Assembly (NCBI GenBank): GCA_022601195.1
Contig: JAHZIX010000006.1
Coordinates: 16,629 to 80,628 of the forward strand
From: Deltaproteobacteria bacterium
GTDB taxonomy: Bacteria; Acidobacteriota; Thermoanaerobaculia; Multivoradales; JAHZIX01
DNA: 64,000 nucleotides
Direction of reading: 5' to 3'
The position numbers and the translations under genes were made by a program. Each line of letters starts with the position of its first letter. Position 1 is the stretch's first letter. Under the pieces are notes generated by a model. That model saw only the letters and a program-made list of their open reading frames with translations. It was not told where the DNA came from and made no database searches. Positions 1-64,000 of this stretch are shown piece after piece.

Positions 1-478
1 GATGCCAGGAAACTAGGATGACCCGAGTAGCCCGGCGGGCGACTCTCCGACTTGCCGTGCGCAGTAGGCGACCCTTGAGGGTGTAGCCCCCCCCCTCGCC
101 GACGATGCCGTGAAGGTCGCTGCCATGAAAGGTCACCACGAGGGGAGTCTCGGTCTTTCCAACCACCAACCCACTCTGACCGAATTGGGCGTGAATCAGA
201 TCGAAAGATTCCAAGTCCCAGCGCTGGCGAAGCTGCCGACGGGCTCGGTTGTAGTTGGCCGGGTTGTTGGCTCCTCGAAAGGGGAAGACCTCGACGGCGA
301 TTCCTGCTTCACGGAGGGCGGCCACTTGCTCTACCAAAAAGGGGACGAAGGTCGGGTTTTCGGGAGTCGGCCATTCGCTGGTTACCACGAGTACCTTGAG
401 GGGGGGGCCGGGCGTCGTTTTCCCTGAGTTAAGGGGCGAAGGGACCCCTCCCTGTTGTCGGGTGCTCACCTTCTTCAT
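1..478 (-). CDS. Glycosyltransferase family 4 (GT4), N-terminal part; gene continues beyond window start
   Basis: Manual translation of the minus strand from ATG (complement of 476-478) runs stop-free to position 1. It starts MKKVSTRQQ...LKVLVVTSEWPTPENPTFVPFLVEQVAALREAGIAVEVF...LIHAQFGQSGLVVGKTETPLVVTFHGSDLHGIV, typical of a Glyco_trans_4-like N-domain. The ATG overlaps the stop of the upstream gene (ATGA-type coupling). It is absent from the ORF track because it runs off the window edge. Confidence 0.65.
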   Translation of the reverse strand, partial: MKKVSTRQQGGVPSPLNSGKTTPGPPLKVLVVTSEWPTPENPTFVPFLVEQVAALREAGIAVEVFPFRGANNPANYNRARRQLRQRWDLESFDLIHAQFGQSGLVVGKTETPLVVTFHGSDLHGIVGEGGGYTLKGRLLRTASRRVARRATRVILVSWH

Positions 479-1980
479 AGTCGTCGAGCCTCGCGGAGCG
501 GTGAAGGCACCGCCGCTGGCCATTGTGGGGGCGGAGCGCCGCCGCTAGGGGAAGGGTGTTTCCCCAAGGCCCTCGGAGGCGAAGGCCTGGTGCTCGGTCG
601 TCTTATGGGGCTGACTTCTGCCAGCATCAGGGCGGTAGCTAACCCAAAAGTGAAGGATGGCGCTGCCAAGCGAGTGGCGGAATGAAATAGGTAAAGCAGC
701 GCCCAGGCGATCATCGTGGCGCGAAAGGCCCGGGTCAACGGTGGAGCTTTCTTGGCGAGGAATTTCACGCTCATACCGAGCAGCAACAGTAGAGACAGCA
801 GGCCCAAGCTACCGTGCTCGGCGAGCATTCGGGTGTATTCCGTGTGGGCGCTGGAGAGCCGAAAGAAAATCTCATGGTACTCCGCAGCGTAGCCGGGACC
901 TACTCCGAGGATAGGGTTCTCCCTGAAGGCGAGCAAATCCCCTTGAATGATTCGGTCTCGTCCGGTGAGAGAGGGATCCGAGAATCGCTTGCCGAGATTC
1001 CCTCCGGTCATGGCGTCGAGGGCGGGAAAGAGAAGGTAGAGACCCACGGCGCCAGCGAGAGCTCCACGAATCACCGCACCGCCGCGACTTCGTCGGTCGC
1101 CGAGGAGGAAGAATCCCCCCACCGCCAAGGCGCCTAGGCAGTTGGCTAAACCGCCACGAGAGAAGGTCAGAACACTCTGACCGAGCAGCCACAGGGCAAC
1201 GATCAACAAAGACCAGTAAAGGAGCTTACGTTGTCGTTCGATGAAGGCATAAAACAGGGCGAATACTGCCCCTAAGCCGAGGGCCGCGGACACCTGGTTG
1301 GGGCCAATTCCTGCGGAGGTGATCTTGGTAGAGCCGGTGAAGTGTAAGTCGGCGGCGGAGAAGGTCGAGAACGTCGAAATAGCTGCCAGACCGAGAATCG
1401 GCGCGACCAAGGCAAAGCAGAGGTTGCGAAAGACGCTTTGGGATAGACGGAGGCAGGAGAAAAGCGCAACGCAAACTGCCAGAGCGAAGGGGCCACTTAG
1501 GTTCTTGGCGATTAGCTGACGATCAATACCCGGCATGACGGCGATGCTCGGAAGGAGCAGAGCGAAATAGATGACTGGAGTTCTCGGAATTCGTTTGTGC
1601 AGGGAGAAACGGAAGATGAGGATCATCGCCATGAGGCAGATGGAGTACTTGCCGGATTCCCACAGAATCTTTGCTCCGGTGCCTCGCCATAAAATTTCGG
1701 CGCCAACAATGTAGCCCATCACGGGGATGACCCGATTGGGATTGCGATCCTTCATGGCGAAGAACAATCCCAGGCCAAAGGTAGCCAGGGCGTGACCAGT
1801 AGAGATCAGGGAGCTGGCCCGGATCGCTACCGCGAGGGGAATGTGAGCGGCGAGGAAGGCCAGAACTTTGAAGGTCAGGAGGGGATCTTCTCGTGGAGGT
1901 GCCTGAGCCGATGCAGCAGAATTTCGGCCAGGGCGCTTTGGGGAGACTCTCACCAACGCATTTCTAGCGGGTGTCGTCAT
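475..1980 (-). CDS. O-antigen ligase / Wzy_C-family membrane protein (polymerase or ligase)
   Basis: 501-aa polytopic membrane protein. It carries Wzy_C-like motifs TFSRGGLANCLGAL, ENPILGVGPGYAAEY and SAHTEYTRMLAEHGSLG, plus a low-complexity Pro/Arg-rich C-terminal tail. Confidence 0.7.
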   Translation of the reverse strand: MTTPARNALVRVSPKRPGRNSAASAQAPPREDPLLTFKVLAFLAAHIPLAVAIRASSLISTGHALATFGLGLFFAMKDRNPNRVIPVMGYIVGAEILWRGTGAKILWESGKYSICLMAMILIFRFSLHKRIPRTPVIYFALLLPSIAVMPGIDRQLIAKNLSGPFALAVCVALFSCLRLSQSVFRNLCFALVAPILGLAAISTFSTFSAADLHFTGSTKITSAGIGPNQVSAALGLGAVFALFYAFIERQRKLLYWSLLIVALWLLGQSVLTFSRGGLANCLGALAVGGFFLLGDRRSRGGAVIRGALAGAVGLYLLFPALDAMTGGNLGKRFSDPSLTGRDRIIQGDLLAFRENPILGVGPGYAAEYHEIFFRLSSAHTEYTRMLAEHGSLGLLSLLLLLGMSVKFLAKKAPPLTRAFRATMIAWALLYLFHSATRLAAPSFTFGLATALMLAEVSPIRRPSTRPSPPRALGKHPSPSGGAPPPQWPAAVPSPLREARRL

Positions 1981-3040
1981 TGTCGCTATCCCCTAGACCC
2001 CAATGATGATTGGCTCCATCCAAGGCGCTCATGACATCGGTGGATTCACTACTCCAGCAAAACCGGCTCGTGGCCCGAAAAAAGAAGCCGTAATTCCGCA
2101 GGCGAGCCACCGAGGCAGGCCTCGACACCAGAATCGTTACCTGGTGGGCTCCCCTCTGTGCTGCCGCAGCGCTGGCCAGGCGAATCACGTCCTCCACATC
2201 CCTTTCCTGTTCCAAATTTCCAAAAAGGTCGAGTATTCGCACTCCAGGGCTGCCGACCTTGAGGTCTTGGCCCTCAGGCCAGTGGCGGCAAATCAATCCT
2301 ACCTCCGGGGCCGATGAAGGACCCGCCACGTAGAATTCTAGCTGATCTCGAAACGGCATTTCGAGATAGCGCCATTGGAAGAAATCAGCGTCCCTTAGGG
2401 TGGTTACTTGGTCCCGAGAAGTGCCTCTCGCTGCGATCGCCGCGAGCTCTGTACCAGTGGGTCGCTCGAGACGACGGGCTGTCTTGGGGCGGTAGCGAGC
2501 AACGTAGCCTCGCCACAGGCCTGCTGCGGGTCTCGCCAACCTCGAGGCTAGGCGTAGCGCTCGGCCCCGCCAACCGCTCGCGGTGGCGATTGCATTGAGG
2601 CGAGGAGGATCTAAGGGAAGAAGGAGAGTCTTCAAATCCTCTCTGACTCCCCAGCCATGCTTGCGGTGAATGCGTGCCGCCAATTCGTTGGGAAAACCGA
2701 GCAGCAACGGAGCCCGCCGCCGGACTTCCACATCGAAGAGAGTCTGCAGACCTCGGCCACGAAACGCTGGTGCCACCACTAGGTCCATCCACCACAGGGC
2801 GGGTATTCGTTGGTCGCCGACAACACATTCGATCGGAGTCACGGCGCAGTAGGCGGCGATCTCTTCCTCCACCTGAATGACCCAACGATTCCCTTCGCCC
2901 CGATGCCACCAGCTGCCATGGTGATGTAGGAACTCTGCCTTCTGAGGGCCGAAGGAGGCTTCTAAGAATGAGCGCAGTCGATCCGGTGAGACTTCTTCGG
3001 CAGTGCGCAGGAGGGGCTCTGGGGAATTCTGAGGGCTCAT
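1964..3040 (-). CDS. GNAT/FemAB(CelD/BioF2)-like acyltransferase
   Basis: GNAT motif A-like LVVAPAFRGRGLQTLF around residue 90. At 358 aa it is larger than a single GNAT domain, suggesting a FemAB/CelD-like two-lobe acyltransferase. Confidence 0.5.
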   Translation of the reverse strand: MSPQNSPEPLLRTAEEVSPDRLRSFLEASFGPQKAEFLHHHGSWWHRGEGNRWVIQVEEEIAAYCAVTPIECVVGDQRIPALWWMDLVVAPAFRGRGLQTLFDVEVRRRAPLLLGFPNELAARIHRKHGWGVREDLKTLLLPLDPPRLNAIATASGWRGRALRLASRLARPAAGLWRGYVARYRPKTARRLERPTGTELAAIAARGTSRDQVTTLRDADFFQWRYLEMPFRDQLEFYVAGPSSAPEVGLICRHWPEGQDLKVGSPGVRILDLFGNLEQERDVEDVIRLASAAAAQRGAHQVTILVSRPASVARLRNYGFFFRATSRFCWSSESTDVMSALDGANHHWGLGDSDNDDTR

Positions 3041-4236
3041 GGGATAGGCCTCGAGTCGATCTCTCTGGGCTCTTTCCCGAGGGCCTGTTCGTAGAGCTTC
3101 CCGAGGCGACTGGCAATGACTGCGCAGCCATGCTCTTGGCGAGCTAGGCGGAGCCCTTCCTGGCCCATGCGGCGCCGGAGCTCTTCATCGTCCAAGAGCT
3201 GGCCGACCGCAGCGGCGAAGCCAGCTTCATCGCCGGGTTCCACCAACAGGCCGCTGGTTCCATGGCGTACCACTTCAGGAACACCTCCAACGCGCACGGC
3301 CACAGTCGGTCTACCGGCAGCCATGGCCTCGAGGAGCGCATTGGGCATGCCTTCACTGTGGGAAGTGAGGCAAACCACCGCTAGTCTCGGCAGGAGTTGG
3401 GGTACGTCGGAGCGAAACCCCAGCATCTTGACCCGTTTCCCTAATCCAAGCCGGTTGATCTCTTGTTCCAAGCGCTGCGGCATATCCGGTTCACTGGCGA
3501 TCGGTTGGCCGATCAACACCGCCTTTGCTTCCGGTCGGTGAGGTAGGAGGCGAGCCATCGCTCGGAGAAAAAAGAGCTGGTTCTTCACTCGGCGAAGATT
3601 GCCGACGATCCCCACCAGAAGGTCATTGGCAGCGATCCCGGCAGCGGAGAGATCCACCGGCAGGTTCTCCTCCGCTCGTTCCACACAGTTGGGCAGCACG
3701 AGCAGCTTTCTTGCCGGCACTCCGGCTGCCTCTAGCTGGTCCCGCAGGGCGTGACAGTTGCTGATCTGGGCGGAGACCGAGTGGAGAGCGAGGGCTCGCA
3801 GCAGCCACGGAAGGCGCTGTAGCCCCGGTGAGAGCAGAGAACCTCTTAGAGAGCCCCAACGCACCGGGCAGCCGGCGAGCCGGCCGATGACTCCCGAGTA
3901 GGGATTGTCATGGAAACTCCAGGAGTGGACAACCTGGGGATGTAACTGACGAAACAATCGAAACAGAAACGCCGATCGCCGGGGGACTCCTCGACAGGAG
4001 GGGGGCACCGTCCAAACACGAATTCCTAGGGAGGCCAGCTCATCGTCGTAGACCACGTTCTGGCTCTGATTGAAAACGACGACATGGTTTTCGAAGCGCT
4101 GCCGATCTAGGTGTTTGAGGGCCAGGAATAACTGCCGTTCCGTGCCTCCCAACCCAAGATGGTTGACCAGGTGGAGCAGGCGAATTCGATGGCTACCAGG
4201 ATTCTCGAGGGGTGCCGTTTCGAGGGTAGCTCCCAT
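3037..4236 (-). CDS. Glycosyltransferase family 4
   Basis: C-terminal GT1/GT4 signature SEGMPNALLEAMAAGRPTVAVRVGGVPEVV. The probable start is internal, at Met25 (MGATLETAPLENPGSHRIRLLHLVNHLGLGGTE), sharing one base with the stop of the upstream gene (TAATG). The full ORF extends to 4308. Confidence 0.85.
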   Translation of the reverse strand: MGATLETAPLENPGSHRIRLLHLVNHLGLGGTERQLFLALKHLDRQRFENHVVVFNQSQNVVYDDELASLGIRVWTVPPSCRGVPRRSAFLFRLFRQLHPQVVHSWSFHDNPYSGVIGRLAGCPVRWGSLRGSLLSPGLQRLPWLLRALALHSVSAQISNCHALRDQLEAAGVPARKLLVLPNCVERAEENLPVDLSAAGIAANDLLVGIVGNLRRVKNQLFFLRAMARLLPHRPEAKAVLIGQPIASEPDMPQRLEQEINRLGLGKRVKMLGFRSDVPQLLPRLAVVCLTSHSEGMPNALLEAMAAGRPTVAVRVGGVPEVVRHGTSGLLVEPGDEAGFAAAVGQLLDDEELRRRMGQEGLRLARQEHGCAVIASRLGKLYEQALGKEPREIDSRPIP

Positions 4237-5051
4237 TAGAGGTCTCCCCTTCGCAAGGGGCGGCGGTGGAGTCCGCAGAGTTTGGCGCTGAGGTAGTCCG
4301 GGCGCCAATTGTACAGGCCGACGCGGGGGATCTCGAATCGGGGAATACCGAAGCGAAGAGAGTCCTCCGCAAAGGCGGCCTGGTAGCCGGCGGCGCGAAC
4401 AGCCTTAGCGACGCAGAGGTCATAGTCCCCCGAAGGGTAGGCAAATAGATCGACCTTCTGGCCACTGACCTCTTCGAGGAATCCCTTGGAGCGGAGTAGC
4501 TCGGATTCGAGGCTGGAGCGATCGCAGGTAGAGAGTCGGGGGTGGCTCTCGGTATGGCCGCCTAGGGTGATCAAAGGGCTTTTGGCGCAGGCCTCTAGCT
4601 GCTCCCGGGACATACCAGCGAAAAGGTCCGTGGCGACTTCCTGCGGCAGGGGACCGCAGGCCTCCTCTTGGCTGCGGCTGGTGTGAAGGCGCTGGCTCGG
4701 TTCTCCCACATGACCGGTGGCGACGAAGAAGACGGCTGGGGCCCCCGCTTCTTCCAATATCGGTAAGGCGTTCTCGGCATTGTTTGCCAGACCGTCATCG
4801 AAGGTCAGAAGAACGCTCCTTGGAGGGGGGCCGCCGGGCTCTAGGAAAGCCTCCGGAGGAAGAAATTGGTAGCGTTCTCCCAACCACCGAAGAATACGCT
4901 GCAGCTCTTCCGCGGAGAGGTAGGAAACGGCTCCAGAGGGGAGTTCCGGATAGCGCTGCCGAGCAATGCCATGGAACTCCAGCACGAAGCTACCGTTGCC
5001 TACTAAGAAGCGGCGGCACAGTTCGGTGAAAGGCAGGCGCCAACTAGACAT
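4236..5051 (-). CDS. Polysaccharide deacetylase (CE4 / NodB homology)
   Basis: LLTFDDGLANNAENALPILEEAGAPAVFFVATGHV is the classic NodB motif 1-2 region. The ORF track offers a TTG start at 5132, but the more likely start is ATG (MSSWRL) at about 5051, just past the stop of the upstream GT4. Confidence 0.8.
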   Translation of the reverse strand: MSSWRLPFTELCRRFLVGNGSFVLEFHGIARQRYPELPSGAVSYLSAEELQRILRWLGERYQFLPPEAFLEPGGPPPRSVLLTFDDGLANNAENALPILEEAGAPAVFFVATGHVGEPSQRLHTSRSQEEACGPLPQEVATDLFAGMSREQLEACAKSPLITLGGHTESHPRLSTCDRSSLESELLRSKGFLEEVSGQKVDLFAYPSGDYDLCVAKAVRAAGYQAAFAEDSLRFGIPRFEIPRVGLYNWRPDYLSAKLCGLHRRPLRRGDL

Positions 5052-6249
5052 GCTCGGCTTCCTGCTGCAGGTCTTCGGTGGTGAGCTGTGCTTTCCGCCG
5101 CCACTTCCAAGCAGCGAAGAGGCTCTCTCCAATGAGGTCTTGCCATCCTTCCAGGGTGTAGCGTTGGGCAGTCTTCCGAGCCTGAGAAGAGATCCTCCCT
5201 AGCCGCTCAGGGTCTGCCGTCAGTGACAGCACCGCATTGGCCACCTGCTTGCCTTCCGGGGCTTCCAAGAGAGCGCCGCAACCCTCTTCCAATAGAAGGC
5301 GAAGGACCGACACCGGCGGAGCGACAACCGGCAGGCCACAAGCCAGGGCTTCAAGAGCAGCTTTGGGGAACCCTTCCGCGGTGCGAGTGGGGAAGAGAAA
5401 GATATGGCTACGGCACAGGGCGTCGAGGACCCCCGGGTGGCTGAGGTTGCCGTGGAAGGTCACCGCATCCAGGAGGTCCAGATCCTTTGCCATGGATTCC
5501 AGCTCGGCACGGCAAGGGCCCGCTCCGACGACTTCCAGGTGAGCCTCTGGGTAGTGGTTCCGGATGAGGGACAGAGCGGAGAGGCAGGCGCGGGTGTTCT
5601 TGCCGCGGCTCAAGCGACCGACCGTGACCAACCTCAGCGGTCGCCCCGGTTGCCAAGGCGAAGAGATCGGAATCTCGTTCATTTCTTTCCGGCTGAGAGA
5701 CGTGGAGAAGATCCATTGAACAGCAGGGTAGCGCGGCTCCGGTGGCGCGGCGTCGCCTCCCGTGGCGAGCACGACGTTTCTTCCTCCCGCAATGCGAGGT
5801 AGCAGCCAGGCGAGGAAGCGGTCGGCGAGGGTGGTGCGGTTCCCCCAGGTGCCGCAATGGCGCACCAGAAGGGGTTTTTTTCTGATCAGGGCGAGCAGCA
5901 GACCCAGAGTCCCTAGATCTCCCGGTACCGCCGCGTGCACCGCGTCGGCGTGGCCCACTTGGCGCCAGAGGTTTGGCAAATGACGGGGAAACCAGATCAG
6001 CAGAGCGAGTTTCCGCCGCAGGCCGAGGCCCGGTGGTTCCGGTAGGGGGGAGACCCGAAGCTCATGTCCGGCTAGGGGAGTCAGGCCCTTCGGTGCCGGG
6101 CTCCGCCGATGGGGGAGCAATAGGGTCGTCTTTTCGAAGAGCTGGGAGAGTGCTCCCATTTGAAAGGGGAAGCCACCATCCGTGGCGAAACCACTCGCTG
6201 CTTCCGCAGAGGGCCAGCAAGGCTTGTGGGAAAGGACGAGCAATTCCAT
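5044..6249 (-). CDS. Glycosyltransferase family 4
   Basis: 401 aa with the retaining GT-B C-domain signature FPTRTAEGFPKAALEALACGLPVVA. Confidence 0.85.
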   Translation of the reverse strand: MELLVLSHKPCWPSAEAASGFATDGGFPFQMGALSQLFEKTTLLLPHRRSPAPKGLTPLAGHELRVSPLPEPPGLGLRRKLALLIWFPRHLPNLWRQVGHADAVHAAVPGDLGTLGLLLALIRKKPLLVRHCGTWGNRTTLADRFLAWLLPRIAGGRNVVLATGGDAAPPEPRYPAVQWIFSTSLSRKEMNEIPISSPWQPGRPLRLVTVGRLSRGKNTRACLSALSLIRNHYPEAHLEVVGAGPCRAELESMAKDLDLLDAVTFHGNLSHPGVLDALCRSHIFLFPTRTAEGFPKAALEALACGLPVVAPPVSVLRLLLEEGCGALLEAPEGKQVANAVLSLTADPERLGRISSQARKTAQRYTLEGWQDLIGESLFAAWKWRRKAQLTTEDLQQEAEHV

Positions 6250-6264
6250 GGAGAGCTGAGAATC

Positions 6265-6897
6265 CTAACGGGGTAGAGAGTCGATGGTGGAGTAGACCTC
6301 TTCTTTCCGATAGATCTTCAGCCAACTGTCCTTCTGTTGGTCGTAGTCCTCCCACTCCAGCTCTGGATCCATGGGGTCAATATTGGTGGGCGGAAAGGGG
6401 AAGCCTTCCGGTCGCTGCCCCTTGCGGACCAGACCACAACCTCGGTTGGTGTTGAACAGCCAAGTGGTGAGATCCGGGTCTTGGCTGATCTTGAGGTAAG
6501 CCCGCCACACGTCTCCCGTCCAGGAACTCTGCATCCGCGGGACGATCTGCTGCTCCCGGGTACTGGGAATGCAATCGTGGACCAGAATCGCGCCTCCGGG
6601 ATTCAGCACCTCGAGGGAATTGCGAATGTCTTTGTAGGCTTGGTCCGCATGGTGCAAACCATCGACAAAGATCAAGTCGAAAGTGCGCTGGTTCCGTTCG
6701 AAAAAGCGGTCCGAAGTGATCTTTTTGATCTCGCGGCGGAAGATGTACCAACGCCGCCAAGCGGGATCGACACCCAATTTGTCTTCTACCTGGACGTTGC
6801 GAAAACTACTGCCCCCGGCAACTCCGATCTCCAGGTAAGAGCGATAGCCAAAGCGTGCTGCCAGGCGGTTCAAAATGTCGACGCGGTTGATTTTCAT
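6265..6897 (-). CDS. Class I SAM-dependent methyltransferase (CmcI/TylF-like sugar O-methyltransferase)
   Basis: YLEIGVAGGSS (motif I) followed by DLIFVDGLHHADQAYKDIRNSLEVLNPGGAILVHD, as in Methyltransf_24/CmcI-type O-methyltransferases. Confidence 0.75.
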   Translation of the reverse strand: MKINRVDILNRLAARFGYRSYLEIGVAGGSSFRNVQVEDKLGVDPAWRRWYIFRREIKKITSDRFFERNQRTFDLIFVDGLHHADQAYKDIRNSLEVLNPGGAILVHDCIPSTREQQIVPRMQSSWTGDVWRAYLKISQDPDLTTWLFNTNRGCGLVRKGQRPEGFPFPPTNIDPMDPELEWEDYDQQKDSWLKIYRKEEVYSTIDSLPR

Positions 6898-7973
6898 CCT
6901 ACGGTTTTCCTTCCCGCTGAGAGGGTGCTGAGCACGACCCGTTGCGGGGCCAGATGATCCAAATAGTATTTGCGGGCATTGGTTTGTAGATGCCGTCGGT
7001 AGTCCGCATCGTTGCAGAGCTTGTCGACGGCTCCTCTAATCGCTTCTTGGGAGCCATCTACGAAGTGTACCTGCTTCCCGTGGTCTAGGGGAGCTGGCAT
7101 GGCTCGAGATAGGGGGGTGGAAATGATCGCTTTGCCCAAGGCCAGGAATTCAGCCAGCTTCCAACCGTGACAGGAGGAGACCGCCGGGGTATTGAACACC
7201 AAGAGGGAGCGCTGAGTCTTGGTGAAGTACTCGGCCGTTGGGTACTTTCTGTCGATGGTTTCCGGGGCGTATTCCGGAAATTCTCCCTTAGGTCGAGGCA
7301 CGAACCCTCCTTCGAAGTGGAGATCCGCCACGGAGCGACAAGCCCGAATGTAGTTGGCCCGGAATTGGTTGGTGGTCGGGTTGCGTTGCCAGAGTCGAGA
7401 GGCGAAGAATAGGTAATCCGACTCGGGCTCCTGGGGTCGGTAGGCCGAAAGGGGCATACGGTATTTGTATTGGCGCCGGTAGTTGGCAAGATGCTCCCGC
7501 ACTCGCTCCACCTGACCCCGGCAGAGGGCGAAGCTCTTGAGGGCACGGAAGGCGGCCGCCAAAGGAGACCATCGTCGAACGGGGAAGCTCGGTCCGATGG
7601 CTAACAGACGGCTGCGCAACTCTAAGGGAGGAGCGTCTGGGCCCAAGACTTCATCCAGGTCAAGGGCCAGGTTAGCCTTGGCGTAAACGTCGCACCACTC
7701 GAGGCCTCGAGGGTTGATGCCGGGGCCATCCGAGGCGGAAATGTAGATTCGGATCGGTCTTTGCCCCCCTGCATCTACCTCGAAGGCTAGGCAGTGATGT
7801 CCGAATCTTGGGAAACTCCTCGTCGTCCAGGCGAGGTTGCCCCGACCGAAGGCTTGCTCCAATCCCTGAAGGTAAAAGGAGTAGTACAAGGCGTTGAAAC
7901 CGGGGTAGAGGCGGACGACCCGTCGGCCTCGGGAGGCTACGGGGGCCGAAGGGCTTGCAGGTACCGAATTCAC
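6894..7973 (-). CDS. Putative GT-B-fold glycosyltransferase (CgeB/DUF3880-like C-domain); function uncertain
   Basis: C-terminal LVFNTPAVSSCHGWKLAEFLALGKAIISTPL...HFVDGSQEAIRGAVDKLCNDADYRRHLQTNARKY resembles Glyco_trans_1_2-type C-domains. The N-terminal half has no motif I recognise. It overlaps the downstream MTase by 4 nt. Confidence 0.4.
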   Translation of the reverse strand: MNSVPASPSAPVASRGRRVVRLYPGFNALYYSFYLQGLEQAFGRGNLAWTTRSFPRFGHHCLAFEVDAGGQRPIRIYISASDGPGINPRGLEWCDVYAKANLALDLDEVLGPDAPPLELRSRLLAIGPSFPVRRWSPLAAAFRALKSFALCRGQVERVREHLANYRRQYKYRMPLSAYRPQEPESDYLFFASRLWQRNPTTNQFRANYIRACRSVADLHFEGGFVPRPKGEFPEYAPETIDRKYPTAEYFTKTQRSLLVFNTPAVSSCHGWKLAEFLALGKAIISTPLSRAMPAPLDHGKQVHFVDGSQEAIRGAVDKLCNDADYRRHLQTNARKYYLDHLAPQRVVLSTLSAGRKTVG

Positions 7974-8022
7974 CAGAGTTTTTCCTGCCCATCGATGCTC
8001 GAGGCCGTTCTTCCAGCCAGCT

Positions 8023-9294
8023 TCACGACTTCCAGACTCCTTTGCGCTGCTTCTGCCACTGGAGTAGCTCTTGCGTCAGGCGGCCGTAGGTGGCCTCGAA
8101 GGAGTATCGCTGGGCCACTTGTTGATGGGCCAGTTCTCCTTGTTGACGTCTTTGCATCGGGTCCTTGAGCAGCTCTAGGGCGCGCCGCGCCTGATTTTCC
8201 GGCTCGGATTCCAGAAAGATGCCCTGGCCGTCTCGAAGGTCCATGCCGGCGACGGCATCCTTAGAGGCGATCACCGGCAGGCCGAGAGCCATCACTTGAA
8301 CCAGGCGGCTTCGGAAACCATAGGTCCCTTGCCAGGGGCAAAGCACCAAGCTCATGGTGTTGAGAAGAGGCGGCGCGTCTTCCACGAATCCCGTCACGTG
8401 AACTCGGGAATCTGATTCCTCGAGGTTGCGAATCTCTGCGGGAGGGTTGGAGCCCACGATCCACAGCTCGGCTTCGGGCAGCTGCTGCCAGACCAACGGC
8501 ATGATCTTCTCGTAACAGCTGCGAGCATCTCGTTGATTGTGGACGCTGCCCAGGCCACCAAAGTAGGCCAGCCTCGGAGGCGAAGCGGGTTGCGGGTCGA
8601 AAGGCCATTCGCCGAGATCGATACCCATGGGAGCGTAAAAGACCTGCTGCTTGGGGCCGCAGTGTCGCCGCACGTAGGTGTCTTCCTCCGCATTGATGGA
8701 GATGAGGCCATCGAAGTCTCCCCAAGCCGCTTCTTCTCGCCTCCGATAGGCGGTGACCTTACGCCGACGCAGCCACGAGGGGAGCCGCGGTCGGGCTTCC
8801 AGCTGGCGCCCAAAGGACTGCCAAAGGAGGTTGTGCATATCGAGTACCGAAGGCACCCCTCGTCGCCGGAGGGCTGCGGCAGCGCGGTGAGAATGCCAGT
8901 ACTCGAAAAGAGCTAGGTCGTAGGCTTGAGGATCGATGGCTCCGAGCACTCGTTGGGGTGACAGCTCGAGCTCTCCCACCAGGTAGTTCGAAGTCTTCAA
9001 GGAACGAAGGGCGGCGTACCCCGCTGCCCGCACGCGGTGACTCCAGCGAGAAGCGGTACTTCGAGTGTAGAGGGACTCCATCACGACGGCATGATCGCAG
9101 AGCTCCTTGAGCTCCTGGCGCAAGCCCGGCCGTCGGCTGCTCTCCGCGAAAGTCAGAAAGGTCGTCTCGAAGCTCTCCCGGAGCGCCAAGAGTTTGTTGC
9201 GCACCCGTTCCCGTTGCCCAGCGACAGCTGGGAAGGGGAGAACCGCCGAGACGATCAGGATGCGCGGTCGCGACAATTTCACTTCTTCTCTCAA
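8023..9294 (-). CDS. Glycosyltransferase family 4
   Basis: 423 aa. The N-domain starts RILIVSAVLPFPAVAGQRER. The C-domain has FGGLGSVHNQRDARS...IVGSNP...LVLCPWQGTYGFRSRLVQVMALGLPVIAS, giving a GT4 architecture. Confidence 0.85.
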   Translation of the reverse strand: MREEVKLSRPRILIVSAVLPFPAVAGQRERVRNKLLALRESFETTFLTFAESSRRPGLRQELKELCDHAVVMESLYTRSTASRWSHRVRAAGYAALRSLKTSNYLVGELELSPQRVLGAIDPQAYDLALFEYWHSHRAAAALRRRGVPSVLDMHNLLWQSFGRQLEARPRLPSWLRRRKVTAYRRREEAAWGDFDGLISINAEEDTYVRRHCGPKQQVFYAPMGIDLGEWPFDPQPASPPRLAYFGGLGSVHNQRDARSCYEKIMPLVWQQLPEAELWIVGSNPPAEIRNLEESDSRVHVTGFVEDAPPLLNTMSLVLCPWQGTYGFRSRLVQVMALGLPVIASKDAVAGMDLRDGQGIFLESEPENQARRALELLKDPMQRRQQGELAHQQVAQRYSFEATYGRLTQELLQWQKQRKGVWKS

Positions 9295-11138
9295 GGTCGC
9301 TTCGCTTCTCCCGAGGCCGCCACGGTCTTTCTGCCCAACAACATAGGGCGAGAGAAGCCATCCGGGGCAAACTCTTCAACTTGTGGAAAACCGTTGGCCT
9401 GGAGGAGCCTCTTGAGGAAAGTCAAAGTGGATTTCTGAGCTTTGTTCTCGGTGGCCTGGGCTCGGGTGTCGTTCTTGGCCTGAAGCACCATCATGGGGGC
9501 GAGCTCCGCTGCTCTACGGACCACCTGAGCCATTTCCTCCTCCTCTAGGTAGTAGAGGGAGCAAAAGGCGGTCACGAGATCGAAGGAGCCCCAGTCTTCC
9601 GTCAGCACGGCACGCATATCCCGTCTCTTGAGGTCGAGGCTGTAGGACCGCATATCTCGCCAATGGAATAGGGCTTCCAATGATCGAGCGCTTTGGCAGT
9701 TTTCTTCCGACTGCTCCACCGCGACGACTTGGCGAGCTCCGGCCCGCAGCATCAGCAGGGGGAGCACACAGTTGTGGGAGCCGAGGTCGAGAATGCGTTT
9801 GCCTTCGATCTGGCCTTCCAGCGCTCGTCGGTTGAGGTACTCCCACCTCCCGGTGCCGCTGTCGACGGACCAGAAGCCGCGAGTCGCCAGGCCGTCGCCT
9901 AAGTCCACGGGGGCATAGGATTCGAGGGCCGGGGTTGCCAAGAGGGCACGGGCGCTGCCTTCCGTGAGGAGGTCTCGGTCGTAGAGTCGGTTGAACTTTG
10001 AGCGGTCGCGGTCCCGCTGTAGGGCGAAGAGGAAGCCAAGATCCGGGCCGTGGCAATAGCCATCATCGAAATCGAAGAAGCTCGGCAGGCCCTCTACCGG
10101 ATCCACAGCAACATTGCTAAAGGTGAGGCTTAAACCGGTGACGCCACGGGAGTGAATCACTTCCATCTGGCGCTCCAATTCGGCGACAAAACCTGCGCCG
10201 ACCGCTTTTTGTAGGTGCTGGGTTCCCCTCTCCAGTATCGCTGCCAGCCGCGCCGGCGGTTCCAGGGCCTCGAGGTCCGGGTCCGTCGCTGTTTGTGACA
10301 GGCGGATGCGGGCTCCGGAGCGCACCAGGAGGTCGTTCAAGGTGTCCCCAGGAAGGAAACTTCGGGTGAGGTGATAGCGCTTCTCATCGACCGCGAGAAC
10401 GGTCGGCACCCGGGCGTGACCGGCGAGTTGGTCGAGGATGGTCCACTCTTTCTGAAAAGTCCGTTGGTCGCCTCGAAAGTTCTTGCGAATGGCAACCCAA
10501 CCTTGGACTAGGACCAAATCGAGGTCGTAGCGAGATCGGTTGAGGAAATCCTCTTTGGAGCCAGGGTCGAAACCGGGGAAGGTGCCGAAGTTGGAGAGCA
10601 GCTTGCCATCGGCGTCGATGTGGCCGAGAACGACCAGCTCATCTCCCTCGCGCTGCGATTCCACCGCTCTCCGCACCGTCCCATCGACTTCCCAGCTCTG
10701 CCAATCGATGGCGCTGCCCTTGGTGGCACGATCTTTGGTGGCACCGTCTTCGAGGGGATTGGCCGAGGTAAGTAGAGAGTGAGAGGGCAGCCTCGACCGC
10801 GCCCCCTCGAGGCGCTGGCGCCTCTGGCGAGCTTCGGACAAGCTCTGCCAACTCCACCGAGCCAGTGCCAGGAACAAGCCGAGGATGATGCCTGCTGGAA
10901 TTCCAATCCATGGAACGGTAATCAGCCCGAGCAGGAAGAAGGCTGTCATCCCGGCGAAAGTCCCGGCTGCACGGACCCGACGCGGGCTGTGGTGAAAAAA
11001 GGTTCGGTAGCGCAGACGGGGCCATAGGTAGCCTCCAACCAGATAGAGCAGGTAGGAAGGTCGCCGTCGCCGGAGCACCTCCATCAGGCGGACGAGGGCA
11101 TTCATGGTGTTCTTCCACCCCAGGTCGTGACTCCGCAA
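9291..11138 (-). CDS. Membrane-anchored protein-kinase-like domain fused to C-terminal class I SAM methyltransferase (WbdD-like chain-terminator candidate)
   Basis: 615 aa with two N-terminal TM helices (LLYLVGGYLW...; FFLLGLITVPWIGIPAGIILGLFLALA). The central domain has a beta3-Lys-like WVAIRK, an FSNVAVDP catalytic-loop-like segment and a DFG-like FFDFDDG, but no canonical HxD. The C-terminus has MTase motif I KRILDLGSHNCVLPLLMLRAGARQVVAVEQSEEN. Confidence 0.55.
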   Translation of the reverse strand: MRSHDLGWKNTMNALVRLMEVLRRRRPSYLLYLVGGYLWPRLRYRTFFHHSPRRVRAAGTFAGMTAFFLLGLITVPWIGIPAGIILGLFLALARWSWQSLSEARQRRQRLEGARSRLPSHSLLTSANPLEDGATKDRATKGSAIDWQSWEVDGTVRRAVESQREGDELVVLGHIDADGKLLSNFGTFPGFDPGSKEDFLNRSRYDLDLVLVQGWVAIRKNFRGDQRTFQKEWTILDQLAGHARVPTVLAVDEKRYHLTRSFLPGDTLNDLLVRSGARIRLSQTATDPDLEALEPPARLAAILERGTQHLQKAVGAGFVAELERQMEVIHSRGVTGLSLTFSNVAVDPVEGLPSFFDFDDGYCHGPDLGFLFALQRDRDRSKFNRLYDRDLLTEGSARALLATPALESYAPVDLGDGLATRGFWSVDSGTGRWEYLNRRALEGQIEGKRILDLGSHNCVLPLLMLRAGARQVVAVEQSEENCQSARSLEALFHWRDMRSYSLDLKRRDMRAVLTEDWGSFDLVTAFCSLYYLEEEEMAQVVRRAAELAPMMVLQAKNDTRAQATENKAQKSTLTFLKRLLQANGFPQVEEFAPDGFSRPMLLGRKTVAASGEAKRP

Positions 11139-11160
11139 ACAGGCTGCATGATCGGGTGGT

Positions 11161-12003
11161 TCATCCCTTCGGTACCGCTAGGACGTGCTTTGGGTAGAGG
11201 CGGCCCCCCTCTCGAACCGGCTCGATGGGAGTGAGGGTGTAGGAGGCGGCGGTGAGGAGCCGTTGGACTGCGGTGTCGTTGGCGGGATCGTGAACCTCGA
11301 TCAGCCAGGTGGGAGGAGTCTGCGAAGCGAGCAGGTCTCTGGCCCCTTCCAGCGCTTGGCCTTCTGCGCCTTCGATGTCCATCTTGATGAAGTTAGGGGG
11401 CGGGTGGTTGGAGACGAAATCATCCAGTCGGATCGTCGACACCTGCACGGTTTCTCCCTCTTCTTGTGCTCCCTCTTGTCGAGAGGAGCTTGGCTCGGAG
11501 TCGGCGACGAGGCTCGCTTCCGTGGTGGCTCTGCCGGTGCCGAGAAAAAGGGTCGAGTGACCGGTTTCGCTGGCTACGGCGAAGGACTCCAAAGAAACCT
11601 GCTGGCAACCGTTTTGTTCCAAAGCAAGCTCCAGGAGTCGCCGGTTTGCCTCGACCGGCTCGAAAGTGAAGACCCGCCCCTTCGGCCCCACGATGCGTGC
11701 GGCCAGCAAGCTCATATAGCCGTTGTGACCACCGATGTCGTAGCACACTCCGCCCGGGCGGAGATGGCGCACCATGGTCTCCTGAGCAGGCAATTCGTAG
11801 ACCCCGAGGCGTTGGGCCAGGCCTCCGGTGAATCGGGCGCCTCGCAGGGGGCCGGAGAGGACGCGATGGCGCCGCAGAGCCCGTCGGCAAATGGCCTCGA
11901 AGGGGCGGCGGAAGGGTCCCCACCAGAGCTTCCCAAGAAGCCTCTGGAGAGGGGTAATGGTCACAGAGGATTCCTGTTCCACAGGTGTCTGGGCAGCCTT
12001 CAT
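11161..12003 (-). CDS. FkbM-family methyltransferase
   Basis: GGVCYDIGGHNGYMSLLAA...NFIKMDIEGAEGQALEGA matches the Methyltransf_21 (FkbM) hallmarks. The likely start is MKAAQ at 12003, overlapping the upstream stop as ATGA; the ORF track offers an earlier start at 12042. Confidence 0.8.
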   Translation of the reverse strand: MKAAQTPVEQESSVTITPLQRLLGKLWWGPFRRPFEAICRRALRRHRVLSGPLRGARFTGGLAQRLGVYELPAQETMVRHLRPGGVCYDIGGHNGYMSLLAARIVGPKGRVFTFEPVEANRRLLELALEQNGCQQVSLESFAVASETGHSTLFLGTGRATTEASLVADSEPSSSRQEGAQEEGETVQVSTIRLDDFVSNHPPPNFIKMDIEGAEGQALEGARDLLASQTPPTWLIEVHDPANDTAVQRLLTAASYTLTPIEPVREGGRLYPKHVLAVPKG

Positions 12004-13433
12004 GCCTTCTCTTTTCGGTCTTGGGCCAAATGCAGCAGGCACTCAGCGACACGGCGGCCGCTGTTGCCATCGAGGGTATCCCCGAACATTTCGTGGAGGA
12101 AGCGACGACGGATCTCGCTGTCTCCCTGCGGCTCGCTGAGACCCCGGTACAGCATGCTCCTCATATCTTCGACACTTCTGGCCACCATTACCGCACCGCT
12201 CTGGGCCACAGGCCAATAGTGGTCGAAGCGAATGTGGCGCTCAAAGCCGAGGGCCCACGGTAGGTTCGAGCCGGGGGGGTCGAAATCGAGATTCATCACC
12301 GGTTTGTCGAACAGCAGCAGCTCGAGAGAAACGGTGGAGGCAGCGTTGATTCCAACGGTGGCGTGGCGCAGTAGGTTGGAGTAGAGAGCCAGGTCCTCGA
12401 AAAGGGGTGTTTGCCAACGAGGTTCCCATAGGACTTCCGGAAACACTACGTCCGGGAGGTTGCGTTTCGACAGTTCCAGCATCTCGGGGCTGGTGCCCTT
12501 GACGTAGGTCCGCACCACCAGTTGTGGCTTGTGGGGCAGATCCAGCTCTGCAAGGATGCGGATCACTTCCTCTACGTGGCGATGCTCTTCGAAAAAGTGA
12601 TTCGAGATTCCGGTGGTGTAGAGAACGAAGGGTCGATTGGCGTCGAGGCCAACCCGTTGACAGAGCTCCTCTCGGGAGAGCTCCAGATCCGATTTGAGAT
12701 GAAAGTCGAATTGGGGAGTGCCGGTCGTCCAAACGTTTTCCGCTTTGACCCTCGGGTAGATTTCCAGGAGCTGCTGGCGCATGTTCTCGTGCCATACCAG
12801 GTAGTGGTCGTAGGGCGGAAAGATGCGGCTACGGGAGGTGAGATTGTCCCAGGAGAAAATGAAGCCCGCGGTGGGGATGCCCATGCGCTTGGCGACTCGA
12901 ATGGGCAGCTCTCCGGCCTGGCCATGGATATGGGAGCCGTTAAACACTAGGTCCGGTTGGAGTTCTTCGAATAATTCGTCGAACCGGCGGGTCGGCCGCA
13001 GAGTGTAGCTCAGGCGGTTTTCCAGGGCGGTCAGGGCGTGGAGGCTCGGGGAGTTGGCGAGGAGTCTGGAGGCAGCTTTGATCAGCCACCGCTGCAAGCT
13101 CTTGCCCCGCTCGGCGGCGCGGCGATCCCGTAGCTCCCAATGGTTTCGGGCGACGGCGCTCCATAGCCACCGGTCGTGGGCATTCTCGGTGAGAGTTCGC
13201 AAATAGTAGGAGAGGCGCGGCTGCGGCAGCTCAGAGAGGGGCAGGATCGCCTCGACGAAGGGCCGGAAAGGTTCCACGAAGGCCTCGTCGTGAACCACCG
13301 TCAACACGGTGACCCGTGCCTGCTCGTGAAGGGTCCGCAGGGTCTCGGAGTAGAGGAAGTTGCGCACCGCCTCTCCGCGCGGGATCACCAGCACAACGTG
13401 GGGTCGCGAGGACTTGTTTTCTGGGGAAGTCAA
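12000..13433 (-). CDS. GT-B-fold surface-polysaccharide biosynthesis protein (TagF/KpsS-like glycosyl- or polyol-phosphate transferase); possible ulosonic-acid transferase
   Basis: 477 aa. RPFVLYTTGISNHFFEE resembles the TagF-family YAPTWR region. Its position immediately next to the NeuB-like/CMP-synthetase pair is the usual place for the cognate transferase. The assignment is weak. Confidence 0.4.
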   Translation of the reverse strand: MTSPENKSSRPHVVLVIPRGEAVRNFLYSETLRTLHEQARVTVLTVVHDEAFVEPFRPFVEAILPLSELPQPRLSYYLRTLTENAHDRWLWSAVARNHWELRDRRAAERGKSLQRWLIKAASRLLANSPSLHALTALENRLSYTLRPTRRFDELFEELQPDLVFNGSHIHGQAGELPIRVAKRMGIPTAGFIFSWDNLTSRSRIFPPYDHYLVWHENMRQQLLEIYPRVKAENVWTTGTPQFDFHLKSDLELSREELCQRVGLDANRPFVLYTTGISNHFFEEHRHVEEVIRILAELDLPHKPQLVVRTYVKGTSPEMLELSKRNLPDVVFPEVLWEPRWQTPLFEDLALYSNLLRHATVGINAASTVSLELLLFDKPVMNLDFDPPGSNLPWALGFERHIRFDHYWPVAQSGAVMVARSVEDMRSMLYRGLSEPQGDSEIRRRFLHEMFGDTLDGNSGRRVAECLLHLAQDRKEKA

Positions 13434-13491
13434 GGCAGGCCTATTCCGTTAGTAGCAGATGCTCTCGCCGCGGCAATTTTCAGATCAGGCC

Positions 13492-15381
13492 TCAAAGGAC
13501 CCCGAAACGTCCCAAGCGGTGGATGGCTTCCACAAAACCCGCGGCGTTGTGCAAATGCCCGCTCCAGATCTCCGGCACCCAGCTAAAGTCTTTGTGGGAG
13601 AGGAGCTCCATCAAGTCATCCCATTCCACGACGCCCTCACCGATCTGCAACCCTTCGCCATCGATTCCGCTGGCATCGGCGACGTGCAGATGACGCACAT
13701 GGGGCAGACACAGGTCGACGAAATCCTGCAGCTTGCGGTGATAGAAGTTGCAATAGAGCTGGGCGTGGGAGATATCCAGAGTCATCCCCAGGCCTAGCTC
13801 CTGGCAGAACTCCACCAATTCCTCCGGTCGGATGAAGACGTTCTGGACCCATTGCCCTCCCAGGTACCAAGGCCGGGGAGGAAGATTTTCCGGCAGCAGA
13901 ATGGTGCCCTTCGCATCGAGTCGGCGAAAGGCCTCCACGGCTCGACCGAGGAGCAGGTCGTGGCGCTCGATGGGCTCGTCCATGCTCATGCCGCCGACAT
14001 GGATGACCACGCCCACGGGACCGGTGAAATGAGCTTGCATGGCAGCAGCCTTGTCGATGGTGCGCTGCATCAGAGTGATGGCTTGTTCACGGATCTCGTC
14101 ATCGAAGGAACAAAGGTCCAGGAGTCGGCTGTCGGAAAACTCGGGAGCATGAATGAACAGCTGCTGCGGGTGAGGCGAGGGGGGAGCTTCGAAAGGGTGA
14201 TCCACATCCGCTTCGCTGAAATGAAGCTCCACTAATTTCGGCTTCTTCTCCAGAATCTCCTGGAGATCGTGGAAGCGGGCCTTGAGTCCCCAGGTACGGA
14301 CCAGCTTCGAGGGTTCCAGGACGCGATCCGTGCCGGTCGACAAGTCCCCCTCGGTGAAATATTCGTCCTCTTCGATATTGCGATCCAAACGAGTGCCGAG
14401 GAGCTCTTGCATGCGCTGGGGGGAGAGCCCTTTGCCGGGTCCCTTGACTCGCACCATTGCTCGCTCGACGACCGTGCCCGTTGCCAAGTCTCGAGACGCG
14501 ACCAGGCTCTTGCGCAGCACCTGGCGATTGAGCATCTCCATGGTGGAAAGGTGTTTGACTTGGTCCCCTAGAGCAATTTCTCCATGGCGAATATCGCGCA
14601 CCAACTTCTGGATCCCTGCCGGCTCCAGACTCGCTGGGTGGTCCGGTCCAGGGAGGGTGCGGTCCAGGGTGATGTGTTTTTCGATGATCACGGAGCCCAA
14701 GGCCAAGGCCAGCATGGGGACGGCAATGCCCCGTTCGTGGCTGCTGTAACCCACCGGCACGTCCAACTCCTTGAGTCGCTCCAGGTAGCGCAAGTTGAGG
14801 CTCTCGAAGGGGGCCGGGTAGGTGCTGACGCAGTGGAGCAAGGCGAAGGAGGCGCCGAGATTCTTGAGGTGGCTAACGGTTCTCTCGATCTCCTCCGGAG
14901 TCGCCATGCCCGTCGAGAGAATCAGGGGCTTGCCCGTAGCGGTCAATTTTTCCAGCAAGGGCAAATTGACCAGATCCGCAGAGGCCACTTTGTAGATGCT
15001 CACTCCGAGCTCTTCGAGAAACTCCAGGCTCGGGGCGTCCCAGGGAGTGCACATGAAGCGGATTCCCTTTTCGTCGCAGCGCGCCTTGATCTGGTGGAAG
15101 CCGTCGTCGGTGAGCTCCTGCTGTTGGAGGATCGGTAGAAGGTATTGAAAAGCCCACTCGGCAGAGTTGGGATCGTTGAGCAGCTTGGCCGGGTACAGGC
15201 TCTTGACGTTCCGTTTCTGAAATTTGACCGCGTCGGCACCGGCTTCCGCAGCGACATCGACCAGCTTTAGGGCCATGTCCAGGCTACCGTTATGGTTCAC
15301 GCCGGCCTCGGCGATGATGAAGCAGGGCTCGCCCGTTCCGATACGGCGATCTTCCAGTTGCAAATAAGGTGTCTCAGGCAT
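13492..15381 (-). CDS. NeuB-family ulosonic-acid synthase (PEP-condensing, with SAF domain) fused to a C-terminal xylose-isomerase-like TIM-barrel (AP_endonuc_2) domain
   Basis: The N-terminal CFIIAEAGVNHNGSLDMALKLVDVAAEAGADAVKFQ is the classic NeuB/PseI/LegI motif. The SAF region lies around SLVASRDLATGTVVERAMVRVKG. Residues ~350-629 carry LHVADASGIDGEGLQIGEGVVEWDDLMELL, typical of sugar-phosphate isomerase/epimerase TIM barrels. Confidence 0.8.
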   Translation of the reverse strand: MPETPYLQLEDRRIGTGEPCFIIAEAGVNHNGSLDMALKLVDVAAEAGADAVKFQKRNVKSLYPAKLLNDPNSAEWAFQYLLPILQQQELTDDGFHQIKARCDEKGIRFMCTPWDAPSLEFLEELGVSIYKVASADLVNLPLLEKLTATGKPLILSTGMATPEEIERTVSHLKNLGASFALLHCVSTYPAPFESLNLRYLERLKELDVPVGYSSHERGIAVPMLALALGSVIIEKHITLDRTLPGPDHPASLEPAGIQKLVRDIRHGEIALGDQVKHLSTMEMLNRQVLRKSLVASRDLATGTVVERAMVRVKGPGKGLSPQRMQELLGTRLDRNIEEDEYFTEGDLSTGTDRVLEPSKLVRTWGLKARFHDLQEILEKKPKLVELHFSEADVDHPFEAPPSPHPQQLFIHAPEFSDSRLLDLCSFDDEIREQAITLMQRTIDKAAAMQAHFTGPVGVVIHVGGMSMDEPIERHDLLLGRAVEAFRRLDAKGTILLPENLPPRPWYLGGQWVQNVFIRPEELVEFCQELGLGMTLDISHAQLYCNFYHRKLQDFVDLCLPHVRHLHVADASGIDGEGLQIGEGVVEWDDLMELLSHKDFSWVPEIWSGHLHNAAGFVEAIHRLGRFGVL

Positions 15382-15616
15382 GACGGCTCTCGTTTCTCAC
15401 GGTGCTCCCTCTGGCCAGCGTGTTTTCTCTAGTCAGTGTGCTCGTTCTTCTGACAACGCTCATGGCGCTGAATACGTGCGCTGTTTTTGCGATGCGCAGG
15501 GTCTTATCTATGCGCAGATCTCTTCGGTGCAGAGGTTTTTACCCATGCAGACTACGCTGAACAACGCTCGCCGGTGCCGGCCGGAAGGGTCTTCACAAGA
15601 TCTTAGGGATGGAGAT

Positions 15617-16315
15617 TCAGGACTTGACCGCGCGGCGCAACTGAAAGAGCTGCTCCATGCGCGGAAGATCTTCGGGCTCGTCGATCTGGAACGAATCAAG
15701 GGGGTCCATCCGGTGAACGGCGATTCTACCACCTAGACGGTTGCCATGGCGACGCAGCACCCAGGGCTTGAAGAGATAGATCGAACCGTTTTCTAGTAGA
15801 TCTTCTCCCAGATCCTGGCGGCGTTGACGCCTCTCGAAGTCGTAGCTAACGGAGCTCAGGCCCTGGGCATTCAGGCGCCATACGAATCCGTGAACCGGGC
15901 AAGCGGAAAACAAGCTGTCTGCCCCTTCTCGGTGCAGGGTTTCGATGGCCCGGGCTATGTCTTCCGGTTGGCGCAGAGGGGATGTGGCTTGGAGGAAGAG
16001 GACTAGGTCTGGCACGTATCCCTCCTCCTGTTCCAGGTGATCCAATGCATGGACCAGAGCCGACTCGGAGCTGGCTTCGTCGCCACTGATGTCTACCGGG
16101 CGGTGGACGACTTCAGCACCGTACTCGCTGGCCACTCCGGCGATGACCTGGTCATCCGTGGAGACGACCACCCGGTCCACGGCGGAAGCTTGTCGAGCTT
16201 GCTCGATGCTATGGGCGACCAGAGGTTTTCCCGCTACCAGGTGGACGTTTTTTCCAGGTATTCCTTTGGAGCCCCCCCGGGCAGGGATCAGGGCGAGGAT
16301 GGAAGGTGCGCTCAA
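15617..16315 (-). CDS. CMP-ulosonic acid synthetase (acylneuraminate/KDO cytidylyltransferase family)
   Basis: ALIPARGGSKGIPGKN N-terminal motif, 232 aa. It is separated from the synthase gene by an unusual 235-bp gap. Confidence 0.85.
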   Translation of the reverse strand: MSAPSILALIPARGGSKGIPGKNVHLVAGKPLVAHSIEQARQASAVDRVVVSTDDQVIAGVASEYGAEVVHRPVDISGDEASSESALVHALDHLEQEEGYVPDLVLFLQATSPLRQPEDIARAIETLHREGADSLFSACPVHGFVWRLNAQGLSSVSYDFERRQRRQDLGEDLLENGSIYLFKPWVLRRHGNRLGGRIAVHRMDPLDSFQIDEPEDLPRMEQLFQLRRAVKS

Positions 16316-18105
16316 GGGGTCGCTCCTTTGTTCGGTTGATGGGATGGCTGCGGACTCTGGGGTGGCTTCGGTTCCTGGAGCGGCGAAGTTGCCGGCGTGG
16401 TGGAACCTCTTGGAAGCAATAGACCATCTGGAAGCGACAGGTCTTCTGGAAAGGACAGGTCATTTGGTAGCGAAAGGGCGAACAGCAGTAGGTGCTCGGA
16501 TCGAAGGATCTCGGTGGCAAAGCTCGGTGGGCTGGAGAAATCCTGCTGATGCTCCGAATCTACCGCCAGGTAACCGAGAGACCCGGGAAAGACTCTAGGT
16601 AGCTCCTCTCTCACTCTCTCTACCAGAGGCCAGTTGGTGACCCCTCGCACAACGTGCCGCTCCGCGTAATAGACGGGAATCATATTGGTTTGAGGAGACA
16701 ACACCACGGCGCCCTGAGGGATGGCCTGGCGGATTTCTTGGGCGTAGTCCAAGAGAGGGTGGGAGATCTCGCGGGGGCCGGAGGCGTTTACCCTTCCCTT
16801 GGCAACCAGGGGGAAAAGCAGGGTTGCTGGAAGAACGCCCAGGAGAGTCCAGCGGGCTGCCCTGCGTAGGGCAGGGGACGGGGAGACATCGCAGTGGGCT
16901 AGAGCGCTGGCTACTGCCACTCCGACGCTGCCGGCAAGAAACGGAGCGCCGATATACATCTCGTATTGGTGGTTATAGGCGTGGTTCTTCATCAAGAGGA
17001 ACCAAGCGACCCACATAGTGGCCAGTCCACCGAGAGCGTAACCTGCCTCGATGTTTGGTCGACGGCGGTGTAGCCAGCCAGCTATCACTGCCCATCCTGC
17101 CGCCGTAACCACGAGCTGTCCGTTGGCCCAGATTCGCTCCGCGAAGGTGAGAACAACCTGGGCTAGGGAAGGTTGTAGATAGCTGCCGTAGCTGTGGTGG
17201 TTGACCAGGGTATGCACCTGAAAAGCCTGCTCTGGGGAGTACTCGAGGCCGAGGCGAAAGGCGACGGTGTGCCAAAGGTCCTCCAACAGCCCCGGCGACT
17301 GCCATGCGTAGAGCCCCATGACCAGGAAGACGGTGACTCCGGCGGTGAGGCAGTAGCCAGCTGCCAAGACCAGGTCGAATCGCCGTCGCCGAAACAGCGC
17401 CAGGCCCAGCAGGCCCCCTGTGGCGAGGGCTGGTTCCCAGGAGGTTCCCACGGCGGCTGCCATGGAGGTGATTCCGAGCCAAGGCCAGGGGCTTTTCCAC
17501 TGGTTTTGTTTCGTCTGGTTTTGTTTCGTCTGGGTTCGTTTCGTCTGGGCCCGTTTCGTCGCTTCGACAAAGCCGAGCAAAGCGAGAAGGGTAAAGGCCA
17601 GGGCCAGATGGAGATGCATCACCATTTCTCCCTTGATGGCCACGATAGGCAAGCAAAGGAAGGTGAAGGCTCCTACCAGAGCAGCGCGTTGGCTCAGGCA
17701 GGCACGCAGCAGCCAACCGACAAGGGCAGCGTTTATGAGCAAAAGGAAGGTGGCGAAGCCACGGGCGGCCATGGGGGACTCCCCAAACACTGCAAAAACC
17801 CAGCTCAAGACAATGGGGAAAAGGGGGGGCCAATGAAGATAGGCATCCGGTTCCAGGCCCAATGGTGAGTGGTTCTGGATGGGTAGACCGCCCAGCCCGA
17901 ATACTCCGTGCTCCTGATATGCGTGGGCTATGGTCGCGAAGTGGGCCGACACCCAACCGTTGGTGACCAGGGGTTGAGAATAGCGAAGGCCGTGGCTGAT
18001 CAGGGTCAACAGGATCGCCAGAGCCAACCAGGCGAGCAGGATAGGTTCCCTGGTGGCGGCAGGGTTCCTGGCTTCCTCGGCCTCGGGCTGTCGGTGGGCT
18101 TCCAT
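16312..18105 (-). CDS. GT-C-fold polytopic membrane glycosyltransferase (ArnT/PMT-like, polyprenyl-P-sugar dependent)
   Basis: 597 aa, many TM helices, large hydrophilic C-terminal domain. An internal five-residue repeat TKRAQ/TKRTQ/TKQNQ/TKQNQ is encoded by a 15-bp tandem DNA repeat. The start overlaps the UbiA gene by 1 nt. Confidence 0.55.
   Translation of the reverse strand: MEAHRQPEAEEARNPAATREPILLAWLALAILLTLISHGLRYSQPLVTNGWVSAHFATIAHAYQEHGVFGLGGLPIQNHSPLGLEPDAYLHWPPLFPIVLSWVFAVFGESPMAARGFATFLLLINAALVGWLLRACLSQRAALVGAFTFLCLPIVAIKGEMVMHLHLALAFTLLALLGFVEATKRAQTKRTQTKQNQTKQNQWKSPWPWLGITSMAAAVGTSWEPALATGGLLGLALFRRRRFDLVLAAGYCLTAGVTVFLVMGLYAWQSPGLLEDLWHTVAFRLGLEYSPEQAFQVHTLVNHHSYGSYLQPSLAQVVLTFAERIWANGQLVVTAAGWAVIAGWLHRRRPNIEAGYALGGLATMWVAWFLLMKNHAYNHQYEMYIGAPFLAGSVGVAVASALAHCDVSPSPALRRAARWTLLGVLPATLLFPLVAKGRVNASGPREISHPLLDYAQEIRQAIPQGAVVLSPQTNMIPVYYAERHVVRGVTNWPLVERVREELPRVFPGSLGYLAVDSEHQQDFSSPPSFATEILRSEHLLLFALSLPNDLSFPEDLSLPDGLLLPRGSTTPATSPLQEPKPPQSPQPSHQPNKGATP
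17501..17560. repeat. 15-bp tandem repeat x4 (tggttttgtttcgtc; two perfect plus two diverged copies) inside GT-C coding sequence
   Basis: Read directly: tggttttgtttcgtc tggttttgtttcgtc tgggttcgtttcgtc tgggcccgtttcgtc. In frame this encodes TKxxQ pentapeptide repeats. Confidence 0.8.
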
Positions 18106-19100
18106 TACATGCCCGGAACGGTTGGTTCCAGGAGGCGATGCACCCAGGGGATATCGAAGTAGAGCAGCAGGAGGATCACTGCAGCGCAGCCGAGGATGGC
18201 GAACATCAGGTGGGGTTCTTTGTACAGTCGCTCCGGAGCTTGGGCGGCACTGTTGTTCTTGAAAGCTACTGAGAGGTATAAGGCCATCACCAAGGCAACA
18301 AAGGGAAAAGAGAGAATCAGCTCCAGGCGGTACCTCATGATGAAAGCGCCTAGGAAGAGCATGGCTGCCGAGCTATAGAACATCACTGAGATCAACAGCT
18401 TGTCCAGTGTGTAGACGCCGAAGGAGCGCCGGTAGCCGGTGGTCTGCGCCGTACTGCCCAACTGCCTCAGCTCGGCGTAGCGTTTGATGGCCATGAAGTA
18501 CGCCCCCACCATCCAATAGCTAAGCAATAGGGAGCCTGGGGGAGCTCCCAAGGGAGTGGCTATATACCAACCGGCGAGCATGCGCAGGGGGTTGTTGACC
18601 GCTTCGGACAGGGCGTCCAAGTAGGCGACTTCCTTGGTTCGAATGGGGCGGACGTTGTAGACCACCCCCATGAGCCAGAGGGCTCCGAGAGTCCAGGCCA
18701 ACCCCGGGGAGACAGAGGCTCCCAAAGCGATTCCGGCTGCGCCGAAGACGATCCATTGGAGGTACGCGAGAGGGATGTGTACCTGGCCACTTGGAACCGG
18801 CCGGTGGCGCTTAGTGGGGTGGAGGCGATCAAAAGGGGCGTCGAGGACCTCGTTCAAAGTGTAGTTGCTGGAGGCCACCAAACAGGTGGCCAGGAGCCCC
18901 ACGGCAATCGCTAGCCAGAGCTGGTTGCCGGCGGCTTGGGGAGCCAGGGTCAAGGCGACGACGATGCCCGGCAGCACGAAGACATTCTTTACCCAATGGT
19001 CGAGGCGCAGGATGGCTAGATGGCCCGCCAGAGAAGGACGGCTCGCTTCGGTGGGCCGGGAGGAGCTGCTGGGGGCAGGTGGTTGAGGGGGCTCGCTCAA
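18105..19100 (-). CDS. UbiA-superfamily prenyltransferase, decaprenyl-phosphate phosphoribosyltransferase (DPPR)-like
   Basis: NEVLDAPFDRLHPTKRHRPVPSGQV contains the NxxxDxxxD motif plus the R..RP.PSG segment of UbiA enzymes. A second acidic motif lies at YLDALSE. It has ~8 TM helices and 331 aa. Confidence 0.75.
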   Translation of the reverse strand: MSEPPQPPAPSSSSRPTEASRPSLAGHLAILRLDHWVKNVFVLPGIVVALTLAPQAAGNQLWLAIAVGLLATCLVASSNYTLNEVLDAPFDRLHPTKRHRPVPSGQVHIPLAYLQWIVFGAAGIALGASVSPGLAWTLGALWLMGVVYNVRPIRTKEVAYLDALSEAVNNPLRMLAGWYIATPLGAPPGSLLLSYWMVGAYFMAIKRYAELRQLGSTAQTTGYRRSFGVYTLDKLLISVMFYSSAAMLFLGAFIMRYRLELILSFPFVALVMALYLSVAFKNNSAAQAPERLYKEPHLMFAILGCAAVILLLLYFDIPWVHRLLEPTVPGM

Positions 19101-20008
19101 GGCTGCCTCGCGTAGAGTACGACCATCGAATCTCTAGGGTTTACAGGGATCACACGTTCATAAAGCCAAGCTAGTGGCGCGATGCGTTTGGCCATCCGGT
19201 TCACGAAGCCAACGGGGAGGTAGCGCTCCAGGCGTTCCGCCACGTATCCCACGGGGAAGAACCACCGAGCCCGGCGAAAGCCAATGGGGTGAAGGCCCGC
19301 TGCCTGCGCCGCACGGTCGAGGGATCGACGGTCGAAGTAGCCTACATGGGCGAGACGAAAGTGCCACCAACGATGCCGCAGTATCTTGGCTGCAAGGCTG
19401 CCCACATCCGGCGTTACGACCATCAATCGGCCGTTCGATTCCATGCCCTCGGCACAAGCGCGCAGCAAGGCCACCGGATCGGGGACATGCTCGATGACGT
19501 CGATCAGACAAACCGCGTCGAAGCGGTGTCCGCTCAACTTTGGGTGGGGATAGGTTCCTTGCAGAATTCCCACGCTGTGGAGTCGTTGGGCCGTTGCCAC
19601 GAGGGCTTGGCTTGGCTCGACCCCCTCGGTCTTCCAGCCTCGAAGATTGGCCTCGGCGATCAGGGCTCCAGCTCCAGCTCCGATGTCCAAGAGGGTCTTG
19701 GCTTCGGGAGCGGCCTTGCGCAGCACCTTCAGCAACCAGCTCATTTGCAAGCGCCGGCTTTCCTGACCTTCTTCATACCCGGAGTCTTCGAGTTCTTCAT
19801 AGAGACTCAGCAGCTTCGCCAATTCGCCGCCTTCAGCAAAGATAAAGCCGCAATCCGGACAACGGACAAGGGATAGGGTCAGGCCGTAGCGAGCATCGGT
19901 GATTTTGAGATCATCGGGTACCAGCTCCCGGTCGAGATTTCTCGGCTTCCAGGGCTGGCTCTGGAGCGAGCCGCAGATCCAGCAAGCGTTTTCTATGAGT
20001 CTTTCCAT
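19097..20008 (-). CDS. Class I SAM methyltransferase with N-terminal Zn-ribbon
   Basis: CWICGS...CPDCG forms a Cys4 ribbon. MTase motif I is LLDIGAGAGALIAEANLRG. Motif III/post is VCLIDVIEHVPDP...GRLMVVTPD. Confidence 0.75.
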   Translation of the reverse strand: MERLIENACWICGSLQSQPWKPRNLDRELVPDDLKITDARYGLTLSLVRCPDCGFIFAEGGELAKLLSLYEELEDSGYEEGQESRRLQMSWLLKVLRKAAPEAKTLLDIGAGAGALIAEANLRGWKTEGVEPSQALVATAQRLHSVGILQGTYPHPKLSGHRFDAVCLIDVIEHVPDPVALLRACAEGMESNGRLMVVTPDVGSLAAKILRHRWWHFRLAHVGYFDRRSLDRAAQAAGLHPIGFRRARWFFPVGYVAERLERYLPVGFVNRMAKRIAPLAWLYERVIPVNPRDSMVVLYARQP

Positions 20009-20056
20009 GGTACCCGCGGATCATGGCACATTTGCCTTCTGCTACACTCGCCCGCC

Positions 20057-21466
20057 ATGAAACTCAGTGTGTTGATTCCCGTGTACAACGAGCGCTATCT
20101 CGTGGCAGAGCTGGTGCGCCGAGTCTTGGTGGCACCGCTTCCAGAAGGGGTCGGACGGGAGATTATCATCGTCGATGATGGCTCCCGGGACGGTACTGTG
20201 GAAGTGGTCGCGAAGATGGAGAGCGAGCACCCTGACCAGATTCGTTTCATTCAGCACGAAAAGAACCAAGGCAAGGGTGCCGCGGTTCGGACTGCGATTC
20301 GCGAGGCCAGCGGCGATTTCGCCATCTTTCAGGACGCCGACTTGGAATACGATCCCCGCGACTACGAGCGACTCCTGGAGCCTCTTTTGTCCGGTCAGGC
20401 GGATGTGGTCTACGGCTCCCGCTTCCTTCCTTCTCAACGTCGCCGTGTTCTCTATTTTTGGCACAGCCTGGGCAACCGCTTCCTCACCCTTCTGTCCAAT
20501 ATGTTTACCAATCTCAATCTCACCGACATGGAAACCTGCTACAAGGTTTTTCGCACCGAGGTCCTAAAGACGATCCCCATTCGCAGTAACGATTTCGGCC
20601 TCGAGCCGGAGATCACCGCCAAGGTTTCCAAGCGGGGGCTGCGTCTCTACGAAGTTCCCATTAGCTATGACGGGCGAACCTATCTGGAAGGCAAGAAGAT
20701 CGGTTGGAGGGATGGCTTACGGGCCCTCTACGTGATCCTCAAGTATCACTTCATCGACGATCTCTACGATGAGAAAACCGGCCATGCGATCCTCTCGGAC
20801 CTGTCTCGGGCGCACCGGTTCAATCGTTGGATGGCAGACATCATCCGCCCCGAGTTGGGCCACTCAGTGCTCGAAGTGGGAGCTGGAATCGGCAATCTCA
20901 CCTCCCAGCTACTGCCTCGGGAACGGTACATCGCTAGCGATTTCGACGATCTTCACCTCGATGTCCTGCAAAATCTGGCCATGAATCGGGTCGGCCTCGA
21001 CGTCCATCGTCTCGATGCCTCAGAGGCCGAGGGCTATGCAGGCTTTCGGGGCGATATCGACTCTATAGTCTGCCTCAATGTTCTCGAGCACATTCCCCAA
21101 GCGGCGGCCTCGTTGAAGAATTTTTACGATTCCTTGGCCCCAGGGGGCCGAGTGATCATCTTGGTGCCTCAGGGGAAATGGCTCTTCTGTCCTTTGGACG
21201 AGGCTTTGGAGCACGTCAAGCGCTATTCGCCCCAGGAGCTGCGAGAGGAACTGGAGGCAGCGGGTTTCGAGGTGGAAAAGGTCCGTCATTTCAACCGCAT
21301 CGGAGTGATCGGCTGGTTCTTGAACGGCAAATTGCTGCGTCGGGTTCAGCTGGCCAAGATTCAGCTGAAGATTTACGACTCCTTGGTGTGGCTCTGGCGA
21401 GGCATCGATCGGTTCTTACCGTGGCATGGACTCTCGGTCATCGCCGTGGGCCGCAAGCCGGAATAG
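20057..21466 (+). CDS. GT2 polyprenyl-phosphate sugar synthase (ArnC/DPM1/GtrB-like) fused to C-terminal class I SAM methyltransferase domain
   Basis: The N-terminal MKLSVLIPVYNE...IIVDDGSRDGT...IFQDADLEYDP...VVYGSRF matches the DPM1/ArnC family. C-terminal residues ~260-469 carry SVLEVGAGIGNLTSQLL...SIVCLNVLEHIPQ...GGRVIILVPQ (MTase motifs I and III). Confidence 0.8.
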   Translation: MKLSVLIPVYNERYLVAELVRRVLVAPLPEGVGREIIIVDDGSRDGTVEVVAKMESEHPDQIRFIQHEKNQGKGAAVRTAIREASGDFAIFQDADLEYDPRDYERLLEPLLSGQADVVYGSRFLPSQRRRVLYFWHSLGNRFLTLLSNMFTNLNLTDMETCYKVFRTEVLKTIPIRSNDFGLEPEITAKVSKRGLRLYEVPISYDGRTYLEGKKIGWRDGLRALYVILKYHFIDDLYDEKTGHAILSDLSRAHRFNRWMADIIRPELGHSVLEVGAGIGNLTSQLLPRERYIASDFDDLHLDVLQNLAMNRVGLDVHRLDASEAEGYAGFRGDIDSIVCLNVLEHIPQAAASLKNFYDSLAPGGRVIILVPQGKWLFCPLDEALEHVKRYSPQELREELEAAGFEVEKVRHFNRIGVIGWFLNGKLLRRVQLAKIQLKIYDSLVWLWRGIDRFLPWHGLSVIAVGRKPE

Positions 21467-22846
21467 TCGCCGTCTCGAAGTTTCCAGGCCGGCGGCGGCG
21501 TAGAGACAGAGGATCGGCGTAATGGGAACGCGAAATCGGTGGTAGGACTCCGGGCCGGCAGAAATGAGTACCAGATAAGCGGCGACTCCCCAGGCACAAA
21601 GGTCGAAGACTTCGACCCGGCGGTGGCGAAGGGATGTCCACCACCAGCGGGCTCCACCCCAGTAGAGGACCGCCAAAAAGGCCAGCAGTACCAGAGCGAC
21701 CAGAAAGCTCATCGATCGTTCTAGAACCCACCGCCTCAGGTAGTCCCTCGGCTTCAAGCGAAACAGATCTCCCAGCGGTCCGGAGCTGGGAATGGGAATG
21801 CCGAGCAACCGCATCACGGTGTGTTCACCGGTTCCCCCGAGGGTTGCCGCCATGCCCACCAGCTGCATTTTCGCGACTTCTGCCGGATGCTGAGCCAAAA
21901 TGGCTAGACCTTCTTCCTTCCACCGTTCGGTGAGCTCTTCTTCAGTGAAGTCACGGGTTTCCGGATGAAGCTCCCGGTACCAACCCTTTCCCAGCTGATG
22001 GCGGGCTTCCTCGAGGCTGATGCCATCTCGCAAGGAGATGACTTTGGCGCCTCGGAAGAACAACAGATCCAAGCCGACGATTTGGCTGATATCGCCGCTA
22101 CCGGTGAGGCGATAGTTGCGCAGTTGCCAGCCTCCCAACAGTCCCACTACGGGAATAAGGAAGGCCAAGAGAGCCGCGCAGGTCTTTTGAGGCGAGAGAT
22201 GGCGCCGCCACGCTGCCACCAGGATCCAGCCGGCGACAGCGGGCGCCAAGTAGTAGCTGATCGGCCTCACCAAGGTCGCCACGGCCAGCAACAGGCCGAT
22301 GCCGCCGGCCCACAGAACCCCCCGATTTCCCTTGGCAAAACGGAGGGCGCAAAACAACATGGCAACCATGAGGAATGCGAAGAGGGTCTCGGTGAGTAGA
22401 AGGAGCGAGTGGGAAAAAGAGGCTGCATCGAGGGTGAGAAGGCCCGCGGCGGCGATTCCCACCGGTGTGGAGAAACGCTCTTGGGTGAGGCGAAAAAGAA
22501 GCAGTATCGTTGCCAGGCTAAGGAGGATCTGCCAGGCGATACCCGCTGCTGGTCTTTCTCCTGCCAAAGCATAGGCGGGAGCCAGAAAAATCGGGTAGCC
22601 GGGTGTGCGACGAGTCTCCGGGACGTTGGGGCGGTCGGCGGACACGGAGAACCTTCCCGCTTGCAACAGAGAGCGGGTGGTCTCGTGATAGGCGACCGAG
22701 TCGGTGTAGACGAAACGGGCCGGGTCCTGGGTCACCACGACCCCCCACACAAGAACCTTGAGAACTGCCGAAATGGCCAGCAGCCCCAACAGGCATTTGG
22801 GCAAGCCTCCCCTGGGCAGTTTCACTGGGTTACCCCTCCTCGGCAT
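21416..22846 (-). CDS. GT-C-fold glycosyltransferase, ArnT (GT83)/PMT-like
   Basis: The first periplasmic loop FVYTDSVAYHETTRSLLQ aligns with the ArnT TDETRYAEISREML motif (T-D-x-x-x-Y-x-E-x-x-R-x-x-L), and there are more than 10 TM helices. The probable start is at Met34 (MPRRGNPVKL); the ORF extends to 22945. Confidence 0.7.
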   Translation of the reverse strand: MPRRGNPVKLPRGGLPKCLLGLLAISAVLKVLVWGVVVTQDPARFVYTDSVAYHETTRSLLQAGRFSVSADRPNVPETRRTPGYPIFLAPAYALAGERPAAGIAWQILLSLATILLLFRLTQERFSTPVGIAAAGLLTLDAASFSHSLLLLTETLFAFLMVAMLFCALRFAKGNRGVLWAGGIGLLLAVATLVRPISYYLAPAVAGWILVAAWRRHLSPQKTCAALLAFLIPVVGLLGGWQLRNYRLTGSGDISQIVGLDLLFFRGAKVISLRDGISLEEARHQLGKGWYRELHPETRDFTEEELTERWKEEGLAILAQHPAEVAKMQLVGMAATLGGTGEHTVMRLLGIPIPSSGPLGDLFRLKPRDYLRRWVLERSMSFLVALVLLAFLAVLYWGGARWWWTSLRHRRVEVFDLCAWGVAAYLVLISAGPESYHRFRVPITPILCLYAAAGLETSRRRLFRLAAHGDDRESMPR

Positions 22847-23970
22847 TTCCCCTCTTCGGCGGCGAGGCGCAAGACTTTTTCGACTCTTCCGCCGGCTACC
22901 TGCCAATTGAGATCCGACTCGTAGCGTCTGCGGCTGTCGATACACAACCGGTGATAGCGCTGCGGTTGGGCCATCAAGCGAGCGATGGCTTCGGAAAAAG
23001 CTTCCGCCATGGCCCCGGCGGGGAGAACCACGCCGGAGGTACCGTTCTTCACGGAAGTAGCGATGCCTCCGACATCTCGGGTCACGACCGGGAGGCCAAA
23101 GGCTGCAGCCTCGGCGGTGACGATAGGAGAGGGGTCGAAGCGAGCTGGGTGAAGCAACAGATGCGACCTGCGGTAGAGCTCTAGGTAGGTCTCGAGCTCT
23201 TGAGATCGGCTCTTTCGAAACGGGCCCACAAAGCGAATATGCTCCTCATCGGATCCCGAAAGCCCACAGATCGTCAACCGAGTGGGGTTGCCGGAGCGGT
23301 TCAGCTGTCGAGTCGTCTCCATGGCGATATCGATACCTTTGCGGTGGAAGTTCCGGCCCACGGTGAGGAGCTCCAAAGGCTCTGCCAGGGACCGCGGAGG
23401 GGGAGCCCCATCGGGAACCTTGTCTTGGGGCAACGCCGAGGGATTGGGAAAGGTATGAATACGGCGCGCATCGAAGCCGTAGTCGCGAGCCAAGCCTTCG
23501 GCGGACCAACCACTATGGGTGATCAAGTGGGAGCAGCGGGCAAAGGCGCGATGTTCCTGCCAAATATTCAGTTTCATGGCCAAATCTCCGAACTCCTCAT
23601 ATCCACTTTGGTAGCCACGGAAACTGGTGTCCAAGCGGAAGACGCAAGGGGTAGAGCCGCGGTAAAAAACCAACGATGGCTGAAACAGAGTGAACACGAC
23701 ATCTGCTTTGGCTGCCTCTTCGGCCCGGTTCAGCCCCGCTGATGCCCGCCGGGTCAGGCTGTGGGGGAACTTGGCGTATCGCTTCTTGATCCCTCGCTGG
23801 TAAAGGCGTTTCAAGACTCTCTCCCAGGCGCTGGGTGGGTGTCTAAAGGGCCCGACGAGACTCATGTCATGGCCTCGTTCCGCCAGAGAACGATAGAAGT
23901 TGAAGTCGGCGCCGCTCGCAGCGTCCGGGTCTCTGGGGTCGTGGCGATAGGCGGAATAGAGGATTCTCAT
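22822..23970 (-). CDS. Glycosyltransferase family 4
   Basis: 382 aa. HLLLHPARFDPSPIVTAEAAAFGLPVVTRDVGGIATSV is a GT4 C-domain motif. Confidence 0.8.
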   Translation of the reverse strand: MRILYSAYRHDPRDPDAASGADFNFYRSLAERGHDMSLVGPFRHPPSAWERVLKRLYQRGIKKRYAKFPHSLTRRASAGLNRAEEAAKADVVFTLFQPSLVFYRGSTPCVFRLDTSFRGYQSGYEEFGDLAMKLNIWQEHRAFARCSHLITHSGWSAEGLARDYGFDARRIHTFPNPSALPQDKVPDGAPPPRSLAEPLELLTVGRNFHRKGIDIAMETTRQLNRSGNPTRLTICGLSGSDEEHIRFVGPFRKSRSQELETYLELYRRSHLLLHPARFDPSPIVTAEAAAFGLPVVTRDVGGIATSVKNGTSGVVLPAGAMAEAFSEAIARLMAQPQRYHRLCIDSRRRYESDLNWQVAGGRVEKVLRLAAEEGKCRGGVTQ

Positions 23971-23973
23971 GAA

Positions 23974-24792
23974 TCACTCGTCGCCGGAGCCCCGGGGGGA
24001 CGAGGGTGCCCGGGCGGCGACCAACAAGTCGATCGCCTTGTTCGGTGTGGTTTCCCGTTGGGTTCTCTTCCAGAGTTTCCAAACGAACGGCAGGCGGTTC
24101 ATGTATTTGCGCAGCTTGAGGCGGGCTCCCTCACAGCGTCTCCCGTGGCCGCGAAATTCCAACACCTCGAAGCCGCTGCTCTCGAGGAGAGCCGACAGAC
24201 GTTCCTGGGAATAGTGGCGAAAGTGATGGGTTGGCATTTTCAGGTTCCAGCTCGGGGTGGTCAGAACCAGAAGCCCACCGGGAGCGAGAACTCGCCGAAT
24301 CTCCTCCAGGAGAGCTGTTTCCACCTCATCGGGCACATGCTCGATGACTTCGATGGCGGTGATTAGGTCAAAACTGCCAGCTTCGAAGGGTAGACGGTTG
24401 CCATCGTAGGCACGAAAGTCGATTTCAGGGGTGATCAATCTGGCAAAAGCGATGGCCCGTTCGCTGATGTCAACGCCGAAGGCACGGGTATCCCCGGCCA
24501 GATGGTCGAAGACATCGGAGGTCCAACGTCCGTCACCACAGCCGAAGTCCAGGTAGCGACCGATCGACGGCGGCCCGTTGCGGGAGATGAGCTCGAAGAT
24601 GATGCGTTGTTTTTCCTCACGGAAAAAGCGCGGCAGCCTCTGCTCCGGGAACCAGTGGTAGGGCAAGCGGTACTGTTTTTCTTGCTCGTCGATAGGGGAA
24701 GTTGGGGGTTGAGATGTCACAGCGTCCCCTCCCTGGGCAGCCGGGATTCGATCTCCAGAAGCAGTCGCTCGGTTGCGATCTTCCATGTCCAA
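23974..24792 (-). CDS. Class I SAM methyltransferase (Methyltransf_11-like)
   Basis: YLDFGCGDGRWTSDVF is motif I. ...FDLITAIEVIEHVPD...PGGLLVLTTP follows. The start is uncertain because the first ~25 codons overlap the upstream GT4 C-terminus. Confidence 0.75.
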   Translation of the reverse strand: MDMEDRNRATASGDRIPAAQGGDAVTSQPPTSPIDEQEKQYRLPYHWFPEQRLPRFFREEKQRIIFELISRNGPPSIGRYLDFGCGDGRWTSDVFDHLAGDTRAFGVDISERAIAFARLITPEIDFRAYDGNRLPFEAGSFDLITAIEVIEHVPDEVETALLEEIRRVLAPGGLLVLTTPSWNLKMPTHHFRHYSQERLSALLESSGFEVLEFRGHGRRCEGARLKLRKYMNRLPFVWKLWKRTQRETTPNKAIDLLVAARAPSSPRGSGDE

Positions 24793-25994
24793 TTCTCCTC
24801 GTAGCGCCGCCGTGAAGCTCGAGCCAGGTGACGATACAGGTCGGGGGTCTTGACGAGACCAGTGACGGCGTCGGCAAAATCTATCGCAGAGCTTCCCAAA
24901 GGGAGAAGCAGGCCGGTTTCTTCGTGGAGGACGATCTCATTGACGCCATCCGTGTCATGGGTGATCACCGGGAGGCCGTGAGCCGCAGCCTCCGCGAAGG
25001 CCAGGCCGAAACCTTCTGCGGCGGTAGGAAGGACGAGGAGCTGACATTTTGCAAAGAGCTCCCCGAGGCGAGCTAGATCTTTGGGTCGATTCTTGTCCAA
25101 GAGTCCGTAGTAGACCACCGACTCGTCCTGCGACCGGTCTGGAGACTGGCCTTGAGACGGGCCCTGAAGCGAGGCTTGAGATACGCCTTGGGGTTCGCCG
25201 CCCGCTGCATGCAGCACTGCTTCGTACCCTTGGCGCCGAAGCACCCGACAGCACTCGACGGCCAAGGGGCCTCCTTTGCCGAGCCAATCTTTGCCCAGGA
25301 AGAGCAGGTCGAGACGAGTTTTGCCGGTCGATCCTTTGGGTAGATCCGTGACGGACCGAGTTCTTGAGAGTTCAGCTCCCGGGTCGTCGACGTTGGCACC
25401 GAAGGGAACCACTGCGAGGCGCTGGGCAAGATCCGGGTCATAGGCTAGGGCCTCTCTCATCTGCCATCGTCCGGGAAAAATACTGATCGCTGCCTTTGCC
25501 AAACCAGCGCCGATGGTTCTCAAGCTGAAAGCCGTGCTCAAGGGAGAGAGTCCGGCCAGACGCGGGTTGGTACGTTTTGCTGGTTCCTTGGAAATCATGC
25601 TGTCGGTGTAGAGAACGACAGGGCGCTCTGTTGGACAGTAGGCTGCCAGGCCATAGTCGGAAGTGAGCAAGAAGTCGTAGTCCAACCCGGCCAGGCTCGG
25701 CCCGAGGCTACGTCCCAGTCGGCGGGCAAATAGTGGATCTTGAAAGGTTCGGTAGCCCGAGCCTTGGCGCCGGCTAAGTCCCTTGAAGATGCGAGTGGCA
25801 ACGGGGAGCTCGACCTCTCCGGGCTGCAGAAAATGTACCGTATGACCCTGTCGTTCGAGCTCTTGGCCGAGGAAATACCAGGTGCCGGAGCCGCGGCGAA
25901 CGTCGCGAGCATCGAAGAGGTTCGCGTAGGCGATGCGCAGAGTCAAGGTTCGTAGAGCAGGCGGTAGGTGAGCGTGTTGATTCTCTTGAGCCAT
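24717..25994 (-). CDS. Glycosyltransferase family 4
   Basis: LLVLPTAAEGFGLAFAEAAAHGLPVITHDTDGVNEIV is a GT4 C-domain motif. A Gln/Ser/Pro low-complexity insertion is present. The probable start is Met64 (MAQENQ); the ORF extends to 26183. Confidence 0.8.
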   Translation of the reverse strand: MAQENQHAHLPPALRTLTLRIAYANLFDARDVRRGSGTWYFLGQELERQGHTVHFLQPGEVELPVATRIFKGLSRRQGSGYRTFQDPLFARRLGRSLGPSLAGLDYDFLLTSDYGLAAYCPTERPVVLYTDSMISKEPAKRTNPRLAGLSPLSTAFSLRTIGAGLAKAAISIFPGRWQMREALAYDPDLAQRLAVVPFGANVDDPGAELSRTRSVTDLPKGSTGKTRLDLLFLGKDWLGKGGPLAVECCRVLRRQGYEAVLHAAGGEPQGVSQASLQGPSQGQSPDRSQDESVVYYGLLDKNRPKDLARLGELFAKCQLLVLPTAAEGFGLAFAEAAAHGLPVITHDTDGVNEIVLHEETGLLLPLGSSAIDFADAVTGLVKTPDLYRHLARASRRRYEENWTWKIATERLLLEIESRLPREGTL

Positions 25995-26971
25995 CGCCGC
26001 AGATATCGGTTGCTGACCCGGGGCCGGGAGTGGCTCTGCTGGTCTGTTGCCTCGTTTTTGGCAGGCAATCCTGAGGCGTCGAAGAGGCGAGGGTCCACAT
26101 CGATTCCCTCCGGCATGGCTGCAAAGCTTGGGGCAGCGTTGCCGAGGTGATGAATGCGGTAACCGGTGGTGGAGAGACGCCAAAACCCAAGAGCATCCAC
26201 TCGCTTCTCCAGCACCGGGCTATAGACCGGGTCATAGTACTCACCGGGCTCCGTCACTTGAAGGGGCAGGACCTGTTCCAACACCTTGCGTCGGGTGGTG
26301 AATTGAAAATCTTGAGCCGAGACAAAGGCACTGACCCCTCGCCGGGTGATCTGTACATCCTGACGGTTCAGCAGTCGACTCGCGTACTCCTCGGAACTGG
26401 ATCCAAGGCTGATGCGGTGGGCTTCGATATGAGCCTCGGGGATAAGGTCCGGACCCTCCTGCAAGGTGAGGTCTTCGCTTCGGCGTACCGCCTCTCGGGT
26501 GCCGGAACAATGTCGGTCTGCGGTATCGGCCGTGGGCAGGGCTGTGACCTGGCCAGCTTCCGGGAAGGCATCGAGAACCGCCAGGGTCTCATCGAGCCAG
26601 CCGGGTAGGAAGAGGACGTCGCTATCGGCGAAGGAGATGATCTCTCCTGGAGCCACCTGCAGCAGAAAATTGAGCGCTCCCAATTTGCGCAGATTGTGTT
26701 GCGAGAGGATCAGGCATTGAATGACCCCTTGTCGTCGCAGTTCCAGAAGGTAGTCCTGAATTTCGGTACAACTGCCATTGTCGAAGACATAGAGGTCAAA
26801 GGGGTGATCGGTATTTTCTTTCAGGCTGCGGAAGAACAGTCGAAGCACGGAGAAGCTCTCAGCCCAGAAGCCCTCTAGCACCGGCACATGGACGATGGTG
26901 GTGATGGTGATTCTCTGGGCCTTGGGTTGCTCGTGGAGCCACTTCATAGGGTTCTGGCCAACTCGTGACAT
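25943..26971 (-). CDS. Glycosyltransferase family 2 (GT-A)
   Basis: FDLYVFDNGS and ISFADSDVLF (DxD) are present. 342 aa. Confidence 0.6.
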   Translation of the reverse strand: MSRVGQNPMKWLHEQPKAQRITITTIVHVPVLEGFWAESFSVLRLFFRSLKENTDHPFDLYVFDNGSCTEIQDYLLELRRQGVIQCLILSQHNLRKLGALNFLLQVAPGEIISFADSDVLFLPGWLDETLAVLDAFPEAGQVTALPTADTADRHCSGTREAVRRSEDLTLQEGPDLIPEAHIEAHRISLGSSSEEYASRLLNRQDVQITRRGVSAFVSAQDFQFTTRRKVLEQVLPLQVTEPGEYYDPVYSPVLEKRVDALGFWRLSTTGYRIHHLGNAAPSFAAMPEGIDVDPRLFDASGLPAKNEATDQQSHSRPRVSNRYLRRWLKRINTLTYRLLYEP

Positions 26972-28261
26972 TCAATCACCTCGTCCGTGAGCTTGGTGCC
27001 ACTGATGATGCACCAAAAAGCTGCCATGGCGTTGGCCGATGGGGGCCTGTCCACTGCCGAAGGCATTGCCTTCCACCAGATTGAATTGGAAGGCCTCTTT
27101 GACATTGTCGGAGAACTCTCCATTCACGGAGCAACCTAAAGAGACGGTGTAGACGCCAGCCGCTAGGGGAATCGAAGGCATTTGGCAGTGGATTTTTCCT
27201 TCGGGCGGCAACGTTTCGAATCGTCCGACATCAGTGAAGTGAGTCGATAGAGTAAAGAGTAGATTGCCGATGTGGTCAGCGACGTGTATTTGGGCCAAGA
27301 CTTTGATCAGAGGTTTGCCGTCGGTGGAGCGGTAGCCGATCTCGAAGACACCCGAATCGCCGGAGCGTAGGGAACCGCTTTGGGTACCGTCCGGGTCGGT
27401 CAGTCGAATGCTTTGGAAGCGCATCGGGCCCGCCCCACGGCGATCGGTCCGATCTCCTAGAGGTATTGCTAGCTGAGTGGAGACCTTGGCCATGTATTGG
27501 GTGATGACTTCGTCGGTAGGACCGTAGGCCTCCAAACGGCCCCTTTCCAGCATTAAGGTGGTCGGGCAAAGGTGGGAAATAGCACCTAGATTGTGACTGA
27601 CCAAGAGCACGGTGCGACCTTGTCCAGCCACCTCTCCCATTTTACCCAGGCATTTTTTTTGAAAGGCGGCATCTCCCACTGCCAGCACTTCATCTACCAG
27701 TAGAATCTCCGGTTCCAAATGAGCAGCTACGGCAAATGCTAGCCGTAGGTACATGCCGCTCGAGTAGTGCTTGACCGGAGTGTCGATGAACTTTTCGAGC
27801 TCCGCGAAGTCAACGATCTCCTCGAACTTCTTCAGAATCTCGCCCCGGCCCATGCCGAGGATCGCCCCATTCAGAAAGATATTCTCTCTACCGGTGAGCT
27901 CCGGGTGAAAGCCGGTGCCGACCTCGAGCAGGGAGCCGACTCGGCCTCGGATTCGCGCTAGCCCGGCGGAAGGCTCGGTGATACGTGAGAGAATTTTGAG
28001 CAGTGTGCTCTTGCCTGCTCCATTGCGGCCGATAATACCCACCACCGCCCCTTCCGGAATGGCGAAAGAGATTTCCTGGAGGGCCCAGAAACTTTCGTGG
28101 AGGTCCGCTGCTCCGGTCGCATGACCCTTGAGTAAGTTTCCTACCCGCCGAAACGGGCTCGCTGCTAGCTCGACGAGCGTTTCTCGCAAAGTGCGGTACC
28201 GCTCCTGCTTGCCAATGAAGTAGCGCTTGCCGAGATCTTCCGCGAGGATGGCGTCATTCAT
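26972..28261 (-). CDS. wzt: ABC transporter ATP-binding protein Wzt with C-terminal carbohydrate-binding (Wzt_C-like) domain
   Basis: GRNGAGKSTLLKIL is Walker A, YSSGMYLRLAFAVA is the signature motif and LLVDEVLAVGD is Walker B. A ~165-aa C-terminal extension (FQSIRLTDPDGTQSGSLRSGDSGVFEIGYRS...) follows. The start MNDAIL lies 2 nt after the wzm stop; the ORF track extends spuriously to 28585. Confidence 0.9.
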   Translation of the reverse strand: MNDAILAEDLGKRYFIGKQERYRTLRETLVELAASPFRRVGNLLKGHATGAADLHESFWALQEISFAIPEGAVVGIIGRNGAGKSTLLKILSRITEPSAGLARIRGRVGSLLEVGTGFHPELTGRENIFLNGAILGMGRGEILKKFEEIVDFAELEKFIDTPVKHYSSGMYLRLAFAVAAHLEPEILLVDEVLAVGDAAFQKKCLGKMGEVAGQGRTVLLVSHNLGAISHLCPTTLMLERGRLEAYGPTDEVITQYMAKVSTQLAIPLGDRTDRRGAGPMRFQSIRLTDPDGTQSGSLRSGDSGVFEIGYRSTDGKPLIKVLAQIHVADHIGNLLFTLSTHFTDVGRFETLPPEGKIHCQMPSIPLAAGVYTVSLGCSVNGEFSDNVKEAFQFNLVEGNAFGSGQAPIGQRHGSFLVHHQWHQAHGRGD

Positions 28262-28263
28262 GA

Positions 28264-29160
28264 TTAGACGACATCCGCAAAAGTCTTTTCCATGCGCCGA
28301 AAGTACAGCAAGCCGGTCACCAGGAGCACCAGGGTTGCGATCGAAGAGGTCAGCACCAGACTGAATATCGGGGCGTCGAGTCCGAGCAGAGCCCATCGGA
28401 ATCCCTCGACGACACCGACCATGGGGTTCAATGCATAGATCCACACGGGGATGCCCATCTCCTCGAGCTTGGGCGCGACCTCTGCGGTGGAGTAGATCAC
28501 TGGCGTGACGAAAAGGAGGAGCTGGGTAAAGAAAGGGATGACATAGCGGATATCTCGGAATTGGACGTTCAAGGCAGAAAGCCAAAGGCCTGCCCCGAGT
28601 GCGCTACCGAAGGCCAGGAGAGCCAGGAACGGCAACCAAACAACCATCGCCGTGGGGCGGGTGCCGTAGTAAGCCATCATGGGGAAGAGAATCAGAAACG
28701 CTAGAACGAAATCAACGGCGGGAGCAAGGGCTGAAGCGATCGGGATGGCGAGACGAGGAAAATAAACTTTCTTGATCAGGTTTTGGCTTCCCACCAGGCT
28801 ATTGGACGATTGGGTCAAGCCGAGGGAAAAGAAAGTCCAGGGGAGTAGTCCCGCATAGGAAAAGATGGGGTAGGCGATTCCCTCTGGCCCCAACTGGGCC
28901 ACCCGCCCGAAGAAGATGGTGAACACGACCATGGTCAATAAAGGCTGGAGAATCGCCCAGGAGGCACCAAGGACCGTCTGCTTGTATCGAACCTTGATGT
29001 CCCGCCACACCAAGAAGTAGAGCAGGGCTCGGTAGTCCCACAACTCGCCCAACCGCAAGGAAACCCAGCCGGAAGAGGGCTGGATGAGGGTCTCGGCAAT
29101 GGCCGAGATACGCGGTTGATTATCCATGAGCTGCGGCTTACTTTCGGGAGGCAAAATCAA
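28264..29160 (-). CDS. wzm: ABC-2 type polysaccharide export permease Wzm
   Basis: LWDYRALLYFLVWRDIKVRYKQTVLGASWAILQPLLTMVVF is the canonical Wzm/KpsM/TagG N-terminus. Six TM helices. Confidence 0.85.
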   Translation of the reverse strand: MILPPESKPQLMDNQPRISAIAETLIQPSSGWVSLRLGELWDYRALLYFLVWRDIKVRYKQTVLGASWAILQPLLTMVVFTIFFGRVAQLGPEGIAYPIFSYAGLLPWTFFSLGLTQSSNSLVGSQNLIKKVYFPRLAIPIASALAPAVDFVLAFLILFPMMAYYGTRPTAMVVWLPFLALLAFGSALGAGLWLSALNVQFRDIRYVIPFFTQLLLFVTPVIYSTAEVAPKLEEMGIPVWIYALNPMVGVVEGFRWALLGLDAPIFSLVLTSSIATLVLLVTGLLYFRRMEKTFADVV

Positions 29161-29216
29161 AGAAGGCGTCCGCCATGTAGCGGACGCCTCATTCGTACAA
29201 GCTCTCTATCGAGGGC

Positions 29217-30092
29217 CTACGGGGCCGATGGTGAAACCGGCGGATCGTCTCTATTCGAAATAACGATGGCGGGGGGAACCAGCAAGGCCGGAATGAGAAT
29301 TTCCTTCTTTTTCCACCAGGCGATGACGCAAGCGCGACAGTGGTCGTCCGCGCGCAAGATGTCGAGGGGGTTGATTCGACTGACGATGCCATCGCAGAGC
29401 CAGTGGAAAACCCGTTCTCCCCGTTCCCATTCAGCGGTTTCACCGATGGTGAGGTTCTCGGATTCGCCTTCCTGCTGCTCGGTCAACTCGACTTCACAGT
29501 CGTCCCGGACCTCGACTACTTTCATGTCCGATCGAGCTATGCGTTTGCCGGCGTCGTCGTACACGGTCCCGAAGTACTCGGCTGGCTCGTTTTCGAGCCC
29601 TTCGAGCCATTCCTGGAGAGTCGCGTCATCGAGAGCTTCTAGCCACTCCCTCGGCTCATTTCGACCTTGAGCAGAGCGCTCTTCGATGAGCTCTTGGTCG
29701 AGGTCATCGTTGGGGTCTCGGTCATCGACTGTGACCTTGGTGCGCCACCATTCCGCCCAACCTTCGTCGGGGTTGTCGTCGTCGTCGAAATCCCCCTCGA
29801 GATCCCGTTCTTCAAGTTCTTCGTCCTCGGCTTCCGGTAAGACAGCCCAATACCGGCCACCACCACTGGGCCGTGCAACAACGTAGTAGAAATCCTCGAC
29901 TTCCTCGTGGAGGCGTCGGAAATATATGCGGACAGAGCTTCCTCCGGGAGCATTCTCTACGGTCGCGGTCACTAGGCCGTTCTCGGCGATTGGTAGGCAT
30001 TCAGCCTGATCGACCGAGACGGAAACCTCCTGCGCGGCCAGCAGTTGGCTTCCCATGAAGGCCAAGATTGTCATCAATAGGTACCGATGCAC
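29217..30092 (-). CDS. Secreted acidic hypothetical protein
   Basis: Signal peptide MHRYLLMTILAFMGSQLLAAQE. An Asp/Glu-rich middle region follows, then Cys pairs (HCRAC) and a hydrophobic C-terminal segment. No family recognised. Confidence 0.4.
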   Translation of the reverse strand: MHRYLLMTILAFMGSQLLAAQEVSVSVDQAECLPIAENGLVTATVENAPGGSSVRIYFRRLHEEVEDFYYVVARPSGGGRYWAVLPEAEDEELEERDLEGDFDDDDNPDEGWAEWWRTKVTVDDRDPNDDLDQELIEERSAQGRNEPREWLEALDDATLQEWLEGLENEPAEYFGTVYDDAGKRIARSDMKVVEVRDDCEVELTEQQEGESENLTIGETAEWERGERVFHWLCDGIVSRINPLDILRADDHCRACVIAWWKKKEILIPALLVPPAIVISNRDDPPVSPSAP

Positions 30093-30183
30093 GGTCTCCC
30101 CCCCTCTTTACTCCAAGATCGTCGGATCATATAAGTAGAAACAATATCCTATCAAACTAGGTGTTCGCAGCAAAAAATCCGGA

Positions 30184-31740
30184 CTAGCTACCAGATTCGC
30201 TGAGTATCTTCTCTATATAGTCTTCCACGAACGAAGTTCGTTGCAATTTTGGCAAAGCTCGTTCGAGGGCTCCTTCTGCTGCTACCGGATCGCCGGATTC
30301 GTAGAAAGATATAGCCATAAAGAAAAGCAGGTTTGGACGGTTGTCGCCGGGGTCGCCGCCGCGGCGAAAATAGGTTGCTGACTTCTCCCAAAGAGAGCCT
30401 CGATAGGCAATCTCGGCTACCAAGTGTTGAGCTCTTCGAGATTGAGGAAAAGCGTCGGCTACAGATTGAGCCAGAGTCAAAGCCGGTTCAAGGTCGGCGA
30501 CCTTCTTGGCGTTGGACAAGAGGCTTCGCGCCTCTACCAGGCGGGCCTCATCTTCGGAGCTGAGATTCTTGGGAGCCGGTGAGGTTCGGGGAGCCGGGGG
30601 CGTCAGCTCTGTATTTTGGGATGCTGATGTAGGTCTACGCCCGCCACCCTTTTCCTCAGCAGCTCTTCTCGCAACATCCTCGCCCTCGAGACGAGGATCG
30701 TCCGGGACTCTTTGGGTCGCGACTTGGCTGGCGGCGGGACTTTTCTGGTCCATTGAAGCCGCAGGTGGGTCGAAAGAAGGCAGGTGGTTTTCGTCCCTAG
30801 CTACTGGCTCTGAGGCGAGGTCAGCAAGATCTTCACCGGATGCCTCAAGTTCTTCTTGTCGCTGGGCCTCTTGCCTTTTGAGACCCTTCTCAATGCGCCG
30901 GCCTAGGCGGGTAAACTCTCTTTGAGAGCGCACCGATGGTTCGAGGGCTAAAAGGGTGGCATTCGCCTGTTCCCAGGATTCCATTTCGGTCAGGCAACTG
31001 ACTAGCGGGGAGGCAAACCGGGCCTGGAGCCGTGTCTCGGGACAGATTGTGAGGTCGGTGATGGCTTCGGTGCACCGTTGCATTTCGGCCAGAGTTTGAC
31101 CGCGAAGGCAATGGGCTTGCTCCGACTCTTTGCCTTCAGAGATGAGCTGGTCTAACAAAGGGAGGGCCTCCTGCCTCAGCCCTTCTTCTAGGGTCAGCTT
31201 CGCTAACTGAAGGCGCCACTTCGGTTCTTCCGGTTCGATTTGAGCTCGTTCCGAGAGCGCTTCGCGTCGTTGAGATTTGGGTAGAGCAGCAATGCGTTCG
31301 ACCGCCTTCTCTTTGGCTAGATCCGCAAAGGCAGGAAAGGTCGAGAGCTCCGCTTCTGGGACGAGGTTTCTGACCGTTTCGACGAAGCTACTCTGTAGGG
31401 ATGGAGGGAAAGAATTCTTGGAGTAGGCCTCGAACTGATTTTCGATTTCCATCAGTTTGCGAAATGTGGACCGAAACTCATCCGGATCCCCAGCCCTAGC
31501 ATGGGTCAGAGAAAGTCTGGCCAAACCTTCTGCCAGGAGGTTTGGTTCATCCAAAAATCCGAAATTCGCCAACCGGAGCAGATCTTGAGCTTCTTGGAAG
31601 TCACCACGCTCAGAGGCGGCAATGCCATCTCGTAGGAGGTTTGTGTAGAAGGGGTCTGCTGCTCTCGAGAGGCCAGGAACAGCGAAGCAGAGAAGAAGAA
31701 AGACCAAGAGGAGCTTGCTCAAAGAGGATCGAGAGCCCAT
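30184..31740 (-). CDS. Secreted TPR-repeat protein
   Basis: The probable start is at the signal peptide MGSRSSLSKLLLVFLLLCFAVPGLSRA (Met38 of the ORF). The helical repeat content includes ...DPVAAEGALERALPKLQ.... Confidence 0.5.
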   Translation of the reverse strand: MGSRSSLSKLLLVFLLLCFAVPGLSRAADPFYTNLLRDGIAASERGDFQEAQDLLRLANFGFLDEPNLLAEGLARLSLTHARAGDPDEFRSTFRKLMEIENQFEAYSKNSFPPSLQSSFVETVRNLVPEAELSTFPAFADLAKEKAVERIAALPKSQRREALSERAQIEPEEPKWRLQLAKLTLEEGLRQEALPLLDQLISEGKESEQAHCLRGQTLAEMQRCTEAITDLTICPETRLQARFASPLVSCLTEMESWEQANATLLALEPSVRSQREFTRLGRRIEKGLKRQEAQRQEELEASGEDLADLASEPVARDENHLPSFDPPAASMDQKSPAASQVATQRVPDDPRLEGEDVARRAAEEKGGGRRPTSASQNTELTPPAPRTSPAPKNLSSEDEARLVEARSLLSNAKKVADLEPALTLAQSVADAFPQSRRAQHLVAEIAYRGSLWEKSATYFRRGGDPGDNRPNLLFFMAISFYESGDPVAAEGALERALPKLQRTSFVEDYIEKILSESGS

Positions 31741-32002
31741 TGTGGTGGAAGAACTCCTAGGAAACCTTCCTATCTGGTAGCGCCCACGGCAGGACGACGG
31801 TCGCTTCTTGCAAGGACCGGTCTCTGAATGGGATTCGGGCAACTGAATCATTTATCGACTTTTTCCACTGGGTGGCCTGATATTTCCAAAATCGAAGCTT
31901 CGACCCGTAGAATTTATAGCAAGAGCCGTACCAAGGACTAATTTCTCTGCTCTTCTCAATTTTTTTAATTGGCGGTGTGCCATCTTACTGGCCTCCGCCT
32001 AG

Positions 32003-32725
32003 CTAGGGTATGGGTTGATTGTTCACGACCCTCGTAGGGTTCGTCGTGGTCAACAATGTGGCTACTTCTGGGCTCCAGCGGTCCGCTACATGGTCGTAGG
32101 CTCGCAATAGCCCTGGGGGGCGACGCTCAATTCCGTGGCAGTCGCTGGCGATAAAGTGAGCGAGGGATGTCTCGATGAGCCGCCGGGCCGATTCCCGTGG
32201 ACGACGCCCGAATTCTCCCGTGAGGCTCATCGCAGTAATTTGTAGTCGTGCGCCCAGGTGAACCAGGTTTTCCAATCGGGGTAAATCCCCAGCTAGCCAT
32301 GGCAGCAGCTCCGGGTGCGCAAGAATTGGCCTCCAGCCGCCAACTACCAACTCATGGACGATATGTTCCGGCTCCGGCCCTGTTCCGGACCGCGAAAATT
32401 CGATCAGCAGATATTGGGTGTCTGCGATGGGAAGAAAACCGCCGCCGGGCCAAGATTCGGCTTCTGACAACCATTCCGAATCGACTCGGATCTCTCCGCC
32501 AGGCAACAGAGTGGGACTCTCCCCAATCTCCTCTTGAAGGCGGTTGCGGAGCTCCGTCAAGCTCTGCCGGTCTCCATTCCACCAGCGAGGGTGACGCTGG
32601 TGGGGAGTCGCAACCATAGCGGTACAGCCCTGTTCACCAGCGAAACGAACCATGGCGACGGCTTCTTCGAAGCTATCGGCGCCATCGTCGATCCCGGGGA
32701 GGATGTGGCAATGAAGATCGATCAT
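32003..32725 (-). CDS. PHP-family protein-tyrosine phosphatase (CpsB/YwqE type; Wzb functional analogue)
   Basis: MIDLHCHILPGIDDGA N-terminus and ...IASDCHG... metal-binding residues. 240 aa. Confidence 0.9.
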   Translation of the reverse strand: MIDLHCHILPGIDDGADSFEEAVAMVRFAGEQGCTAMVATPHQRHPRWWNGDRQSLTELRNRLQEEIGESPTLLPGGEIRVDSEWLSEAESWPGGGFLPIADTQYLLIEFSRSGTGPEPEHIVHELVVGGWRPILAHPELLPWLAGDLPRLENLVHLGARLQITAMSLTGEFGRRPRESARRLIETSLAHFIASDCHGIERRPPGLLRAYDHVADRWSPEVATLLTTTNPTRVVNNQPIP

Positions 32726-35016
32726 TAGGCCGCTGAATCGGTGCGCGAGTCAGCCACGTCGTCCACATAGCTTTCGTAATACCGGTGTTTGCGCGCATAG
32801 CTGGCTCGACTGGAGTTGGCCCGGAAGCCATTGAGAACCGCCCCGAGCACTCTAATGTCTGAGAAAAGAAGGCGGTCGCGGCAGGCTCGGGCATCTTCCC
32901 GAACCAAAGAGCCCGCTCGGCAGCACAGCACGACGCCATCGGTCATAGAGCCGATGAGGGTGGAATCAGTCACCGCCAGGGTAGGGGGCGTGTCGACGAT
33001 GACAAAGTCGAACCGTTTGCGGGCTTGGAGGAGAAACTCCCTCATCTTGTCTGAGGACAAGAGCTCCGACGGATTGGGAGGAATGGGGCCGGAAGGGCAG
33101 AGATAGAGATTCTCGACCACCGTGGGGAACAGGATGTCCTCCGGTTCTGCGGTACCGGTCAGATAGCTCACCAAGCCGACTCGATTCGACTGCTTGAGCA
33201 ATTGGTGCTGCCTTGGTTTCCGCAGATCACCATCGATGATCAGAACATTTCGGTCTAGTTGGGACATGACCACGGCGAGGTTGGAGGCGGTGGCGGTCTT
33301 TCCTTCCCCAGCTTCTGCAGAGGTCACGGCGATCATCCGAAGCTCTTCGGCGGTAGAGAGTAGTAGCGCCGTTCGAAGGGATCGATACGCCTCAGACACC
33401 GCCAGACGGGGCTGTTCGTGAGGGAGTAGCTCGATCTTCTGTGGATCGTTCTTGCTCCGTCGTTCTCGCCAACTTTTGGAGGCCTTGGCGGGTGCCGCTC
33501 CGTAGCCATAGGCTTTGGCGCCGCGATAGCCATAGGACCGGCCAGCCTCGAAGATATCGGGTATGACCGCGAGAGTGGGGAGCCCCATGACGCTCTCCAA
33601 CTCTTCACTGGTCTTGATGGTGCGGTCCAGAAGCTCTAGAAGAGCAGCGAGCCCTACGCCGAAGAAGAGTCCCATCGCCATGCCCAGGGTGAGGTTGCGG
33701 CGCAGCGATGGCCGAAAGGGCCCTCCCGGAACCAAGGCTGTATCCACGATCCGAACGTTGGATGCACGGGTGTCTTGCAGTCTCGCAGTAACCGCAGTTT
33801 CCGACTGCCGTTGCAGCAGCTGGTTGAGCAGCTGGCGGCGGGTATTGACTTCGTCTTCGAGATTGATGAACTCGAGTCGGCTCGACTTTTGGTCGAGGGT
33901 TTTGTCCTTGAGGTTGCTGATTTCGGCTTCGAGAGCTCGCTTCTGCCGCTCCGCCGCTTGAAACTCACCCCTTGCAGCTTCTTGAGCCTGAGTCGCGCGG
34001 TCTTGGATCAGCCGGTTCAGGCTCTGACGAGCTTTGTCGATGCGTGCCTTCAGATCTACCATCTCGTGCCATTCGGGTTTGTAGACGGCGAGCTTCGATT
34101 GATAGTCCTGTTCCAGGGTTCGTAGGGCACTGCGCTGCTGCGAGACTTCCGTGCTGGCTACCGATTCAGCGAGAGCCTCAGCGGGGGTCGTCAGAAGCTC
34201 GCGATAGTAGGCTTGCTTTTGGATGTGTAGATTTTGCGCTTCCGAGAAATCCTGATTGAGAGCCTTCAGGCGCTGCAAAGTGGTGTTGGACTCCGGGTCC
34301 AGCGCCACGATGTCACTGCGGCGGCTCACTTCTTGAAGGAGGCCTTCTTTCTCGGCAATTTCTGCCCGAAGCTTCTCGATTTCAGCGCCAAGAAAAGTCG
34401 ATGCCTTGCCGGCGGTGGCGCCTCGGTATTCGATTCCCATGTCGATAAAGGCTTGGGCGAAACCGTTGGCGAGAAGAGCAGCCTTGTGGGCCGAGTCGGC
34501 TGTGTAGATCAGCTCTACTAGTTGGGTCTCTCTAACTCGCCGCACGGTCAGGCCGCCGAGAATTGAGCCGGCCAGTCCTGCTACGGCGGCTTGATCGGCG
34601 GCGGCGGTAGCTTGCTGATCTTGGCCATTGAGGGCGGTGGGAGAGCCCCCGAAAGCCGGATCCGTGGTCAGGCGCAGTTGGCGCACCACCTGTTCCGCGA
34701 GACCCCGGCTCTGAAGGAGCTTCTCTTGGGTCGGGTAGAACTCCATATTCCAGTAGTTTTCTAGCCAGGGGTTCTGGGTGCCGATGAGCGGGGTCAGGGA
34801 ACGCCGCTCAATCTGAACGACAGCTCTTGTTTGAAACTCCTCTGGACTAATCACGAACTTGGCGAAGGCAGCCCCTAGGCAAAGGACGACTGCGACCAGA
34901 ATTAAGCGCCAGTGGCGAAGCAGCTTGAAAAGGTAGTCTTTGACGTCGAACTCCATGTCCGGCGTCTGGGAAAAGCCATCCTGCTCCGTTTGCAGGAACG
35001 AATCGGAGTGACTCAA
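32725..35016 (-). CDS. wzc: Polysaccharide co-polymerase / BY-kinase (Wzc-like tyrosine autokinase)
   Basis: Two TM helices flank a long coiled-coil periplasmic region. Walker A is TSAEAGEGKTATASNLAVVM, followed by LIIDGDLRKP and DFVIVDTPP. The C-terminal Tyr cluster is YARKHRYYESY. Confidence 0.9.
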   Translation of the reverse strand: MSHSDSFLQTEQDGFSQTPDMEFDVKDYLFKLLRHWRLILVAVVLCLGAAFAKFVISPEEFQTRAVVQIERRSLTPLIGTQNPWLENYWNMEFYPTQEKLLQSRGLAEQVVRQLRLTTDPAFGGSPTALNGQDQQATAAADQAAVAGLAGSILGGLTVRRVRETQLVELIYTADSAHKAALLANGFAQAFIDMGIEYRGATAGKASTFLGAEIEKLRAEIAEKEGLLQEVSRRSDIVALDPESNTTLQRLKALNQDFSEAQNLHIQKQAYYRELLTTPAEALAESVASTEVSQQRSALRTLEQDYQSKLAVYKPEWHEMVDLKARIDKARQSLNRLIQDRATQAQEAARGEFQAAERQKRALEAEISNLKDKTLDQKSSRLEFINLEDEVNTRRQLLNQLLQRQSETAVTARLQDTRASNVRIVDTALVPGGPFRPSLRRNLTLGMAMGLFFGVGLAALLELLDRTIKTSEELESVMGLPTLAVIPDIFEAGRSYGYRGAKAYGYGAAPAKASKSWRERRSKNDPQKIELLPHEQPRLAVSEAYRSLRTALLLSTAEELRMIAVTSAEAGEGKTATASNLAVVMSQLDRNVLIIDGDLRKPRQHQLLKQSNRVGLVSYLTGTAEPEDILFPTVVENLYLCPSGPIPPNPSELLSSDKMREFLLQARKRFDFVIVDTPPTLAVTDSTLIGSMTDGVVLCCRAGSLVREDARACRDRLLFSDIRVLGAVLNGFRANSSRASYARKHRYYESYVDDVADSRTDSAA

Positions 35017-35858
35017 AAGAAAGACTCCTTGACCACCACTACGTCACCTTCTCGAAGGCGGAAATCTTCTTCCTTGCCAGCGACGATGCGTTTGTAGTCG
35101 ACGCCGATCTCCTGGCCGGTAGAGTCGTGGGTCTGGCCGGCTCGTTTGACGACGATTTTTGGAGAGGCCCGATCCGTCAACCCGCCAGCTCGAGCGATGG
35201 CTGCGAGAAGGGAGACGCGCTCACTGCTCTTGAAGGTCAGGGCACCTGGTCGTTCAACGGCTCCGAGGCAATACACCGTCACGTCGACCGCAGCGGAGAC
35301 GTTGATGAGGTCGTTGGCGAAGATGGGAATATTGACTTTGGGGTCGGCTCGGACCATGAGGTCGTCTACAGCGATCTCCACTTGGCTCGAGAGCCCGTTC
35401 TCCGCTTGTCGCCGGACATAGATCACGGTGCCATGATTTTCGGCAAGGCCTCCCGCGGCGGTGAGAGCCTCCAGTAGAGTCCAGCGACCGGAAAAGCCTA
35501 GATCTCCCGGTTTAGTGACCGCTCCGATCACCGAAATGGGCTTGGAGCGATATTCACGCAACTGTACGGACACGGAGGCGCGCTGGAAAAAACGTTCTTC
35601 CAACCTCTCCTTCAGTCGTGCTTCCAACTGCGCCGCTGTGAGGCCGAGCACGGAAACATCGCCAACCGGTGGGAAGTTGATGTCTCCGTCGGTAGAAACG
35701 CGGTGCTCACTGTTGAGGTTGGGCGCCTCGAAGACCCGAATCTCGACGAGATCCTTGGGGCCGATTCGATAATTGTCGACATTCTGAGCCGTGGCGTCCG
35801 GGAGGGCCGCTGCTAGAAAGAAGACACAAGAAACCCAGTACAACAGTTTTCTCATCAT
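35013..35858 (-). CDS. wza: Outer-membrane polysaccharide export protein, Wza-like OPX (short form lacking C-terminal OM helix)
   Basis: Signal peptide. Poly_export motif NYRIGPKDLVEIRVFEAPNLNSEHRVSTDGDINFPPVGDVSVLGLTAAQLE. SLBB repeats. At 281 aa it is about 100 aa shorter than E. coli Wza. Confidence 0.85.
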   Translation of the reverse strand: MMRKLLYWVSCVFFLAAALPDATAQNVDNYRIGPKDLVEIRVFEAPNLNSEHRVSTDGDINFPPVGDVSVLGLTAAQLEARLKERLEERFFQRASVSVQLREYRSKPISVIGAVTKPGDLGFSGRWTLLEALTAAGGLAENHGTVIYVRRQAENGLSSQVEIAVDDLMVRADPKVNIPIFANDLINVSAAVDVTVYCLGAVERPGALTFKSSERVSLLAAIARAGGLTDRASPKIVVKRAGQTHDSTGQEIGVDYKRIVAGKEEDFRLREGDVVVVKESFF

Positions 35859-35901
35859 TTTAGAGTAACTCAGTTAGACCTTTGGGGTCTACCGGTTGCA
35901 G

Positions 35902-37191
35902 CTATGGCCAAGAGCTACCTCCGAAGGTCAGGTTTGCCGTCAGGCGGGTGAAGGAACGGTCAAACTCCGCGATGGACGAGTCGAAATCGGTCTCTGCTGC
36001 ACCCAGGCGAAAGGTGGAGTTGGGGCGGAGGCGGAACTCGAGGCGGGCTCCGTATCCCTGATATTCGTCTTTTCGATCAGGCCCCAATAGCTGGGAGGCA
36101 GTGTAGTCGGAGTCGCCAGTTTCCGCGTAGATCTCCAAGCTGGTTCGCCGGCCAAAGCTCATCTTGGCTGCGGCTCCTAGGCGGTCGTCGATGGAATAGA
36201 CGAAACCATCGCCGATGGAGTAGGTGACCGACCGGCGGCCATAGGAGATCAGGGTTAGACGGCTACGGGGCTCGAAACCCACCTGGAAGGAACCGGTCGT
36301 TTCGTCGAGCTCTAGGAACTTGGAACCGGGTTCGCCCTCCAGGTCGCGCTGATTGAGCCGCAGATAAAGTTGGCGGCCGCCTCGATTGAAGTCAACTTCG
36401 AGAAAAGGCGTGGTGCCACTGTTGGAGAGGTCGTTGTCTGGATTTCGAAAGATCGCTTCCGAAACTTCAACGCCGAGTTTGAAAAACCAATCCGACTTGA
36501 GTCTCAGCCGGAAACCGACCTCGAGGAGCTCCTCATCCCGATCCAGGCGGTCGAAGGGAGCCGTTCGCGAGTCCTCAGTTTCTTCCACCAGGTGCCGGTA
36601 GTCGGTTGAATAAAACGATGAGAAGAGCCACATAGAGTTCCTCAAAGCGACTTCGGCTCCGAACCGTAGGTCATCCTCTTTGGTGACGATAGCCTGTTCG
36701 AACTCGGAGGAAACGAACCGTTGATTCTCGTCGGACCGGGCAGAGACCTCTAGCGTCAGGCGATTGAAGTAGGCGAAGATACCGCCACCAAAGCGGTCAT
36801 TGAATCGTCTCCGGTCTTCCAGTTTCTGCCACCAGACATATTGAGGTAGATAATAGGCAACCGCCGTGGTCTTGCCCCCGAGGGGGATGTAGGCTTGTAG
36901 GCCGGCACTGATCGTGGCGGTGAGATCACTGGTCTCGGGCTCGTCGGAGCCGGAGAAAACATCGGTGAGGTAGCTGAGGTTCCTCAAGGAGAGCTCAGGT
37001 TCGACCCGTACGGGGCCAAACTTCCAGCGAGCTTCCTGGGTGTCTTGGGAGATCTTGTCTCGTTGAGAGACCGGGTCCCCACGTAAATCGCCCGGAGGAG
37101 CGTATGTGGAAAGCTGGGCGTCTGCGGAAACACAAAAGCCCACCGCAATGACTAGGCATAATGGTAGGGGTAGGGTGTTAGAAGGTCTCAT
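35902..37191 (-). CDS. Outer-membrane beta-barrel protein (putative partner of the short OPX)
   Basis: Signal peptide MRPSNTLPLPLCLVIAVGFCVSADAQ. Alternating hydrophobic beta-strand pattern throughout. C-terminal ...LTFGGSSWP. The ORF track starts at 37239; the start at Met17 is used here. Confidence 0.5.
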   Translation of the reverse strand: MRPSNTLPLPLCLVIAVGFCVSADAQLSTYAPPGDLRGDPVSQRDKISQDTQEARWKFGPVRVEPELSLRNLSYLTDVFSGSDEPETSDLTATISAGLQAYIPLGGKTTAVAYYLPQYVWWQKLEDRRRFNDRFGGGIFAYFNRLTLEVSARSDENQRFVSSEFEQAIVTKEDDLRFGAEVALRNSMWLFSSFYSTDYRHLVEETEDSRTAPFDRLDRDEELLEVGFRLRLKSDWFFKLGVEVSEAIFRNPDNDLSNSGTTPFLEVDFNRGGRQLYLRLNQRDLEGEPGSKFLELDETTGSFQVGFEPRSRLTLISYGRRSVTYSIGDGFVYSIDDRLGAAAKMSFGRRTSLEIYAETGDSDYTASQLLGPDRKDEYQGYGARLEFRLRPNSTFRLGAAETDFDSSIAEFDRSFTRLTANLTFGGSSWP

Positions 37192-37203
37192 TTCTCCTCC
37201 GAG

Positions 37204-38664
37204 TTGGTGGGCAACGGGGTCGGCGCGATGATAAGGCATTTACCTTTGATCCTCGCGGTCTTCCTTGCTCTTGTCCTTTTCTTGATACCTCTACCGTTCG
37301 GTGGAGTGACTCCTTGGGCGGCGTCCTGGACGCAAATCCTCTGCTTCCTGGGCCTATCTCTGGCTTTGGTCCGGGCTCGTTCTATGGCCTATTTCAAGCC
37401 AGTTCGAGCTCCCGCCTTAGCACTGGGGGCGATCGCTTTGCTGGGTACTTTACAGGCCTTGGCCTGGCCGGCTGGCTTAGTGGGGTGGATTTCCCCCGAG
37501 CATTTGGAAGCCCATCGCGCTACAGCGGAGATGATCGGTAAGGGGAAGGGTGAGGTGATCTCTTCGGGTGCTCCTCATCTCAGTTTGGCGCCGGAGGTGT
37601 CCCGGCGGGTCGCTCTCGGCTGGGCAGCGCTAGCAGCTCTAGTTGCTGTAGCTGGGGTCGTCGGTCGCCATCGCTGGCATCGCCGAGCCTTGGCTGGGGG
37701 CCTTTTGGCGGCCGCTTTCTTCCAAATTTTCTACGGAGCTCGCCGGTGGCTCAGTGGCCTGACCACCATCTGGGGGGTCGAAGTTCCCGGCTCTTCCGAT
37801 CGGCTTCGTGGCACCTTCGTCAATCCCGATCATCTGGCCCTCTTTCTCGAGATTGGGCTGGCTGTCGTGTTCGCCTGGTCTTGGTGGGCGCTGCGACAAT
37901 CTGCCCGGCGCCATCGGTGGGAACGACGACTCCTCTTGGTTGGACCTCCGCTGATCTGCTGGTGCTTTCTCTTCGTGGCCCTCGCCTTTACGGGTTCGCG
38001 AGCCGGGTTGGTTGCGGCGGTGATCGGAGTCGCGGTACAGACTTTCCTCTTGCTGTGGCTAGACGGGCGCCATCGGTGGCGAGCGGTGGGGGTGGGCCTA
38101 GGGGCGGTAGTGATCGGTTTACTTGCTATCGGAGTGACCGGGGCGAGGTTTGGATTCGGCCGCCTCCTTGCCACCTCACCCTACGAGGTCACCTTCGGGG
38201 CACGATTCGAAGCAATACGCAGCAGTCTCACCCTGTGGCAGGAATACCCTTGGCTGGGGACTGGCCTAGGCACCTTTCGAGACGCTTTTCCCGTCGTCCA
38301 ACCTCTGACGATTCGCGGTGGCTCCTGGCGCCATGCCCATAGCGATGTCGTTGAGCTGGGGGTCACCACGGGAGTTCTTGGGTGCCTCCTATTCGCCACC
38401 GGCCTGGCCTTTTTACTGGTTCATCTGGTTCGGGTGCTTCGCTGGGGTTGGTCTTCTGAGGATCGAGCGGCTGGTCTTGCTGCCCTGGGGGCCATCGCTG
38501 CCGTTGGGGCTCACGAGTGGGTCGACTTCGGCTTGACGATGCCGGCCAACTCCCTGGCGTTGGCCGTCGTGTGTGGTGCAGCAGCGGCTGCGCGGCTCGA
38601 CTTGGAAAAGGTCACCTCCCCCGGAGTAAAGAGGACCGGGGCCAAGGACTCCAGCTCGAGGTAG
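37204..38664 (+). CDS. O-antigen ligase / Wzy_C-family membrane protein
   Basis: FTGSRAGLVAAVIG, EYPWLGTGLGTFRDAF and HAHSDVVELGVTTGVLG are Wzy_C hallmarks. The start may be the internal Met9 (37228). It is divergent from the beta-barrel gene. Confidence 0.75.
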   Translation: MVGNGVGAMIRHLPLILAVFLALVLFLIPLPFGGVTPWAASWTQILCFLGLSLALVRARSMAYFKPVRAPALALGAIALLGTLQALAWPAGLVGWISPEHLEAHRATAEMIGKGKGEVISSGAPHLSLAPEVSRRVALGWAALAALVAVAGVVGRHRWHRRALAGGLLAAAFFQIFYGARRWLSGLTTIWGVEVPGSSDRLRGTFVNPDHLALFLEIGLAVVFAWSWWALRQSARRHRWERRLLLVGPPLICWCFLFVALAFTGSRAGLVAAVIGVAVQTFLLLWLDGRHRWRAVGVGLGAVVIGLLAIGVTGARFGFGRLLATSPYEVTFGARFEAIRSSLTLWQEYPWLGTGLGTFRDAFPVVQPLTIRGGSWRHAHSDVVELGVTTGVLGCLLFATGLAFLLVHLVRVLRWGWSSEDRAAGLAALGAIAAVGAHEWVDFGLTMPANSLALAVVCGAAAAARLDLEKVTSPGVKRTGAKDSSSR

Positions 38665-40238
38665 TGCACTTCCCCCGCGGCTGCGGAGATTTCTAAGCTC
38701 ACTAGCCCACCGGGCTGGATTTGGAAAGTTCCAATGGGGGAACCGTCCAGTCGAGCTTCGAGAACGGTTCCTGTTGCATTGACGTGGGTGAATTGGATTT
38801 CCACGCTTTCCTGCTTTTCCCCTGCCAGCCATTCGAGACGATAGGCTCTCTCTTTGCGTTTCCAGGCCTGCGCAGGGAGCCGGTTGCGGGCCATGAGCCG
38901 TAGCCTGTCGTTGGCTAGATCGAGGAGGTCTCGATCGCTGAGAGCCATCGCTAGGTCTCGTCGCACCAGCCAAAATAGAGGGTGGTCTCTCCACACCGGA
39001 TCGACGGAGGCGAGAGAGACTTTCGCAGCAGCGAGGTCTCCTCGTTGCAGGAGAGCGCGGGACAGGGCTATGCGAAAAGCGCTCCATTCCGGCGCGCCAG
39101 GAGGCGCCTGAGAGCGACGCTCGAGGAGCTCAGCCCTGACCAGGTCGTTGGATGCCAAGGCAGCTAGGGCCTGCTCAGGTGGGTCGAGCTCCCCGGAGGC
39201 GAGGGTCAATCGGGCTACTACCTCGGGGTCCAACGGGCTACTTCTGGTCAGGAACAACTCAAAGGTGCGGTCCAGATGGCGGCGCAGACTCCGGGCGTAA
39301 TGGGCGCTATAGGCCCCAGGTGGACAACGGGAGAGGGCTCGATTGATGACTGGATCCATGGCGCTTTCGAGAGGGGCCACGGAAGCGGCGGTGAGGAAAA
39401 GGTGGCGAGCACCGCGCAAGTCGCGTCCGGCAAGGTGGAATTCCGCTTGCTCCATGGAGGTGAAGACTTCGTTCCGTAGCGCGGATTGGAGCAGGTCATA
39501 GGCTTCTCGTACGGCTGGCCAGTCGCTGAGGCCAGCGTACTCACGGATGAGAAATCGCCAAGCATCGGGATCGTCCGGGACCACTGAGAAGGCTTCTTGT
39601 CGATCCTTGGCTCGGCTGAGCCAGGGAGCGATCAAACGGCGAAAATGACGGGTGTCCTCCATGGCTCTTCTCAAAAGGCTCTGGGCTAGTTGCTGTTTCT
39701 CAGCAGAAAGAGCCGGCCAAACCTCGAGATAGGCCGAGGCCAGGAAACGAGTCGGCTCGACTCGACTTGGTGCCAGCTCCAGGCTGCGAAGTAGAGGGTC
39801 TTGCCAGGTTTCCGGCGATCGAAACAGGCGGCCATCTCGTTGCAGCGACCAGTCGAGGTAGGTGGCGGCTCCTAGAATCATCGGAGCTTCCCAATTCGTT
39901 GGCCTCTGCAATTGGACTTTCTGGGCGAGGCTTCTGGCTAGGTCGAGGTGGCGTCCCCTCGGCTTTTGGGAATCCGGTTCCAGCGCAGCGGCAACAATGA
40001 AGCGGGCAACCATCATGCGAGCCCGCTGGGGATCACTCTCCCTTTTGATGCGCAGGAGCAGGCCGGAGCTCGGGTCTAGGTCCAGATGTTCTGCTACCTG
40101 AAGAACCGTGTTTTGGTCTCGCAGAAAGCTCTGATGAGCGCCAAAGGCGGTCAAAGCCAAGAGGAGTGAAGCGGCGGCGAGAGAGAATCTCCAAGTTCGG
40201 TGCCGAAGGCTCAGGGAGGAAGGGTGTATAGAGGCCAT
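38511..40238 (-). CDS. Secreted alpha-helical hypothetical protein (possible alpha/alpha-toroid polysaccharide-processing enzyme)
   Basis: N-terminal signal/anchor LAAASLLLALTAFGA. 575 aa, largely predicted helical, with Arg/Leu/Ala-rich repeats. No catalytic motif recognised. The 3' end overlaps the convergent Wzy_C gene by ~150 nt. Confidence 0.35.
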   Translation of the reverse strand: MASIHPSSLSLRHRTWRFSLAAASLLLALTAFGAHQSFLRDQNTVLQVAEHLDLDPSSGLLLRIKRESDPQRARMMVARFIVAAALEPDSQKPRGRHLDLARSLAQKVQLQRPTNWEAPMILGAATYLDWSLQRDGRLFRSPETWQDPLLRSLELAPSRVEPTRFLASAYLEVWPALSAEKQQLAQSLLRRAMEDTRHFRRLIAPWLSRAKDRQEAFSVVPDDPDAWRFLIREYAGLSDWPAVREAYDLLQSALRNEVFTSMEQAEFHLAGRDLRGARHLFLTAASVAPLESAMDPVINRALSRCPPGAYSAHYARSLRRHLDRTFELFLTRSSPLDPEVVARLTLASGELDPPEQALAALASNDLVRAELLERRSQAPPGAPEWSAFRIALSRALLQRGDLAAAKVSLASVDPVWRDHPLFWLVRRDLAMALSDRDLLDLANDRLRLMARNRLPAQAWKRKERAYRLEWLAGEKQESVEIQFTHVNATGTVLEARLDGSPIGTFQIQPGGLVSLEISAAAGEVHYLELESLAPVLFTPGEVTFSKSSRAAAAAPHTTANARELAGIVKPKSTHS

Positions 40239-40260
40239 AGGGAGATATACTAGCTAATTC

Positions 40261-40671
40261 ATGGGAAGTAAGCGTATTCATGGCCGTTGGGCGGTTGCGG
40301 CGGCTATTTGGATGAGCTTGGCCTGGGTCTTGTTGACGATGCAGCTGGGGTCCGCCGAAACGGGGACCCAGGAAGTTTCCGTCTCTGCTTTTGTCGACTC
40401 CTTTGCCAAATTCGGTCACGCTGCTCTCTTTGGCATTCTCGCTTGGCTATTGCACCGTTCTCTGGTCCACCCTCGGGAGAGGAGTCTCGGTGGCTGGTAT
40501 TTCCAGGCTCTTTGGGCAGCGACTCTTGCGGCGATCGGGTACGGAGTCGTCACGGAGTTATACCAGGGGCTACTGCCTCACCGTTCCACCGAGTTCAGAG
40601 ACGCTGTCGCCAATAGTGCCGGGGTCGCCTGCTACGCTTTGTTCGCTTTTTGTTGGCGAGGAAAGGGCTAG
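40261..40671 (+). CDS. VanZ-like family membrane protein
   Basis: 136 aa, 4 TM helices. FGHAALFGILAWLL...TELYQGLLPHRSTEFRDAVANSAGVACY matches the VanZ-like pattern. Confidence 0.6.
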   Translation: MGSKRIHGRWAVAAAIWMSLAWVLLTMQLGSAETGTQEVSVSAFVDSFAKFGHAALFGILAWLLHRSLVHPRERSLGGWYFQALWAATLAAIGYGVVTELYQGLLPHRSTEFRDAVANSAGVACYALFAFCWRGKG

Positions 40672-40745
40672 ACGTTTGATGCGTGGTTCGCTGAGAAACT
40701 CAAGACAGGTCGATAACGCAGGTCGCCAAGAGCCGACCATCCCAG

Positions 40746-42170
40746 GTGCCCGAAGGTAGATCCAGTCGAGGGGCCGTCATTTTGTCTCGTTCTAAGACCA
40801 CCAGAAAGAAACGCGGAGCCGGAGGGAAGCTCCTGGGGGCCGGACTGGGGCTGCGGCTGGACCGGGCGGCCGTGGTGCTGGGAGAGACTTTCTTTTGGCT
40901 GTTGTTGATCTCCGTATGGTGGTTTCATGACCCCGAAGCGAAAGACGCCTTCCGTTTGCCAAAACAGGTCTTGAGTCAAGGCCTTGCTCTCGCTTCGATT
41001 TGCGCCCTCTGCTGGCGCCTGCGGGGAGCCTCTCTGGGTCTAGGCCAGATCAAGCGATGCCAGGTAGTGAGAGCTCTGGTGCCTTTACTCCTGGTGGCGA
41101 GCTTGGGACTGGTCTTCTCTCGATATCCCCTTCATTTGCAGGACGCCCTCACCTCACTGGCTATCGGTAGTTTGGCTCTGGTGGTGTGGAGTTGCTGGTT
41201 GCCGGTCGAGACTCTGAACCGCCTGGTTGGTGGGATCGTCGTACCCGGCGTTGCTTCCGCCCTGGTGGGTATTTCCCAGTTCCACGGCATTTGGCGGCCC
41301 TTCGATTTTGCCGGCGAGTTGGAGTCCCAGAGACTTGGTGTCACCTCCTTTGCTGGTAGCGCTGGGGACCTGGCCGTTTTCTTGGTTCTGCCTTGCCTAA
41401 TCGCTCAGCAGCGATGGGTGGTGAGTACGGGGCGTCGACGCTGGGGGTGGGCCGCAGCGCTGGCGATCTGCCTGTACGCCCTGGCGGTAACTCAAACCCT
41501 CTCTGCCCTGGTCGCCTTGATCGTGGGAAGCCTAGTGTTCTGGCTGATTTTCGCCTCCACCAAGCGGGTTCTGGCAGTGGCTACCGGCCTAGGTCTTGCG
41601 GCTAGCTTGTTGATCCTCGTTTTGGCTCCACTGAGGGCGCGAGTGGTCTCTAAGGTTCAGTACCTGGCGAAGGGAAAAATCGATGAGGTTCTGACCGGCC
41701 GTCTCGACGGCTGGAAGGGAGCCTGGTGGATGTTGTCAGAGAATCCTCTCACTGGCGTCGGGTTGGGGGGCTATCGGGCGGAGTTCGCGACGGCCAAGAT
41801 GGCCCTTGTCGACCAGGGAGTTGAATTTTTCCGCGGCCAGCACCAGGTCATGTTTGTGAACGCCCACAACGAGTTTCTGGAGGTTGCTGCAGAACTGGGA
41901 TGGCCGGGCTTGGTGGCCCTTGCCTGGGCTCTCTGGGTTCTGTTTCAAGTGCTGAGAAATCGCACCTCCCGAATCCAAGGAAAAGACGCACCGGCCCTGG
42001 AGCTACAGCCGAGATCGCGGGCGGATTCTGCTCTCGCTTGGTCTGGAGTGACCGGTTTGGCGGTTTGCTCTCTGGCCCAATTTCCCTTTCGCCTGGCCAT
42101 GGTGGCGTTTCCGGCTATCCTGTTTCTGGCCTGGGTGTTTGCTCGCCAAAGCTCGGAGGAACCATCTTGA
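40746..42170 (+). CDS. O-antigen ligase / Wzy_C-family membrane protein
   Basis: TGRLDGWKGAWWMLSENPLTGVGLGGY and VNAHNEFLEVAAELGWPGLVA (H-N-x-x-L-E) are Wzy_C motifs. About 12 TM helices. Confidence 0.7.
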   Translation: MPEGRSSRGAVILSRSKTTRKKRGAGGKLLGAGLGLRLDRAAVVLGETFFWLLLISVWWFHDPEAKDAFRLPKQVLSQGLALASICALCWRLRGASLGLGQIKRCQVVRALVPLLLVASLGLVFSRYPLHLQDALTSLAIGSLALVVWSCWLPVETLNRLVGGIVVPGVASALVGISQFHGIWRPFDFAGELESQRLGVTSFAGSAGDLAVFLVLPCLIAQQRWVVSTGRRRWGWAAALAICLYALAVTQTLSALVALIVGSLVFWLIFASTKRVLAVATGLGLAASLLILVLAPLRARVVSKVQYLAKGKIDEVLTGRLDGWKGAWWMLSENPLTGVGLGGYRAEFATAKMALVDQGVEFFRGQHQVMFVNAHNEFLEVAAELGWPGLVALAWALWVLFQVLRNRTSRIQGKDAPALELQPRSRADSALAWSGVTGLAVCSLAQFPFRLAMVAFPAILFLAWVFARQSSEEPS

Positions 42171-42196
42171 AAGGGAGCTATGCTGCTGGTCTCGCC

Positions 42197-42622
42197 ATGA
42201 TGTTGACCCTGTTTGCACTGGTATGGCAGGTCCAGGATGGCCGCAAGCGCATGGCGGCGAGTCGACTCCTCTACCGGGCCGAGGCCATTAGTCTCGAAGT
42301 GATGGCGGCGGGAACAGCGCCGCGGGCCTATCTGCAACAGAACCTGCGTGATTTGCGGCGGGCAGCGAATCTAGACCCCCTCGAGGCCGCTATCCCCTTA
42401 GCTCTGGGCAGCCAGTTCCTACTCCTCGATTCCCCCCAGGCGGCTCAAGAGGCCTATCTTCAGGCCTTGGAGATCGAGCCCCGTCCGGAAACCTACCTGA
42501 ACCTCGGAAAAGCCCAGTTCCGTTCCGGTCAAGAGGAAGCTGCTCGGGAGAATTTCGACCGAGCCATCAAACTCGACTGGCATTTCAAGTCCGAGATTCC
42601 CAGACAAGCTAGGGAACGGTGA
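42197..42622 (+). CDS. Small TPR-like protein (start uncertain)
   Basis: AQEAYLQALEIEPRPETYLNLGKAQFRSGQEEAARENFDRAIKLD forms TPR repeats. The ORF track starts at 41900, inside the preceding gene; Met100 is taken as the start. Confidence 0.35.
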   Translation: MMLTLFALVWQVQDGRKRMAASRLLYRAEAISLEVMAAGTAPRAYLQQNLRDLRRAANLDPLEAAIPLALGSQFLLLDSPQAAQEAYLQALEIEPRPETYLNLGKAQFRSGQEEAARENFDRAIKLDWHFKSEIPRQARER

Positions 42623-43820
42623 GCGTCCAAGCGGAAGTGTCACCGGACTCGAAGCCGTCGGCAAAGAAGGGCGCGACCAAACCCTGGTAAACGAAGACTC
42701 CACCGGGCTCCAGCACCCCAAAACGCGGCGCGCCGGCCAACACCGAATCTCCTCCGATGCACACGGAGGTACCCAGTTCATCTCCCTCGAATCCGTTGAG
42801 GGCCGACAGTCGAGCCACCTGGTCCCAGTCGTCCCCGGAGCGCCAGTAGACATAGGCAGCACCGCGGGCTACATCGACCCGCGCGGGATGGTGAGTGTCC
42901 TCTTTAGGGGCTCCTACGATGAGGGTGTGACCGTCGAGCTCGACACTGCTCCCGAAGCGTGCCCCTGACTGAGTGCCGAAGAGAAGCGTCCTAAGCTGGA
43001 AGAACCCCACAGCGTCGGCTTTGTAGAGGTAGATGGCGCCCATGTCCGTGCCAAATATGGTGTCCTCGAAGGGCGCGCCGACCGCTAACCAATCGCCGGA
43101 AAGGGAAAGGCTGGCGCCAAACCCATTTTCAACCTCTTCTCCTGGCGCCCTGATCGTCCCGAAGTCGAACCAGATTCCAAGGGGGTTGCGAGCTCGCAGG
43201 AAGACCTCACCGGTGAGGCCGTTTCCGAAGTTGGGGTCACTGAAGGCGAGGCGAGAGCCATCGAGGTCCACGCTGGTGCCGAGGCTGGAGAGCGGAAAGG
43301 GATTCTGCTGATGGAAATCCAGGTGCCACTGGGCACCATTCCAGCGGTAGACGTTGATTTCGCGATCGATCACGACCCCGAGGGCCAAGAGGTTGTCGGA
43401 GATGGCCAAGGAGTCTGCAGGACCCAGCGCCGGAAAGAGGACTCCCGGGTCCGACTGAGCCGAGCCATCGGTCCAACCACGCACCTCGGTCCCGGTAGGG
43501 AGTTGGTAGGCGAATTGATGGGAATCAAGAGCGGACACTGAGGCGGAATTGAGAAACTCCAGTCCGAGCCATTGGTTCGAAGATTGGCGAAAAAGCATGT
43601 GGGTCGCCGTGAAAGTACCGGCTGCTGCTCGCCGGCCGTTACAGGAGAGTTTTCGCCCGTAGAGATCCCCGACGATGCCTCCGATAATCGAATGGGTCTC
43701 GACAATTTCAGGGATCTCGCCGGCCTCCAGAGGAGAGGCCAGTGGAAAGGCAAGCGCCTGGATGGGCAAGAGTGCGAGAGCCAGGAGCAGGGCTGTGGAC
43801 GGAGAGATTTTTCTGTTCAC
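42609..43820 (-). CDS. Secreted FG-GAP-repeat (integrin-alpha-like beta-propeller) protein with C-terminal GFESGD..AW tag
   Basis: Signal peptide MNRKISPSTALLLALALLPIQALA. Repeats FGASLSLSGDWLAVGAP, FGSSVELDGHTLIVGAP and GAAYVY. Ends ...FFADGFESGDTSAWTLTVP*. Confidence 0.7.
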   Translation of the reverse strand: MNRKISPSTALLLALALLPIQALAFPLASPLEAGEIPEIVETHSIIGGIVGDLYGRKLSCNGRRAAAGTFTATHMLFRQSSNQWLGLEFLNSASVSALDSHQFAYQLPTGTEVRGWTDGSAQSDPGVLFPALGPADSLAISDNLLALGVVIDREINVYRWNGAQWHLDFHQQNPFPLSSLGTSVDLDGSRLAFSDPNFGNGLTGEVFLRARNPLGIWFDFGTIRAPGEEVENGFGASLSLSGDWLAVGAPFEDTIFGTDMGAIYLYKADAVGFFQLRTLLFGTQSGARFGSSVELDGHTLIVGAPKEDTHHPARVDVARGAAYVYWRSGDDWDQVARLSALNGFEGDELGTSVCIGGDSVLAGAPRFGVLEPGGVFVYQGLVAPFFADGFESGDTSAWTLTVP

Positions 43821-44028
43821 GGGAAGTTCCTTTCGGTAGTGGTGATGGGTCGAGGAAATCGCCCTGCGAAGAAGCTTGAAGGTCGCTGGGTTTCGGTCGA
43901 GGCCACCAGGAGGTGACTTCGGGAGATCTCCAATGCCTTCTTCGCAGGACAGTGAACCTCTCGGTCCCTACCTACCTAGAGGAGAGAGAGCCGTCGTTTG
44001 CTCACCGGCGACCTTCGGTAATCGCCGT

Positions 44029-45528
44029 TCAAGGAAAGCTCGCCGACCAAGCAGCGGCATCCCCGGACTCGAATCCGTCGGAGAAGATCTCGGGACCCGG
44101 CGGGTGGGAGTTGGCCTCGTAGGCGCCGCTGTGGCAGAACAGGCCCAGCCGTTGGGCGCCTCGCTGGTCGGTCGGGGGGCAACTAGTGGAGGCAACGAGA
44201 AGGGTAGTGCCGTCCGCAGAGGGCAGTAGCGCGTGGGTCGGAGTGGGTCCGCCGTACCCGGCGAGGGGACGCAGAAGGGGTTTTGTGGTCGTCACATCGC
44301 TCACGTGATCGAGGCTGCAAAAGGTAGAAGGAGCGCCGCCCATGGGGTGTTCCACATTGAACCCGATGGAAGTGATGCCTCCACCCATGCACTCTCCTTC
44401 GATGATCGAAGAGAAGAGAGTCAAGGTCGAGCCGGTGGCGAGGTCGAGGGATGCGGGCATCCCCGAGCCGTGGGCTTTGATGGTCGAGAACGAGATTCCG
44501 AGGTTCGAATTCTGGGCCGCTAGATCCGTACCGCCGCCAAGGGGTGCAAGAGATTGGTTTGCACTGAGAGTCGTATTGCGCACGAGCAGTTGGCTATTCT
44601 GGATGAAGATGCCTCCTCCCGAAGAGCTGGTGCCGGCTAGCCTTCCAGCAACATTGCTGGCAATGGTGGAGTCGAGAATGAAGAAGGAGCCGCTCCCTAG
44701 AAAGAGACCACCGCCTTGGGAGATGGTCGTGGAGGCGGCCCCAGCGGTGTTGTTTTCGAAGCTCGAGCGCTCGATGGAGATCGGAGTGGATCCGCCGAAA
44801 AACAAACCGCCACCACCGTTGCTTGCTGCGACATTTCCTCGGGCCAAGACTCCATCGAAGGCGACGGTGGAATCAGAAGACTGGATGAAGAACGCCCCCC
44901 CGTTGCCACCACTGTTGCAGTCCGCGAAAGAGACATTTGTGAGGCTCAGGGTGCCCGGGGAGCTTGGCGCCGTCCACTCTAGGCAACCGGAAGAGGCGGC
45001 AGCAGTTCCGCCGATGAAATGGATACTCTCCATGGTGAGGGAGGCGCCATGGAAGAAGCGGAGGGAACCGCCTCGATCGTCCGTGGCGCCGTTGTCGGCA
45101 GATCCTCCAAGGAGAGTCAAGGGCCCTTGGAGGAGGATATCGCCGGCACCGAATCGAACGTCTAGAATTCGGTCCGCAGTGAGTTGTTGAACAATGGGAT
45201 GAGCTCCCGGTTCTGCCTGCACTGTCAGGTCGCCACCACCGGGAGTGAAATCGAGGTCGCCACTGGCAGCGGCGTCCTCGGAGGCACCTTCGAGAGTCAG
45301 CGGATAGAGCCCGTCCGGTAGCACCACTGTGGAGCTATCGGCGCTCTGATTTGCCTTGCGAATGGCTCCCCGCAAAGAACAATCGTTCTCAGTAGAGATA
45401 TCGCACCCATCGGCGCTGATGACGTCATCGAATCGGTCTACCACAAGGATCTCTAGAGCTAGGCAGGGGCTGGCCCGAAGAAGAAGAGCAAGAGCCAAGA
45501 AGGCGGCAGCAGGATGTCTCATATTCAC
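44029..45528 (-). CDS. Secreted right-handed parallel beta-helix repeat protein with C-terminal GFESGD..AW tag
   Basis: Signal peptide. CSLRGAIRKAN motif. Gly/Ser/Asn-rich beta-helix coils (GGGLFFGGS, GGGIFIQNS). Ends ...IFSDGFESGDAAAWSASFP*. Confidence 0.7.
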   Translation of the reverse strand: MNMRHPAAAFLALALLLRASPCLALEILVVDRFDDVISADGCDISTENDCSLRGAIRKANQSADSSTVVLPDGLYPLTLEGASEDAAASGDLDFTPGGGDLTVQAEPGAHPIVQQLTADRILDVRFGAGDILLQGPLTLLGGSADNGATDDRGGSLRFFHGASLTMESIHFIGGTAAASSGCLEWTAPSSPGTLSLTNVSFADCNSGGNGGAFFIQSSDSTVAFDGVLARGNVAASNGGGGLFFGGSTPISIERSSFENNTAGAASTTISQGGGLFLGSGSFFILDSTIASNVAGRLAGTSSSGGGIFIQNSQLLVRNTTLSANQSLAPLGGGTDLAAQNSNLGISFSTIKAHGSGMPASLDLATGSTLTLFSSIIEGECMGGGITSIGFNVEHPMGGAPSTFCSLDHVSDVTTTKPLLRPLAGYGGPTPTHALLPSADGTTLLVASTSCPPTDQRGAQRLGLFCHSGAYEANSHPPGPEIFSDGFESGDAAAWSASFP

Positions 45529-45758
45529 CTCTCTATTGGACGAAGATGACTGGGTAATAGATGTGGCAGCCCAGACCAGATTCCTCGGCTCGCCTCTTGA
45601 TCTCGGCGAACTGGACGCAACAGGCCTGTTCGAGAGCTGCGGGGCCCCTCTGTGTTGAGGCCCTATCTATTTAGAGAAGAGATGAGAGCGGTTTGCTCAC
45701 CCCAGGGAACGGGTGGAGAGCTTCGTCCATCAAGCCATATCGAAGCTGGTGAATTCGG

Positions 45759-47159
45759 TTAGGTGCCGCGAAGGGTGAGGACGATCTTGACCGTGCGTAG
45801 CAGGATGGAAAGGTCGAGCCAGAGGCTCCAATTGGCCAGGTAGGCGAGGTCGAAGCGGAGCTTGTTTTCGGCTGTGGAGTGGTATTCACCGCTGATCTGG
45901 GCCAGCCCCGTCAGGCCCGGAGGCAGCGAAAATCGCTCCGAATAGCCGGGAATTTCATCCAGAAAGCGCTCAACGAAAACTGGGCGTTCAGGCCGAGGAC
46001 CCACCAGGCTCATCTCCCCCTTGAGGACATTGAAAAGCTGGGGCAGCTCGTCGATACGAAAGCGTCGCAGCATCCCTCCCACCGGGGTCAGTCGGGGATC
46101 GTTGGGTTCCGCCAAGACTTCTCCCGTGTGGCGCTCGGCATCCTGCTGCATGGTGCGGAGCTTCCAAAGCTCAAAGGGTTTGCGTCCTGCGCCCAGCCGT
46201 TCTTGGCGAAAGAAGGCCGGCCCGGGAGAGGTGAGTCGGATCACCAGGGCACAGAGGGCGATCAACGGGAGGGTGCCGAGTAGCAGCAGGGACCCGCCGA
46301 CCAGGTCGACGGTGCGCTTGACGGGCCGATTGACTCGCCACTCGCTCTGGCGAACGACCTCGATGAGGGGAAGATCCCGCACCCAGCGGTATCGCATACG
46401 TCCAATGAGGCTCTCGAAGGGTCCGGGCAGCAAGAGGACGCTACCTCGCGTCCGTCCGGTCGCTGTCAGTCCATCCATGAGCCGTGTCTGCCAGCCGTAG
46501 CTATTGGCAGCGAGAATCAGATCATCTATCTGCCCCGCTTGGAGGAGAGCCGGAAGGTCCTCCACCGATCCCAAGCAAGGTCCCAGATCGGCATCCTTGG
46601 GTTGCGGCGTTTCCGCCTCGTCCGGCGCCGGGACGAATCCTGCTACTTCCAGCTCATGCCAGCCGTGGTCGCGGATGGTCCGGGCGAGAGACCGGGCGGC
46701 CGACCCACAACCGACGATGGCGACCCGTCGTGCTTCCTGATGGCGAAGGCGGAGGGCCCAGTGTCGCCACCCTAGAAGCATCAGGTAGTTGAACAGGGCG
46801 AAGAGGAGGAGGATGGATCGGGGAAAAGTACCGTTGGTGAGAAAAAAATATCCCATCAGCAGGAGACCTTGGAGGATGACTGCGGTGCCCAGTCGCCGGG
46901 ACAGATCCCCTCGGGTACCGGGATCCGGAGGGTCATAGAAGCCGAAGAAATAGAGGACCAAGGGTTGCGAAACGGCTACAACCCACCATTCCGTAGCGAA
47001 AAAAGACAGCCGATCGGGAGGCAAGAGACTGAGAGTGAAGGGTAAAGGCAGATGGATGCGGGTCTGGAAAGCGAAGAGGAAGGCGGCCAAGCCAGCTGTC
47101 AGGTCGGCTGCCGCCAACAGCCATCTCCAGCCGCGGTGGTGGGAGGTCATGGGTTTCAT
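45759..47159 (-). CDS. Initiating polyprenyl-phosphate hexose-1-phosphate transferase (WbaP/CpsE/EpsZ family, Bac_transf)
   Basis: N-terminal TM bundle. C-terminal PFELWKLRTMQQDAE...IDELPQLFNVLKGEMSLVGPRP. The start is taken at MKPMTSHH; the ORF extends to 47255. Confidence 0.85.
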   Translation of the reverse strand: MKPMTSHHRGWRWLLAAADLTAGLAAFLFAFQTRIHLPLPFTLSLLPPDRLSFFATEWWVVAVSQPLVLYFFGFYDPPDPGTRGDLSRRLGTAVILQGLLLMGYFFLTNGTFPRSILLLFALFNYLMLLGWRHWALRLRHQEARRVAIVGCGSAARSLARTIRDHGWHELEVAGFVPAPDEAETPQPKDADLGPCLGSVEDLPALLQAGQIDDLILAANSYGWQTRLMDGLTATGRTRGSVLLLPGPFESLIGRMRYRWVRDLPLIEVVRQSEWRVNRPVKRTVDLVGGSLLLLGTLPLIALCALVIRLTSPGPAFFRQERLGAGRKPFELWKLRTMQQDAERHTGEVLAEPNDPRLTPVGGMLRRFRIDELPQLFNVLKGEMSLVGPRPERPVFVERFLDEIPGYSERFSLPPGLTGLAQISGEYHSTAENKLRFDLAYLANWSLWLDLSILLRTVKIVLTLRGT

Positions 47160-47478
47160 GTATCCAGGATTATGTACCAGGAGCCTGTAGTGAAAGTCTC
47201 TTGTTTGCGAGAGCGAGCGATCTTTCGGTGAATCCAGAAGGCAAACCGGAGCCAAACCTGGGGTTCGTCGAGGACCTCGCTGCGCCGGGTCGCGGAGTCG
47301 CTGGAAGAGACCCGCTCGCCGCCAGAGAGAGTCGCACTACAGGCTCCTTGGCCAGGGTTTCCTGCTCGATCGTTCGCCGATGTTCGGCTCCAGAATACTC
47401 CCCTCCGCTACGGGACCTGGGCGGTGAGGGGAATTCCGTTGAGGCTCGCAGACTCTATGTGTAGATTCGGCTATACTC

Positions 47479-48438
47479 TTGCGCCTCATGAAGGTAACCG
47501 AGCACCTGGAAAAAGCCACTCGTCCCTTGATTAGCTTCGAGATCATCCCGCCTCTTCGCGGAGGAGATCTCAAGAGTCTTCTTGGGTTGATCGACGATCT
47601 GATGACTTGCCGACCACCGTTTATCGATATCACCAGCCATGCGGCTGAAGTGGTCTACGACGAGACCCCGTCCGGTATCGAGAGGAAGGTCAAACGCAAG
47701 CGCCCTGGGACCCTCGGTGTCTGTGCTCTGATTCAGAACAAATACAACGTAGATGCTGTGCCTCACATCCTCTGTCGCGGCTTTACCCGGGAAGAAACCG
47801 AGGACTTCCTCATCGAATTGCGTTACCTAGGGATTGAGAACGTTCTCGCGGTTCGTGGGGATGATAGCGGTTACCAAAAACCTCTCCGCGATGGCCGCAG
47901 CGCCAATCACTTCGCTTCGGATCTCGTCGCCCAAGTCGCCGATATGAACGGCGGTAAGTACGTCGAGGCCCACCTACTGGATGCTCAACCATCCGAATTT
48001 TGTATCGGCGTCGGTGGGTACCCGGAGAAGCACTTCGAGGCGCCTAACCTAGAAGCCGATGTTCGGTGGACCAAAGCCAAAGAAGAAGCTGGCGCTGACT
48101 ACATTGTGACGCAGATGTTCTTCGACAATCGGCACTATTTTCGCTACGTCGAGGCCTGCCGTGCCGCAGGGATCACCATTCCGATTATTCCCGGGCTGAA
48201 GATCATTACCAGCAAGAAACAGCTCAGCAGCGTGCCTCGGACCTTCTTCGTAGATCTGCCCACTGCGCTCGCCGATGAGGTGATGGAGGCGAAGAAGGGG
48301 CACGTTGCGGACGTCGGGGTAGAGTGGGCACTCAAGCAAAGCGAGGAATTGCTGAGCAGCGGAGTTCCTTCGGTTCATTTCTATGTCATGGCGAGCTCTA
48401 GGGCCGTTCTACGGGTGGTAAAGAAACTCGATGTCTGA
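47479..48438 (+). CDS. metF: 5,10-methylenetetrahydrofolate reductase
   Basis: ISFEIIPP N-terminal motif, 319 aa. Its 3' end overlaps the metH start by 8 nt. Confidence 0.9.
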   Translation: MRLMKVTEHLEKATRPLISFEIIPPLRGGDLKSLLGLIDDLMTCRPPFIDITSHAAEVVYDETPSGIERKVKRKRPGTLGVCALIQNKYNVDAVPHILCRGFTREETEDFLIELRYLGIENVLAVRGDDSGYQKPLRDGRSANHFASDLVAQVADMNGGKYVEAHLLDAQPSEFCIGVGGYPEKHFEAPNLEADVRWTKAKEEAGADYIVTQMFFDNRHYFRYVEACRAAGITIPIIPGLKIITSKKQLSSVPRTFFVDLPTALADEVMEAKKGHVADVGVEWALKQSEELLSSGVPSVHFYVMASSRAVLRVVKKLDV

Positions 48439-51400
48439 AAATTCCAACGCTTCTGCTGTATCCAATGGACTCTCTGTGGCGAGCCTCGCTGCGGATACGC
48501 CACTCCCCCCTCGGGCCGCGGATCTCGAGAGTCGCCGGGCAGCCTTGCTATCGGCCCTGGAAGAGCGGATCCTGGTGCTCGATGGAGCGACCGGGACAGC
48601 ACTTCAGGATGCCGAGCTGGGCCCGGAGGATTTCGGTGGCCCGGAGCTCGAGGGTTGCAACGAGCTACTCTGCGTCACTCGTCCCGATGTCGTGGACAAA
48701 GTCCATGATCGCTACCTGTCTGCCGGAGCAGATATCGTCGAGACCAATAGTTTCGGCTCGACCCCCTTGGTGTTGGATGAGTATGACCAGGGTTATCGAG
48801 CCTACGAGCTGAACCGAGAGTCAGCCCGGCTAGCGCGAGTCGCCTGCGCTCGGTTCGATGAGCCGGGCCGGCTGCGGTTCGTCTGTGGCTCCATGGGACC
48901 GACGACCAAGGCCATTTCGGTCACCGGCGGAGTGACTTTCGAAGAGTTGATGGATCATTTTCGGATCCAGGCTCTCGGCCTCATGGCAGGGGGCGCGGAC
49001 TATCTTCTCCTGGAGACCTGCCAAGACACCCGCAATGTCAAGGCGGGGCTTCTGGGTATTGAGCAAGCCTTCGAGGAGAGCGGGTGGCGCCTACCGGTAG
49101 CGGTCTCTGCCACCATCGAGACCACCGGAACGATGCTCGCGGGGCAGGATGCCGAGGCCTTGGCGGTCTCCCTTCTCCATTCCGAGCTGCTCTACCTAGG
49201 CCTCAACTGCGCCACCGGTCCCGAGCTCATGGCAGACCACCTTCGGACTCTCTCGGAGCTCTCCCATACGCGCATCGCCTGTGTCCCCAATGCCGGCCTA
49301 CCGGACGAGGACGGCATCTATCAGGAGGGGGCCGAGGATTTTCGGCGGGTTTTCGACCGTTTTTTCGCCTCCGGCTGGTTGAACCTCGTGGGCGGATGTT
49401 GTGGCACCACCTCTGAGCACGTGGAAGCCCTGGCGGACCTGGCCCGTAGTCACCGACCTAGAACCATGTCCGTTCATCAGAAAGCCTTGGTGTCCGGCCT
49501 CGAGGCCGTGGAGCTCACGGACGACAACCGCCCCCTCATGGTGGGGGAGCGCACCAACGTGCTCGGCAGTCGCAAGTTCAAGCGCCTGATCCAAGAAGGC
49601 AAGTTTGAGGAAGCGGCGGAGATCGGCCGGGGGCAAGTCAAGGCCGGGGCTCAGATCATCGACGTTTGCCTACAGGATCCGGACCGAGACGAAATGGAGG
49701 ACGTGGAGCGTTTTCTCGATCAGTTGGTGCGCTTGGTAAAAGTGCCGCTGATGATCGACTCGACAGACGCCGAAGTCATGGAGCGGGCTCTCACCTATTG
49801 CCAAGGCAAGGCGGTACTCAACTCCATCAACTTGGAAGACGGCCTGGAGCGATTCGAGCAGGCCGTACCATTGGCCCGTCGATTCGGTGCTGCGTTGGTC
49901 GTAGGGTTAATCGACGAGCAGGGCATGGCGGTCTCCGTCGAACGCAAGCTTGAGGTCGCTCGCCGTAGCTACCAGATCCTCACCGAAGACTTCGGCCTCC
50001 CTCCCGAGGATATCTGGTGGGATGCCCTGGTGTTCCCTTGCGGCACGGGGGACGAGAATTACATCGGCTCCGGTGGCAGTACCATCGAAGGGGTACGAGC
50101 TCTCAAGAAAGAATTCCCCCTTACGAAGAGCATTTTGGGGGTCTCCAACGTCAGTTTCGGTTTGCCTACTGCCGGTCGAGAGGTCTTGAACTCGGTCTTT
50201 CTTTTTCATGCTACCCGTGCCGGTCTCGACACCGCCATTGTCAACAGCCAAAGGCTAGCTCGGTATGCGGAGGTGCCTCAGGAAGAGCGTGAGCTGTCCG
50301 AGAAGCTTATTTTCCTCGAGCCTGGTGACGTGGCCGGCAGCGAGGGCGCGGTCGAGAAATTTGCCGCTCACTTTCGAGGCCGGAGTGCCCTGCGGGAGGT
50401 GCAGCCGCGCAGTGAGCTGCCTTTGGACGAGCGCATCTCTAGGGCCGTGGTGGAGGGGAGCAAGATCGGTCTGGAGAGCGACCTGGCCCTGGCTCTGGAA
50501 GACGATCGATGGCCGGAGGCTTTGGACATCATCAACGGGCCGTTGATGACCGGTATGAAGGAAGTCGGTCGGCTATTCAACGACAACCAGTTGATCGTTG
50601 CCGAAGTGCTGCAGAGCGCTGAGGTCATGAAAGCCGCGGTTGCTTTTCTGGAACCCCATATGGAGCGGGCTGAGGGGGCCTCCCGAGGCAAGATTCTGCT
50701 CGCTACGGTCAAAGGGGATGTTCACGATATCGGCAAAAATCTCGTCGACATCATCCTTAGCAACAACGGTTTCGAAGTGGTCAATCTGGGCATCAAGGTG
50801 CCCAGTGAGCAGTTGATTCAAGGAGTCCGAGAGCACCAGCCGGATCTGATCGGCTTGTCCGGTTTGTTGGTCAAGAGCGCGCAGCAGATGGTGACCACGG
50901 CGGGTGATTTGAAAGCGGTTGGAATCGACATTCCTCTGTTGGTGGGAGGGGCCGCGCTGACCAGGCGTTTCACCCACAAGAAGATCGCCGCTGCTTACGG
51001 GGGGTTGTGTACCTACGCCAAGGATGCCATGTCGGGCCTTCATCTGGTGGAAAAGATCAACGATACCGAAGCGAGGCCGGCATTGGAGTCAGAGATCGCC
51101 GAGCTGGTGCGGTTGGACACCGAAGCCGCTGCCCAACAAGGTAGCGCCGGTCGTCGTGAGCCCAAGCAGCGGAAGGAGACCGTTTCTCGGGATATGGCCG
51201 CGCCCCAACCCTCCGACCTGGTGCGCCACGTGGTCGACTTGGATCTGGATGAGGTCTGGCCGCTGATCAATCCCCAGATGCTATACGCGAAGCATTTGGG
51301 CCTTCGGGGCTCGGCCGCCAAATTAGCGGCGGCGGGAGATGCCAAATTCCTGAAGCTCAAGGAAGTCATCGACGAGCTACAGAGCTTTGGCCGATCCGGT

Positions 51401-51967
51401 GCCATGTCGTGCCGTGCCGTCTGGCGTTTCTTCCCGGCCCAAACCAAGGGTGATCAGCTCGTCCTTTTGGATCCGGACAGCGGTGATCCGGCAGCCACCT
51501 GGACCTTGGCCCGGCAAACCGGGGGTGGTTTGTGCCTTACCGATTACGTCCTCGAAAACGATCACGTGGCTCTGTTCGTCACCACTGCCGGGCATGGAGT
51601 GCGAGCCCAAGTGGAGGAGTGGAAAGAAGCCGGTGAGTACTTGAAGAGTCACGCCTACGCAGCGATGGCCTTGGAGACCGCAGAGGCAGCAGCGGAGTGG
51701 GTACACAGTCATGTGCGCAAGGCTTGGGGTTTTCCGGACCCTCTGGAGCTGACCCCCAAAGACATCTTTTCCACGCGCTATCGAGGCCGCCGCTATAGTT
51801 TCGGTTACCCAGCCTGCCCAGACCTCGAAGGGCAGCAGGCCCTTTTTCGAGCCCTGGCTCCGGAGGAGGTGGGAGTTCAGCTAACCGAAGGAGACATGAT
51901 GGACCCGGAAGCCTCGGTCTCTGCACTGGTTTTCCATCACCCGGAAGCCAAGTATTTCGGAGTGTGA
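48431..51967 (+). CDS. metH: Cobalamin-dependent methionine synthase
   Basis: 1178 aa. Hcy-binding, pterin-binding and B12-binding (GDVHDIGKNLV, DxHxxG) domains and an AdoMet reactivation domain are present in the canonical order. Confidence 0.95.
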   Translation: MSENSNASAVSNGLSVASLAADTPLPPRAADLESRRAALLSALEERILVLDGATGTALQDAELGPEDFGGPELEGCNELLCVTRPDVVDKVHDRYLSAGADIVETNSFGSTPLVLDEYDQGYRAYELNRESARLARVACARFDEPGRLRFVCGSMGPTTKAISVTGGVTFEELMDHFRIQALGLMAGGADYLLLETCQDTRNVKAGLLGIEQAFEESGWRLPVAVSATIETTGTMLAGQDAEALAVSLLHSELLYLGLNCATGPELMADHLRTLSELSHTRIACVPNAGLPDEDGIYQEGAEDFRRVFDRFFASGWLNLVGGCCGTTSEHVEALADLARSHRPRTMSVHQKALVSGLEAVELTDDNRPLMVGERTNVLGSRKFKRLIQEGKFEEAAEIGRGQVKAGAQIIDVCLQDPDRDEMEDVERFLDQLVRLVKVPLMIDSTDAEVMERALTYCQGKAVLNSINLEDGLERFEQAVPLARRFGAALVVGLIDEQGMAVSVERKLEVARRSYQILTEDFGLPPEDIWWDALVFPCGTGDENYIGSGGSTIEGVRALKKEFPLTKSILGVSNVSFGLPTAGREVLNSVFLFHATRAGLDTAIVNSQRLARYAEVPQEERELSEKLIFLEPGDVAGSEGAVEKFAAHFRGRSALREVQPRSELPLDERISRAVVEGSKIGLESDLALALEDDRWPEALDIINGPLMTGMKEVGRLFNDNQLIVAEVLQSAEVMKAAVAFLEPHMERAEGASRGKILLATVKGDVHDIGKNLVDIILSNNGFEVVNLGIKVPSEQLIQGVREHQPDLIGLSGLLVKSAQQMVTTAGDLKAVGIDIPLLVGGAALTRRFTHKKIAAAYGGLCTYAKDAMSGLHLVEKINDTEARPALESEIAELVRLDTEAAAQQGSAGRREPKQRKETVSRDMAAPQPSDLVRHVVDLDLDEVWPLINPQMLYAKHLGLRGSAAKLAAAGDAKFLKLKEVIDELQSFGRSGAMSCRAVWRFFPAQTKGDQLVLLDPDSGDPAATWTLARQTGGGLCLTDYVLENDHVALFVTTAGHGVRAQVEEWKEAGEYLKSHAYAAMALETAEAAAEWVHSHVRKAWGFPDPLELTPKDIFSTRYRGRRYSFGYPACPDLEGQQALFRALAPEEVGVQLTEGDMMDPEASVSALVFHHPEAKYFGV

Positions 51968-52029
51968 GCGGGACTCAAGCCAACTCTGAGCCTCTGGAAC
52001 CTTCCCGGTAGCTCCCGGAACCGTGACGC

Positions 52030-53490
52030 GTGCTGTTCAACACTCCAGAGTTCCTCCTTTTCTTTCCCATAGTTGCCGGTCTCTTTTTTCTGCTGCGCCA
52101 GCGGTTCCGCTGGGCATGGCTGCTCGCGGCGAGCTATTTCTTCTACGCCTGCTGGCGGCCCAGCTATCTCATTCTTATCTTGGTCTCGACCTTGGTCGAT
52201 TACTTCTGTGGCCTGGGTATGGAGGCGACCTCCAGCCGCACTCGTCAACGGCTTCTGGTCGGCATCAGCATTGTTGTCAACTTGGGTTTTCTGGCAGCTT
52301 TTAAGTACCTGGACTTCTTTTTCTCTATCTACTGGGACACGGCGGAGCTATTCGGTTGGTCCCCCACTCGTAGCGTTATCGAGTTGGTGCTCCCGGTGGG
52401 GATTTCTTTCTACACCTTTCAGACGATGAGCTATTCCCTCGACGTCTTTGGAGGGCGTCGTAAGGCGGAGCGGCACCTGGGTTATTTCGCTCTCTATGTG
52501 GCCTTTTTCCCTCAATTGGTGGCAGGTCCAATCGAAAGATCCACCCGGTTGCTGCCTCAATTACGAGCAGAGCATCGCCTCGTAGCTCGTCGGGTATGGA
52601 GTGGGCTTCAGCTGATACTCGGTGGGCTGTTCAAGAAGGTGGTCATCGCTGACACTCTGGCGAAGGTCGTCGATCCGGTCTTCGCCTCTCCACAGGGTCA
52701 GATGGGGCCGGCAATCGCGCTAGCTACGATCTTTTTCTCGCTGCAAATCTACTGCGATTTCTCCGGCTATTCGGACATCGCCATTGGAGTCGCGCGGGTG
52801 ATGGGCTTCGATCTCATGAAGAATTTCGAACGACCCTACCTGGCGATTTCCATCGCTGATTTCTGGCGGCGATGGCATATTTCCCTGTCGACTTGGTTTC
52901 GGGACTATCTGTACTTTCCCCTCGGGGGGAGTCGTGTGCGTCCCTTCCGCCAGGGTCTGAATCTGGTGGTTGTCTTTGCCGTGAGCGGCTTGTGGCATGG
53001 CGCCAATTGGACCTTCATTATCTGGGGCTTGCTCCATGGGAGCTACATGGTGGTGAGCCTGCTCACAAAGTCCCTGCGGTTGAAAGTTCTGGAGGGTATG
53101 GGGATTTCCCCCGAATCCAGCCTCCTGCTCTGGTTTCGCCGAGCTACGGTTTTCTCTTTGGTTTGTCTGGCCTGGATTTTCTTTCGTGCCCGTAGCCTGG
53201 CGGATGCCGTTTACCTGATCCGGCATATTCCTTTCGGTTGGCCTCAGCTGGGGCAGGTAGCAGGTCTGCAGGCAGCTTTTCAGGCACCGTTGGCGGAACC
53301 GGTGGTTCTTGGTGCCTTGTTGTGCCTCGGGCTCCTGGCAGCCCATCTCTTGGGTGGCCAAGAAGAGATTTGGGAGAGACTCTCCCGACAACCGAGGTTC
53401 TATCGCTGGTCGGTCTACTATGGCCTTATCGCCGCCGTGGCTATTTGGGGCAATGCAGGAGGAAAGGAGTTCATCTATTTCCAGTTCTGA
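52030..53490 (+). CDS. MBOAT-family membrane O-acyltransferase (AlgI/DltB-like)
   Basis: MLFNTPEFLLFFPIV... N-terminus with a GTG start. Conserved His region ...FWRRWHISLSTWFRDYLYFPLGGSR. Confidence 0.9.
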   Translation: MLFNTPEFLLFFPIVAGLFFLLRQRFRWAWLLAASYFFYACWRPSYLILILVSTLVDYFCGLGMEATSSRTRQRLLVGISIVVNLGFLAAFKYLDFFFSIYWDTAELFGWSPTRSVIELVLPVGISFYTFQTMSYSLDVFGGRRKAERHLGYFALYVAFFPQLVAGPIERSTRLLPQLRAEHRLVARRVWSGLQLILGGLFKKVVIADTLAKVVDPVFASPQGQMGPAIALATIFFSLQIYCDFSGYSDIAIGVARVMGFDLMKNFERPYLAISIADFWRRWHISLSTWFRDYLYFPLGGSRVRPFRQGLNLVVVFAVSGLWHGANWTFIIWGLLHGSYMVVSLLTKSLRLKVLEGMGISPESSLLLWFRRATVFSLVCLAWIFFRARSLADAVYLIRHIPFGWPQLGQVAGLQAAFQAPLAEPVVLGALLCLGLLAAHLLGGQEEIWERLSRQPRFYRWSVYYGLIAAVAIWGNAGGKEFIYFQF

Positions 53491-54646
53491 GGAGTCGCAG
53501 GAGCCGCAGGAGTTTGGTCGCCTGGTTCTTCGAGGTTTCTTCTTTGTTCTACCCCTGGTTTTTATCCTAGGAGTCGATCTCGTTCTACCTTTGGGTTCCT
53601 CGACCTTTCGTCCCTGGGAGAGCCTGTCTGTTTATCGGGCGAGAGATTTCTTACCAGGCCCCTTTTATCCCAATCAAGAGCTGACAATGACGGCCGAGGG
53701 GGATCTGGGGCGCCAGGGAAGTTACGCGGTGGGGAAGAAGGTTCGATGGCAAACCGATTCCTATGGATACCGCTCTTCTCCAGCTGATGACGAGGTCTAC
53801 GAGATTGTCTTGGTGGGCGATTCCTTCGCCGTGGGTTCTTCCCTAGATCACGAAGACACTCTTGCCGGCCAACTTGGGAACCTTCTCAAAAGGGATGTCT
53901 ATGCCTTCGCTCCGGAAGCTAGGTTTTCTGTTCCCTTGCGAAGTGCCAGGTTCCAGAACCCACGAACCTCTTGTTTCGTTTTGGTGTTGAGTGAGCGTAG
54001 CCTGGAAGGTCTACCATTGGCAGAAGGAACTCTGGAATCGCTCGCCTCGTCACCGGCGACTTCCTTCAGTGGCCTGGTGATCCTGATCGATCGCTTGGCG
54101 AAGGCTTCTCTATTGCGGGCAGGCCGAAACAATATTCGCCGCTGGTTCAGTCGGATTGCCGAGATGGCGGTTGGGGTGGAGCCGTCTATTCCCATGCATC
54201 CCTCCGCCATCGTCGGTGCCAACGGAGTACTCTTTCGGGACCCGCGATTGGAGGACGATCAGGCCTATGGCAAGCCAGAGGCGGCGGATCGGCTCATTGA
54301 AGTCTTACACAGCTATCGAACAGCGGCAGAAGCATTGGGGAAGCATTTTGTCTTTATGCCCATTCCGGAGAAGGAAACCGTCTATTGGCAGCGAACGGGT
54401 GGGCTTCGAGATCCAGAGATCTATCTTTCGTTCGTCAAGAGAACCGAGATGTCTGGAATAGCCACTGTGGACCTGCTCACGCCGTATCTCGAATTTGAAG
54501 CGAGGGATGATCGAATCGACCTCTATCACGCCGACGATTCTCATTGGACCGCCCTGGGAGTCTCGGTTGCAGCGGAGCTGCTCGGTCCTGCTTGCACCAC
54601 CCAAGCCCGAAGTTCTCACGAACCTTCTGCTGCGAAACTCAATTAG
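53453..54646 (+). CDS. AlgJ/AlgX-like SGNH-fold polysaccharide O-acetyltransferase partner
   Basis: TM anchor. IVLVGDSFAV (GDS) and HADDSHWTALG (DxHW, as in AlgJ). The start MQEERS overlaps the MBOAT 3' end by ~38 nt; the ORF track begins at 53309. Confidence 0.65.
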   Translation: MQEERSSSISSSEESQEPQEFGRLVLRGFFFVLPLVFILGVDLVLPLGSSTFRPWESLSVYRARDFLPGPFYPNQELTMTAEGDLGRQGSYAVGKKVRWQTDSYGYRSSPADDEVYEIVLVGDSFAVGSSLDHEDTLAGQLGNLLKRDVYAFAPEARFSVPLRSARFQNPRTSCFVLVLSERSLEGLPLAEGTLESLASSPATSFSGLVILIDRLAKASLLRAGRNNIRRWFSRIAEMAVGVEPSIPMHPSAIVGANGVLFRDPRLEDDQAYGKPEAADRLIEVLHSYRTAAEALGKHFVFMPIPEKETVYWQRTGGLRDPEIYLSFVKRTEMSGIATVDLLTPYLEFEARDDRIDLYHADDSHWTALGVSVAAELLGPACTTQARSSHEPSAAKLN

Positions 54647-55027
54647 ACTCAACTTCCTGCGTCAGGCGGCACTTTGATTCGCCGAGAGAGTGTCGCACTG
54701 CCTCCAGCCACAAAGTCCTGCTTGCCTCCTGGGTTTCCTTGAGTAGATGGCGCCTCGCTACGAATTCGGTGAGAGGTCTGGTCTGTCGGGTCGGGTGTTC
54801 CACTGGCGGAAACCCCGCTTCAAGTGCGTCTTTCCTGGAAACCTCCTCAACTTTCCTTCGTAACAAAGCCTGTTGATTTGATTTTGGATCAGGGGGACGC
54901 CCTTGATTCCTTTCGTATGGTCGATAGCATGGCTCCGGATCTGCTGTCACCCTTTCGGAGTGAGGTGTTTGTGCGATGTTTTGGAATGCTTTATTTGCCG
55001 ACCTCCCAACGATAGGAGTCAACTATT

Positions 55028-56899
55028 GTGAATGTCTCGAGGTTTCCTCTTCTTTCCTCTGTGGTTTCAGTTCTCGGTTTGAGCCTGGTCACGTCTTTCG
55101 CTGCCGCAGGACCTTCAAACAACGGTGAACCTTCCCTCACTCTTGATATAGCCAACCTAACCCCTCAACTGGGCACTTTCACTCGAGTCGCGGGAGCTGG
55201 AGGCCCGACGACCTTTGGAAATTTGGGTACTCCTGTCGCTGGTGGTTTTGACGTTGACGGCGATGGTTTCGTCGATTTTGCAGTAGGACATATGACCACC
55301 ACGAACGGAGCGGACCGGTTGTTTGCCGGTGAAGTGCAGTTGGTCTTTGGCAACGGCACGATCGGTGAGACGGTAGATCTGGCGATCCCTCAGCCGCGGG
55401 TGCTCCGGATTCTCGGTGATGGCCTCTTCGAGGCTACCGGCAGCGAAGTTTGGATGGGCGATGTCACCGGAGATGGTTTGGGCGACATCTTGGTTTGTCG
55501 ACAGGCCTTCAGTCCGGGTGGTCGCCTCGATGCGGGAGGCCTAACCCTCATTGCCGGCAGTGCGGAGCTTCGTAACCTAGCGGCTTCCACTGGAGTTCTA
55601 GACCTTCGCAACCCACCGGCCAATCTCGACATCCTGACGTTTGTCGGCCCAGAGCCGGGGGCCCGCTTGGGAATCTGGGCTCGAACCGGGGATGTGGACG
55701 GCGATGGCATCGATGAGCTGGTGATGGCGGCGGATGGGGAGAGCCTGCCTGGGGAGGCTCTTCGCGGAGCGGTGTATGTGGTTCGTGGAGGGGCTCACCT
55801 GGCCCAGTCGGGAACCGTTGACCTAGTGGACTTCGGCACAACGGCTCTGGCTGGCCAGATCGCCAAGGTTACCCCTCCTACCGGCAGCAATGATTTTCAC
55901 TTGGGGGCCACTTTGCAGACGGGAGACCTGGATGGGAACGGCCAGGTGGAGTTGCTCCTTGGGGCGACCATCAACCGGGCCGGGGCTATTCTCAGTGCTT
56001 CCGGGATGTTCGACGGTCCTGCTGCTGGAGGTGCTCCTGGGGGGCTGATGTACATCGTTTGGGACGATTCCTTTCCCGCCAGCCCTTGGCCAGCAGGCTT
56101 TCATCTCGATCTGACCTCGCCACCAGCCTCTTTGACCACCATTAGTGGTGGAGTCCAGAACGTCAGTTTCGGTGAGGAGCTCTTGGGCGGCAAGGATTAC
56201 GATGGTGACGGCCGAGCAGACCTGTTCATCGGAGACCTGGCAGGGGATGGCTCTGCGGCTCAGGATCGGCGACAGAGCGGCATCGGATACCTCTTTTATC
56301 GCGCTTCTAGACTTCGAGGGCGAACTCTCAACATCGATAACATTCCGTCGAGGCACAAGGTGACGAAGTTTCTTGGTCCCGTCGCTGGAGCCATCGGTGC
56401 AGATACGGTTACGGACGGTGATTTCGACGGTGATGGCATCGATGACTTGGTTTTCGGCAACCCCCACGATACCCCTAATGGTCGCGCTAATGCAGGTACC
56501 TTTCACGTCTTCTTTGGCCGCCACGGTCGGTGGCCGAAAGAGATCGACACGGCGGACGGACAGCTGCCCAAGCCATCCAAGGTGCGGATTACCGAGGTGC
56601 AGGGCGCTTTGGCGGAGATTCCCAACCCCGGTGGGGGCTTTCCGCCGGCAGATGCGGGCGACACGCTTTGCTACAGCGCAGCTGCCGGTGATGTAGACGG
56701 CGATGGCCGAATCGACGTGATTACCAACGAGATGATCGGTAACGGTGTCGCCCCGGATGCCGTAGACGTAGGGAATCTGGTGATTTTCAGTGGCGAGTTT
56801 CTGACGCCGCCGACCGGTGACGACGATGACGACAGCGATTCCGATAGCGACAGTGATTCAGATAGTGACAGCGATTCCGATAGTGACTCGGACGACTGA
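55028..56899 (+). CDS. Secreted FG-GAP/VCBS-like repeat protein with C-terminal (Asp-Ser)11 tail
   Basis: GTG start, signal peptide. Repeated DGDGxxD calcium-binding-like loops (DVDGDGFVDFAVG, DVDGDGIDELV, DLDGNGQVELLLG, DYDGDGRADLFIG, DFDGDGIDDLVFG, DVDGDGRIDVI). Ends DDDDDSDSDSDSDSDSDSDSDSDSDD*. Confidence 0.7.
   Translation: MNVSRFPLLSSVVSVLGLSLVTSFAAAGPSNNGEPSLTLDIANLTPQLGTFTRVAGAGGPTTFGNLGTPVAGGFDVDGDGFVDFAVGHMTTTNGADRLFAGEVQLVFGNGTIGETVDLAIPQPRVLRILGDGLFEATGSEVWMGDVTGDGLGDILVCRQAFSPGGRLDAGGLTLIAGSAELRNLAASTGVLDLRNPPANLDILTFVGPEPGARLGIWARTGDVDGDGIDELVMAADGESLPGEALRGAVYVVRGGAHLAQSGTVDLVDFGTTALAGQIAKVTPPTGSNDFHLGATLQTGDLDGNGQVELLLGATINRAGAILSASGMFDGPAAGGAPGGLMYIVWDDSFPASPWPAGFHLDLTSPPASLTTISGGVQNVSFGEELLGGKDYDGDGRADLFIGDLAGDGSAAQDRRQSGIGYLFYRASRLRGRTLNIDNIPSRHKVTKFLGPVAGAIGADTVTDGDFDGDGIDDLVFGNPHDTPNGRANAGTFHVFFGRHGRWPKEIDTADGQLPKPSKVRITEVQGALAEIPNPGGGFPPADAGDTLCYSAAAGDVDGDGRIDVITNEMIGNGVAPDAVDVGNLVIFSGEFLTPPTGDDDDDSDSDSDSDSDSDSDSDSDSDD
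56830..56896 (+). repeat. (GAY-AGY)n codon repeat encoding (Asp-Ser)11
   Basis: gacagcgattccgatagcgacagtgattcagatagtgacagcgattccgatagtgactcggac is read directly. Confidence 0.85.
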
Positions 56900-56911
56900 A
56901 TAAGGGGCTTT

Positions 56912-56935
56912 CAGCGAGCCTCCCGGGGCTCGCTG
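56912..56935. terminator. Perfect 9-bp GC-rich hairpin between convergent genes (candidate bidirectional terminator)
   Basis: cagcgagcc-tcccgg-ggctcgctg lies 13 nt after the FG-GAP stop and 24 nt after the BON gene stop. There is no strong U-tract. Confidence 0.45.
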
Positions 56936-56958
56936 GAAGCTCTTCGCGCCCCCCCTCC

Positions 56959-57606
56959 TCAATTCAACTCGAGAAGATCGATCACCTTGCGGACCCCTTC
57001 GGCGTCCTGAGCGGTCTTCAGGGCTCGCTGTTTCCTTTCCTGGTCGGGCATCGGGCCTCGAAGGCTCACAATGCCGTCGCTGCTTTCCACTTCGATGTCG
57101 AGGCCGTATCGGCCCAGCTCACCCAATAAAGCCAGCCCAACGCGATTCTCCGTGGCAGCGTCCCGAAGCTCCGCTCCGGAATGCTCCATGGTCTTCCCGA
57201 CCAGGCCACGATCATCTTCTCCGGACTTGTCTAATGCAATGCGGTTCTTGACGCGGCGGATTCCCGGGACCGATAGGGCTATCTCCCGCGCGAGCTCCTG
57301 GGAGGACCGTTCCTGCACTTGTCCCCACAGCGTCGCGGTGGTGGAGCTGACTTGGGGTTGGATACCCAACGCGTCTTTGCCGAGCTTGTCGAGAAGCGCC
57401 CCTCGCACCTGGGCCGCGAGCTCGGCGTCCGCGACCTGATGAGCTTCGGACCGTTCCGTCTCTTGGTCCATGCCCAGTCGAGCTGCGCAGGCTCCTAAGC
57501 CAAGCAACAGGCCTAAACTCAGGGAGAGGATCAGCTGGGTCCGGAACGGGAAAGATGAAGTTTTCCCGGTTACATGAGGGAAATGGGGGGAGGGATTGGT
57601 TTTCAT
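56959..57606 (-). CDS. BON-domain (OsmY-like) probable lipoprotein
   Basis: Possible lipobox LLGLGAC. Two BON-like segments (...LWGQVQERSSQELAREIALSVPGIRRVKNRIAL... and ...VSLRGPMPDQERKQRALKTAQDAEGVRKVIDLLEL). The ORF track starts at 57621. Confidence 0.6.
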   Translation of the reverse strand: MKTNPSPHFPHVTGKTSSFPFRTQLILSLSLGLLLGLGACAARLGMDQETERSEAHQVADAELAAQVRGALLDKLGKDALGIQPQVSSTTATLWGQVQERSSQELAREIALSVPGIRRVKNRIALDKSGEDDRGLVGKTMEHSGAELRDAATENRVGLALLGELGRYGLDIEVESSDGIVSLRGPMPDQERKQRALKTAQDAEGVRKVIDLLELN

Positions 57607-57821
57607 CGAGTAGATCCTCATTTAGAGATTGGGTCCCGTGCTGTCCTTGGGGCAGATAATACCAAGGCCCGTTGGGGTATTTCCTGATGATCCCGGACTG
57701 CGAATAGAATGCCCTTTAGGTGCGCGCTGAAAAGGGGGCGATGCGCTTCTTCAGCAAGCTCTCAGGACTCAGGATCTTTGGAGATGGCTAGGATATTTCG
57801 AGAAGGAAGGGAGATGCAGCC

Positions 57822-58637
57822 ATGGCGGAAAGGGACTACCGACGCTTGCCTGGAGAGCGTTACGATTTATCGGCGATCGATCCGTCCGACACGGGCGACT
57901 ACGAAGGGAAGAAAAAGGGGGAGAAGGAGCTGGAGAAACGCCGGGAGGTGCTCCTCGAGTTGCAGCGAAAGCTACACGTAGATGGTCGGAATTCCCTGTT
58001 GGTAGTACTCCAGGCGATGGATTGCGCAGGTAAAGATGGGACCATCCGTCATGTGCTCGGAGCCTTCGAGCCCCAAGGAACCCAGGTCGCCTCTTTCAAA
58101 GTTCCGAGTGAAGAGGAGAGAGCTCACGACTTCCTGTGGAGAATTCACAAAGCGGTGCCTCGGCTGGGAATGGTAGGTATCTTCAATCGCTCTCACTACG
58201 AAGAGGTACTGGTGGTTCGGGTCAAAGAATTGAAGCCCGAAGCGGTCTGGCGAACCCATTTCGAACACATCAACAACTTCGAACGGTTGCTTGCCGAAAG
58301 TGGTGTGACCATCGTCAAGATCTTCCTCCACATCAGCCCAGAAGAGCAGGCCGAGCGTTTGAGAGACCGGCAACAGCGACCGGAAAAGCAGTGGAAGTTC
58401 AGCCCAGGAGATCTCGAAGATCGCGTTCGATGGAAGTCCTATATGGCCGCCTATGAAGAAGCTTTGACCTTATGTAACACAGACCACGCTCCTTGGTATG
58501 TGGTTCCGGCGGACAAGAAATGGCATCGAAACCTGGTGGTCTCCGAGATCTTGATCGAGACGTTGAAGAATATGGATCTGCAGTACCCGGATCCTGTAGC
58601 AGATATCGACTCCTATGTAATTCCAGATATCGAATAA
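57822..58637 (+). CDS. ppk2: Polyphosphate kinase 2 family (polyphosphate:nucleotide phosphotransferase)
   Basis: LLVVLQAMDCAGKDGTIRHV is Walker A-like. ...GIFNRSHYEEVLVVRV and the lid region ...WKFSPGDLEDR follow. 271 aa single-domain PPK2. Confidence 0.9.
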   Translation: MAERDYRRLPGERYDLSAIDPSDTGDYEGKKKGEKELEKRREVLLELQRKLHVDGRNSLLVVLQAMDCAGKDGTIRHVLGAFEPQGTQVASFKVPSEEERAHDFLWRIHKAVPRLGMVGIFNRSHYEEVLVVRVKELKPEAVWRTHFEHINNFERLLAESGVTIVKIFLHISPEEQAERLRDRQQRPEKQWKFSPGDLEDRVRWKSYMAAYEEALTLCNTDHAPWYVVPADKKWHRNLVVSEILIETLKNMDLQYPDPVADIDSYVIPDIE

Positions 58638-59185
58638 GCTGCTCAGTGGCTCGGGGTGCCTTTGGCTCCTGGAGGTCTCGCTGCAGGAGTGAGAAGGAAA
58701 ACTCATACGAGAAAATTCTCTCCTTGATACGGAGTCGGGAGGCATTGAAAGAGGGAAAGTAGGTACCTCGATGCCTCGGTTTTGCCGAAGACTCTTGAGC
58801 ACGAGAAAGCGTTGGGGCTGGAAATAGCCTGGATTTCGTGTATTCTTGGCGCACATTGAATCCTGGTTGTGGCTGCGAGGTGCGATGAGCCGGCACTCAT
58901 AAACAGTCTTAGGTGAAGATCTCTTGTCAGCGGTAGTGAGGAATTTGGCGTTGGTTCGAGGCAAAAACCGGGGATCAACTCCAAGGTTGTTCGAAGGTTT
59001 TTCACCCGGAGGCGGCGTCAGAGGCCCGCTCGCAACCAGAGGACTCTTCGGAGCTCTGGAGAAGACATCCCAGGCTGTACTATCGCTATCTATAGTGTGG
59101 TTACACGACCGCAGTTTTTGAGTTTTCTTTCGTTTCTATGGGGATATAGGTTTGTGACCTGGAAGTACTGATTCTTCTGGTCTAG

Positions 59186-60478
59186 GTGAGTGCGATGAGT
59201 GAAGACAAGAGGTTTTGGAATATTCGGCCGGAATCAAGGCGTATTGCCCACCCACAAAAGGTTTATCTTAAGTTTCCAAACTCAGATGAGTTTATCGAGG
59301 AATACCTGGTCGATCTTTCGATGACCGGAATGTTCGTTCGGTGCATGAATCCACAAGAGTCAGGAACCACCTTCTCTTTCAAGATGCGGCTATCTGCAGG
59401 GGCCTCTACGGTACAAGGAACCGCGGAGGTGGTATGGGTTCGACAGGACCAGCATCGCCTCTCCCATCCGAAGGGAATGGGGGTTCGATTCGTTCACCTA
59501 GAACCGGATAGCCGTCGACAGATTCAGGAAACTGTAGAGAGGTATGCTCAGGATCCTGGAGAACCCCAGGAGATGAGTCATCTGCGCTCGGTGGTCGAAG
59601 AGACCCTGGGAGAGGTTCTTGCTCCTTCCGACGAAAGTGTTGAGGCCGAGGAAATTTTCGCTCCAGGTCCCCAAGAAGCGGCCACGATTAGCCTAGAGAT
59701 ATCACCACCCGAAACGAGTTCGGCCACCGACGAAAGGGTTGGGATGGTCGTTGAGGGCAAGGGGTCTCGCAATCGCTGGATTTCTGTAGCTGCAATCTTA
59801 CTGCTTTGTGCTGGTTTGGGTGTGTTCTTCTGGGGGCAGGGTCGAAGAGCTCCCAAACCGGTGGCGACGGTAGCCGAGGGTGGACCTGAGCCCTCAACGA
59901 TCTCACTACCTCAGGCCAGCACTTCCCCACCGCCGGGATCTGCGGCGACTGTTAGTCCTTCCTCGAACCCGGTACCCCCCGTGGAAGGAAGTGAAGTGGC
60001 TGGCGATTCCTCTTTGGCCGTTGAGAGCCCGGTGCAGGTGTCGTTAACAGAAGAGTCTGCCGTGCCAGAGAGCGCTGCAATGGAGGAGTCTCCAAAGGTT
60101 GCTGAGGAGACAGCTCCGCCCCCTGTTGTCGAGAATCCAGAGCGTTTGCTGTTGAGCATCGTAGAAGGATGGGCGGATGCTTGGTCGAGTCAGGACGTAG
60201 ACTCCTATCTGTCGTTCTACTCGGATCGATTTCGGCCTTCTCGAGGTCTTAGCCTGGTCGATTGGCGCAAACAGAGAAGAACGCGATTGAGACGACCTAG
60301 TTTCGTTTCAGTAACCGTATCGAGCCCTACAGTCTCCGCCCAATCGAACGGAAATATGGAAGTTCGTTTTGTTCAAACCTATCGATCGAATACCTTGGAC
60401 GATACGGTTTGGAAGATTCTGGAGTTTGCCCAGGAAGGAGAATCTTGGAAGATTCTTCGAGAGCGGGTTGACTCCTGA
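59186..60478 (+). CDS. PilZ domain - TM helix - Pro/Ser-rich linker - NTF2-like (SnoaL/DUF4440-like) domain protein
   Basis: The N-terminus has RPESRR (RxxxR) and DLSMTGMFV (DxSxxG), the canonical c-di-GMP-binding PilZ motifs. The TM helix is WISVAAILLLCAGLGVFFW. The C-terminus (EGWADAWSSQDVDSYLSFYSDRF...WKILRE) has an NTF2-like pattern. The start is GTG at 59186 or ATG at 59195. Confidence 0.6.
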   Translation: MSAMSEDKRFWNIRPESRRIAHPQKVYLKFPNSDEFIEEYLVDLSMTGMFVRCMNPQESGTTFSFKMRLSAGASTVQGTAEVVWVRQDQHRLSHPKGMGVRFVHLEPDSRRQIQETVERYAQDPGEPQEMSHLRSVVEETLGEVLAPSDESVEAEEIFAPGPQEAATISLEISPPETSSATDERVGMVVEGKGSRNRWISVAAILLLCAGLGVFFWGQGRRAPKPVATVAEGGPEPSTISLPQASTSPPPGSAATVSPSSNPVPPVEGSEVAGDSSLAVESPVQVSLTEESAVPESAAMEESPKVAEETAPPPVVENPERLLLSIVEGWADAWSSQDVDSYLSFYSDRFRPSRGLSLVDWRKQRRTRLRRPSFVSVTVSSPTVSAQSNGNMEVRFVQTYRSNTLDDTVWKILEFAQEGESWKILRERVDS

Positions 60479-60776
60479 TTCAGGGTCTTGCTTCGCGAGC
60501 TGGTCGCCATGAGTCGCGTCGTATTTCTACCTAGCCAATAGCTCAAATTTTCATACCTATAGTTCGATCTGTTTAGATCTTCTGGTCACGCGTTGGAACT
60601 TGTCTCCCCGACATTCTGGAGGCCTCGCGATGCCTCCTCCTGTAAACTTGCAAAGTTCCAGTTCAATAGGTCAATTTTTCGATAAGTTCGCCTGGTTGGA
60701 TACACCAAGAAAACCCTCCGGTATACTATTTGTTCGTCTATTTTATGGTTTGTGTTTAGTGGGCTGATCAACGTCG

Positions 60777-62015
60777 ATGAATGAACTGCTAGCTCGCCGA
60801 CCGGTTCCTGTGGAATCCCGCCGGATTCCTTTGGAGGCCACTGTCGTGCTGACCCAACCAGAAACGGGATTCTCTCGGGAGGTTGCCGGAGTCAACCTTT
60901 CCATGTCCGGTATGTTTGTGAGTAGCGCGGTTCTTTTAGACGTTGGCACGCTCGTTGACTTTCGTTTCGATCTCGGAGAAGACCAGCAGTCGATCCATGG
61001 CCGTGCAGAGGTGGTGTGGACTCGCGAGGATGCCAAAGGAATTCGATTTCCCAAGGGGTTGGGAATGAGGTTTTTGCGCCTCGATGCGGAGTGCCGGAGA
61101 CGGATTCGAAAAGCCGTGGAGAGTCTGATTCAGGAGAGCGACGCGCCTCCGGAGCTACGAGAGTTGCGGATGGTAGTGGAGGAGACTCTGGAAGACATCC
61201 TGAGTCTGGAATCTCCTGCCCCTGTGAACCCGCCGGCTTTGCTCAATGAGCGCACCCCGCACCTTGCCTCGGAATCTCGGGCGATGGTGGCTCGGTCAGA
61301 ATTGGGCAGCGGCAGATGGCTTCCCATCATGGGTATCGGACTTTTGGTCTTGCTCGTTGTATCCGGTTCGTATTTCCTAGCTCGACGCGGGCCACAGGTT
61401 CGTGGGTCACAGGTCGCTAGCCAGAGTGCCTCTGCCGTTTCCGATCTGCCCGCTACCAAGGCTCCTGATCTCGCGAGGCAGCTGGAAGCAGACCAGGATG
61501 AGTTGACGGAACTCAGAGGCTTCGGTCCTGACGAAGCGCTCTCGGTTTCGACGGACAAGACAGTCAAGGCGCCTCCTGGGCGCGAGCAAGAGTCGCTGGT
61601 AGAGACAGGAGAAGCTCCGGGCCTAGCTCTGGTACCAAACTCTAACGGCCCGAAGAAGATTGCTAGTCATCGAGTGAGAGAAGAGGTGCAGAGAGTCGTG
61701 ATGGGGTGGGCCAAGGTATGGTCGGACCAAGAGCCGGAGCGCTATCTTGAGTATTACTCGAGACGTTTTGTACTCCCTGACGGACTCAGTAGATCTCAAT
61801 GGGAGTCGCAGCGACGCCAGCGAATCTCGCAGCCTCAGTTCGTGAGAGTCAGCCTGGTTGATCTCGAGGTCGCGATACAGCAGGAGGATCTGGTTCAGGC
61901 TCACTTTCTCCAAAACTATCGGAGCGACAGCTTCGAAGATGCGGTTCGCAAGACCCTACATCTGGTCCGTGAAGATGATGCCTGGAAGATCTCCCAAGAG
62001 CTATCGGGTCCCTAG
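60777..62015 (+). CDS. Paralogous PilZ-like - TM - linker - NTF2-like domain protein
   Basis: The N-terminus has ESRRIP and VNLSMSGMFV (NxSxxG), with the RxxxR motif degenerate. The TM helix is WLPIMGIGLLVLLVVSGSYF. The C-terminus (MGWAKVWSDQEPERYLEYYSRRF...WKISQE) is homologous to the C-terminus of the upstream paralog. Confidence 0.55.
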   Translation: MNELLARRPVPVESRRIPLEATVVLTQPETGFSREVAGVNLSMSGMFVSSAVLLDVGTLVDFRFDLGEDQQSIHGRAEVVWTREDAKGIRFPKGLGMRFLRLDAECRRRIRKAVESLIQESDAPPELRELRMVVEETLEDILSLESPAPVNPPALLNERTPHLASESRAMVARSELGSGRWLPIMGIGLLVLLVVSGSYFLARRGPQVRGSQVASQSASAVSDLPATKAPDLARQLEADQDELTELRGFGPDEALSVSTDKTVKAPPGREQESLVETGEAPGLALVPNSNGPKKIASHRVREEVQRVVMGWAKVWSDQEPERYLEYYSRRFVLPDGLSRSQWESQRRQRISQPQFVRVSLVDLEVAIQQEDLVQAHFLQNYRSDSFEDAVRKTLHLVREDDAWKISQELSGP

Positions 62016-62793
62016 GAGCCTGTCGTGTATTGAATCACCCAGCGTGCGATGGGCGGCACGGGACCCCCTCAGCATTGCCTTCACGATGAAACCAACCAGG
62101 TTTTGCCTGCAAAAGCGTCTCGAGGGATCTCCCGTGGCGCCCCATCTGCCACCAACCGTCCATGTGAACGTGGACTCCTAGTCCGCCCTTTGCACCAGCC
62201 TTCTGCTGCGGCTCCGGACCTACTGGGATCTCCTACATCAAAACGCGATTCTGATTCCCGACCGAGAAAGACGATGCTTGCGGCACTGAGTACGCCTTCT
62301 TCCAGGGATCTTTAGCCTTCAAAGGCAACTCACGACACAGCTGGCGACAAGTCCGGATTGACCTTTGATCTCACGGGGCTTTGGTTTGGTGGTGGTTCTA
62401 TCAGCGGCCCCTGCAGTGAGGATTCCGAGTGCCGTCGGCCCTATGGAATCGCGACGAAGGCAGCCAGCGATGATCGGATCGACTGGTTCCTGGAGCTTCG
62501 AGGCCCTGAGGTCCCTGCAAGATAGGGAAGATCTCCACCCGTCCCACTGTCTCAGTTTGGTGAATTCTACGCACAAAAGAGACAGCGCTTGTTGGCTACT
62601 GCACTAGGTTGCTGTGCCAGATTGGTCGTAGAGGGTGTCAGAGAAGCGCTGGGGCTCATGGGATCCCGGGAATTCTTCCTGGTCGGACGTTGTTGAGAAC
62701 CTGACCTTCAGTCTCAGGGGAACGGGTACATGTCACCGCAAGTTCTTTCATGCTCTTCGCCTCGATCAAGATCCTTCGAACTGTCGCCCTACT

Positions 62794-62850
62794 CCAGAAA
62801 CCCAGACCCCAGAAACCCAGACCCCAGAAACCCGAATCCTAGAAAACCAG
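62794..62850. repeat. 15-bp tandem repeat (ccagaaacccagacc x2 plus degenerate copies) in ~900-bp non-coding stretch
   Basis: ccagaaacccagacc ccagaaacccagacc ccagaaacccgaatc ctagaaaaccag is read directly. Confidence 0.7.
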
Positions 62851-62914
62851 CGTGAATGCCCCATTTGCCCTCCTTCCTAGGAGAGCCCCATTAGATAGAT
62901 TGTTCGTATTGCTA

Positions 62915-64000
62915 TGAGTCAAGCCTTAGAAGCCAATGCCGATTTCCTCCGGGTGGTATCCCTTCTCGAAGGCATGAAAGCCCCAGAGAACCCCAGGCTG
63001 GATTCAGCTCCAGGGTCCCCTACGTACTCCGGAGGAGGTGCAAAGCGGGCTTCGATGGAGTACCTCGGCGAGCGAGCGCACGTGATCTCGAGGTATCTGA
63101 AGGCTCACGATCTTTCGGGAAGGCGAGTTTGGCTGTTGTACCCCCCCGGTCCAGATTTCGTTGCCAGTTACCTCGCCTGCCTTAGGGCATCGGTGATTCC
63201 TCAACCGATTTGGCTTCCCAATAGTGATTGGGCAGGTTTCGTGCAACATCTCGAATCCTCAGAGGCCGAGACTGCCCTGATCCTGACCTTGGCGACGGAG
63301 GTCTCCCAGTGGGAAAAGGAGCAAGCCCAGGAGCTTCGGCTGCGGTGGGTAGCGACCGACACTCTCCCAGGATTGGCTTGGGATTCCAGCGAGTTGCGCG
63401 ACCCTCCGCTGTCCTTTTCCAGCCATGTACCTCTTTGGCGTCAGAGTGCGCCTCGTCCTCCCTTCGAGGCGGCGGAGGTGCGGAGGTGGCTCTTTTTTGT
63501 CGATGATTACGGGGTGGTCTCGGATCTGGTCGAGCGCATGAGGCGATTGCCCGGAAGCCTGGAGCCAGAGGTTTCCCTGGTCCGGCCTGGCGAGGGCTTC
63601 GAGCGCATCGACGAAGGTCTCTACACGATCGACCCAGGTTGTCCCCAGCACTATCTGGAGCTGATCGCCGATCTCGTCGATCAAGATCGGGCGCCGGACT
63701 ACATACTCCATGGCTGGAGCATTTCCGTACCCCCTCAGGGACGAGCCCCTGAGCCCGCTTCCGCGTCTAGGGAGGACAGTGATTTCGAATCTCGCCTTGC
63801 CTTCGAGCGCAACCGTCTCGCCGCTCACCGTGTAGTGAGCTTCGATAGCTTAGAGTTTCTCGCGCGAGCTCTAGGGCGTCAGTTGCCCACCGGGCCGCGG
63901 ACTCTGACGATCCTGTCCAACGATCTGCACCGAGTTATGGCAGAAGACAACGTGGAGCCAGACAAAGCCTTCCTTCTCGGTGCCGTGAGGGAGCTGCCGC
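62915..64000 (+). CDS. 5' part of a large gene; adenylate-forming enzyme (FAAL/AMP-ligase)-like N-terminus; continues beyond window end
   Basis: Manual translation from ATG 62915 is stop-free to the window end (~360 codons in high-GC DNA). The N-terminal ASMEYLGERAHVISRYLKAHDLSGRRVWLLYPPGPDFVASYLACLRASVIPQP resembles the FAAL/AMP-binding A1-A2 region. Downstream adenylation motifs were not recognised, and there is a frame-reading risk. Confidence 0.3.

What the first reader, a model, noticed from the sequence alone, without database searches (positions are those of the whole stretch)
16312..22945. Polyprenyl-phosphate-sugar module with a DPPR-like UbiA enzyme and two GT-C transferases but no epimerase pair
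Seen in sequence: a UbiA-superfamily enzyme (18105-19100; NEVLDAPFDRLHPTKRHRPVPSG) flanked by an ArnC/DPM1-like GT2 (20057-21466) and two ArnT/PMT-like GT-C enzymes (16312-18105 and 21416-22846; the latter has the T-D-x-x-x-Y-x-E-x-x-R-x-x-L loop).

Established: DPPR (Rv3806c) makes decaprenyl-P-ribose-5-P, the precursor of the arabinofuranose donor used by GT-C arabinosyltransferases. Gtr/Arn systems use a GT2 plus a GT-C for periplasmic glycosylation.

Here no DprE1/DprE2-type epimerase pair is visible in the window. The donor could therefore be a polyprenyl-P-ribofuranose or another pentose, used for periplasmic side-branching of the polymer, or of lipid A or proteins. This is unusual outside Corynebacteriales.
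Basis: partly seen in the sequence, partly recalled or inferred. Interest (0 to 1): 0.75.

Follow-up and report, generated by a model that had tools for sequence, protein, structure and literature searches.

The report
Lipid-linked pentose module with dedicated methyltransferase
Inside a large surface-polysaccharide gene cluster of an uncultured deltaproteobacterium sits a known kind of system that decorates glycans outside the cell membrane with a five-carbon sugar carried on a lipid, but here it is welded to a methyltransferase that has not been described in such systems.

Summary
The window contains a UbiA-family enzyme (18105-19100), two GT-C transferases (16312-18105; 21416-22846) and a DPMS/ArnC-like GT2 (20057-21466). 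No DprE1/DprE2-type gene was found in the window or in 10 kb beyond its left edge.

The UbiA keeps 9 of the 11 PRPP-contacting residues of M. tuberculosis Rv3806c. It scores about twice as high against phosphoribosyltransferase models as against any prenyltransferase model.

Kelly et al. (PNAS 2024) described it as the "three-component" pentofuranose system. It is not rare either: at least 567 loci of this UbiA subfamily occur in species-representative genomes of many phyla.

- A SAM methyltransferase gene (19097-20008) overlaps the UbiA start, giving a coupled MT→UbiA→GT-C1 cassette.
- The GT2 is fused to a second methyltransferase and has no membrane helices.

This methyltransferase family is a near-obligate partner of such UbiA genes (30 of 33 informative loci). 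It also occurs fused to UbiA, to the HAD phosphatase and to a GT-C.

My best reading, which is inference, is that it methylates the lipid-linked pentose before export. No dedicated phosphatase or flippase gene is present in the window. I classify this as a new variant of a known kind.

The parts
19097..20008 (-). MTz: a 303-aa cytoplasmic class I SAM methyltransferase with an N-terminal CxxC...CxxC zinc-ribbon. It is the first gene of the cassette, and its stop overlaps the UbiA start (TTGA).
   Evidence: Pfam Methyltransf_23, E 1e-23. No TM segment. Orthologues are 43-58% identical next to UbiA genes in other loci. Junction sequence.
18105..19100 (-). PPPRS-like UbiA-family enzyme, a candidate polyprenyl-phosphate 5-phosphoribosyltransferase.
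   Evidence: NCBIfam: HAD-UbiA family PRK08238 98 bits and DPPR models 87 bits, against 43 bits or less for any prenyltransferase model. PDB: Rv3806c 8j8j, E 1.6e-14. R32, K38, Y80, N83, D87, K97, R100, Y148 and R154 correspond to the PRPP-binding residues of Rv3806c listed in PMC10994848 and are invariant in the family.
16312..18105 (-). GT-C1: an ArnT-like GT-C fold glycosyltransferase. Its start overlaps the UbiA stop (TAATG), and its stop overlaps the start of the downstream cytidylyltransferase gene.
   Evidence: AF2 model pLDDT 89.5. Foldseek top hit ArnT 5f15 (TM 0.56/0.61), with all top 38 hits GT-C. 86 homologues, most with PF13231. The conserved loop P86-D87-x-Y89..W92-P93-P94 precedes TM2. 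Junction.
20057..21466 (+). GT2-MT fusion. The N-terminal domain is a polyprenyl-phosphate glycosyltransferase-type GT-A (DPMS/ArnC/GtrB-like) with a juxtamembrane helix at 217-232. The C-terminal domain is a class I SAM methyltransferase. There are no TM helices.
   Evidence: Pfam Glycos_transf_2 (4-172) and Methyltransf_23 (265-408). PDB sequence hits: DPMS 1e-20, ArnC 2e-17. AF2 pLDDT 87; Foldseek ranks 1-17 are ArnC, DPMS or GtrB only. 0 TM segments.
21416..22846 (-). GT-C2: a second PMT_2/ArnT-like GT-C transferase, convergent with the GT2-MT gene and overlapping its 3' end by 51 nt. The ORF extends to a GTG at 22945.
   Evidence: PF13231, 46 bits against a cut-off of 26. The motif YTDSVAYHETTRSLL follows the first TM helix. 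At least 7 TM segments.
26972..29160 (-). Context. Wzt (an ABC ATPase with a C-terminal carbohydrate-binding domain) and Wzm. These are the likely exporter of the polymer that the GT-C enzymes modify after export; that role is inferred.
   Evidence: Pfam ABC_tran plus Wzt_C, and ABC2_membrane. This parallels the ABC-transporter-dependent O antigens modified in PMC11127046.

Best explanation
This is a post-export pentofuranosylation module of the type defined in Citrobacter youngae, embedded in a large polysaccharide cluster.

Proposed steps, from most to least secure:
1. On the cytoplasmic face, the UbiA-like enzyme transfers ribose-5-phosphate from PRPP to a polyprenyl phosphate. This rests on homology and conserved PRPP-binding residues.
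2. The 5-phosphate is removed by a phosphatase that is not encoded here.
3. The translationally coupled methyltransferase MTz O-methylates the lipid-linked ribofuranose while it is still cytoplasmic. This is inference: SAM is only available in the cytoplasm, whereas the GT-C acts outside.
4. An unidentified flippase exports the donor.
5. GT-C1 transfers the (methyl)pentofuranose to a glycan. That glycan is probably the polymer exported by the adjacent Wzm/Wzt transporter.

With no epimerase in view, the sugar is most simply ribofuranose.

The GT2-MT fusion and GT-C2 may form a second, Gtr-like branch: a polyprenyl-P-hexose that is methylated and then transferred. That pairing is weak.
For: PPPRS assignment:
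- The DPPR and HAD-UbiA models score about 2-fold above any prenyltransferase model.
- Rv3806c is the top PDB hit.
- 9 of 11 PRPP-contacting residues are kept and are invariant in 24 family members.
- A HAD hydrolase lies directly upstream in 41 of 82 related loci.
- Cultured rhizobia carry UbiA-HAD-GtrA (Rhizobium johnstonii) and UbiA-GtrA-HAD-MT-GT-C (Mesorhizobium huakuii) operons.

GT-C1:
- GT-C fold.
- Overlapping stop/start with the UbiA gene.
- GT-C1-type proteins sit next to MT-UbiA in L004, L050, L083, L086, L117 and L133.

MTz:
- 30 of 33 loci with at least 1 kb on both sides have this UbiA adjacent or within 3 kb; 2 others have a DPMS-like GT2 instead.
- Among the best 150 cluster representatives there are 10 HAD-MT and 4 MT-UbiA fusions; Pfam confirmed four of the former and three of the latter, and found one GT-C-MT fusion.
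- GT-C1-type transferases occur only in MT-containing loci (3 of 15 against 0 of 67, Fisher p = 0.005).

Context:
- The published precedent for the overall mechanism is PMC11127046.
Against: - No phosphatase (HAD or PAP2) and no small flippase (GtrA or SMR) is encoded in the window or in 10 kb to its left.
- All NCBIfam scores are far below the equivalog cut-offs, so this is a distinct subfamily of untested activity.
- Two ribose/5-phosphate contacts of Rv3806c (Q135, Y157) are not conserved.
- The methyltransferase substrate is entirely inferred. No O-methyl-pentofuranose-containing glycan was linked to such genes in the literature searched.
- Fusions called in metagenomes can be frameshift artefacts, because the genes normally overlap.
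- The acceptor glycan is unknown.
Confidence: 0.6

Rival explanations
1. A plain three-component ribofuranosylation system. The methyltransferase is one more polymer O-methyltransferase of the cluster, acting on the undecaprenyl-PP-linked glycan rather than on the lipid-linked pentose donor.
For: The window carries at least eight methyltransferase genes or domains. It also has a Wzt with a terminal-residue-binding domain, which is typical of methyl-capped ABC-transporter-dependent glycans (PMC11127046).
Against: MTz tracks the UbiA gene, not polysaccharide clusters. It sits in the self-contained five-gene operon of Mesorhizobium huakuii, which has no other glycan genes. It lies next to the UbiA in 30 of 33 informative loci. 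It occurs fused to UbiA, HAD or GT-C.
Confidence: 0.15
2. An arabinofuranose (or xylofuranose) pathway as in mycobacteria or P. aeruginosa pilin glycosylation, with the epimerase(s), phosphatase and flippase encoded elsewhere in the genome.
For: Only about 74 kb of a 424-kb contig of a MAG was seen. The phosphatase and flippase must in any case be supplied in trans.
Against: No DprE1-type (FAD_binding_4) gene recurs near this UbiA subfamily in 82 loci. Only an SDR appears, in 5 loci about 4 kb away. In characterised and predicted systems the epimerases sit with the module (PMC11127046).
Confidence: 0.12
3. The UbiA is a true prenyltransferase and MTz is a UbiG-like O-methyltransferase. Together they would make a methylated prenylated small molecule (quinone-like or another lipid), and the GT-C genes would be unrelated neighbours.
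For: UbiG is the best NCBIfam and among the best PDB matches of MTz. UbiA plus UbiG is the classical quinone pair. Half of the JGI annotations call the UbiA homologues 4-hydroxybenzoate polyprenyltransferase.
Against: The UbiG match covers only the generic SAM-binding core and scores 47 bits against a cut-off of 103. The UbiA scores 21 bits on the 4-hydroxybenzoate prenyltransferase model against 87-98 on the phosphoribosyltransferase-type models. It keeps residues that PMC10994848 reports as not conserved in prenyltransferases. Its recurrent partners are HAD, GtrA and GT-C.
Confidence: 0.05
4. The two GT-C enzymes are lipid A or protein modifiers (ArnT- or PMT-like) that do not use the UbiA product.
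For: ArnT is the best structural match of GT-C1. Both relate to Pfam PMT_2. Some GT-C1 homologues are solitary in other genomes.
Against: Identity to ArnT is 14-15%, and there is no sequence-level PDB or NCBIfam ArnT match. No arn genes are in the window. GT-C1 is translationally coupled to the UbiA and recurs in that position elsewhere.
Confidence: 0.08

Closest known systems
Citrobacter youngae O1/O2 three-component pentofuranose system: ORF15 (PPPRS-PRP), ORF14 (flippase), ORF12 (GT136 GT-C); PMC11127046
   Same: A UbiA-type polyprenyl-P phosphoribosyl synthase and a GT-C sit inside an ABC-transporter-dependent glycan cluster. There is no DprE1/E2, so Ribf is the default sugar. The best NCBIfam match of the window UbiA is the HAD-UbiA family PRK08238, which has the same HAD-UbiA domain order as ORF15.
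   Different: No fused or adjacent HAD phosphatase and no small flippase. A translationally coupled methyltransferase is present that is absent from the published systems. The motif is NE instead of ND. The homologues of GT-C1 carry PMT_2 (PF13231), the Pfam family annotated as ArnT-like/GT39 in source names, whereas GT136 was founded for lack of similarity to existing families; this was not tested directly. A second GT-C and a GT2-MT fusion lie alongside.
Mycobacterial decaprenyl-P-arabinose pathway: Rv3806c, Rv3807c, DprE1/DprE2, Emb/Aft GT-Cs
   Same: The first enzyme is homologous (E 1.6e-14 to 8j8j) and keeps most PRPP-binding residues. GT-C enzymes are the consumers.
   Different: No DprE1/DprE2 and no PAP2 phosphatase. 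Gram-negative lineage. The system presumably modifies rather than polymerises. A methyltransferase partner is present.
Gtr (GtrA/GtrB/Gtr*) and Arn (ArnC/ArnT) periplasmic modification systems
   Same: The GT2 domain at 20057-20750 matches DPMS, ArnC and GtrB best by sequence and by fold. GT-C2 is PMT_2/ArnT-like.
   Different: The GT2 has lost the C-terminal TM helices and carries a methyltransferase instead. There is no GtrA. In four homologues examined elsewhere the fusion has no recognisable GT-C neighbour.
Methylthioxylofuranose capping of M. tuberculosis LAM (Rv0539-Rv0541c), as summarised in PMC11127046
   Same: A chemically modified pentofuranose is delivered from a polyprenyl-P donor by a GT-C.
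   Different: That donor derives from methylthioadenosine via a GT2-type synthase. It does not come from PRPP, and no SAM methyltransferase acts on the lipid-linked sugar.

Membership tests
Three-component pentofuranose modification system (Kelly et al. 2024) | UbiA-family PPPRS with the loop-II Asn/Asp motif and the PRPP-binding residues | tested here: met
   N83, D87, D91 and R32, K38, Y80, K97, R100, Y148, R154 are present and invariant in the family. The second residue of the motif is E84, not D.
Three-component pentofuranose modification system (Kelly et al. 2024) | A 5-phosphate phosphatase (HAD 'PRP' domain or a separate enzyme) encoded with the synthase | tested here: not met
   No HAD homologue in the window (best tblastn E 0.02). 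None in 10 kb beyond the left edge. One is present next to the UbiA in 41 of 82 related loci.
Three-component pentofuranose modification system (Kelly et al. 2024) | A small multi-TM flippase gene (ORF14/ArnE-like, or GtrA) | tested here: not met
   No 70-260-aa ORF with 3 or more hydrophobic segments anywhere in the window, and no GtrA or SMR homologue. Present in related loci L086 (GtrA), L122 (SMR/EamA-like) and L169 (GtrA).
Three-component pentofuranose modification system (Kelly et al. 2024) | A GT-C fold transferase encoded with the synthase | tested here: met
   GT-C1 model against ArnT and other GT-C structures. Overlapping genes.
CAZy GT136 | Sequence similarity to C. youngae ORF12, its D31/E34/H106/R349 residues and its C-terminal CBM | not testable with these tools
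GT-C1 homologues carry PF13231 and the model shows a small alpha/beta C-terminal domain, not an Ig-like CBM. This argues against membership but is not a test.
Mycobacterial-type DPA (arabinofuranose) pathway | DprE1 (FAD_binding_4/ALO) and DprE2 (SDR) epimerase pair | tested here: not met
   No such Pfam hit on any ORF of 150 aa or more in the window or in the 10-kb extension. The rest of the genome was not seen.
Polyprenyl-phosphate glycosyltransferases (DPMS/GtrB/ArnC type GT2) | GT-A catalytic domain plus juxtamembrane helix of this subfamily | tested here: met
   Best sequence hits are 5mlz, ArnC and GtrB. Foldseek ranks 1-17 are the same enzymes.
Polyprenyl-phosphate glycosyltransferases (DPMS/GtrB/ArnC type GT2) | C-terminal transmembrane helices anchoring the enzyme | tested here: not met
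   0 predicted TM segments. The C-terminal half is a methyltransferase.
Aromatic/quinone UbiA prenyltransferases (UbiA, MenA) | Match to equivalog models of 4-hydroxybenzoate or DHNA prenyltransferases | tested here: not met
   TIGR01474 scores 21.5 bits against a cut-off of 275; no MenA hit.
ArnT (lipid A aminoarabinose transferase) | Sequence-level orthology to ArnT and an accompanying arn operon | tested here: not met
   No PDB sequence hit for GT-C1. No NCBIfam ArnT hit for either GT-C. No arn genes in the window.

The most novel reading that the evidence does not exclude
MTz defines an undescribed step in bacterial glycan assembly: SAM-dependent O-methylation of a polyprenyl-phosphate-linked monosaccharide on the cytoplasmic face. 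GT-C1-type enzymes would then transfer a ready-methylated pentofuranose outside the membrane. The same logic would have evolved twice, with UbiA-type and GT2-type donor synthases, the latter fused here as GT2-MT. That would make methylated lipid-linked donors a widespread source of O-methyl sugars in envelopes of soil phyla such as Acidobacteriota, Gemmatimonadota, Myxococcota and Planctomycetota.
Probability: 0.35. Interest if true: 0.65.

Novelty: new variant of a known kind. Interest (0 to 1): 0.5.

Why it matters
Extracytoplasmic glycosylation from polyprenyl-P donors is a major source of surface-antigen diversity. The pentofuranose branch was only defined in 2024.

If the coupled methyltransferase acts on the lipid-linked sugar, it adds a new kind of donor tailoring beside epimerisation. 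It would also explain how O-methyl sugars can be placed on glycans after export, where SAM is not available.

The family is abundant in poorly studied soil phyla. It also occurs in cultured Mesorhizobium huakuii as a self-contained five-gene operon, so the idea can be tested directly. If the methyltransferase only methylates the polymer, the locus is an ordinary member of a published system.

Tried and rejected
- Quinone or lipid prenyltransferase reading of the UbiA: rejected on model scores, PRPP residues and neighbours.
- ArnT/lipid A reading of the GT-Cs: no sequence-level ArnT similarity.
- Search for a HAD, GtrA or SMR gene in the window by tblastn, and for any small multi-TM ORF: nothing.
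- Walking 10 kb beyond the left edge of the window: more polysaccharide genes, but no phosphatase, flippase or epimerase.
- Conserved pairing of the GT2-MT fusion with a GT-C: not found. Four contexts were examined. Three are solitary, and one has an unrelated 546-aa neighbour.
- Pfam scan of recurrent neighbour clusters for a DprE1-type oxidase: none.
- Phage collection searched for a comparable system: one weak hit only.
- Literature searches for methyltransferases in such systems, or for O-methyl-ribofuranose glycans: nothing relevant.
- My first greedy ORF callers were unreliable in high-GC DNA. I replaced them with clustering of all six-frame ORFs plus HMM searches.


Full report
**What is in the window**

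The window comes from a 423,876-bp contig of a MAG labelled 'Deltaproteobacteria bacterium'.

From about 30 kb down to the left edge and 10 kb beyond it, almost every gene lies on the minus strand and belongs to surface-glycan synthesis:
- several GT4 and GT2 transferases;
- at least eight methyltransferase genes or domains;
- a NeuB-type synthase with a CMP-sugar cytidylyltransferase;
- a polysaccharide deacetylase;
- Wzm and a Wzt with a C-terminal carbohydrate-binding domain;
- Wza/Wzc/CpsB;
- three Wzy_C-type proteins;
- two Bac_transf initiating transferases.

The finding lies in the middle of this cluster.

**Check of the observation**

- UbiA, 18105-19100: a UbiA-family protein (E 4e-23) with the quoted motif at residues 83-105.
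- GT-C1, 16312-18105: it only grazes Pfam PMT_2. However, 86 homologues mostly carry PF13231. An AlphaFold2 model built on 51 of them (pLDDT 89.5, pTM 0.89) matches ArnT best, and its 38 best hits are all GT-C enzymes.
- GT-C2, 21416-22846: it passes the PMT_2 threshold and has the loop YTDSVAYHETTRSLL after its first helix.
- GT2, 20057-21466: it is DPMS/ArnC/GtrB-like by sequence and by predicted fold; Foldseek ranks 1-17 are only those enzymes.
- Epimerases: no FAD_binding_4, SDR or NAD-epimerase protein exists among the ORFs of 150 aa or more.

- The 'GT2' is a fusion with a class I methyltransferase and has no TM helix.
- A 303-aa methyltransferase gene (19097-20008) precedes the UbiA.

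The junctions show tight coupling:
- the methyltransferase stop and the UbiA start share TTGA;
- the UbiA stop and the GT-C1 start share TAATG;
- the GT-C1 stop overlaps the next gene by 4 nt.

**What the UbiA is**

NCBIfam ranks the models as follows:

| Model | Bits |
|---|---|
| HAD-UbiA family PRK08238 | 98 |
| Three DPPR models | 77-87 |
| Best prenyltransferase model | 43 |
| 4-hydroxybenzoate prenyltransferase | 21 |

All scores are far below the equivalog cut-offs, so this is a separate subfamily.

The only strong PDB hit is Rv3806c (E 1.6e-14). The Rv3806c structure paper lists the PRPP contacts as R22, K28, Y70, N73, D77, K87, R90, Q135, Y138, K143 and Y157. It states that the phosphoribose-binding sites are not conserved in UbiA prenyltransferases (PMC10994848).

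In the ungapped alignment, the window protein has R32, K38, Y80, N83, D87, K97, R100, Y148 and R154 at nine of these positions. All nine are invariant in 24 family members. Q135 and Y157 are replaced.

Genomic company agrees with this assignment. In 82 non-redundant loci of species-representative genomes, a HAD hydrolase sits directly upstream in 41, and a large protein with at least 8 TM segments lies within 3 kb in 58. Rhizobium johnstonii 3841 pRL10 has a UbiA-HAD-GtrA operon. I therefore assign it as a polyprenyl-phosphate phosphoribosyltransferase by homology. Activity is untested.

**Comparison with what is known**

Kelly et al. (PMC11127046) showed the following in C. youngae:
- A HAD-UbiA fusion makes polyprenyl-P-ribofuranose from PRPP.
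- A small transporter is proposed to flip it.
- A GT-C (GT136) adds alpha-Ribf to an ABC-transporter-exported O antigen.
- Added epimerases give Xylf or Araf.
- Candidate systems occur widely.

The window lacks two of the published parts. It has no HAD or PAP2 phosphatase and no small flippase. Both are known to be partly dispensable or replaceable in the model systems, since ORF15 D18A retains some activity. Even so, their absence here is a real gap.

**The new element: the methyltransferase**

MTz has four invariant Cys residues (CxxC...CxxC), intact SAM motifs and a conserved WWHFR.AHVGYF block.

Viewed from the UbiA side, 14-15 of 82 loci carry it.

Viewed from the MT side, a metagenome scan gave 491 relatives.
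- Of 33 loci with at least 1 kb on both flanks, 25 have this UbiA adjacent on the same strand and 5 more have it within 3 kb.
- Two have a DPMS-like GT2 instead, and only one has neither.
- With stricter flanks, 21 of 23 have the UbiA. The commonest order is MT then UbiA without a HAD, as in the window.

Against 1.84 billion cluster representatives there are 176 close relatives. An HMM screen of the best 150 found 10 HAD-MT and 4 MT-UbiA fusions. Pfam confirmed four of the former and three of the latter, and also showed a GT-C-MT fusion.

GT-C1-type transferases were found only in MT-containing loci (3 of 15 against 0 of 67, p = 0.005). In cultured Mesorhizobium huakuii the five genes UbiA-GtrA-HAD-MT-GT-C1-homologue form a self-contained operon away from any polysaccharide cluster.

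The published three-component paper mentions no methyltransferase in such systems. My literature searches found no later description.

**Inference on mechanism**

MTz is soluble and needs SAM, so it works in the cytoplasm. The GT-C works outside. If the methyl group ends up on the transferred pentose, it must be added at the lipid-linked donor stage.

The HAD-MT fusions suggest it acts right after dephosphorylation. The position (O-2, O-3 or O-5) cannot be told.

The parallel association of distant MTz relatives with DPMS-like GT2 genes supports 'methylation of a polyprenyl-P-monosaccharide' as the common theme. Examples are the overlapping GT2 then MT pair in L166 and the GT2-MT fusion in the window. 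This remains inference.

The GT2-MT fusion is itself a very conserved family (57-81% identity over its full length, mostly Planctomycetota). None of the four contexts examined has a recognisable GT-C neighbour. Its link to GT-C2 therefore rests on adjacency alone.

**Verdict**

This is a real, correctly located module of an already published kind, in a widespread subfamily. Its distinctive, apparently undescribed feature is a dedicated methyltransferase partner.

Confidence by step:
- High for the PPPRS-plus-GT-C core.
- Moderate for GT-C1 using the UbiA product.
- Modest for donor methylation.

Noticed in passing
window 13492-15381 (-) and 15617-16315 (-): A NeuB-type nonulosonic acid synthase (NeuB plus SAF) is fused to a C-terminal xylose-isomerase-like TIM-barrel domain. 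A PseF/KdsB-like cytidylyltransferase follows it, and that gene's start overlaps the GT-C1 stop. The fusion partner is unusual for NeuB.
   Followed up: no
window 475-1980, 37204-38664, 40746-42170; 26972-29160; 32003-35858: One window holds three Wzy_C/O-antigen-ligase-like proteins, a Wzm/Wzt ABC exporter with a Wzt_C binding domain, and a Wza/Wzc/CpsB set. Two Bac_transf initiating transferases are also present (45759-47255 and beyond the left edge). Parts of two export pathways are therefore interleaved.
   Followed up: partly
window 47479-51967 (+): MTHFR and a full-length cobalamin-dependent methionine synthase sit next to a cluster carrying at least eight SAM methyltransferases. This may be local support of the methyl cycle.
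   Followed up: no
window 59186-60478 and 60777-62015 (+): Two tandem paralogues have an N-terminal PilZ domain and a C-terminal Cds6_C NTF2-like domain. These are possible c-di-GMP effectors near the polysaccharide genes.
   Followed up: no
window 52030-54646 (+): An MBOAT acyltransferase followed by an AlgX/SGNH-like protein, which is an alginate-type O-acetylation pair. AlgX-like genes also recur next to the UbiA subfamily in other loci (L003, L013).
   Followed up: partly
window 16312-18105, residues 184-202 of GT-C1: A low-complexity insert, KRAQTKRTQTKQNQTKQNQ, sits within a predicted helix of the AF2 model (residues 164-193 plus the following loop), and there is a Pro/Gln-rich disordered C-terminal tail (residues 555-597, pLDDT below 55). 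Whether homologues share them was not checked.
   Followed up: no
window 20009-20056: Only 48 bp separate the divergent start codons of MTz and the GT2-MT fusion. Promoters for both must overlap coding sequence or each other.
   Followed up: no
L013:4374-5969 and L087:6054-7763: An amine-oxidase/NAD_binding_8 flavoprotein (with a weak UDP-galactopyranose-mutase hit) recurs about 1 kb from the UbiA subfamily in 4 loci. It also sits next to a solitary GT-C1 homologue. It could be a sugar-tailoring redox enzyme unrelated to DprE1.
   Followed up: no
L122:7848-8852: A radical SAM/SPASM protein lies directly after MT-UbiA in a locus that also has a DPMS-like GT2 (53% identical to the window's GT2 domain) and an SMR/EamA-like 123-aa transporter.
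   Followed up: no
L170-L172 and proteins P0208-P0326: The GT2-methyltransferase fusion is a strikingly conserved (57-81% identity), often solitary gene in Planctomycetota, Kiritimatiellota and relatives. That pattern suggests a housekeeping envelope function that is not characterised.
   Followed up: partly

Follow-up and report, generated by a model that had tools for sequence, protein, structure and literature searches.

O-methyl sugars are common in the surface glycans of environmental and pathogenic bacteria, and the known sugar methylations, to our knowledge, happen on cytoplasmic intermediates. The sugars that GT-C transferases add in the periplasm are thought to derive from few unmodified or epimerised lipid-linked donors; the deformylase ArnD and the deacetylase NaxD are among the auxiliaries that remodel such donors, and we know of no report of methylation of a polyprenyl-phosphate (polyprenyl-P) monosaccharide donor. 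Polyprenyl-P-monosaccharides are acted on by other enzymes, such as epimerases, and DprE1/E2 and the ORF13 epimerase are likewise donor-remodelling auxiliaries of lipid-linked sugars (PMC11127046).

For the synthases of the polyprenyl-P clade, the residues that bind the metal, the donor, and the phosphate of Dol-P, together with those of the A-loop, have been assigned in PfDPMS (PMC5526996); without its transmembrane (TM) domain, PfDPMS is active and 80% membrane-targeted. A methyltransferase (MT) joined to glycosyltransferases is found in WsaE of Geobacillus stearothermophilus, which carries the MT together with two GT2 rhamnosyltransferase domains (PMC2943079). Methylation at the lipid-carrier stage has been described in haloarchaea, where it is represented by AglP and by the transient methylation seen in Halobacterium (PMC3871713, PMC4335974).

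The gene considered here, at 20057..21466 (+) of the window (the whole 64,000-nucleotide stretch of DNA that was analysed), encodes a GT2 glycosyltransferase and a class I SAM methyltransferase in a single polypeptide. The reading we favour, which we hold to be a little better than an even bet, is that the product is a TM-less, membrane-peripheral polyprenyl-P sugar synthase, and that its sugar receives a methyl group in the cytoplasm, probably while carrier-bound, before it is flipped and transferred by a GT-C enzyme.

Reading frame and distribution of the fusion gene

The gene is complete, with an ATG start, 469 codons, and a stop, and the ORF listing has no stop or frame change inside it; it is the sole plus-strand gene within a polysaccharide locus of ~37 kb. 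In Pfam, aa 4-172 match Glycos_transf_2 (E 2.3e-34; 119 bits vs a cutoff of 23.3) and aa 265-408 match Methyltransf_23 (E 2.6e-15; 56.9 bits vs a cutoff of 27), and Methyltransf_12 also scores 50.1 bits against a cutoff of 30. All four motifs quoted in an earlier, sequence-only reading of this DNA lie in the ORF: IIVDDGSRDGT at aa 37-47, FQDADLEYDP at aa 91-100, LEVGAGIGNLTSQLL at aa 272-286, and VIILVPQG at aa 366-373. The AlphaFold2 model of the protein (mean pLDDT 87.7, pTM 0.75) consists of two folded domains and a disordered linker. Conservation and the model place the linker at 20753..20806 (+), aa 233-250; it starts with a strongly conserved I-D-D-L-Y, in which D234, D235, and Y237 are invariant or nearly so, and continues into a segment (aa 238-250) modelled as disordered with pLDDT <50. 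Scanning for promoters and terminators near the gene gave no useful information.

All 8000 scored database candidates matched the fusion protein; the best 120 of these share 56-81% identity with it at 98-100% query cover and all contain both domains, and at least 600 matching stretches are present in species-representative genomes. By annotation, the 80 loci examined represent about ten phyla, including Planctomycetota, Acidobacteriota, Verrucomicrobiota, Bacteroidota, and Myxococcota. Some members bear the automatic NCBI name 'bifunctional glycosyltransferase/class I SAM-dependent methyltransferase', while a full-text literature search for a characterised GT2(polyprenyl-P)-MT fusion returned context papers only. 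The sequence-only reading did not recognise the architecture as described and asked whether a database search would find it to be clade-specific. The first point has not survived, as the architecture is abundant, is spread over many phyla, and is already named in NCBI annotation, and MT+GT2 fusions as such were also known, for example WsaE (PMC2943079). The biochemistry of the family, unlike its architecture, appears to be unreported.

Genes in the related loci were called by six-frame ORF clustering and by frame-bias-weighted calling, as spurious long ORFs appear in high-GC DNA. The fusion is present in 60 of 83 non-redundant loci; another 16 have the GT2 alone, and in 5 the gene is split or frameshifted. 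Three Bacteroidota loci encode the two domains as neighbouring ORFs in the same frame with stop codons between them; locus L090 has the MT and then the GT2 as separate genes, and locus L091 has a TM-less GT2, a PMT_2 GT-C, and an MT in that order, with overlapping stop and start codons. The separate adjacent genes of Bacteroidota mean that the unfused state exists in nature, which is what an assembly or sequencing artefact joining two genes would presuppose; such an artefact is nevertheless vanishingly improbable here, given 60 independent fused loci, 120 full-length homologues, a conserved linker, and a protein identical to the 469-aa product already held in public databases (P0001). The single in-frame fusion first read from the sequence is thus upheld by an ORF free of stops and frameshifts, by the presence of both domains in the top 120 homologues, and by the same uninterrupted fusion in 60 of the 83 loci.

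The glycosyltransferase and methyltransferase domains

The N-terminal half, at 20057..20752 (+), aa 1-232, is a GT-A catalytic domain of the polyprenyl-P glycosyltransferase type by profile, sequence, fold, and model. Its closest solved relatives by sequence are PfDPMS (E 1.3e-20, aa 1-231), ArnC (1.8e-17), and GtrB (3.3e-10), and Foldseek ranks 1-13 are all ArnC, DPMS, or GtrB (E 3e-16 to 1e-13); the description of this domain as ArnC/DPM1-like, given before any search, was accurate. The top NCBIfam families are AglJ, PpgS, ArnC, and Dol-P hexose transferase. The domain lies below every curated equivalog cutoff (108.7 vs 325 bits for AglJ, 60.8 vs 370 for PpgS, and 58.8 vs 529 for ArnC) and therefore is the orthologue of no named enzyme; as judged from sequence and model, it is a member of the DPMS/ArnC/GtrB/PpgS/AglJ polyprenyl-P clade.

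Conservation was scored over 44 orthologues. The key residues of the GT2 domain are E12, D40-D41, 93-DADLEY-98, R122, H136, N140, D157, and F180, with R207, E211, and K213 in the A-loop, and the 93-DAD-95 metal motif is invariant in all 44 sequences. The functional residues of PfDPMS (PMC5526996) map to invariant E12, D95, E97, R122, R207, E211, and K213: the A-loop set E12, R207, E211, and K213 aligns with E12, R202, E206, and K208 of PfDPMS, and R122 is the counterpart of the phosphate ligand R117. The remaining two of the three phosphate ligands of PfDPMS are changed, R131 to H136 and S135 to N140, with both replacements invariant, and K178 has no equivalent in the fusion protein, which has G181 there. 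Interface helices are modelled at aa 134-151 and 217-232 (hydrophobic moments 0.44 and 0.54) and align with IFH1 and IFH2 of PfDPMS, respectively. No TM segment is present in the 469-aa protein; this is compatible with activity because truncated PfDPMS is active and because the profiles for PpgS (226 positions) and the haloarchaeal Dol-P hexose transferase (213 positions) are short.

The class I SAM methyltransferase occupies 20807..21463 (+), aa 251-469, as delimited by Pfam, model, Foldseek, and conservation. Its motif I, 272-LEVGAGIGN-280, is conserved at E273 (43/44 sequences), G275 (44/44), G277 (42/44), and G279 (44/44), and strand 2 is closed by an acidic residue at position 295 (D in 33 and E in 11 of the 44). 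Further conserved residues are D320, D335, N341, and an HVKRY motif (H386, R389); before the last strand, aa 460-466, comes a helical insertion with many conserved aromatic residues (W420, W447, W456). AlphaFold2 models aa 251-469 with pLDDT ~80-97 as alternating strands and helices in a Rossmann-like arrangement, and the Foldseek matches are BioC, RebM, MitM, and TleD (E 6e-13 to 1e-11) and also PMT. The complete C-terminal MT claimed in the sequence-only reading is confirmed by Pfam scores above threshold and conserved motifs, and its SAM-binding fold is present (Rossmann-like, Foldseek E ~1e-12 to 1e-13). Among the orthologues the GT2 domain averages 70% identity and the MT domain 57%; on the evidence of the alignment, the MT domain is intact and under selection.

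The MT could have a substrate unrelated to the GT2 product (a different polymer sugar, a lipid, or a protein), or could be chiefly a structural or oligomerisation module that replaces the TM domain, the fusion merely co-localising or co-regulating the two halves. The chemically mixed fold neighbours of the MT would allow this, as would GT2-only orthologues (54-65% identity) with no MT within 10 kb, which indicate that the GT2 works alone. We nevertheless regard it as improbable: the SAM-binding motifs are conserved in 42-44 of 44 sequences, standalone MT orthologues lie in operons with GT2 and GT-C genes, and the two domains have joined or separated in independent events, which points to a pathway that they share.

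Genomic context and the proposed pathway

Convergent with the fusion gene, and overlapping it by 51 nt at the 3' end, is a gene for a polytopic membrane protein of the GT-C fold (21416..22945 (-), 509 aa, at least 7 TM; Pfam PMT_2 E 6.8e-12, 46.3 bits, cutoff 26.1), which is proposed to be the periplasmic transferase that uses the lipid-linked sugar of the fusion protein. GT-C genes are also adjacent at the loci of an 81%-identical homologue (L088) and of one with 70% identity (L089), and a polytopic membrane protein, mostly of the GT-C fold, adjoins the fusion in about one third of fused loci. A tblastn search with the GT-C proteins of the window found no neighbours in the related loci, because GT-Cs diverge too fast; neighbours were picked by hydropathy as adjacent polytopic proteins and then scanned with Pfam. 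This yielded 31 polytopic membrane proteins ~0.1-0.9 kb from the gene in related loci, 28 of them within 500 bp. With the two GT-Cs of the window and one further protein added, the 34 polytopic proteins matched PMT_2 (16), PMT (3), Glyco_transf_22 (3), YfhO (2), GT87 (1), and PTPS_related (1). Three long-contig homologues from planctomycete-like genomes are orphans, with glycan genes absent nearby; the existence of such carriers makes GT-C linkage frequent, not universal.

The window also encodes Wzt, an ABC ATPase with a Wzt_C carbohydrate-binding domain (26972..28585 (-), the true start probably lying downstream of the listed TTG), and Wzm, an ABC-2 permease identified by Pfam and locus comparison (28264..29160 (-)); the polymer that the two probably export would be decorated afterwards. 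The module of PI-GT/MT, GT-C, Wzm, and Wzt recurs in other phyla: in 7-8 other loci from three phyla, Wzm/Wzt follow the fusion 1-5 kb downstream. A conserved Wzt ligand, such as a common methylated sugar, is unsupported: the carbohydrate-binding domains (CBMs) are only 25-30% identical between loci, vs 52-70% for the NBD.

This linkage to Wzm and a Wzt with a Wzt_C domain, in the window and in the 7-8 other loci, is what would be expected of a WsaE/WbdD-like chain terminator, whose GT2 would add the terminal residue to an Und-PP polymer and whose MT would cap it, the C-terminal CBM of Wzt then licensing ABC export; WsaE itself, an MT+GT2 fusion that has been examined experimentally, forms a 2-O-methyl cap within an ABC-dependent pathway (PMC2943079). 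Several features make such a role distinctly unlikely for the present protein, however. The GT2 is of the polyprenyl-P acceptor type throughout (phosphate-binding Arg, A-loop, interface helices), not of the type that elongates polymers; family members from different phyla share 56-81% identity and the gene often stands as an orphan, with no ABC transporter, unlike serotype-specific terminators; and the divergence of the Wzt CBMs relative to the NBD does not indicate a common capped ligand. Moreover, wherever a Wzt-linked locus carries the gene in fused or split form, a polytopic membrane protein adjoins it, and no WbdD-like coiled-coil ruler segment is evident in the modelled secondary structure.

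Between positions 1 and 45 kb of the window, the ORFs of at least 70 aa with at least 3 TM encode only GT-Cs, UbiA, Wzm, and Wzy_C-like proteins, and no GtrA/SMR/MATE-type flippase was found among them; the gene for one could lie elsewhere. The window has three Wzy_C/O-antigen-ligase-like proteins, and 5 loci, assigned by annotation to Thermoanaerobaculia or Acidobacteriota, encode an STT3/AglB-like oligosaccharyltransferase close to the fusion. Enzymes of these kinds would be needed if the fusion protein were an AglJ-like primer that places the first sugar on polyprenyl-P, after which the chain is extended, the MT acts like AglP, and an oligosaccharyltransferase or ligase transfers the glycan to protein or lipid. 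AglJ is the top NCBIfam match, and lipid-stage methylation of Dol-P-linked glycans is established in haloarchaea (PMC3871713, PMC4335974). This possibility, which departs from the main proposal only after transfer of the first sugar, is still unlikely: the AglJ score falls far under the equivalog cutoff, STT3 neighbours occur in just 5 of the 83 loci and GT-Cs that use monosaccharide donors (PMT_2, GT22, YfhO, and GT87-type) dominate, and bacterial polymers exported by Wzm/Wzt are normally carried on Und-PP.

At least five other MT domains are encoded in the window locus, so methylation of the polysaccharide does not need the MT of the fusion. TviC/GalE-like epimerases are found near the gene in 15 of 83 loci, accompanied in one (L055) by a UDP-sugar dehydrogenase; their recurrence gives only a hint that the donor is a UDP-hexose, a UDP-HexNAc, or a UDP-uronic acid 4-epimer.

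For the favoured pathway, we infer which lipid accepts the sugar, which sugar is donated, what is methylated and when, and where the sugar finally goes, as follows. The GT2 domain would bind a nucleotide sugar (probably a UDP-sugar) and a divalent metal via D93/D95/E97, docked on the cytoplasmic leaflet by the two amphipathic helices, and would transfer the sugar to the phosphate of an undecaprenyl-type phosphate gripped by R122, H136, and N140. The tethered MT would then methylate the sugar on the cytoplasmic face, its substrate being most probably the polyprenyl-P-sugar and less probably the nucleotide sugar. A flippase would turn the methylated lipid-linked monosaccharide across the membrane, and a periplasmic GT-C (here 21416..22945) would use it to decorate the polysaccharide of the Wzm/Wzt locus. 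SAM is cytoplasmic and GT-C transfer periplasmic, so a methyl group on a GT-C-delivered sugar must be installed before flipping; the substrate of the MT could be the nucleotide sugar or another polymer residue instead. The earlier prediction, in which methylation of a lipid-linked sugar precedes its use, fits the GT-C neighbours and the split and three-gene operons, the substrates and the methylation step being those proposed here.

A variant that we consider highly unlikely makes the methyl group a translocation tag, instead of or in addition to a decoration, with Wzm/Wzt, gated by Wzt_C, flipping either the polyprenyl-P-sugar in methylated form or a short lipid-linked glycan with a methyl cap. 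If true, it would explain the missing GtrA/SMR/MATE flippase at these loci, and bacteria would have an equivalent of the 'obligatory transient methylation' that dolichyl oligosaccharides undergo in Halobacterium, which was reportedly described in 1985 and, as far as we know, has never been explained mechanistically.

The fusion probably supplies a methylated sugar for decoration of a surface polysaccharide. If the pathway set out above is true, a family that builds and methylates its donor in one polypeptide would represent a new way to diversify periplasmic glycosylation, would give a function to a protein now annotated by domains alone, and would offer a TM-less, soluble-domain model for the hand-over of a lipid-linked sugar between active sites at the membrane surface.

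Comparison with described systems

The GT-A fold, the DAD motif, the acceptor-phosphate Arg, the A-loop, and the two interface helices are common to the fusion and to PfDPMS/DPM1, ArnC, GtrB, PpgS, AglJ/AglD, and CsbB/GacI. These polyprenyl-P GT2 enzymes also partner with GT-C transferases, as is proposed for the fusion, and its TM-less format matches both PpgS-length enzymes and the active truncation of PfDPMS. It differs in having a C-terminal SAM methyltransferase where TM helices would be, in the motif DADLEY in place of DADLQ(H/D/N), and in an A-loop that reads R...E-G-K-K instead of the R...G-E-S-K of PfDPMS.

A cytoplasmic synthase of a lipid-linked monosaccharide is genetically linked to a GT-C in the three-component systems GtrA/GtrB/GtrV, ArnC/ArnEF/ArnT, and CsbB/GtcA/YfhO, as the putative synthase is here, and the UbiA-type PPPRS/MATE/GT136 system likewise shows synthase-transferase linkage within a polysaccharide locus (PMC11127046). 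In contrast to the three-component systems, the auxiliary activity of the present protein, which is predicted to be methylation, is fused to the synthase, and a flippase gene was not found in positions 1-45 kb of the window.

WsaE and the WbdD of E. coli O8/O9a couple a methyltransferase to glycan assembly in a Wzm/Wzt (Wzt_C) pathway, and WsaE is in addition an MT-GT2 fusion. The MT of WsaE is N-terminal, however, and its GT2 domains elongate an Und-PP-linked rhamnan, whereas the fusion has a C-terminal MT and a GT2 of the polyprenyl-P acceptor type; WbdD lacks a GT domain and combines a kinase domain with a coiled-coil ruler. In Haloferax volcanii, with AglP, and in Halobacterium salinarum, SAM-dependent methylation takes place on the cytoplasmic side on a polyprenyl-type carrier, beside an AglJ-type GT2. 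The archaeal enzymes are separate proteins, and their substrate is a tetra- or pentasaccharide that AglB goes on to use in N-glycosylation; the MT of the fusion is likened to them by role, not by sequence.

Integrity and distribution of the fusion

The fusion gene (20057..21466, + strand) is a single uninterrupted ORF with an ATG start that encodes 469 amino acids, as the sequence-only reading had proposed: all four motifs quoted there are present in the translation, and no frameshift or stop codon separates the domains. The Pfam matches, each scoring well over its gathering cutoff, are Glycos_transf_2 (aa 4-172, E 2.3e-34) and Methyltransf_23 (aa 265-408, E 2.6e-15). The gene limits are right, since the N-terminus (MKLSVLIPVYNE) and the C-terminus (GLSVIAVGRKPE) both match the family consensus; the 3' end shares 51 nt with the convergent downstream gene. 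In an AlphaFold2 model (44 orthologues; mean pLDDT 87.7, pTM 0.75) disorder is limited to aa 238-250, and the C-terminal half is predicted to have the expected SAM-binding fold, an intact class I methyltransferase (MT) with solved MTs as fold neighbours.

The fusion is genuine, ancient, and widespread. Among 5.8 billion proteins searched, 8000 candidates were scored, every one significant; the best 120 of these show 56-81% identity over 98-100% of the query and all contain both Pfam domains, and one is identical to the fusion protein. In a genome set with a single representative for each GTDB species, at least 600 matching stretches were found, of which the best 80 lie in genomes annotated as Acidobacteriota (Bryobacterales, Thermoanaerobaculia, and Terriglobia), Planctomycetota, Verrucomicrobiota, Myxococcota, Chloroflexota, Latescibacteria, Elusimicrobia, Bacteroidota, Desulfobaccales, Nitrospiraceae, and Actinomycetota. 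The fusion is uninterrupted in 60 of 83 non-redundant loci; 16 have the GT2 part alone (about 235-400 aa, 54-65% identity to aa 1-232), with no MT found within 10 kb, five have split or frameshifted forms (three of them the Bacteroidota loci described below), and two are cut by a contig end. The uninterrupted loci and the identical database protein exclude an assembly artefact joining two genes. The MT domain as sole query retrieves 330 clusters at E <=1e-30, which include C-terminal fusions (about 450-520 aa) and stand-alone proteins (about 225-260 aa). Several homologues already bear the NCBI name 'bifunctional glycosyltransferase/class I SAM-dependent methyltransferase', and the fusion is neither clade-specific nor new to databases; the earlier impression of an undescribed architecture is not supported. 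The family has been catalogued by automatic annotation, and full-text literature searches found no characterised member, functional description, or study of it.

One orthologue, P0043 (571 aa; 8001..9716 in related loci L004/L005), has a low-complexity insertion of about 60-70 aa inside the GT2 domain, after the helix equivalent to query aa 47-57 and just ahead of the conserved N-x-G-K-G; outside the insertion it is colinear with the fusion protein.

The glycosyltransferase and methyltransferase domains

By sequence, the closest solved proteins to the GT2 domain are the Pyrococcus dolichyl-phosphate mannose synthase PfDPMS (E 1.3e-20, aligned over aa 1-231), ArnC (about 2e-17), and GtrB (3e-10), and Foldseek ranks 1-13 for the predicted structure are without exception ArnC, DPMS, or GtrB. 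Among NCBIfam families, AglJ, PpgS, ArnC, and Dol-P hexose transferase score highest; because all of these scores are far under the equivalog cutoffs, the domain is a member of the polyprenyl-phosphate GT2 clade and not an orthologue of a named enzyme. The functional residues of PfDPMS (Gandini et al., PMC5526996) were mapped through the alignment and a conservation table. E12, D39, 89-DADLQH-94, the Dol-P phosphate ligand R117, the gate F177, and A-loop residues R202, E206, and K208 correspond to E12, D41, 93-DADLEY-98, R122, F180, and R207, E211, and K213, all invariant; R131 and S135 are replaced by H136 and N140, also invariant, and K178 (G181) has no equivalent. The PfDPMS interface helices correspond to helices 134-151 and 217-232 in the model. 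Hydropathy predicts no TM segment in the fusion protein. Deletion of residues 230-352 leaves PfDPMS with wild-type activity and 80% of it bound to membranes (PMC5526996), and the profiles for PpgS and haloarchaeal Dol-P hexose transferase are short (226 and 213 positions), so a TM-less fusion protein could still be active.

Within the MT domain, motif I (E273, G275, G277, and G279), the acidic residue that closes strand 2 (D/E295), and D320, D335, N341, H386, and R389 show little or no variation. Identity to the query averages 57% in the MT and 70% in the GT2 domain, so purifying selection acts on both. An MT that has an unrelated substrate or a purely structural role is argued against by the invariant SAM motifs and by the pattern of operons and fusions in which it occurs. 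Structural neighbours of the modelled domain include BioC, the sugar O-methyltransferase RebM, MitM, TleD, and phosphoethanolamine methyltransferases, which are too heterogeneous chemically for the substrate to be read from them. A helical insertion between strands 6 and 7 contains the invariant or near-invariant aromatic residues W420, W447, and W456. The short linker opens with an almost invariant I-D-D-L-Y directly C-terminal to the second interface helix, which would hold the N-terminal lid of the MT beside the place where the lipid product of DPMS exits.

Gene neighbourhoods in the window and in related loci

The window from about 475 to 37,200 is a single large polysaccharide locus on the - strand, in which the fusion gene is the sole + strand gene. 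The locus encodes Wza-like, Wzc-like, CpsB, and TPR proteins, the ABC exporter Wzm and Wzt (with the carbohydrate-binding Wzt_C), several GT4 and one GT2 glycosyltransferases, two GT-C proteins, at least five further MT domains, a NeuB fusion, a cytidylyltransferase, a UbiA-type prenyl-phosphate phosphoribosyltransferase homologue, a deacetylase, a GNAT protein, and Wzy_C-like proteins. Two lipid-donor/GT-C pairs flank the fusion gene. Its convergent neighbour is a PMT_2 GT-C (21416..22945). On the other side, a zinc-ribbon class I MT (19097..20008), a UbiA-family protein that best matches decaprenyl-phosphate phosphoribosyltransferases (18105..19100), and a weakly PMT_2-like GT-C (16312..18105) form a - strand operon with overlapping stop and start codons. 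This operon (16312..20008) resembles another lipid-linked donor system, of the pentofuranose type (PMC11127046), that includes its own methyltransferase; neither a HAD phosphatase domain nor a MATE flippase was seen with it.

Several other features of the window were observed. A loop of the weakly PMT_2-like GT-C contains a short tandem peptide repeat, KRAQTKRTQTKQNQTKQNQWK (17500..17600), presumably a DNA-level repeat. Within 13492..16315 (-), a 629-aa protein is an unusual NeuB fusion that joins NeuB and SAF to a C-terminal xylose-isomerase-like TIM barrel (AP_endonuc_2); a CMP-sugar-type cytidylyltransferase follows, and the pair suggests that the glycan also contains a nonulosonic acid or a related one. 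The region 475..42170 mixes components that are usually assigned to separate export routes (Wzm and Wzt beside Wza, Wzc, CpsB, and three Wzy_C/O-antigen-ligase-like proteins), as does L039 (Acidobacteriota) and in part L055 (Flavobacteriales), and holds at least six methyltransferase domains. The Wzt ORF as called (26972..28585, -; 537 aa from a TTG codon) is extended at its N-terminus by about 100-160 aa, over which it overlaps Wzm (28264..29160); alignments with homologues begin only at about aa 94-163, and the true start is probably further downstream.

GT-C proteins also adjoin the fusion gene elsewhere. The locus of an 81%-identical homologue (L088) has the same fusion/GT-C arrangement, and in that of a 70% homologue (L089) the fusion overlaps a 573-aa polytopic protein by 4 nt. 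Polytopic neighbours (at least 380 aa and at least six predicted TM segments) occur at 21 of the 60 fused loci; 31 such proteins lie about 0.1-0.9 kb from the gene in related loci, 28 of them within 500 bp. When these 31, the two window GT-Cs, and one further protein are tallied (n = 34), Pfam matches are PMT_2 (16), PMT (3), Glyco_transf_22 (3), YfhO (2), DUF92 (2), GT87 (1), and PTPS_related (1), with few transporters among the proteins. Since any genome devotes only a small share of its genes to GT-C enzymes, their adjacency to the fusion gene is estimated to be far above chance. The two DUF92 membrane proteins (E 2.6e-46) lie directly beside the fusion gene; this family includes isoprenoid-phosphate kinases such as VTE6, and if these are such kinases they provide a further tie to polyprenyl-phosphate metabolism.

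Split versions are the most telling context. In L090 the MT is followed 27 bp later by a GT2 gene; in L091 a TM-less DPM1-like GT2, a PMT/PMT_2 GT-C, and an MT follow one another with overlapping stop and start codons; and one stand-alone MT orthologue precedes a 564-aa protein with eight TM segments. In the Bacteroidota loci L055, L058, and L066, GT2 and MT are adjacent same-frame ORFs parted by stop codons (L055, 9989..11470: 239 and 247 aa, 18-nt gap), an arrangement that could have arisen by fission or could represent the ancestral condition. Upstream of the L055 pair are a UDP-sugar dehydrogenase and a TviC/GalE-like epimerase, which hint at a uronic-acid donor there.

Other recurrent neighbours are TviC/GalE-like epimerases (15 loci), a second small PpgS-like GT2 (8), Wzm/Wzt (7-8), Wzc-like proteins (6), UDP-GlcNAc 2-epimerase (5), and STT3/AglB-like proteins (5). 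A module of epimerase, fused or split GT2-MT, polytopic membrane protein, Wzm, and Wzt is found in Acidobacteriota and a flavobacterium; the epimerase adjoins in L039, L048, and L055 and lies about 4 kb upstream in L034, and Pfam assigns the membrane protein of L055 to PMT_2 and gives no match for that of L039. Two Chthoniobacter loci, L040 and L042, have the same module, with no epimerase detected. By contrast, on three long planctomycete-type contigs the fusion gene is an orphan.

The Wzm/Wzt neighbourhood, together with the precedent of WsaE (PMC2943079), would suit a WsaE/WbdD-like terminator that caps an Und-PP-linked polymer for recognition by Wzt. Several observations do not fit such a terminator: the GT2 catalytic domain is of the polyprenyl-phosphate type, the fusion is highly conserved across phyla, GT-Cs adjoin it, it also occurs as an orphan, and the carbohydrate-binding domains of Wzt are poorly conserved (25-30% identity vs. 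52-70% for the ATPase part). A more novel but very improbable reading is that the adjacent Wzt-type ABC transporter recognises the methyl group as a tag for translocation. Elsewhere in the window, a 615-aa protein (9291..11138, -) with a class I MT domain at aa 449-545 and no Pfam match in its first 440 aa may instead serve the Wzt_C-gated ABC transporter as its actual chain terminator.

Five loci annotated as Thermoanaerobaculia or Acidobacteriota (L036, L044, L047, L057, and L063) contain an STT3/AglB-like oligosaccharyltransferase and a second small PpgS-like GT2 beside the fusion gene, which suggests that part of the family works in bacterial protein glycosylation. An AglJ-like priming role with the oligosaccharyltransferase fits these five but not the majority of loci.

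Proposed role and comparison with known systems

The fusion protein is proposed to be a peripheral-membrane polyprenyl-phosphate sugar synthase. Its acceptor is very probably polyprenyl phosphate, and a partnership with GT-C enzymes is likely. SAM-dependent chemistry takes place only in the cytoplasm, GT-C transfer takes place in the periplasm, and the MT is fused, split, or co-operonic with synthase and GT-C genes; most simply, then, it would act before flipping, on the polyprenyl-phosphate sugar or on the nucleotide sugar, and the lipid-linked product would then serve a GT-C transferase in the periplasm. Tethering at the membrane interface favours the polyprenyl-phosphate sugar as substrate, although methylation specifically at the carrier stage is tentative, at slightly under an even chance. 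The complete scheme of a polyprenyl-phosphate sugar synthase, cytoplasmic methylation probably on the carrier, flipping, and GT-C transfer is marginally favoured. Candidate positions for the methyl group are a hydroxyl or, if the sugar is a uronic acid, its carboxyl. Such a 'make-and-methylate the donor' enzyme would be noteworthy to glycobiologists; its components are familiar, and the evidence is wholly computational.

Auxiliary enzymes such as ArnD and NaxD deformylate or deacetylate lipid-linked donors. Epimerisation of these donors by auxiliary enzymes is also established (PMC11127046), and carrier-bound glycans are methylated in haloarchaea, by AglP and, transiently, in Halobacterium (PMC3871713, PMC4335974). 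The GT2 domain agrees with the polyprenyl-phosphate GT2 clade in most respects and differs from PfDPMS in the substitution of two of three phosphate ligands. Compared with three-component periplasmic glycosylation systems, the fusion protein resembles the synthase, whereas the window locus lacks a canonical flippase (no GtrA, SMR, or MATE-like gene within 45 kb); the feature that sets it apart from the synthases of those systems is its fused methyltransferase.

Follow-up and report, generated by a model that had tools for sequence, protein, structure and literature searches.

The window, i.e., the whole stretch of 64,000 nt that was analysed, comes from a MAG of an uncultured bacterium and carries a wzm/wzt pair, a large glycan-assembly cluster downstream of it and, upstream, a conserved 12-gene export block that runs from a polyprenyl-phosphate hexose-1-P transferase (PGT) to the gene unk291 (Table 1). 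The matches behind the named genes lie well above curated thresholds, and the assignments, predicted as they are, are not due to chance. NCBI labels the MAG “Deltaproteobacteria bacterium,” while the named homologues of the barrel and export-block proteins are those of Acidobacteria/Thermoanaerobaculia.

Table 1. Features of the window, with strand and the basis of each assignment.
Feature	Position	Strand	Description and basis
Wzy_C protein, ligase candidate	475-1980	-	Pfam; within the ABC-transporter cluster
Remaining glycan cluster	475-21466	- (GT2-MT at 20057-21466, +)	Pfam and NCBIfam
GT2, GT4, methyltransferase, GT4, GT-C (PMT_2)	21416-26971	-	Pfam; tightly packed, 0 nt after wzt stop
wzt	26972-28261	-	ABC-transporter ATPase, 429 aa, NBD plus C-terminal carbohydrate-binding domain; Pfam ABC_tran and Wzt_C
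Wzt CBD	26975-27487	-	aa 259-429, ~170 aa; Pfam Wzt_C core 27071-27448
Wzt NBD	27488-28261	-	aa 1-258; Pfam ABC_tran match and motif positions
Wzt H-loop VSHN	27590-27601	-	aa 221-224; sequence reading
Wzt Walker B ILLVDE	27689-27706	-	aa 186-191; sequence reading
Wzt signature YSSGM	27752-27766	-	aa 166-170; sequence reading
Wzt Walker A GRNGAGKST	28004-28030	-	aa 78-86; sequence reading
wzm	28264-29127	-	ABC-2 permease, 287 aa, ~6 TM segments; Pfam ABC2_membrane, 57.8 bits
Terminator/attenuator-like hairpin	29153-29190	-	12-bp GC-rich stem, 4-nt loop, CUUUGAUUUU tail; terminator scan
unk291	29217-30092	-	291 aa, secreted, signal peptide, very acidic (68 D+E vs 27 K+R); last export-block gene
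TPR-repeat protein	30184-31851	-	N-terminal anchor, one TM/signal segment; weak Pfam TPR matches; position conserved in relatives
PHP-type (CpsB/CapC) tyrosine phosphatase	32003-32725	-	Pfam CpsB_CapC, 166 bits
Wzc-type PCP-2a with fused BY-kinase	32725-35016	-	Pfam Wzz, GNVR and AAA_31
Short class-3 OPX	35013-35858	-	281 aa; Pfam Poly_export and 2 SLBB
Predicted outer-membrane beta-barrel, OPX partner	35902-37239	-	429 aa if the start is 37191
Wzy_C protein a, polymerase or ligase candidate	37204-38664	+	Pfam Wzy_C, 62.8 bits; ~10 TM; position kept in >15 loci
unk575	38511-40238	-	anchored, not polytopic; between both Wzy_C genes; position conserved
Wzy_C protein b	40746-42170	+	Pfam Wzy_C, 64.9 bits; weak TIGR03097 PEP_O_lig_1 match; position conserved
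WbaP/WcaJ-like PGT	45759-47255	-	Pfam Bac_transf, 212 bits; initiator, outer boundary of the block

The wzt start at the ATG at 28261 is the choice of two independent gene callers and of all homologues, and the ENA and Logan records give an identical protein; the longest ORF, with a TTG start, would be 537 aa (26972-28585). The original prediction had described a full set of NBD motifs followed by a C-terminal extension of ~165 aa, and both were found. ABC_tran matches Wzt at aa 61-192 (74 bits), and among PDB sequences full-length Wzt of Aquifex aeolicus (8dku/7k2t) matches best (E 1e-65), in an alignment that spans aa 54-377 and takes in part of the CBD. Together, the four motifs, the Pfam domain and the Aquifex match are those of an O-PS ABC transporter ATPase. 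In the hinge region, Y256 is invariant across 60 homologues and adjoins the position aligned with Aquifex Tyr233, the role of which in Aquifex Wzt has been described (PMC9445017).

Pfam places Wzt_C at aa 272-397 of the protein (41.1 bits, cut-off 30.4). An AlphaFold model of aa 250-429 (pLDDT 90.6) forms a beta-sandwich that is all-beta beyond a linker helix, and its 17 best PDB matches by Foldseek are, without exception, Wzt CBDs (6o14, 8dky, 2r5o, 5hno, 5hnp; E 7e-9 to 9e-7), with target-normalised TM of 0.67-0.77 against isolated-CBD entries and 0.27-0.30 against full-length transporter chains. The Aquifex CBD (6o14) ranks first (E 7e-9, target-normalised TM 0.76) but is just ~19% identical; likewise, the CBDs of E. 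coli O9a (2r5o) and Raoultella/Klebsiella O12 (5hno/5hnp) share the beta-sandwich at the Wzt C-terminus (target-normalised TM 0.67-0.70, E 3e-8 to 9e-7) but only 15-19% identity. On profile match and predicted fold alike, the extension is a Wzt-type beta-sandwich CBD, and the structural comparison with O9a and O12 proposed at the outset bears this out. In the monomer model the C-terminal strand (model aa 171-174) is detached after a long coil, which is compatible with strand swapping. Against 80 genome-representative loci the domain proves to be a rare variant, with at most 31% identity once four close relatives are set aside; while it changes no concept, it is useful for cataloguing CBD diversity.

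Candidate capping enzymes in the window are six methyltransferase-domain genes and a NeuB/CMP-transferase pair. Unlike in O9a and O12, the locus yielded neither a WbdD-like kinase-methyltransferase nor a GT99 beta-Kdo transferase, and in place of Kdo genes it has the NeuB/CMP-transferase pair. Our best guess for the cap that the CBD would read is a methyl group. A nonulosonic-acid cap, considered from co-occurrence, was rejected: across the 80 Wzt loci CBD similarity does not track NeuB (Mann-Whitney p 0.16), and 16 of the 17 loci with NeuB have no detectable CBD similarity to the present Wzt. Mapping of the Aquifex 3-O-methyl pocket (PMC9445017) onto the CBD was abandoned as unreliable, because the alignment ends at Aquifex residue 350 and identity is ~19%.

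For the permease, the best PDB sequence match is again from Aquifex (Wzm, 6m96_B; E 9e-19), such that both subunits find their top match in Aquifex WzmWzt (7k2t, 8dku, 6o14, 8dky), which has the same NBD plus CBD architecture; the KpsM model gives only 40.7 bits against an NCBIfam cut-off of 300. By sequence match and modelled fold, the pair forms a genuine ABC exporter of O-PS type. The wzm gene lies upstream, with the 2-nt spacing originally noted (the wzm stop reaches 28264, and wzt begins with the ATG at 28261). The span first given for the pair, 26972-29160, is right at the wzt end; at the other, 29160 is the TTG of the longest wzm ORF and falls within the U-tail of a hairpin, and the start is probably the ATG at 29127, which yields a 287-aa protein, as annotated in the source records and for two relatives.

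This hairpin lies between unk291 and wzm, i.e., at the exact junction of the export block and the Wzm/Wzt cluster. The 92-nt intergenic stretch that contains it folds at -34.7 kcal/mol (z -3.8). Ahead of wzm, relatives whose Wzt is 92% and 77% identical keep the stem but vary in loop and flanks, and a further relative (L136) has a different strong hairpin in the same position. Only ~35 nt lie between the hairpin tail and the wzm ATG, which leaves little space for a separate promoter, and comparable stem-loops act as internal attenuators within single cps loci (PMC3438125). On both grounds the hairpin was dropped as proof of two operons and is treated here as a boundary marker.

The export block comprises the PGT, two Wzy_C proteins, a beta-barrel, a short class-3 OPX, Wzc, a PHP phosphatase, a TPR protein and unk291, and it contains neither wzx nor glycosyltransferases. 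The WbaP-like PGT (TIGR03025, 388 bits, cut-off 296) adjoins MTHFR/MetH both in the window and in L136, and Wzc (TIGR01007, 173 bits, cut-off 108) has a GEGKT Walker A and ends in a Tyr cluster, with 4 Tyr among its final 30 residues. For unk291 and unk575 there is no Pfam or NCBIfam match; the former sits downstream of PHP/TPR in most soil loci of sufficient length as well as in L136 and L135, and the latter was considered as the missing flippase and rejected, as it has no TM bundle. The region nearby also encodes secreted FG-GAP and beta-helix proteins.

The original prediction had called the OPX “Wza-like.” An OPX it is, though not a group 1 Wza (class-1 OPX): at 281 aa it has no Wza_C helix (Pfam) and no lipobox (sequence reading), and a predicted beta-barrel stands next to it instead. 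The barrel model (pLDDT 79.8) has ~20 strands, its best PDB folds are 18-strand OprD/Occ barrels (TM 0.5-0.59), and its only family match is a weak one to BBP2_2; in relatives its gene is always directly upstream of the OPX gene, a pairing conserved in >15 loci. Since the Wza_C helix is lacking and a predicted barrel partner is present, the OPX is assigned to the composite class-3 OPX/beta-barrel translocon type, in which a short OPX lacking an outer-membrane helix pairs with a 16-18-strand barrel (classes as defined in PMC9603273 and PMC9601211). With its short OPX (281 aa, no Wza_C) beside an ~18-strand barrel and a PCP, the present block resembles Myxococcus EpsY/EpsX, Myxococcus WzaX/S/B with MXAN_7418/3226/1916, and Vibrio VpsN/VpsM (PMC9601211, PMC9603273). 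Unlike in those translocons, no wzx is nearby, and the EpsY, EpsE and XrtA-export NCBIfam scores fall below their cut-offs. Membership in the PEP-CTERM/XrtA group was rejected, as all XrtA-associated NCBIfam matches are below cut-off and no exosortase was seen.

The logic of Wzy-dependent systems is recognisable in the embedded Wzy_C genes and the accompanying kinase/phosphatase pair. The block has two Wzy_C proteins, both candidate polymerases, together with the PCP-2a BY-kinase, phosphatase, OPX and PGT, but a Wzx flippase, for which the original prediction had suggested that the flanks be searched, was not found: no Polysacc_synt or MATE-like protein occurs among ORFs of >=150 aa in the 64-kb window and the 10 kb to its left (~74 kb). 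Nor is there a glycosyltransferase in the block, either in the window or in any relative examined, so the block cannot make a polymer alone. The locus does not fit the group 2/3 (KpsMT) capsule systems, which are marked by a KpsE-type PCP-3 with no kinase, a KpsD class-2 OPX, KpsS/C beta-Kdo linker enzymes and an ATPase without a CBD; the PCP here carries a kinase, the OPX is class 3 and Wzt bears a CBD; no KpsS/KpsC-type family is among the Pfam and NCBIfam matches in the window.

Downstream of wzt, the gene order through the first five genes is identical in the relative with 77% Wzt identity (L083). The remainder of the glycan cluster holds further glycosyltransferases and methyltransferases, a UbiA-type prenyl-P phosphoribosyltransferase, a GT-C-like protein, a CMP-transferase, a NeuB fusion, a deacetylase, a GNAT protein and a Wzy_C protein, and it continues for 10 kb past the window's left edge, as far as a second Bac_transf PGT, such that two PGT initiators bracket the superlocus. 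Among the parts of an ABC-dependent O-antigen system, a PGT, ~11 glycosyltransferases, six methyltransferases, the exporter and a Wzy_C ligase candidate were found. All the components named at the outset (the WbaP-like PGT, three Wzy_C, Wzc, PHP and OPX) are present by Pfam, but the three Wzy_C proteins do not all speak for the Wzx/Wzy-type pathway of which they had been named as components: two lie in the export block, and the one at 475-1980 belongs to the ABC-transporter cluster. Homologues of the latter (36-41% identity) occur in Wzm/Wzt+NeuB loci of other phyla, and it is more likely a ligase, judged by this context, than evidence of a Wzx/Wzy pathway. The three Wzy_C proteins together gave one weak NCBIfam match (PEP_O_lig_1) and no PDB sequence match.

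How the two gene sets relate is best seen in their relatives. Metagenome loci anchored on Wzc share the order WzyC_b, unk575, WzyC_a, barrel, OPX, Wzc, PHP, (TPR), unk291, and none of the 13 soil loci with >=7 kb of downstream sequence has Wzm/Wzt beside the block; soil loci with the export block and no Wzm/Wzt within reach thus number at least 13. In the two of these loci that were scanned with Pfam, the genes that follow the block are unrelated (PAPS-synthesis genes, CBM9, peptidase M23, SIR2-TPR). Conversely, the loci with the next most similar Wzt (L084-type; CBD 47% identical) are arranged as Wzm-MT-Wzt-FkbM-GT2-sulfotransferase-NeuB, with an Opp peptide transporter upstream and neither OPX nor Wzc, and of the 80 genome loci whose Wzt bears a CBD, just 7 have Wzc within 10 kb. 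Across these loci, the predicted export block and Wzm/Wzt modules occur independently of one another.

Because the modules occur separately, a hairpin marks their junction and the ABC cluster has a second PGT initiator, two adjacent pathways are the best reading of the locus, and we think it probable that each gene set makes a different surface polymer, as in E. coli O9a:K30 and Klebsiella. The original choice between two polymers and a hybrid pathway was fairly framed, with the proviso that its two-polymer arm is the textbook arrangement (PMC6128206) and that the modules occur independently. In this two-polymer model, the ~11 downstream glycosyltransferases would assemble one complete glycan, carried on a polyprenyl lipid at the cytoplasmic side of the membrane, and this glycan would be capped at its non-reducing end; the C-terminal beta-sandwich domain of Wzt would read the cap and license export via the Wzm channel, and a Wzy_C-family ligase (candidate 475-1980) would attach the glycan to lipid A-core or another acceptor. 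The ABC cluster would be self-contained, with its own PGT just past the left edge of the window, and would lie directly downstream of a separately conserved PGT-to-unk291 module that polymerises and secretes a different polymer of EPS or capsule type.

Such an arrangement is known: in E. coli O9a:K30 (prototype E69) and Klebsiella, the group 1 cps locus adjoins the O-antigen rfb locus and two polymers are made, with a Wzc/OPX/phosphatase module (wzi-wza-wzb-wzc) beside a wzm/wzt module (PMC6128206) and a stem-loop after the export genes of cps (PMC3438125). The present locus differs in that its OPX is a short class-3 protein with a beta-barrel partner, its phosphatase is PHP-type rather than an LMW-PTP Wzb, its export block is without wzx and glycosyltransferases, and its modules are co-directional with a hairpin alone between them. 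If the two-polymer reading is right, the locus exemplifies how two classical pathways for surface glycans lie side by side in an uncultured lineage.

The acceptor need not be lipid A-core. Geobacillus and Paenibacillus S-layer glycan clusters are the model for a protein-linked, ABC-exported route, and by analogy the glycan, PGT-initiated and methyl-capped, could belong to an S-layer or other surface protein rather than to an LPS O-antigen, with the Wzy_C protein as an O-oligosaccharyltransferase and the Wzc/OPX block still separate. The cluster initiator is a WbaP-like PGT and not WecA, a Wzy_C protein and many methyltransferases lie in the cluster, FG-GAP and beta-helix proteins are encoded close by, and a homologue of WzyC_c is found in a Wzm/Wzt locus of Heliobacteriaceae (Firmicutes; L020). 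We nonetheless consider this quite improbable: the locus showed neither an S-layer protein nor a feature specific to O-OTases, the Wzy_C sequences gave no assignment to ligase, polymerase or O-OTase, and for a diderm host with outer-membrane machinery (OPX, barrel) O-antigen is the default.

Several observations count against two polymers and for a hybrid system, in which the capped polymer exported by Wzm/Wzt would be passed in the periplasm to Wzc and the class-3 OPX/beta-barrel pair and secreted as capsule or EPS, its output tuned by the BY-kinase/PHP cycle. Everything from ~37.2 kb leftwards would then be one system and the hairpin an internal attenuator. There is no wzx in ~74 kb and no glycosyltransferase in the block; all genes of the block and the Wzm/Wzt cluster that this reading joins are co-directional with short gaps, including the ~35 nt from hairpin to wzm ATG; and the adjacency is kept in L135, L083 and L136, down to 62% Wzc identity in L136. 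Wzc and Wzm are also neighbours, independently, in Acidobacteriota (L041), Omnitrophota (L064) and Thermoanaerobaculia (L007). The last of these, ordered barrel, OPX, Wzc, sugar-nucleotide genes, Wzt(CBD), GTs, Wzm-Wzt and with no Wzy or Wzx among its scanned ORFs, looks truly hybrid. In addition, genomic context led Schwabe et al. to place 14 of 453 short-OPX/barrel pairs in ABC-transporter pathways (PMC9601211).

Yet for the present locus we regard the hybrid as unlikely. At least 13 related loci have the block but no Wzm/Wzt, related Wzm/Wzt clusters occur without OPX or Wzc, a U-tailed hairpin marks the boundary, and two embedded Wzy_C genes with their own PGT would be needless for an ABC-exported, fully polymerised glycan. 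Where CBD-bearing Wzt proteins have been characterised, their known substrates are O-antigen or S-layer glycans, while the PCP of ABC capsule systems is a KpsE-type PCP-3 that lacks a kinase. We know of no characterised system in which a Wzt that recognises a cap works with a kinase-bearing PCP-2a and a composite OPX/beta-barrel pore, and the specific proposal of a Wzx-less, tyrosine-phosphorylation-controlled route of this kind, in which the CBD would be a varying serotype determinant downstream of a conserved block, is more doubtful still. The hybrid, if true, would matter more than the two-polymer reading, and the present locus, L136 and the Thermoanaerobaculia locus are its starting points. 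The 12-gene export block without wzx or glycosyltransferases itself merits annotation, including its two conserved family-less proteins.

The 64-kb sequence belongs to a 424-kb MAG scaffold (ENA ERZ23491219, DHAR22-1 scaffold_6). Its Wzt is 429 aa long, as given by gene callers and as in over 100 homologues; a 537-aa ORF from 28585 is simply the longest TTG-started frame. The nucleotide-binding motifs described in the original prediction were all located—Walker A (aa 78-86), YSSGM signature (166-170), Walker B (186-191), and H-loop (221-224)—and Pfam matches ABC_tran and Wzt_C, the latter over aa 272-397 (41.1 bits; cut-off 30.4). The 2-nt gap already noted from the wzm end to the wzt ATG was measured as such, and wzm itself probably starts at an ATG (29127) rather than a TTG (29160). 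For both subunits the best solved relative is Aquifex aeolicus WzmWzt (E of 1e-65 for Wzt, 9e-19 for Wzm), with the Wzt alignment extending into the C-terminal carbohydrate-binding domain (CBD).

A model of Wzt aa 250-429, built with 59 homologues (mean pLDDT 90.6, pTM 0.85), shows a linker helix, then an all-beta domain whose C-terminal strand is detached. The top 17 Foldseek PDB matches are Wzt CBDs only (Aquifex 6o14/8dky, E. coli O9a 2r5o, O12 5hno/5hnp; E 7e-9 to 9e-7), at target-normalised TM of 0.67-0.77 for isolated-CBD entries and 0.27-0.30 for full-length transporter chains; unrelated beta-sandwiches come next, the first of them weaker by about two orders of magnitude. This identifies the extension as a Wzt-type CBD, the beta-sandwich originally predicted. 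It is a rare variant of a very common architecture: NBD + Wzt_C proteins fill more than 8000 database clusters from most phyla, while identity to this CBD is 87 and 66% in two close relatives, 47 and 43% in two others, and 31% in the best match among 80 genome-representative loci. All four loci with a related CBD have a methyltransferase no more than three genes away from wzt, and Aquifex WzmWzt, the nearest relative of solved structure, binds a 3-O-methyl cap (PMC9445017). Methyl is therefore our best guess for the cap that this CBD is predicted to recognize, although methyltransferases are commonplace in such clusters. Co-occurrence analysis gave no support for a nonulosonic-acid cap.

Features of the locus, with positions in the window
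Feature	Position	Strand	Remark
Wzy_C protein	475-1980		ligase candidate
NeuB fusion	13492-15381	-	NeuB + SAF, C-terminal AP_endonuc_2
PseF/NeuA-like cytidylyltransferase	15617-16315	-	adjoins NeuB fusion
UbiA-family and GT-C-like proteins	16312-19100	-	
GT-C (PMT_2)	21416-22945	-	
wzt	28261 (ATG)-26972 (stop)	-	429 aa
wzm	29127 (probable ATG)		287 aa
Junction hairpin	29153-29190	-	12-bp GC-rich stem, U-rich tail
Export block	29217-47255		~12 genes
unk291	29217-30092	-	no family
OPX and barrel	35013-37239	-	281 and 445 aa
unk575	38511-40238	-	no family
MBOAT + AlgX-like SGNH pair; two paralogous PilZ-Cds6_C proteins	52030-54646, 59186-62015	+	

Upstream (5') of wzm, on the same strand, lie unk291, a TPR protein, a PHP phosphatase, Wzc (fused BY-kinase, C-terminal Tyr cluster), an OPX, and a 445-aa protein; beyond these come Wzy_C (+), unk575 (-), Wzy_C (+), FG-GAP and beta-helix proteins, and a WbaP/WcaJ-like Bac_transf initiator (PGT), followed by housekeeping MTHFR/MetH. 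The set that had been placed in one locus with Wzm/Wzt (WbaP-like initiator, three Wzy_C proteins, Wzc, PHP, and OPX) is all present. The OPX, however, is not Wza-like in the group-1 sense: it has Poly_export and SLBB domains, lacks Wza_C, and is of the short class-3 type. Its partner, without a Pfam family above threshold, was modelled as a beta-barrel of ~18-20 strands (pLDDT 79.8) with a predicted place in the outer membrane, closest in the PDB to 18-strand OprD/Occ barrels, and the pair is a composite class-3 OPX/beta-barrel translocon as in Myxococcus and Vibrio (PMC9601211, PMC9603273).

The whole block, from PGT to unk291, is conserved across compared loci (L088-L125, L136). Its last gene is always unk291, which encodes a secreted, very acidic protein (68 D/E in 291 aa) with a C-terminal hydrophobic segment; unk575, which in every case separates the two divergent Wzy_C genes, has an N-terminal anchor and looks helical-repeat-like from its sequence. 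No Wzx-type flippase was found among ORFs of 150 aa or longer, either in the window or in the 10-kb left flank, where the original prediction had suggested looking, and the block holds no glycosyltransferase here or in any relative examined; its polymer must therefore come from genes elsewhere.

Immediately 3' of wzt (0 nt spacing) are GT2, GT4, methyltransferase, GT4, and GT-C (PMT_2) genes, an order kept in a relative with 77% Wzt identity. Further left are a GT2-methyltransferase fusion, a methyltransferase, a UbiA-type prenyl-phosphate phosphoribosyltransferase beside a GT-C-like protein, a CMP-sugar cytidylyltransferase, NeuB fused to a xylose-isomerase-like barrel, more glycosyltransferases and methyltransferases, a deacetylase, a GNAT protein, and the third Wzy_C. 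The cluster runs on ~9 kb past the left window edge (L087, the locus covering this flank, 11503-20246) through GT4, CapK-like AMP-ligase, GT2, methyltransferase, NTP_transf_5, and DegT aminotransferase genes to a second Bac_transf PGT. The superlocus, initially put at ~47 kb, is therefore larger and bracketed by two initiators, and the ABC-transporter cluster is equipped with an initiator, transferases, candidate capping enzymes, an exporter, and a ligase candidate of its own. This third Wzy_C has homologues (36-41% identity) in Blastocatellia, Acidobacteriota, and Heliobacteriaceae, within loci that combine Wzm/Wzt with NeuB, which fits a candidate ligase role in ABC-type pathways. The extra NeuB domain was found in 0/17 NeuB-containing Wzt loci compared. 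The UbiA-family protein, resembling decaprenyl-phosphate phosphoribosyltransferase (below NCBIfam cut-offs), adjoins a GT-C-like membrane protein and has a PMT_2 GT-C nearby, which suggests possible periplasmic glycan decoration from a polyprenyl-phospho-pentose donor.

A Wzc-anchored scan of metagenome contigs gave 46 loci, and the ~20 long enough to show gene order read WzyC_b, unk575, WzyC_a, barrel, OPX, Wzc, PHP, (TPR), unk291 (Wzc 47-55% identical). None of 13 with at least 7 kb downstream has Wzm/Wzt there; a Pfam scan of two found PAPS-synthesis genes, a CBM9 protein, a peptidase, and SIR2-TPR proteins. Where the CBD is the next closest in similarity, the loci read Wzm-MT-Wzt-FkbM-GT2(-sulfotransferase-NeuB), with neither an OPX nor a PCP on the contig; in L084 the Wzm/Wzt cluster has an Opp transporter upstream of it. 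Among genome loci, Wzc lies within 10 kb of a CBD-bearing Wzt in 7/80. Two adjacent modules making two polymers is the reading we favor, with some confidence, because each module occurs alone elsewhere, because the superlocus has two initiators and the export block includes Wzy_C genes, and because CBD-bearing Wzt proteins are known to serve O-antigen-type glycans. E. coli O9a:K30 and Klebsiella present the same situation, with a group 1 cps locus beside the wzm/wzt O-antigen locus (PMC6128206). The predicted dichotomy—two polymers or a hybrid—was reasonable, but its likelier branch is already a textbook arrangement and the more exciting one is less likely.

A hybrid ABC + Wzc/OPX route, which we consider rather unlikely, draws on the missing wzx, the export block's missing glycosyltransferases, and a tight co-directional junction. 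Less likely still, the ABC-exported glycan may be joined to protein, not to lipid A-core. The strong terminator/attenuator-like hairpin marks the exact junction of the two modules, after the unk291 stop and before the wzm ATG; with its U-rich tail it speaks against a hybrid, as do the 13 export blocks without Wzm/Wzt and the related Wzm/Wzt without OPX/PCP, yet the tail ends only ~35 nt from the ATG, and stem-loops 3' of wzc in Klebsiella and K30 cps loci are internal attenuators (PMC3438125). The junction is also inherited within the lineage: L135 and L083, whose Wzt proteins are 92 and 77% identical to this one, retain the order unk291, hairpin, wzm, keeping the stem while loop and flanks vary. 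L136 has the entire block (Wzc 62%, unk291 69%, PGT 67% identical), another strong hairpin in the same place, then an epimerase, Wzm, and a Wzt in whose CBD similarity can no longer be detected. In this layout a serotype-like variable region comes after a conserved export region. Some soil loci have weaker hairpins. Further points for a hybrid are that Schwabe et al. (PMC9601211) placed 14/453 short-OPX/barrel pairs in ABC-transporter pathways by genomic context, and loci such as L007.

L007 (Thermoanaerobaculia MAG JBBDKM010000009.1, 250-21178) carries on one strand TPR, barrel, OPX, Wzc, UDP-glucose dehydrogenase, epimerase, Wzt(CBD), pyruvyl transferase, GT4, Wzm, a second Wzt, and GT4s, with no Wzy or Wzx among ORFs scanned. 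As a candidate for a true ABC + PCP-2a/OPX hybrid, it is stronger than the window. For the barrel and export block, the named homologues belong to Acidobacteria/Thermoanaerobaculia MAGs, in contrast to the NCBI label "Deltaproteobacteria bacterium," which may be unreliable. A few kb from the export block, past MetH, lie a polysaccharide O-acetylation module (the MBOAT/SGNH pair) and the PilZ-Cds6_C paralogues, possible c-di-GMP receptors.
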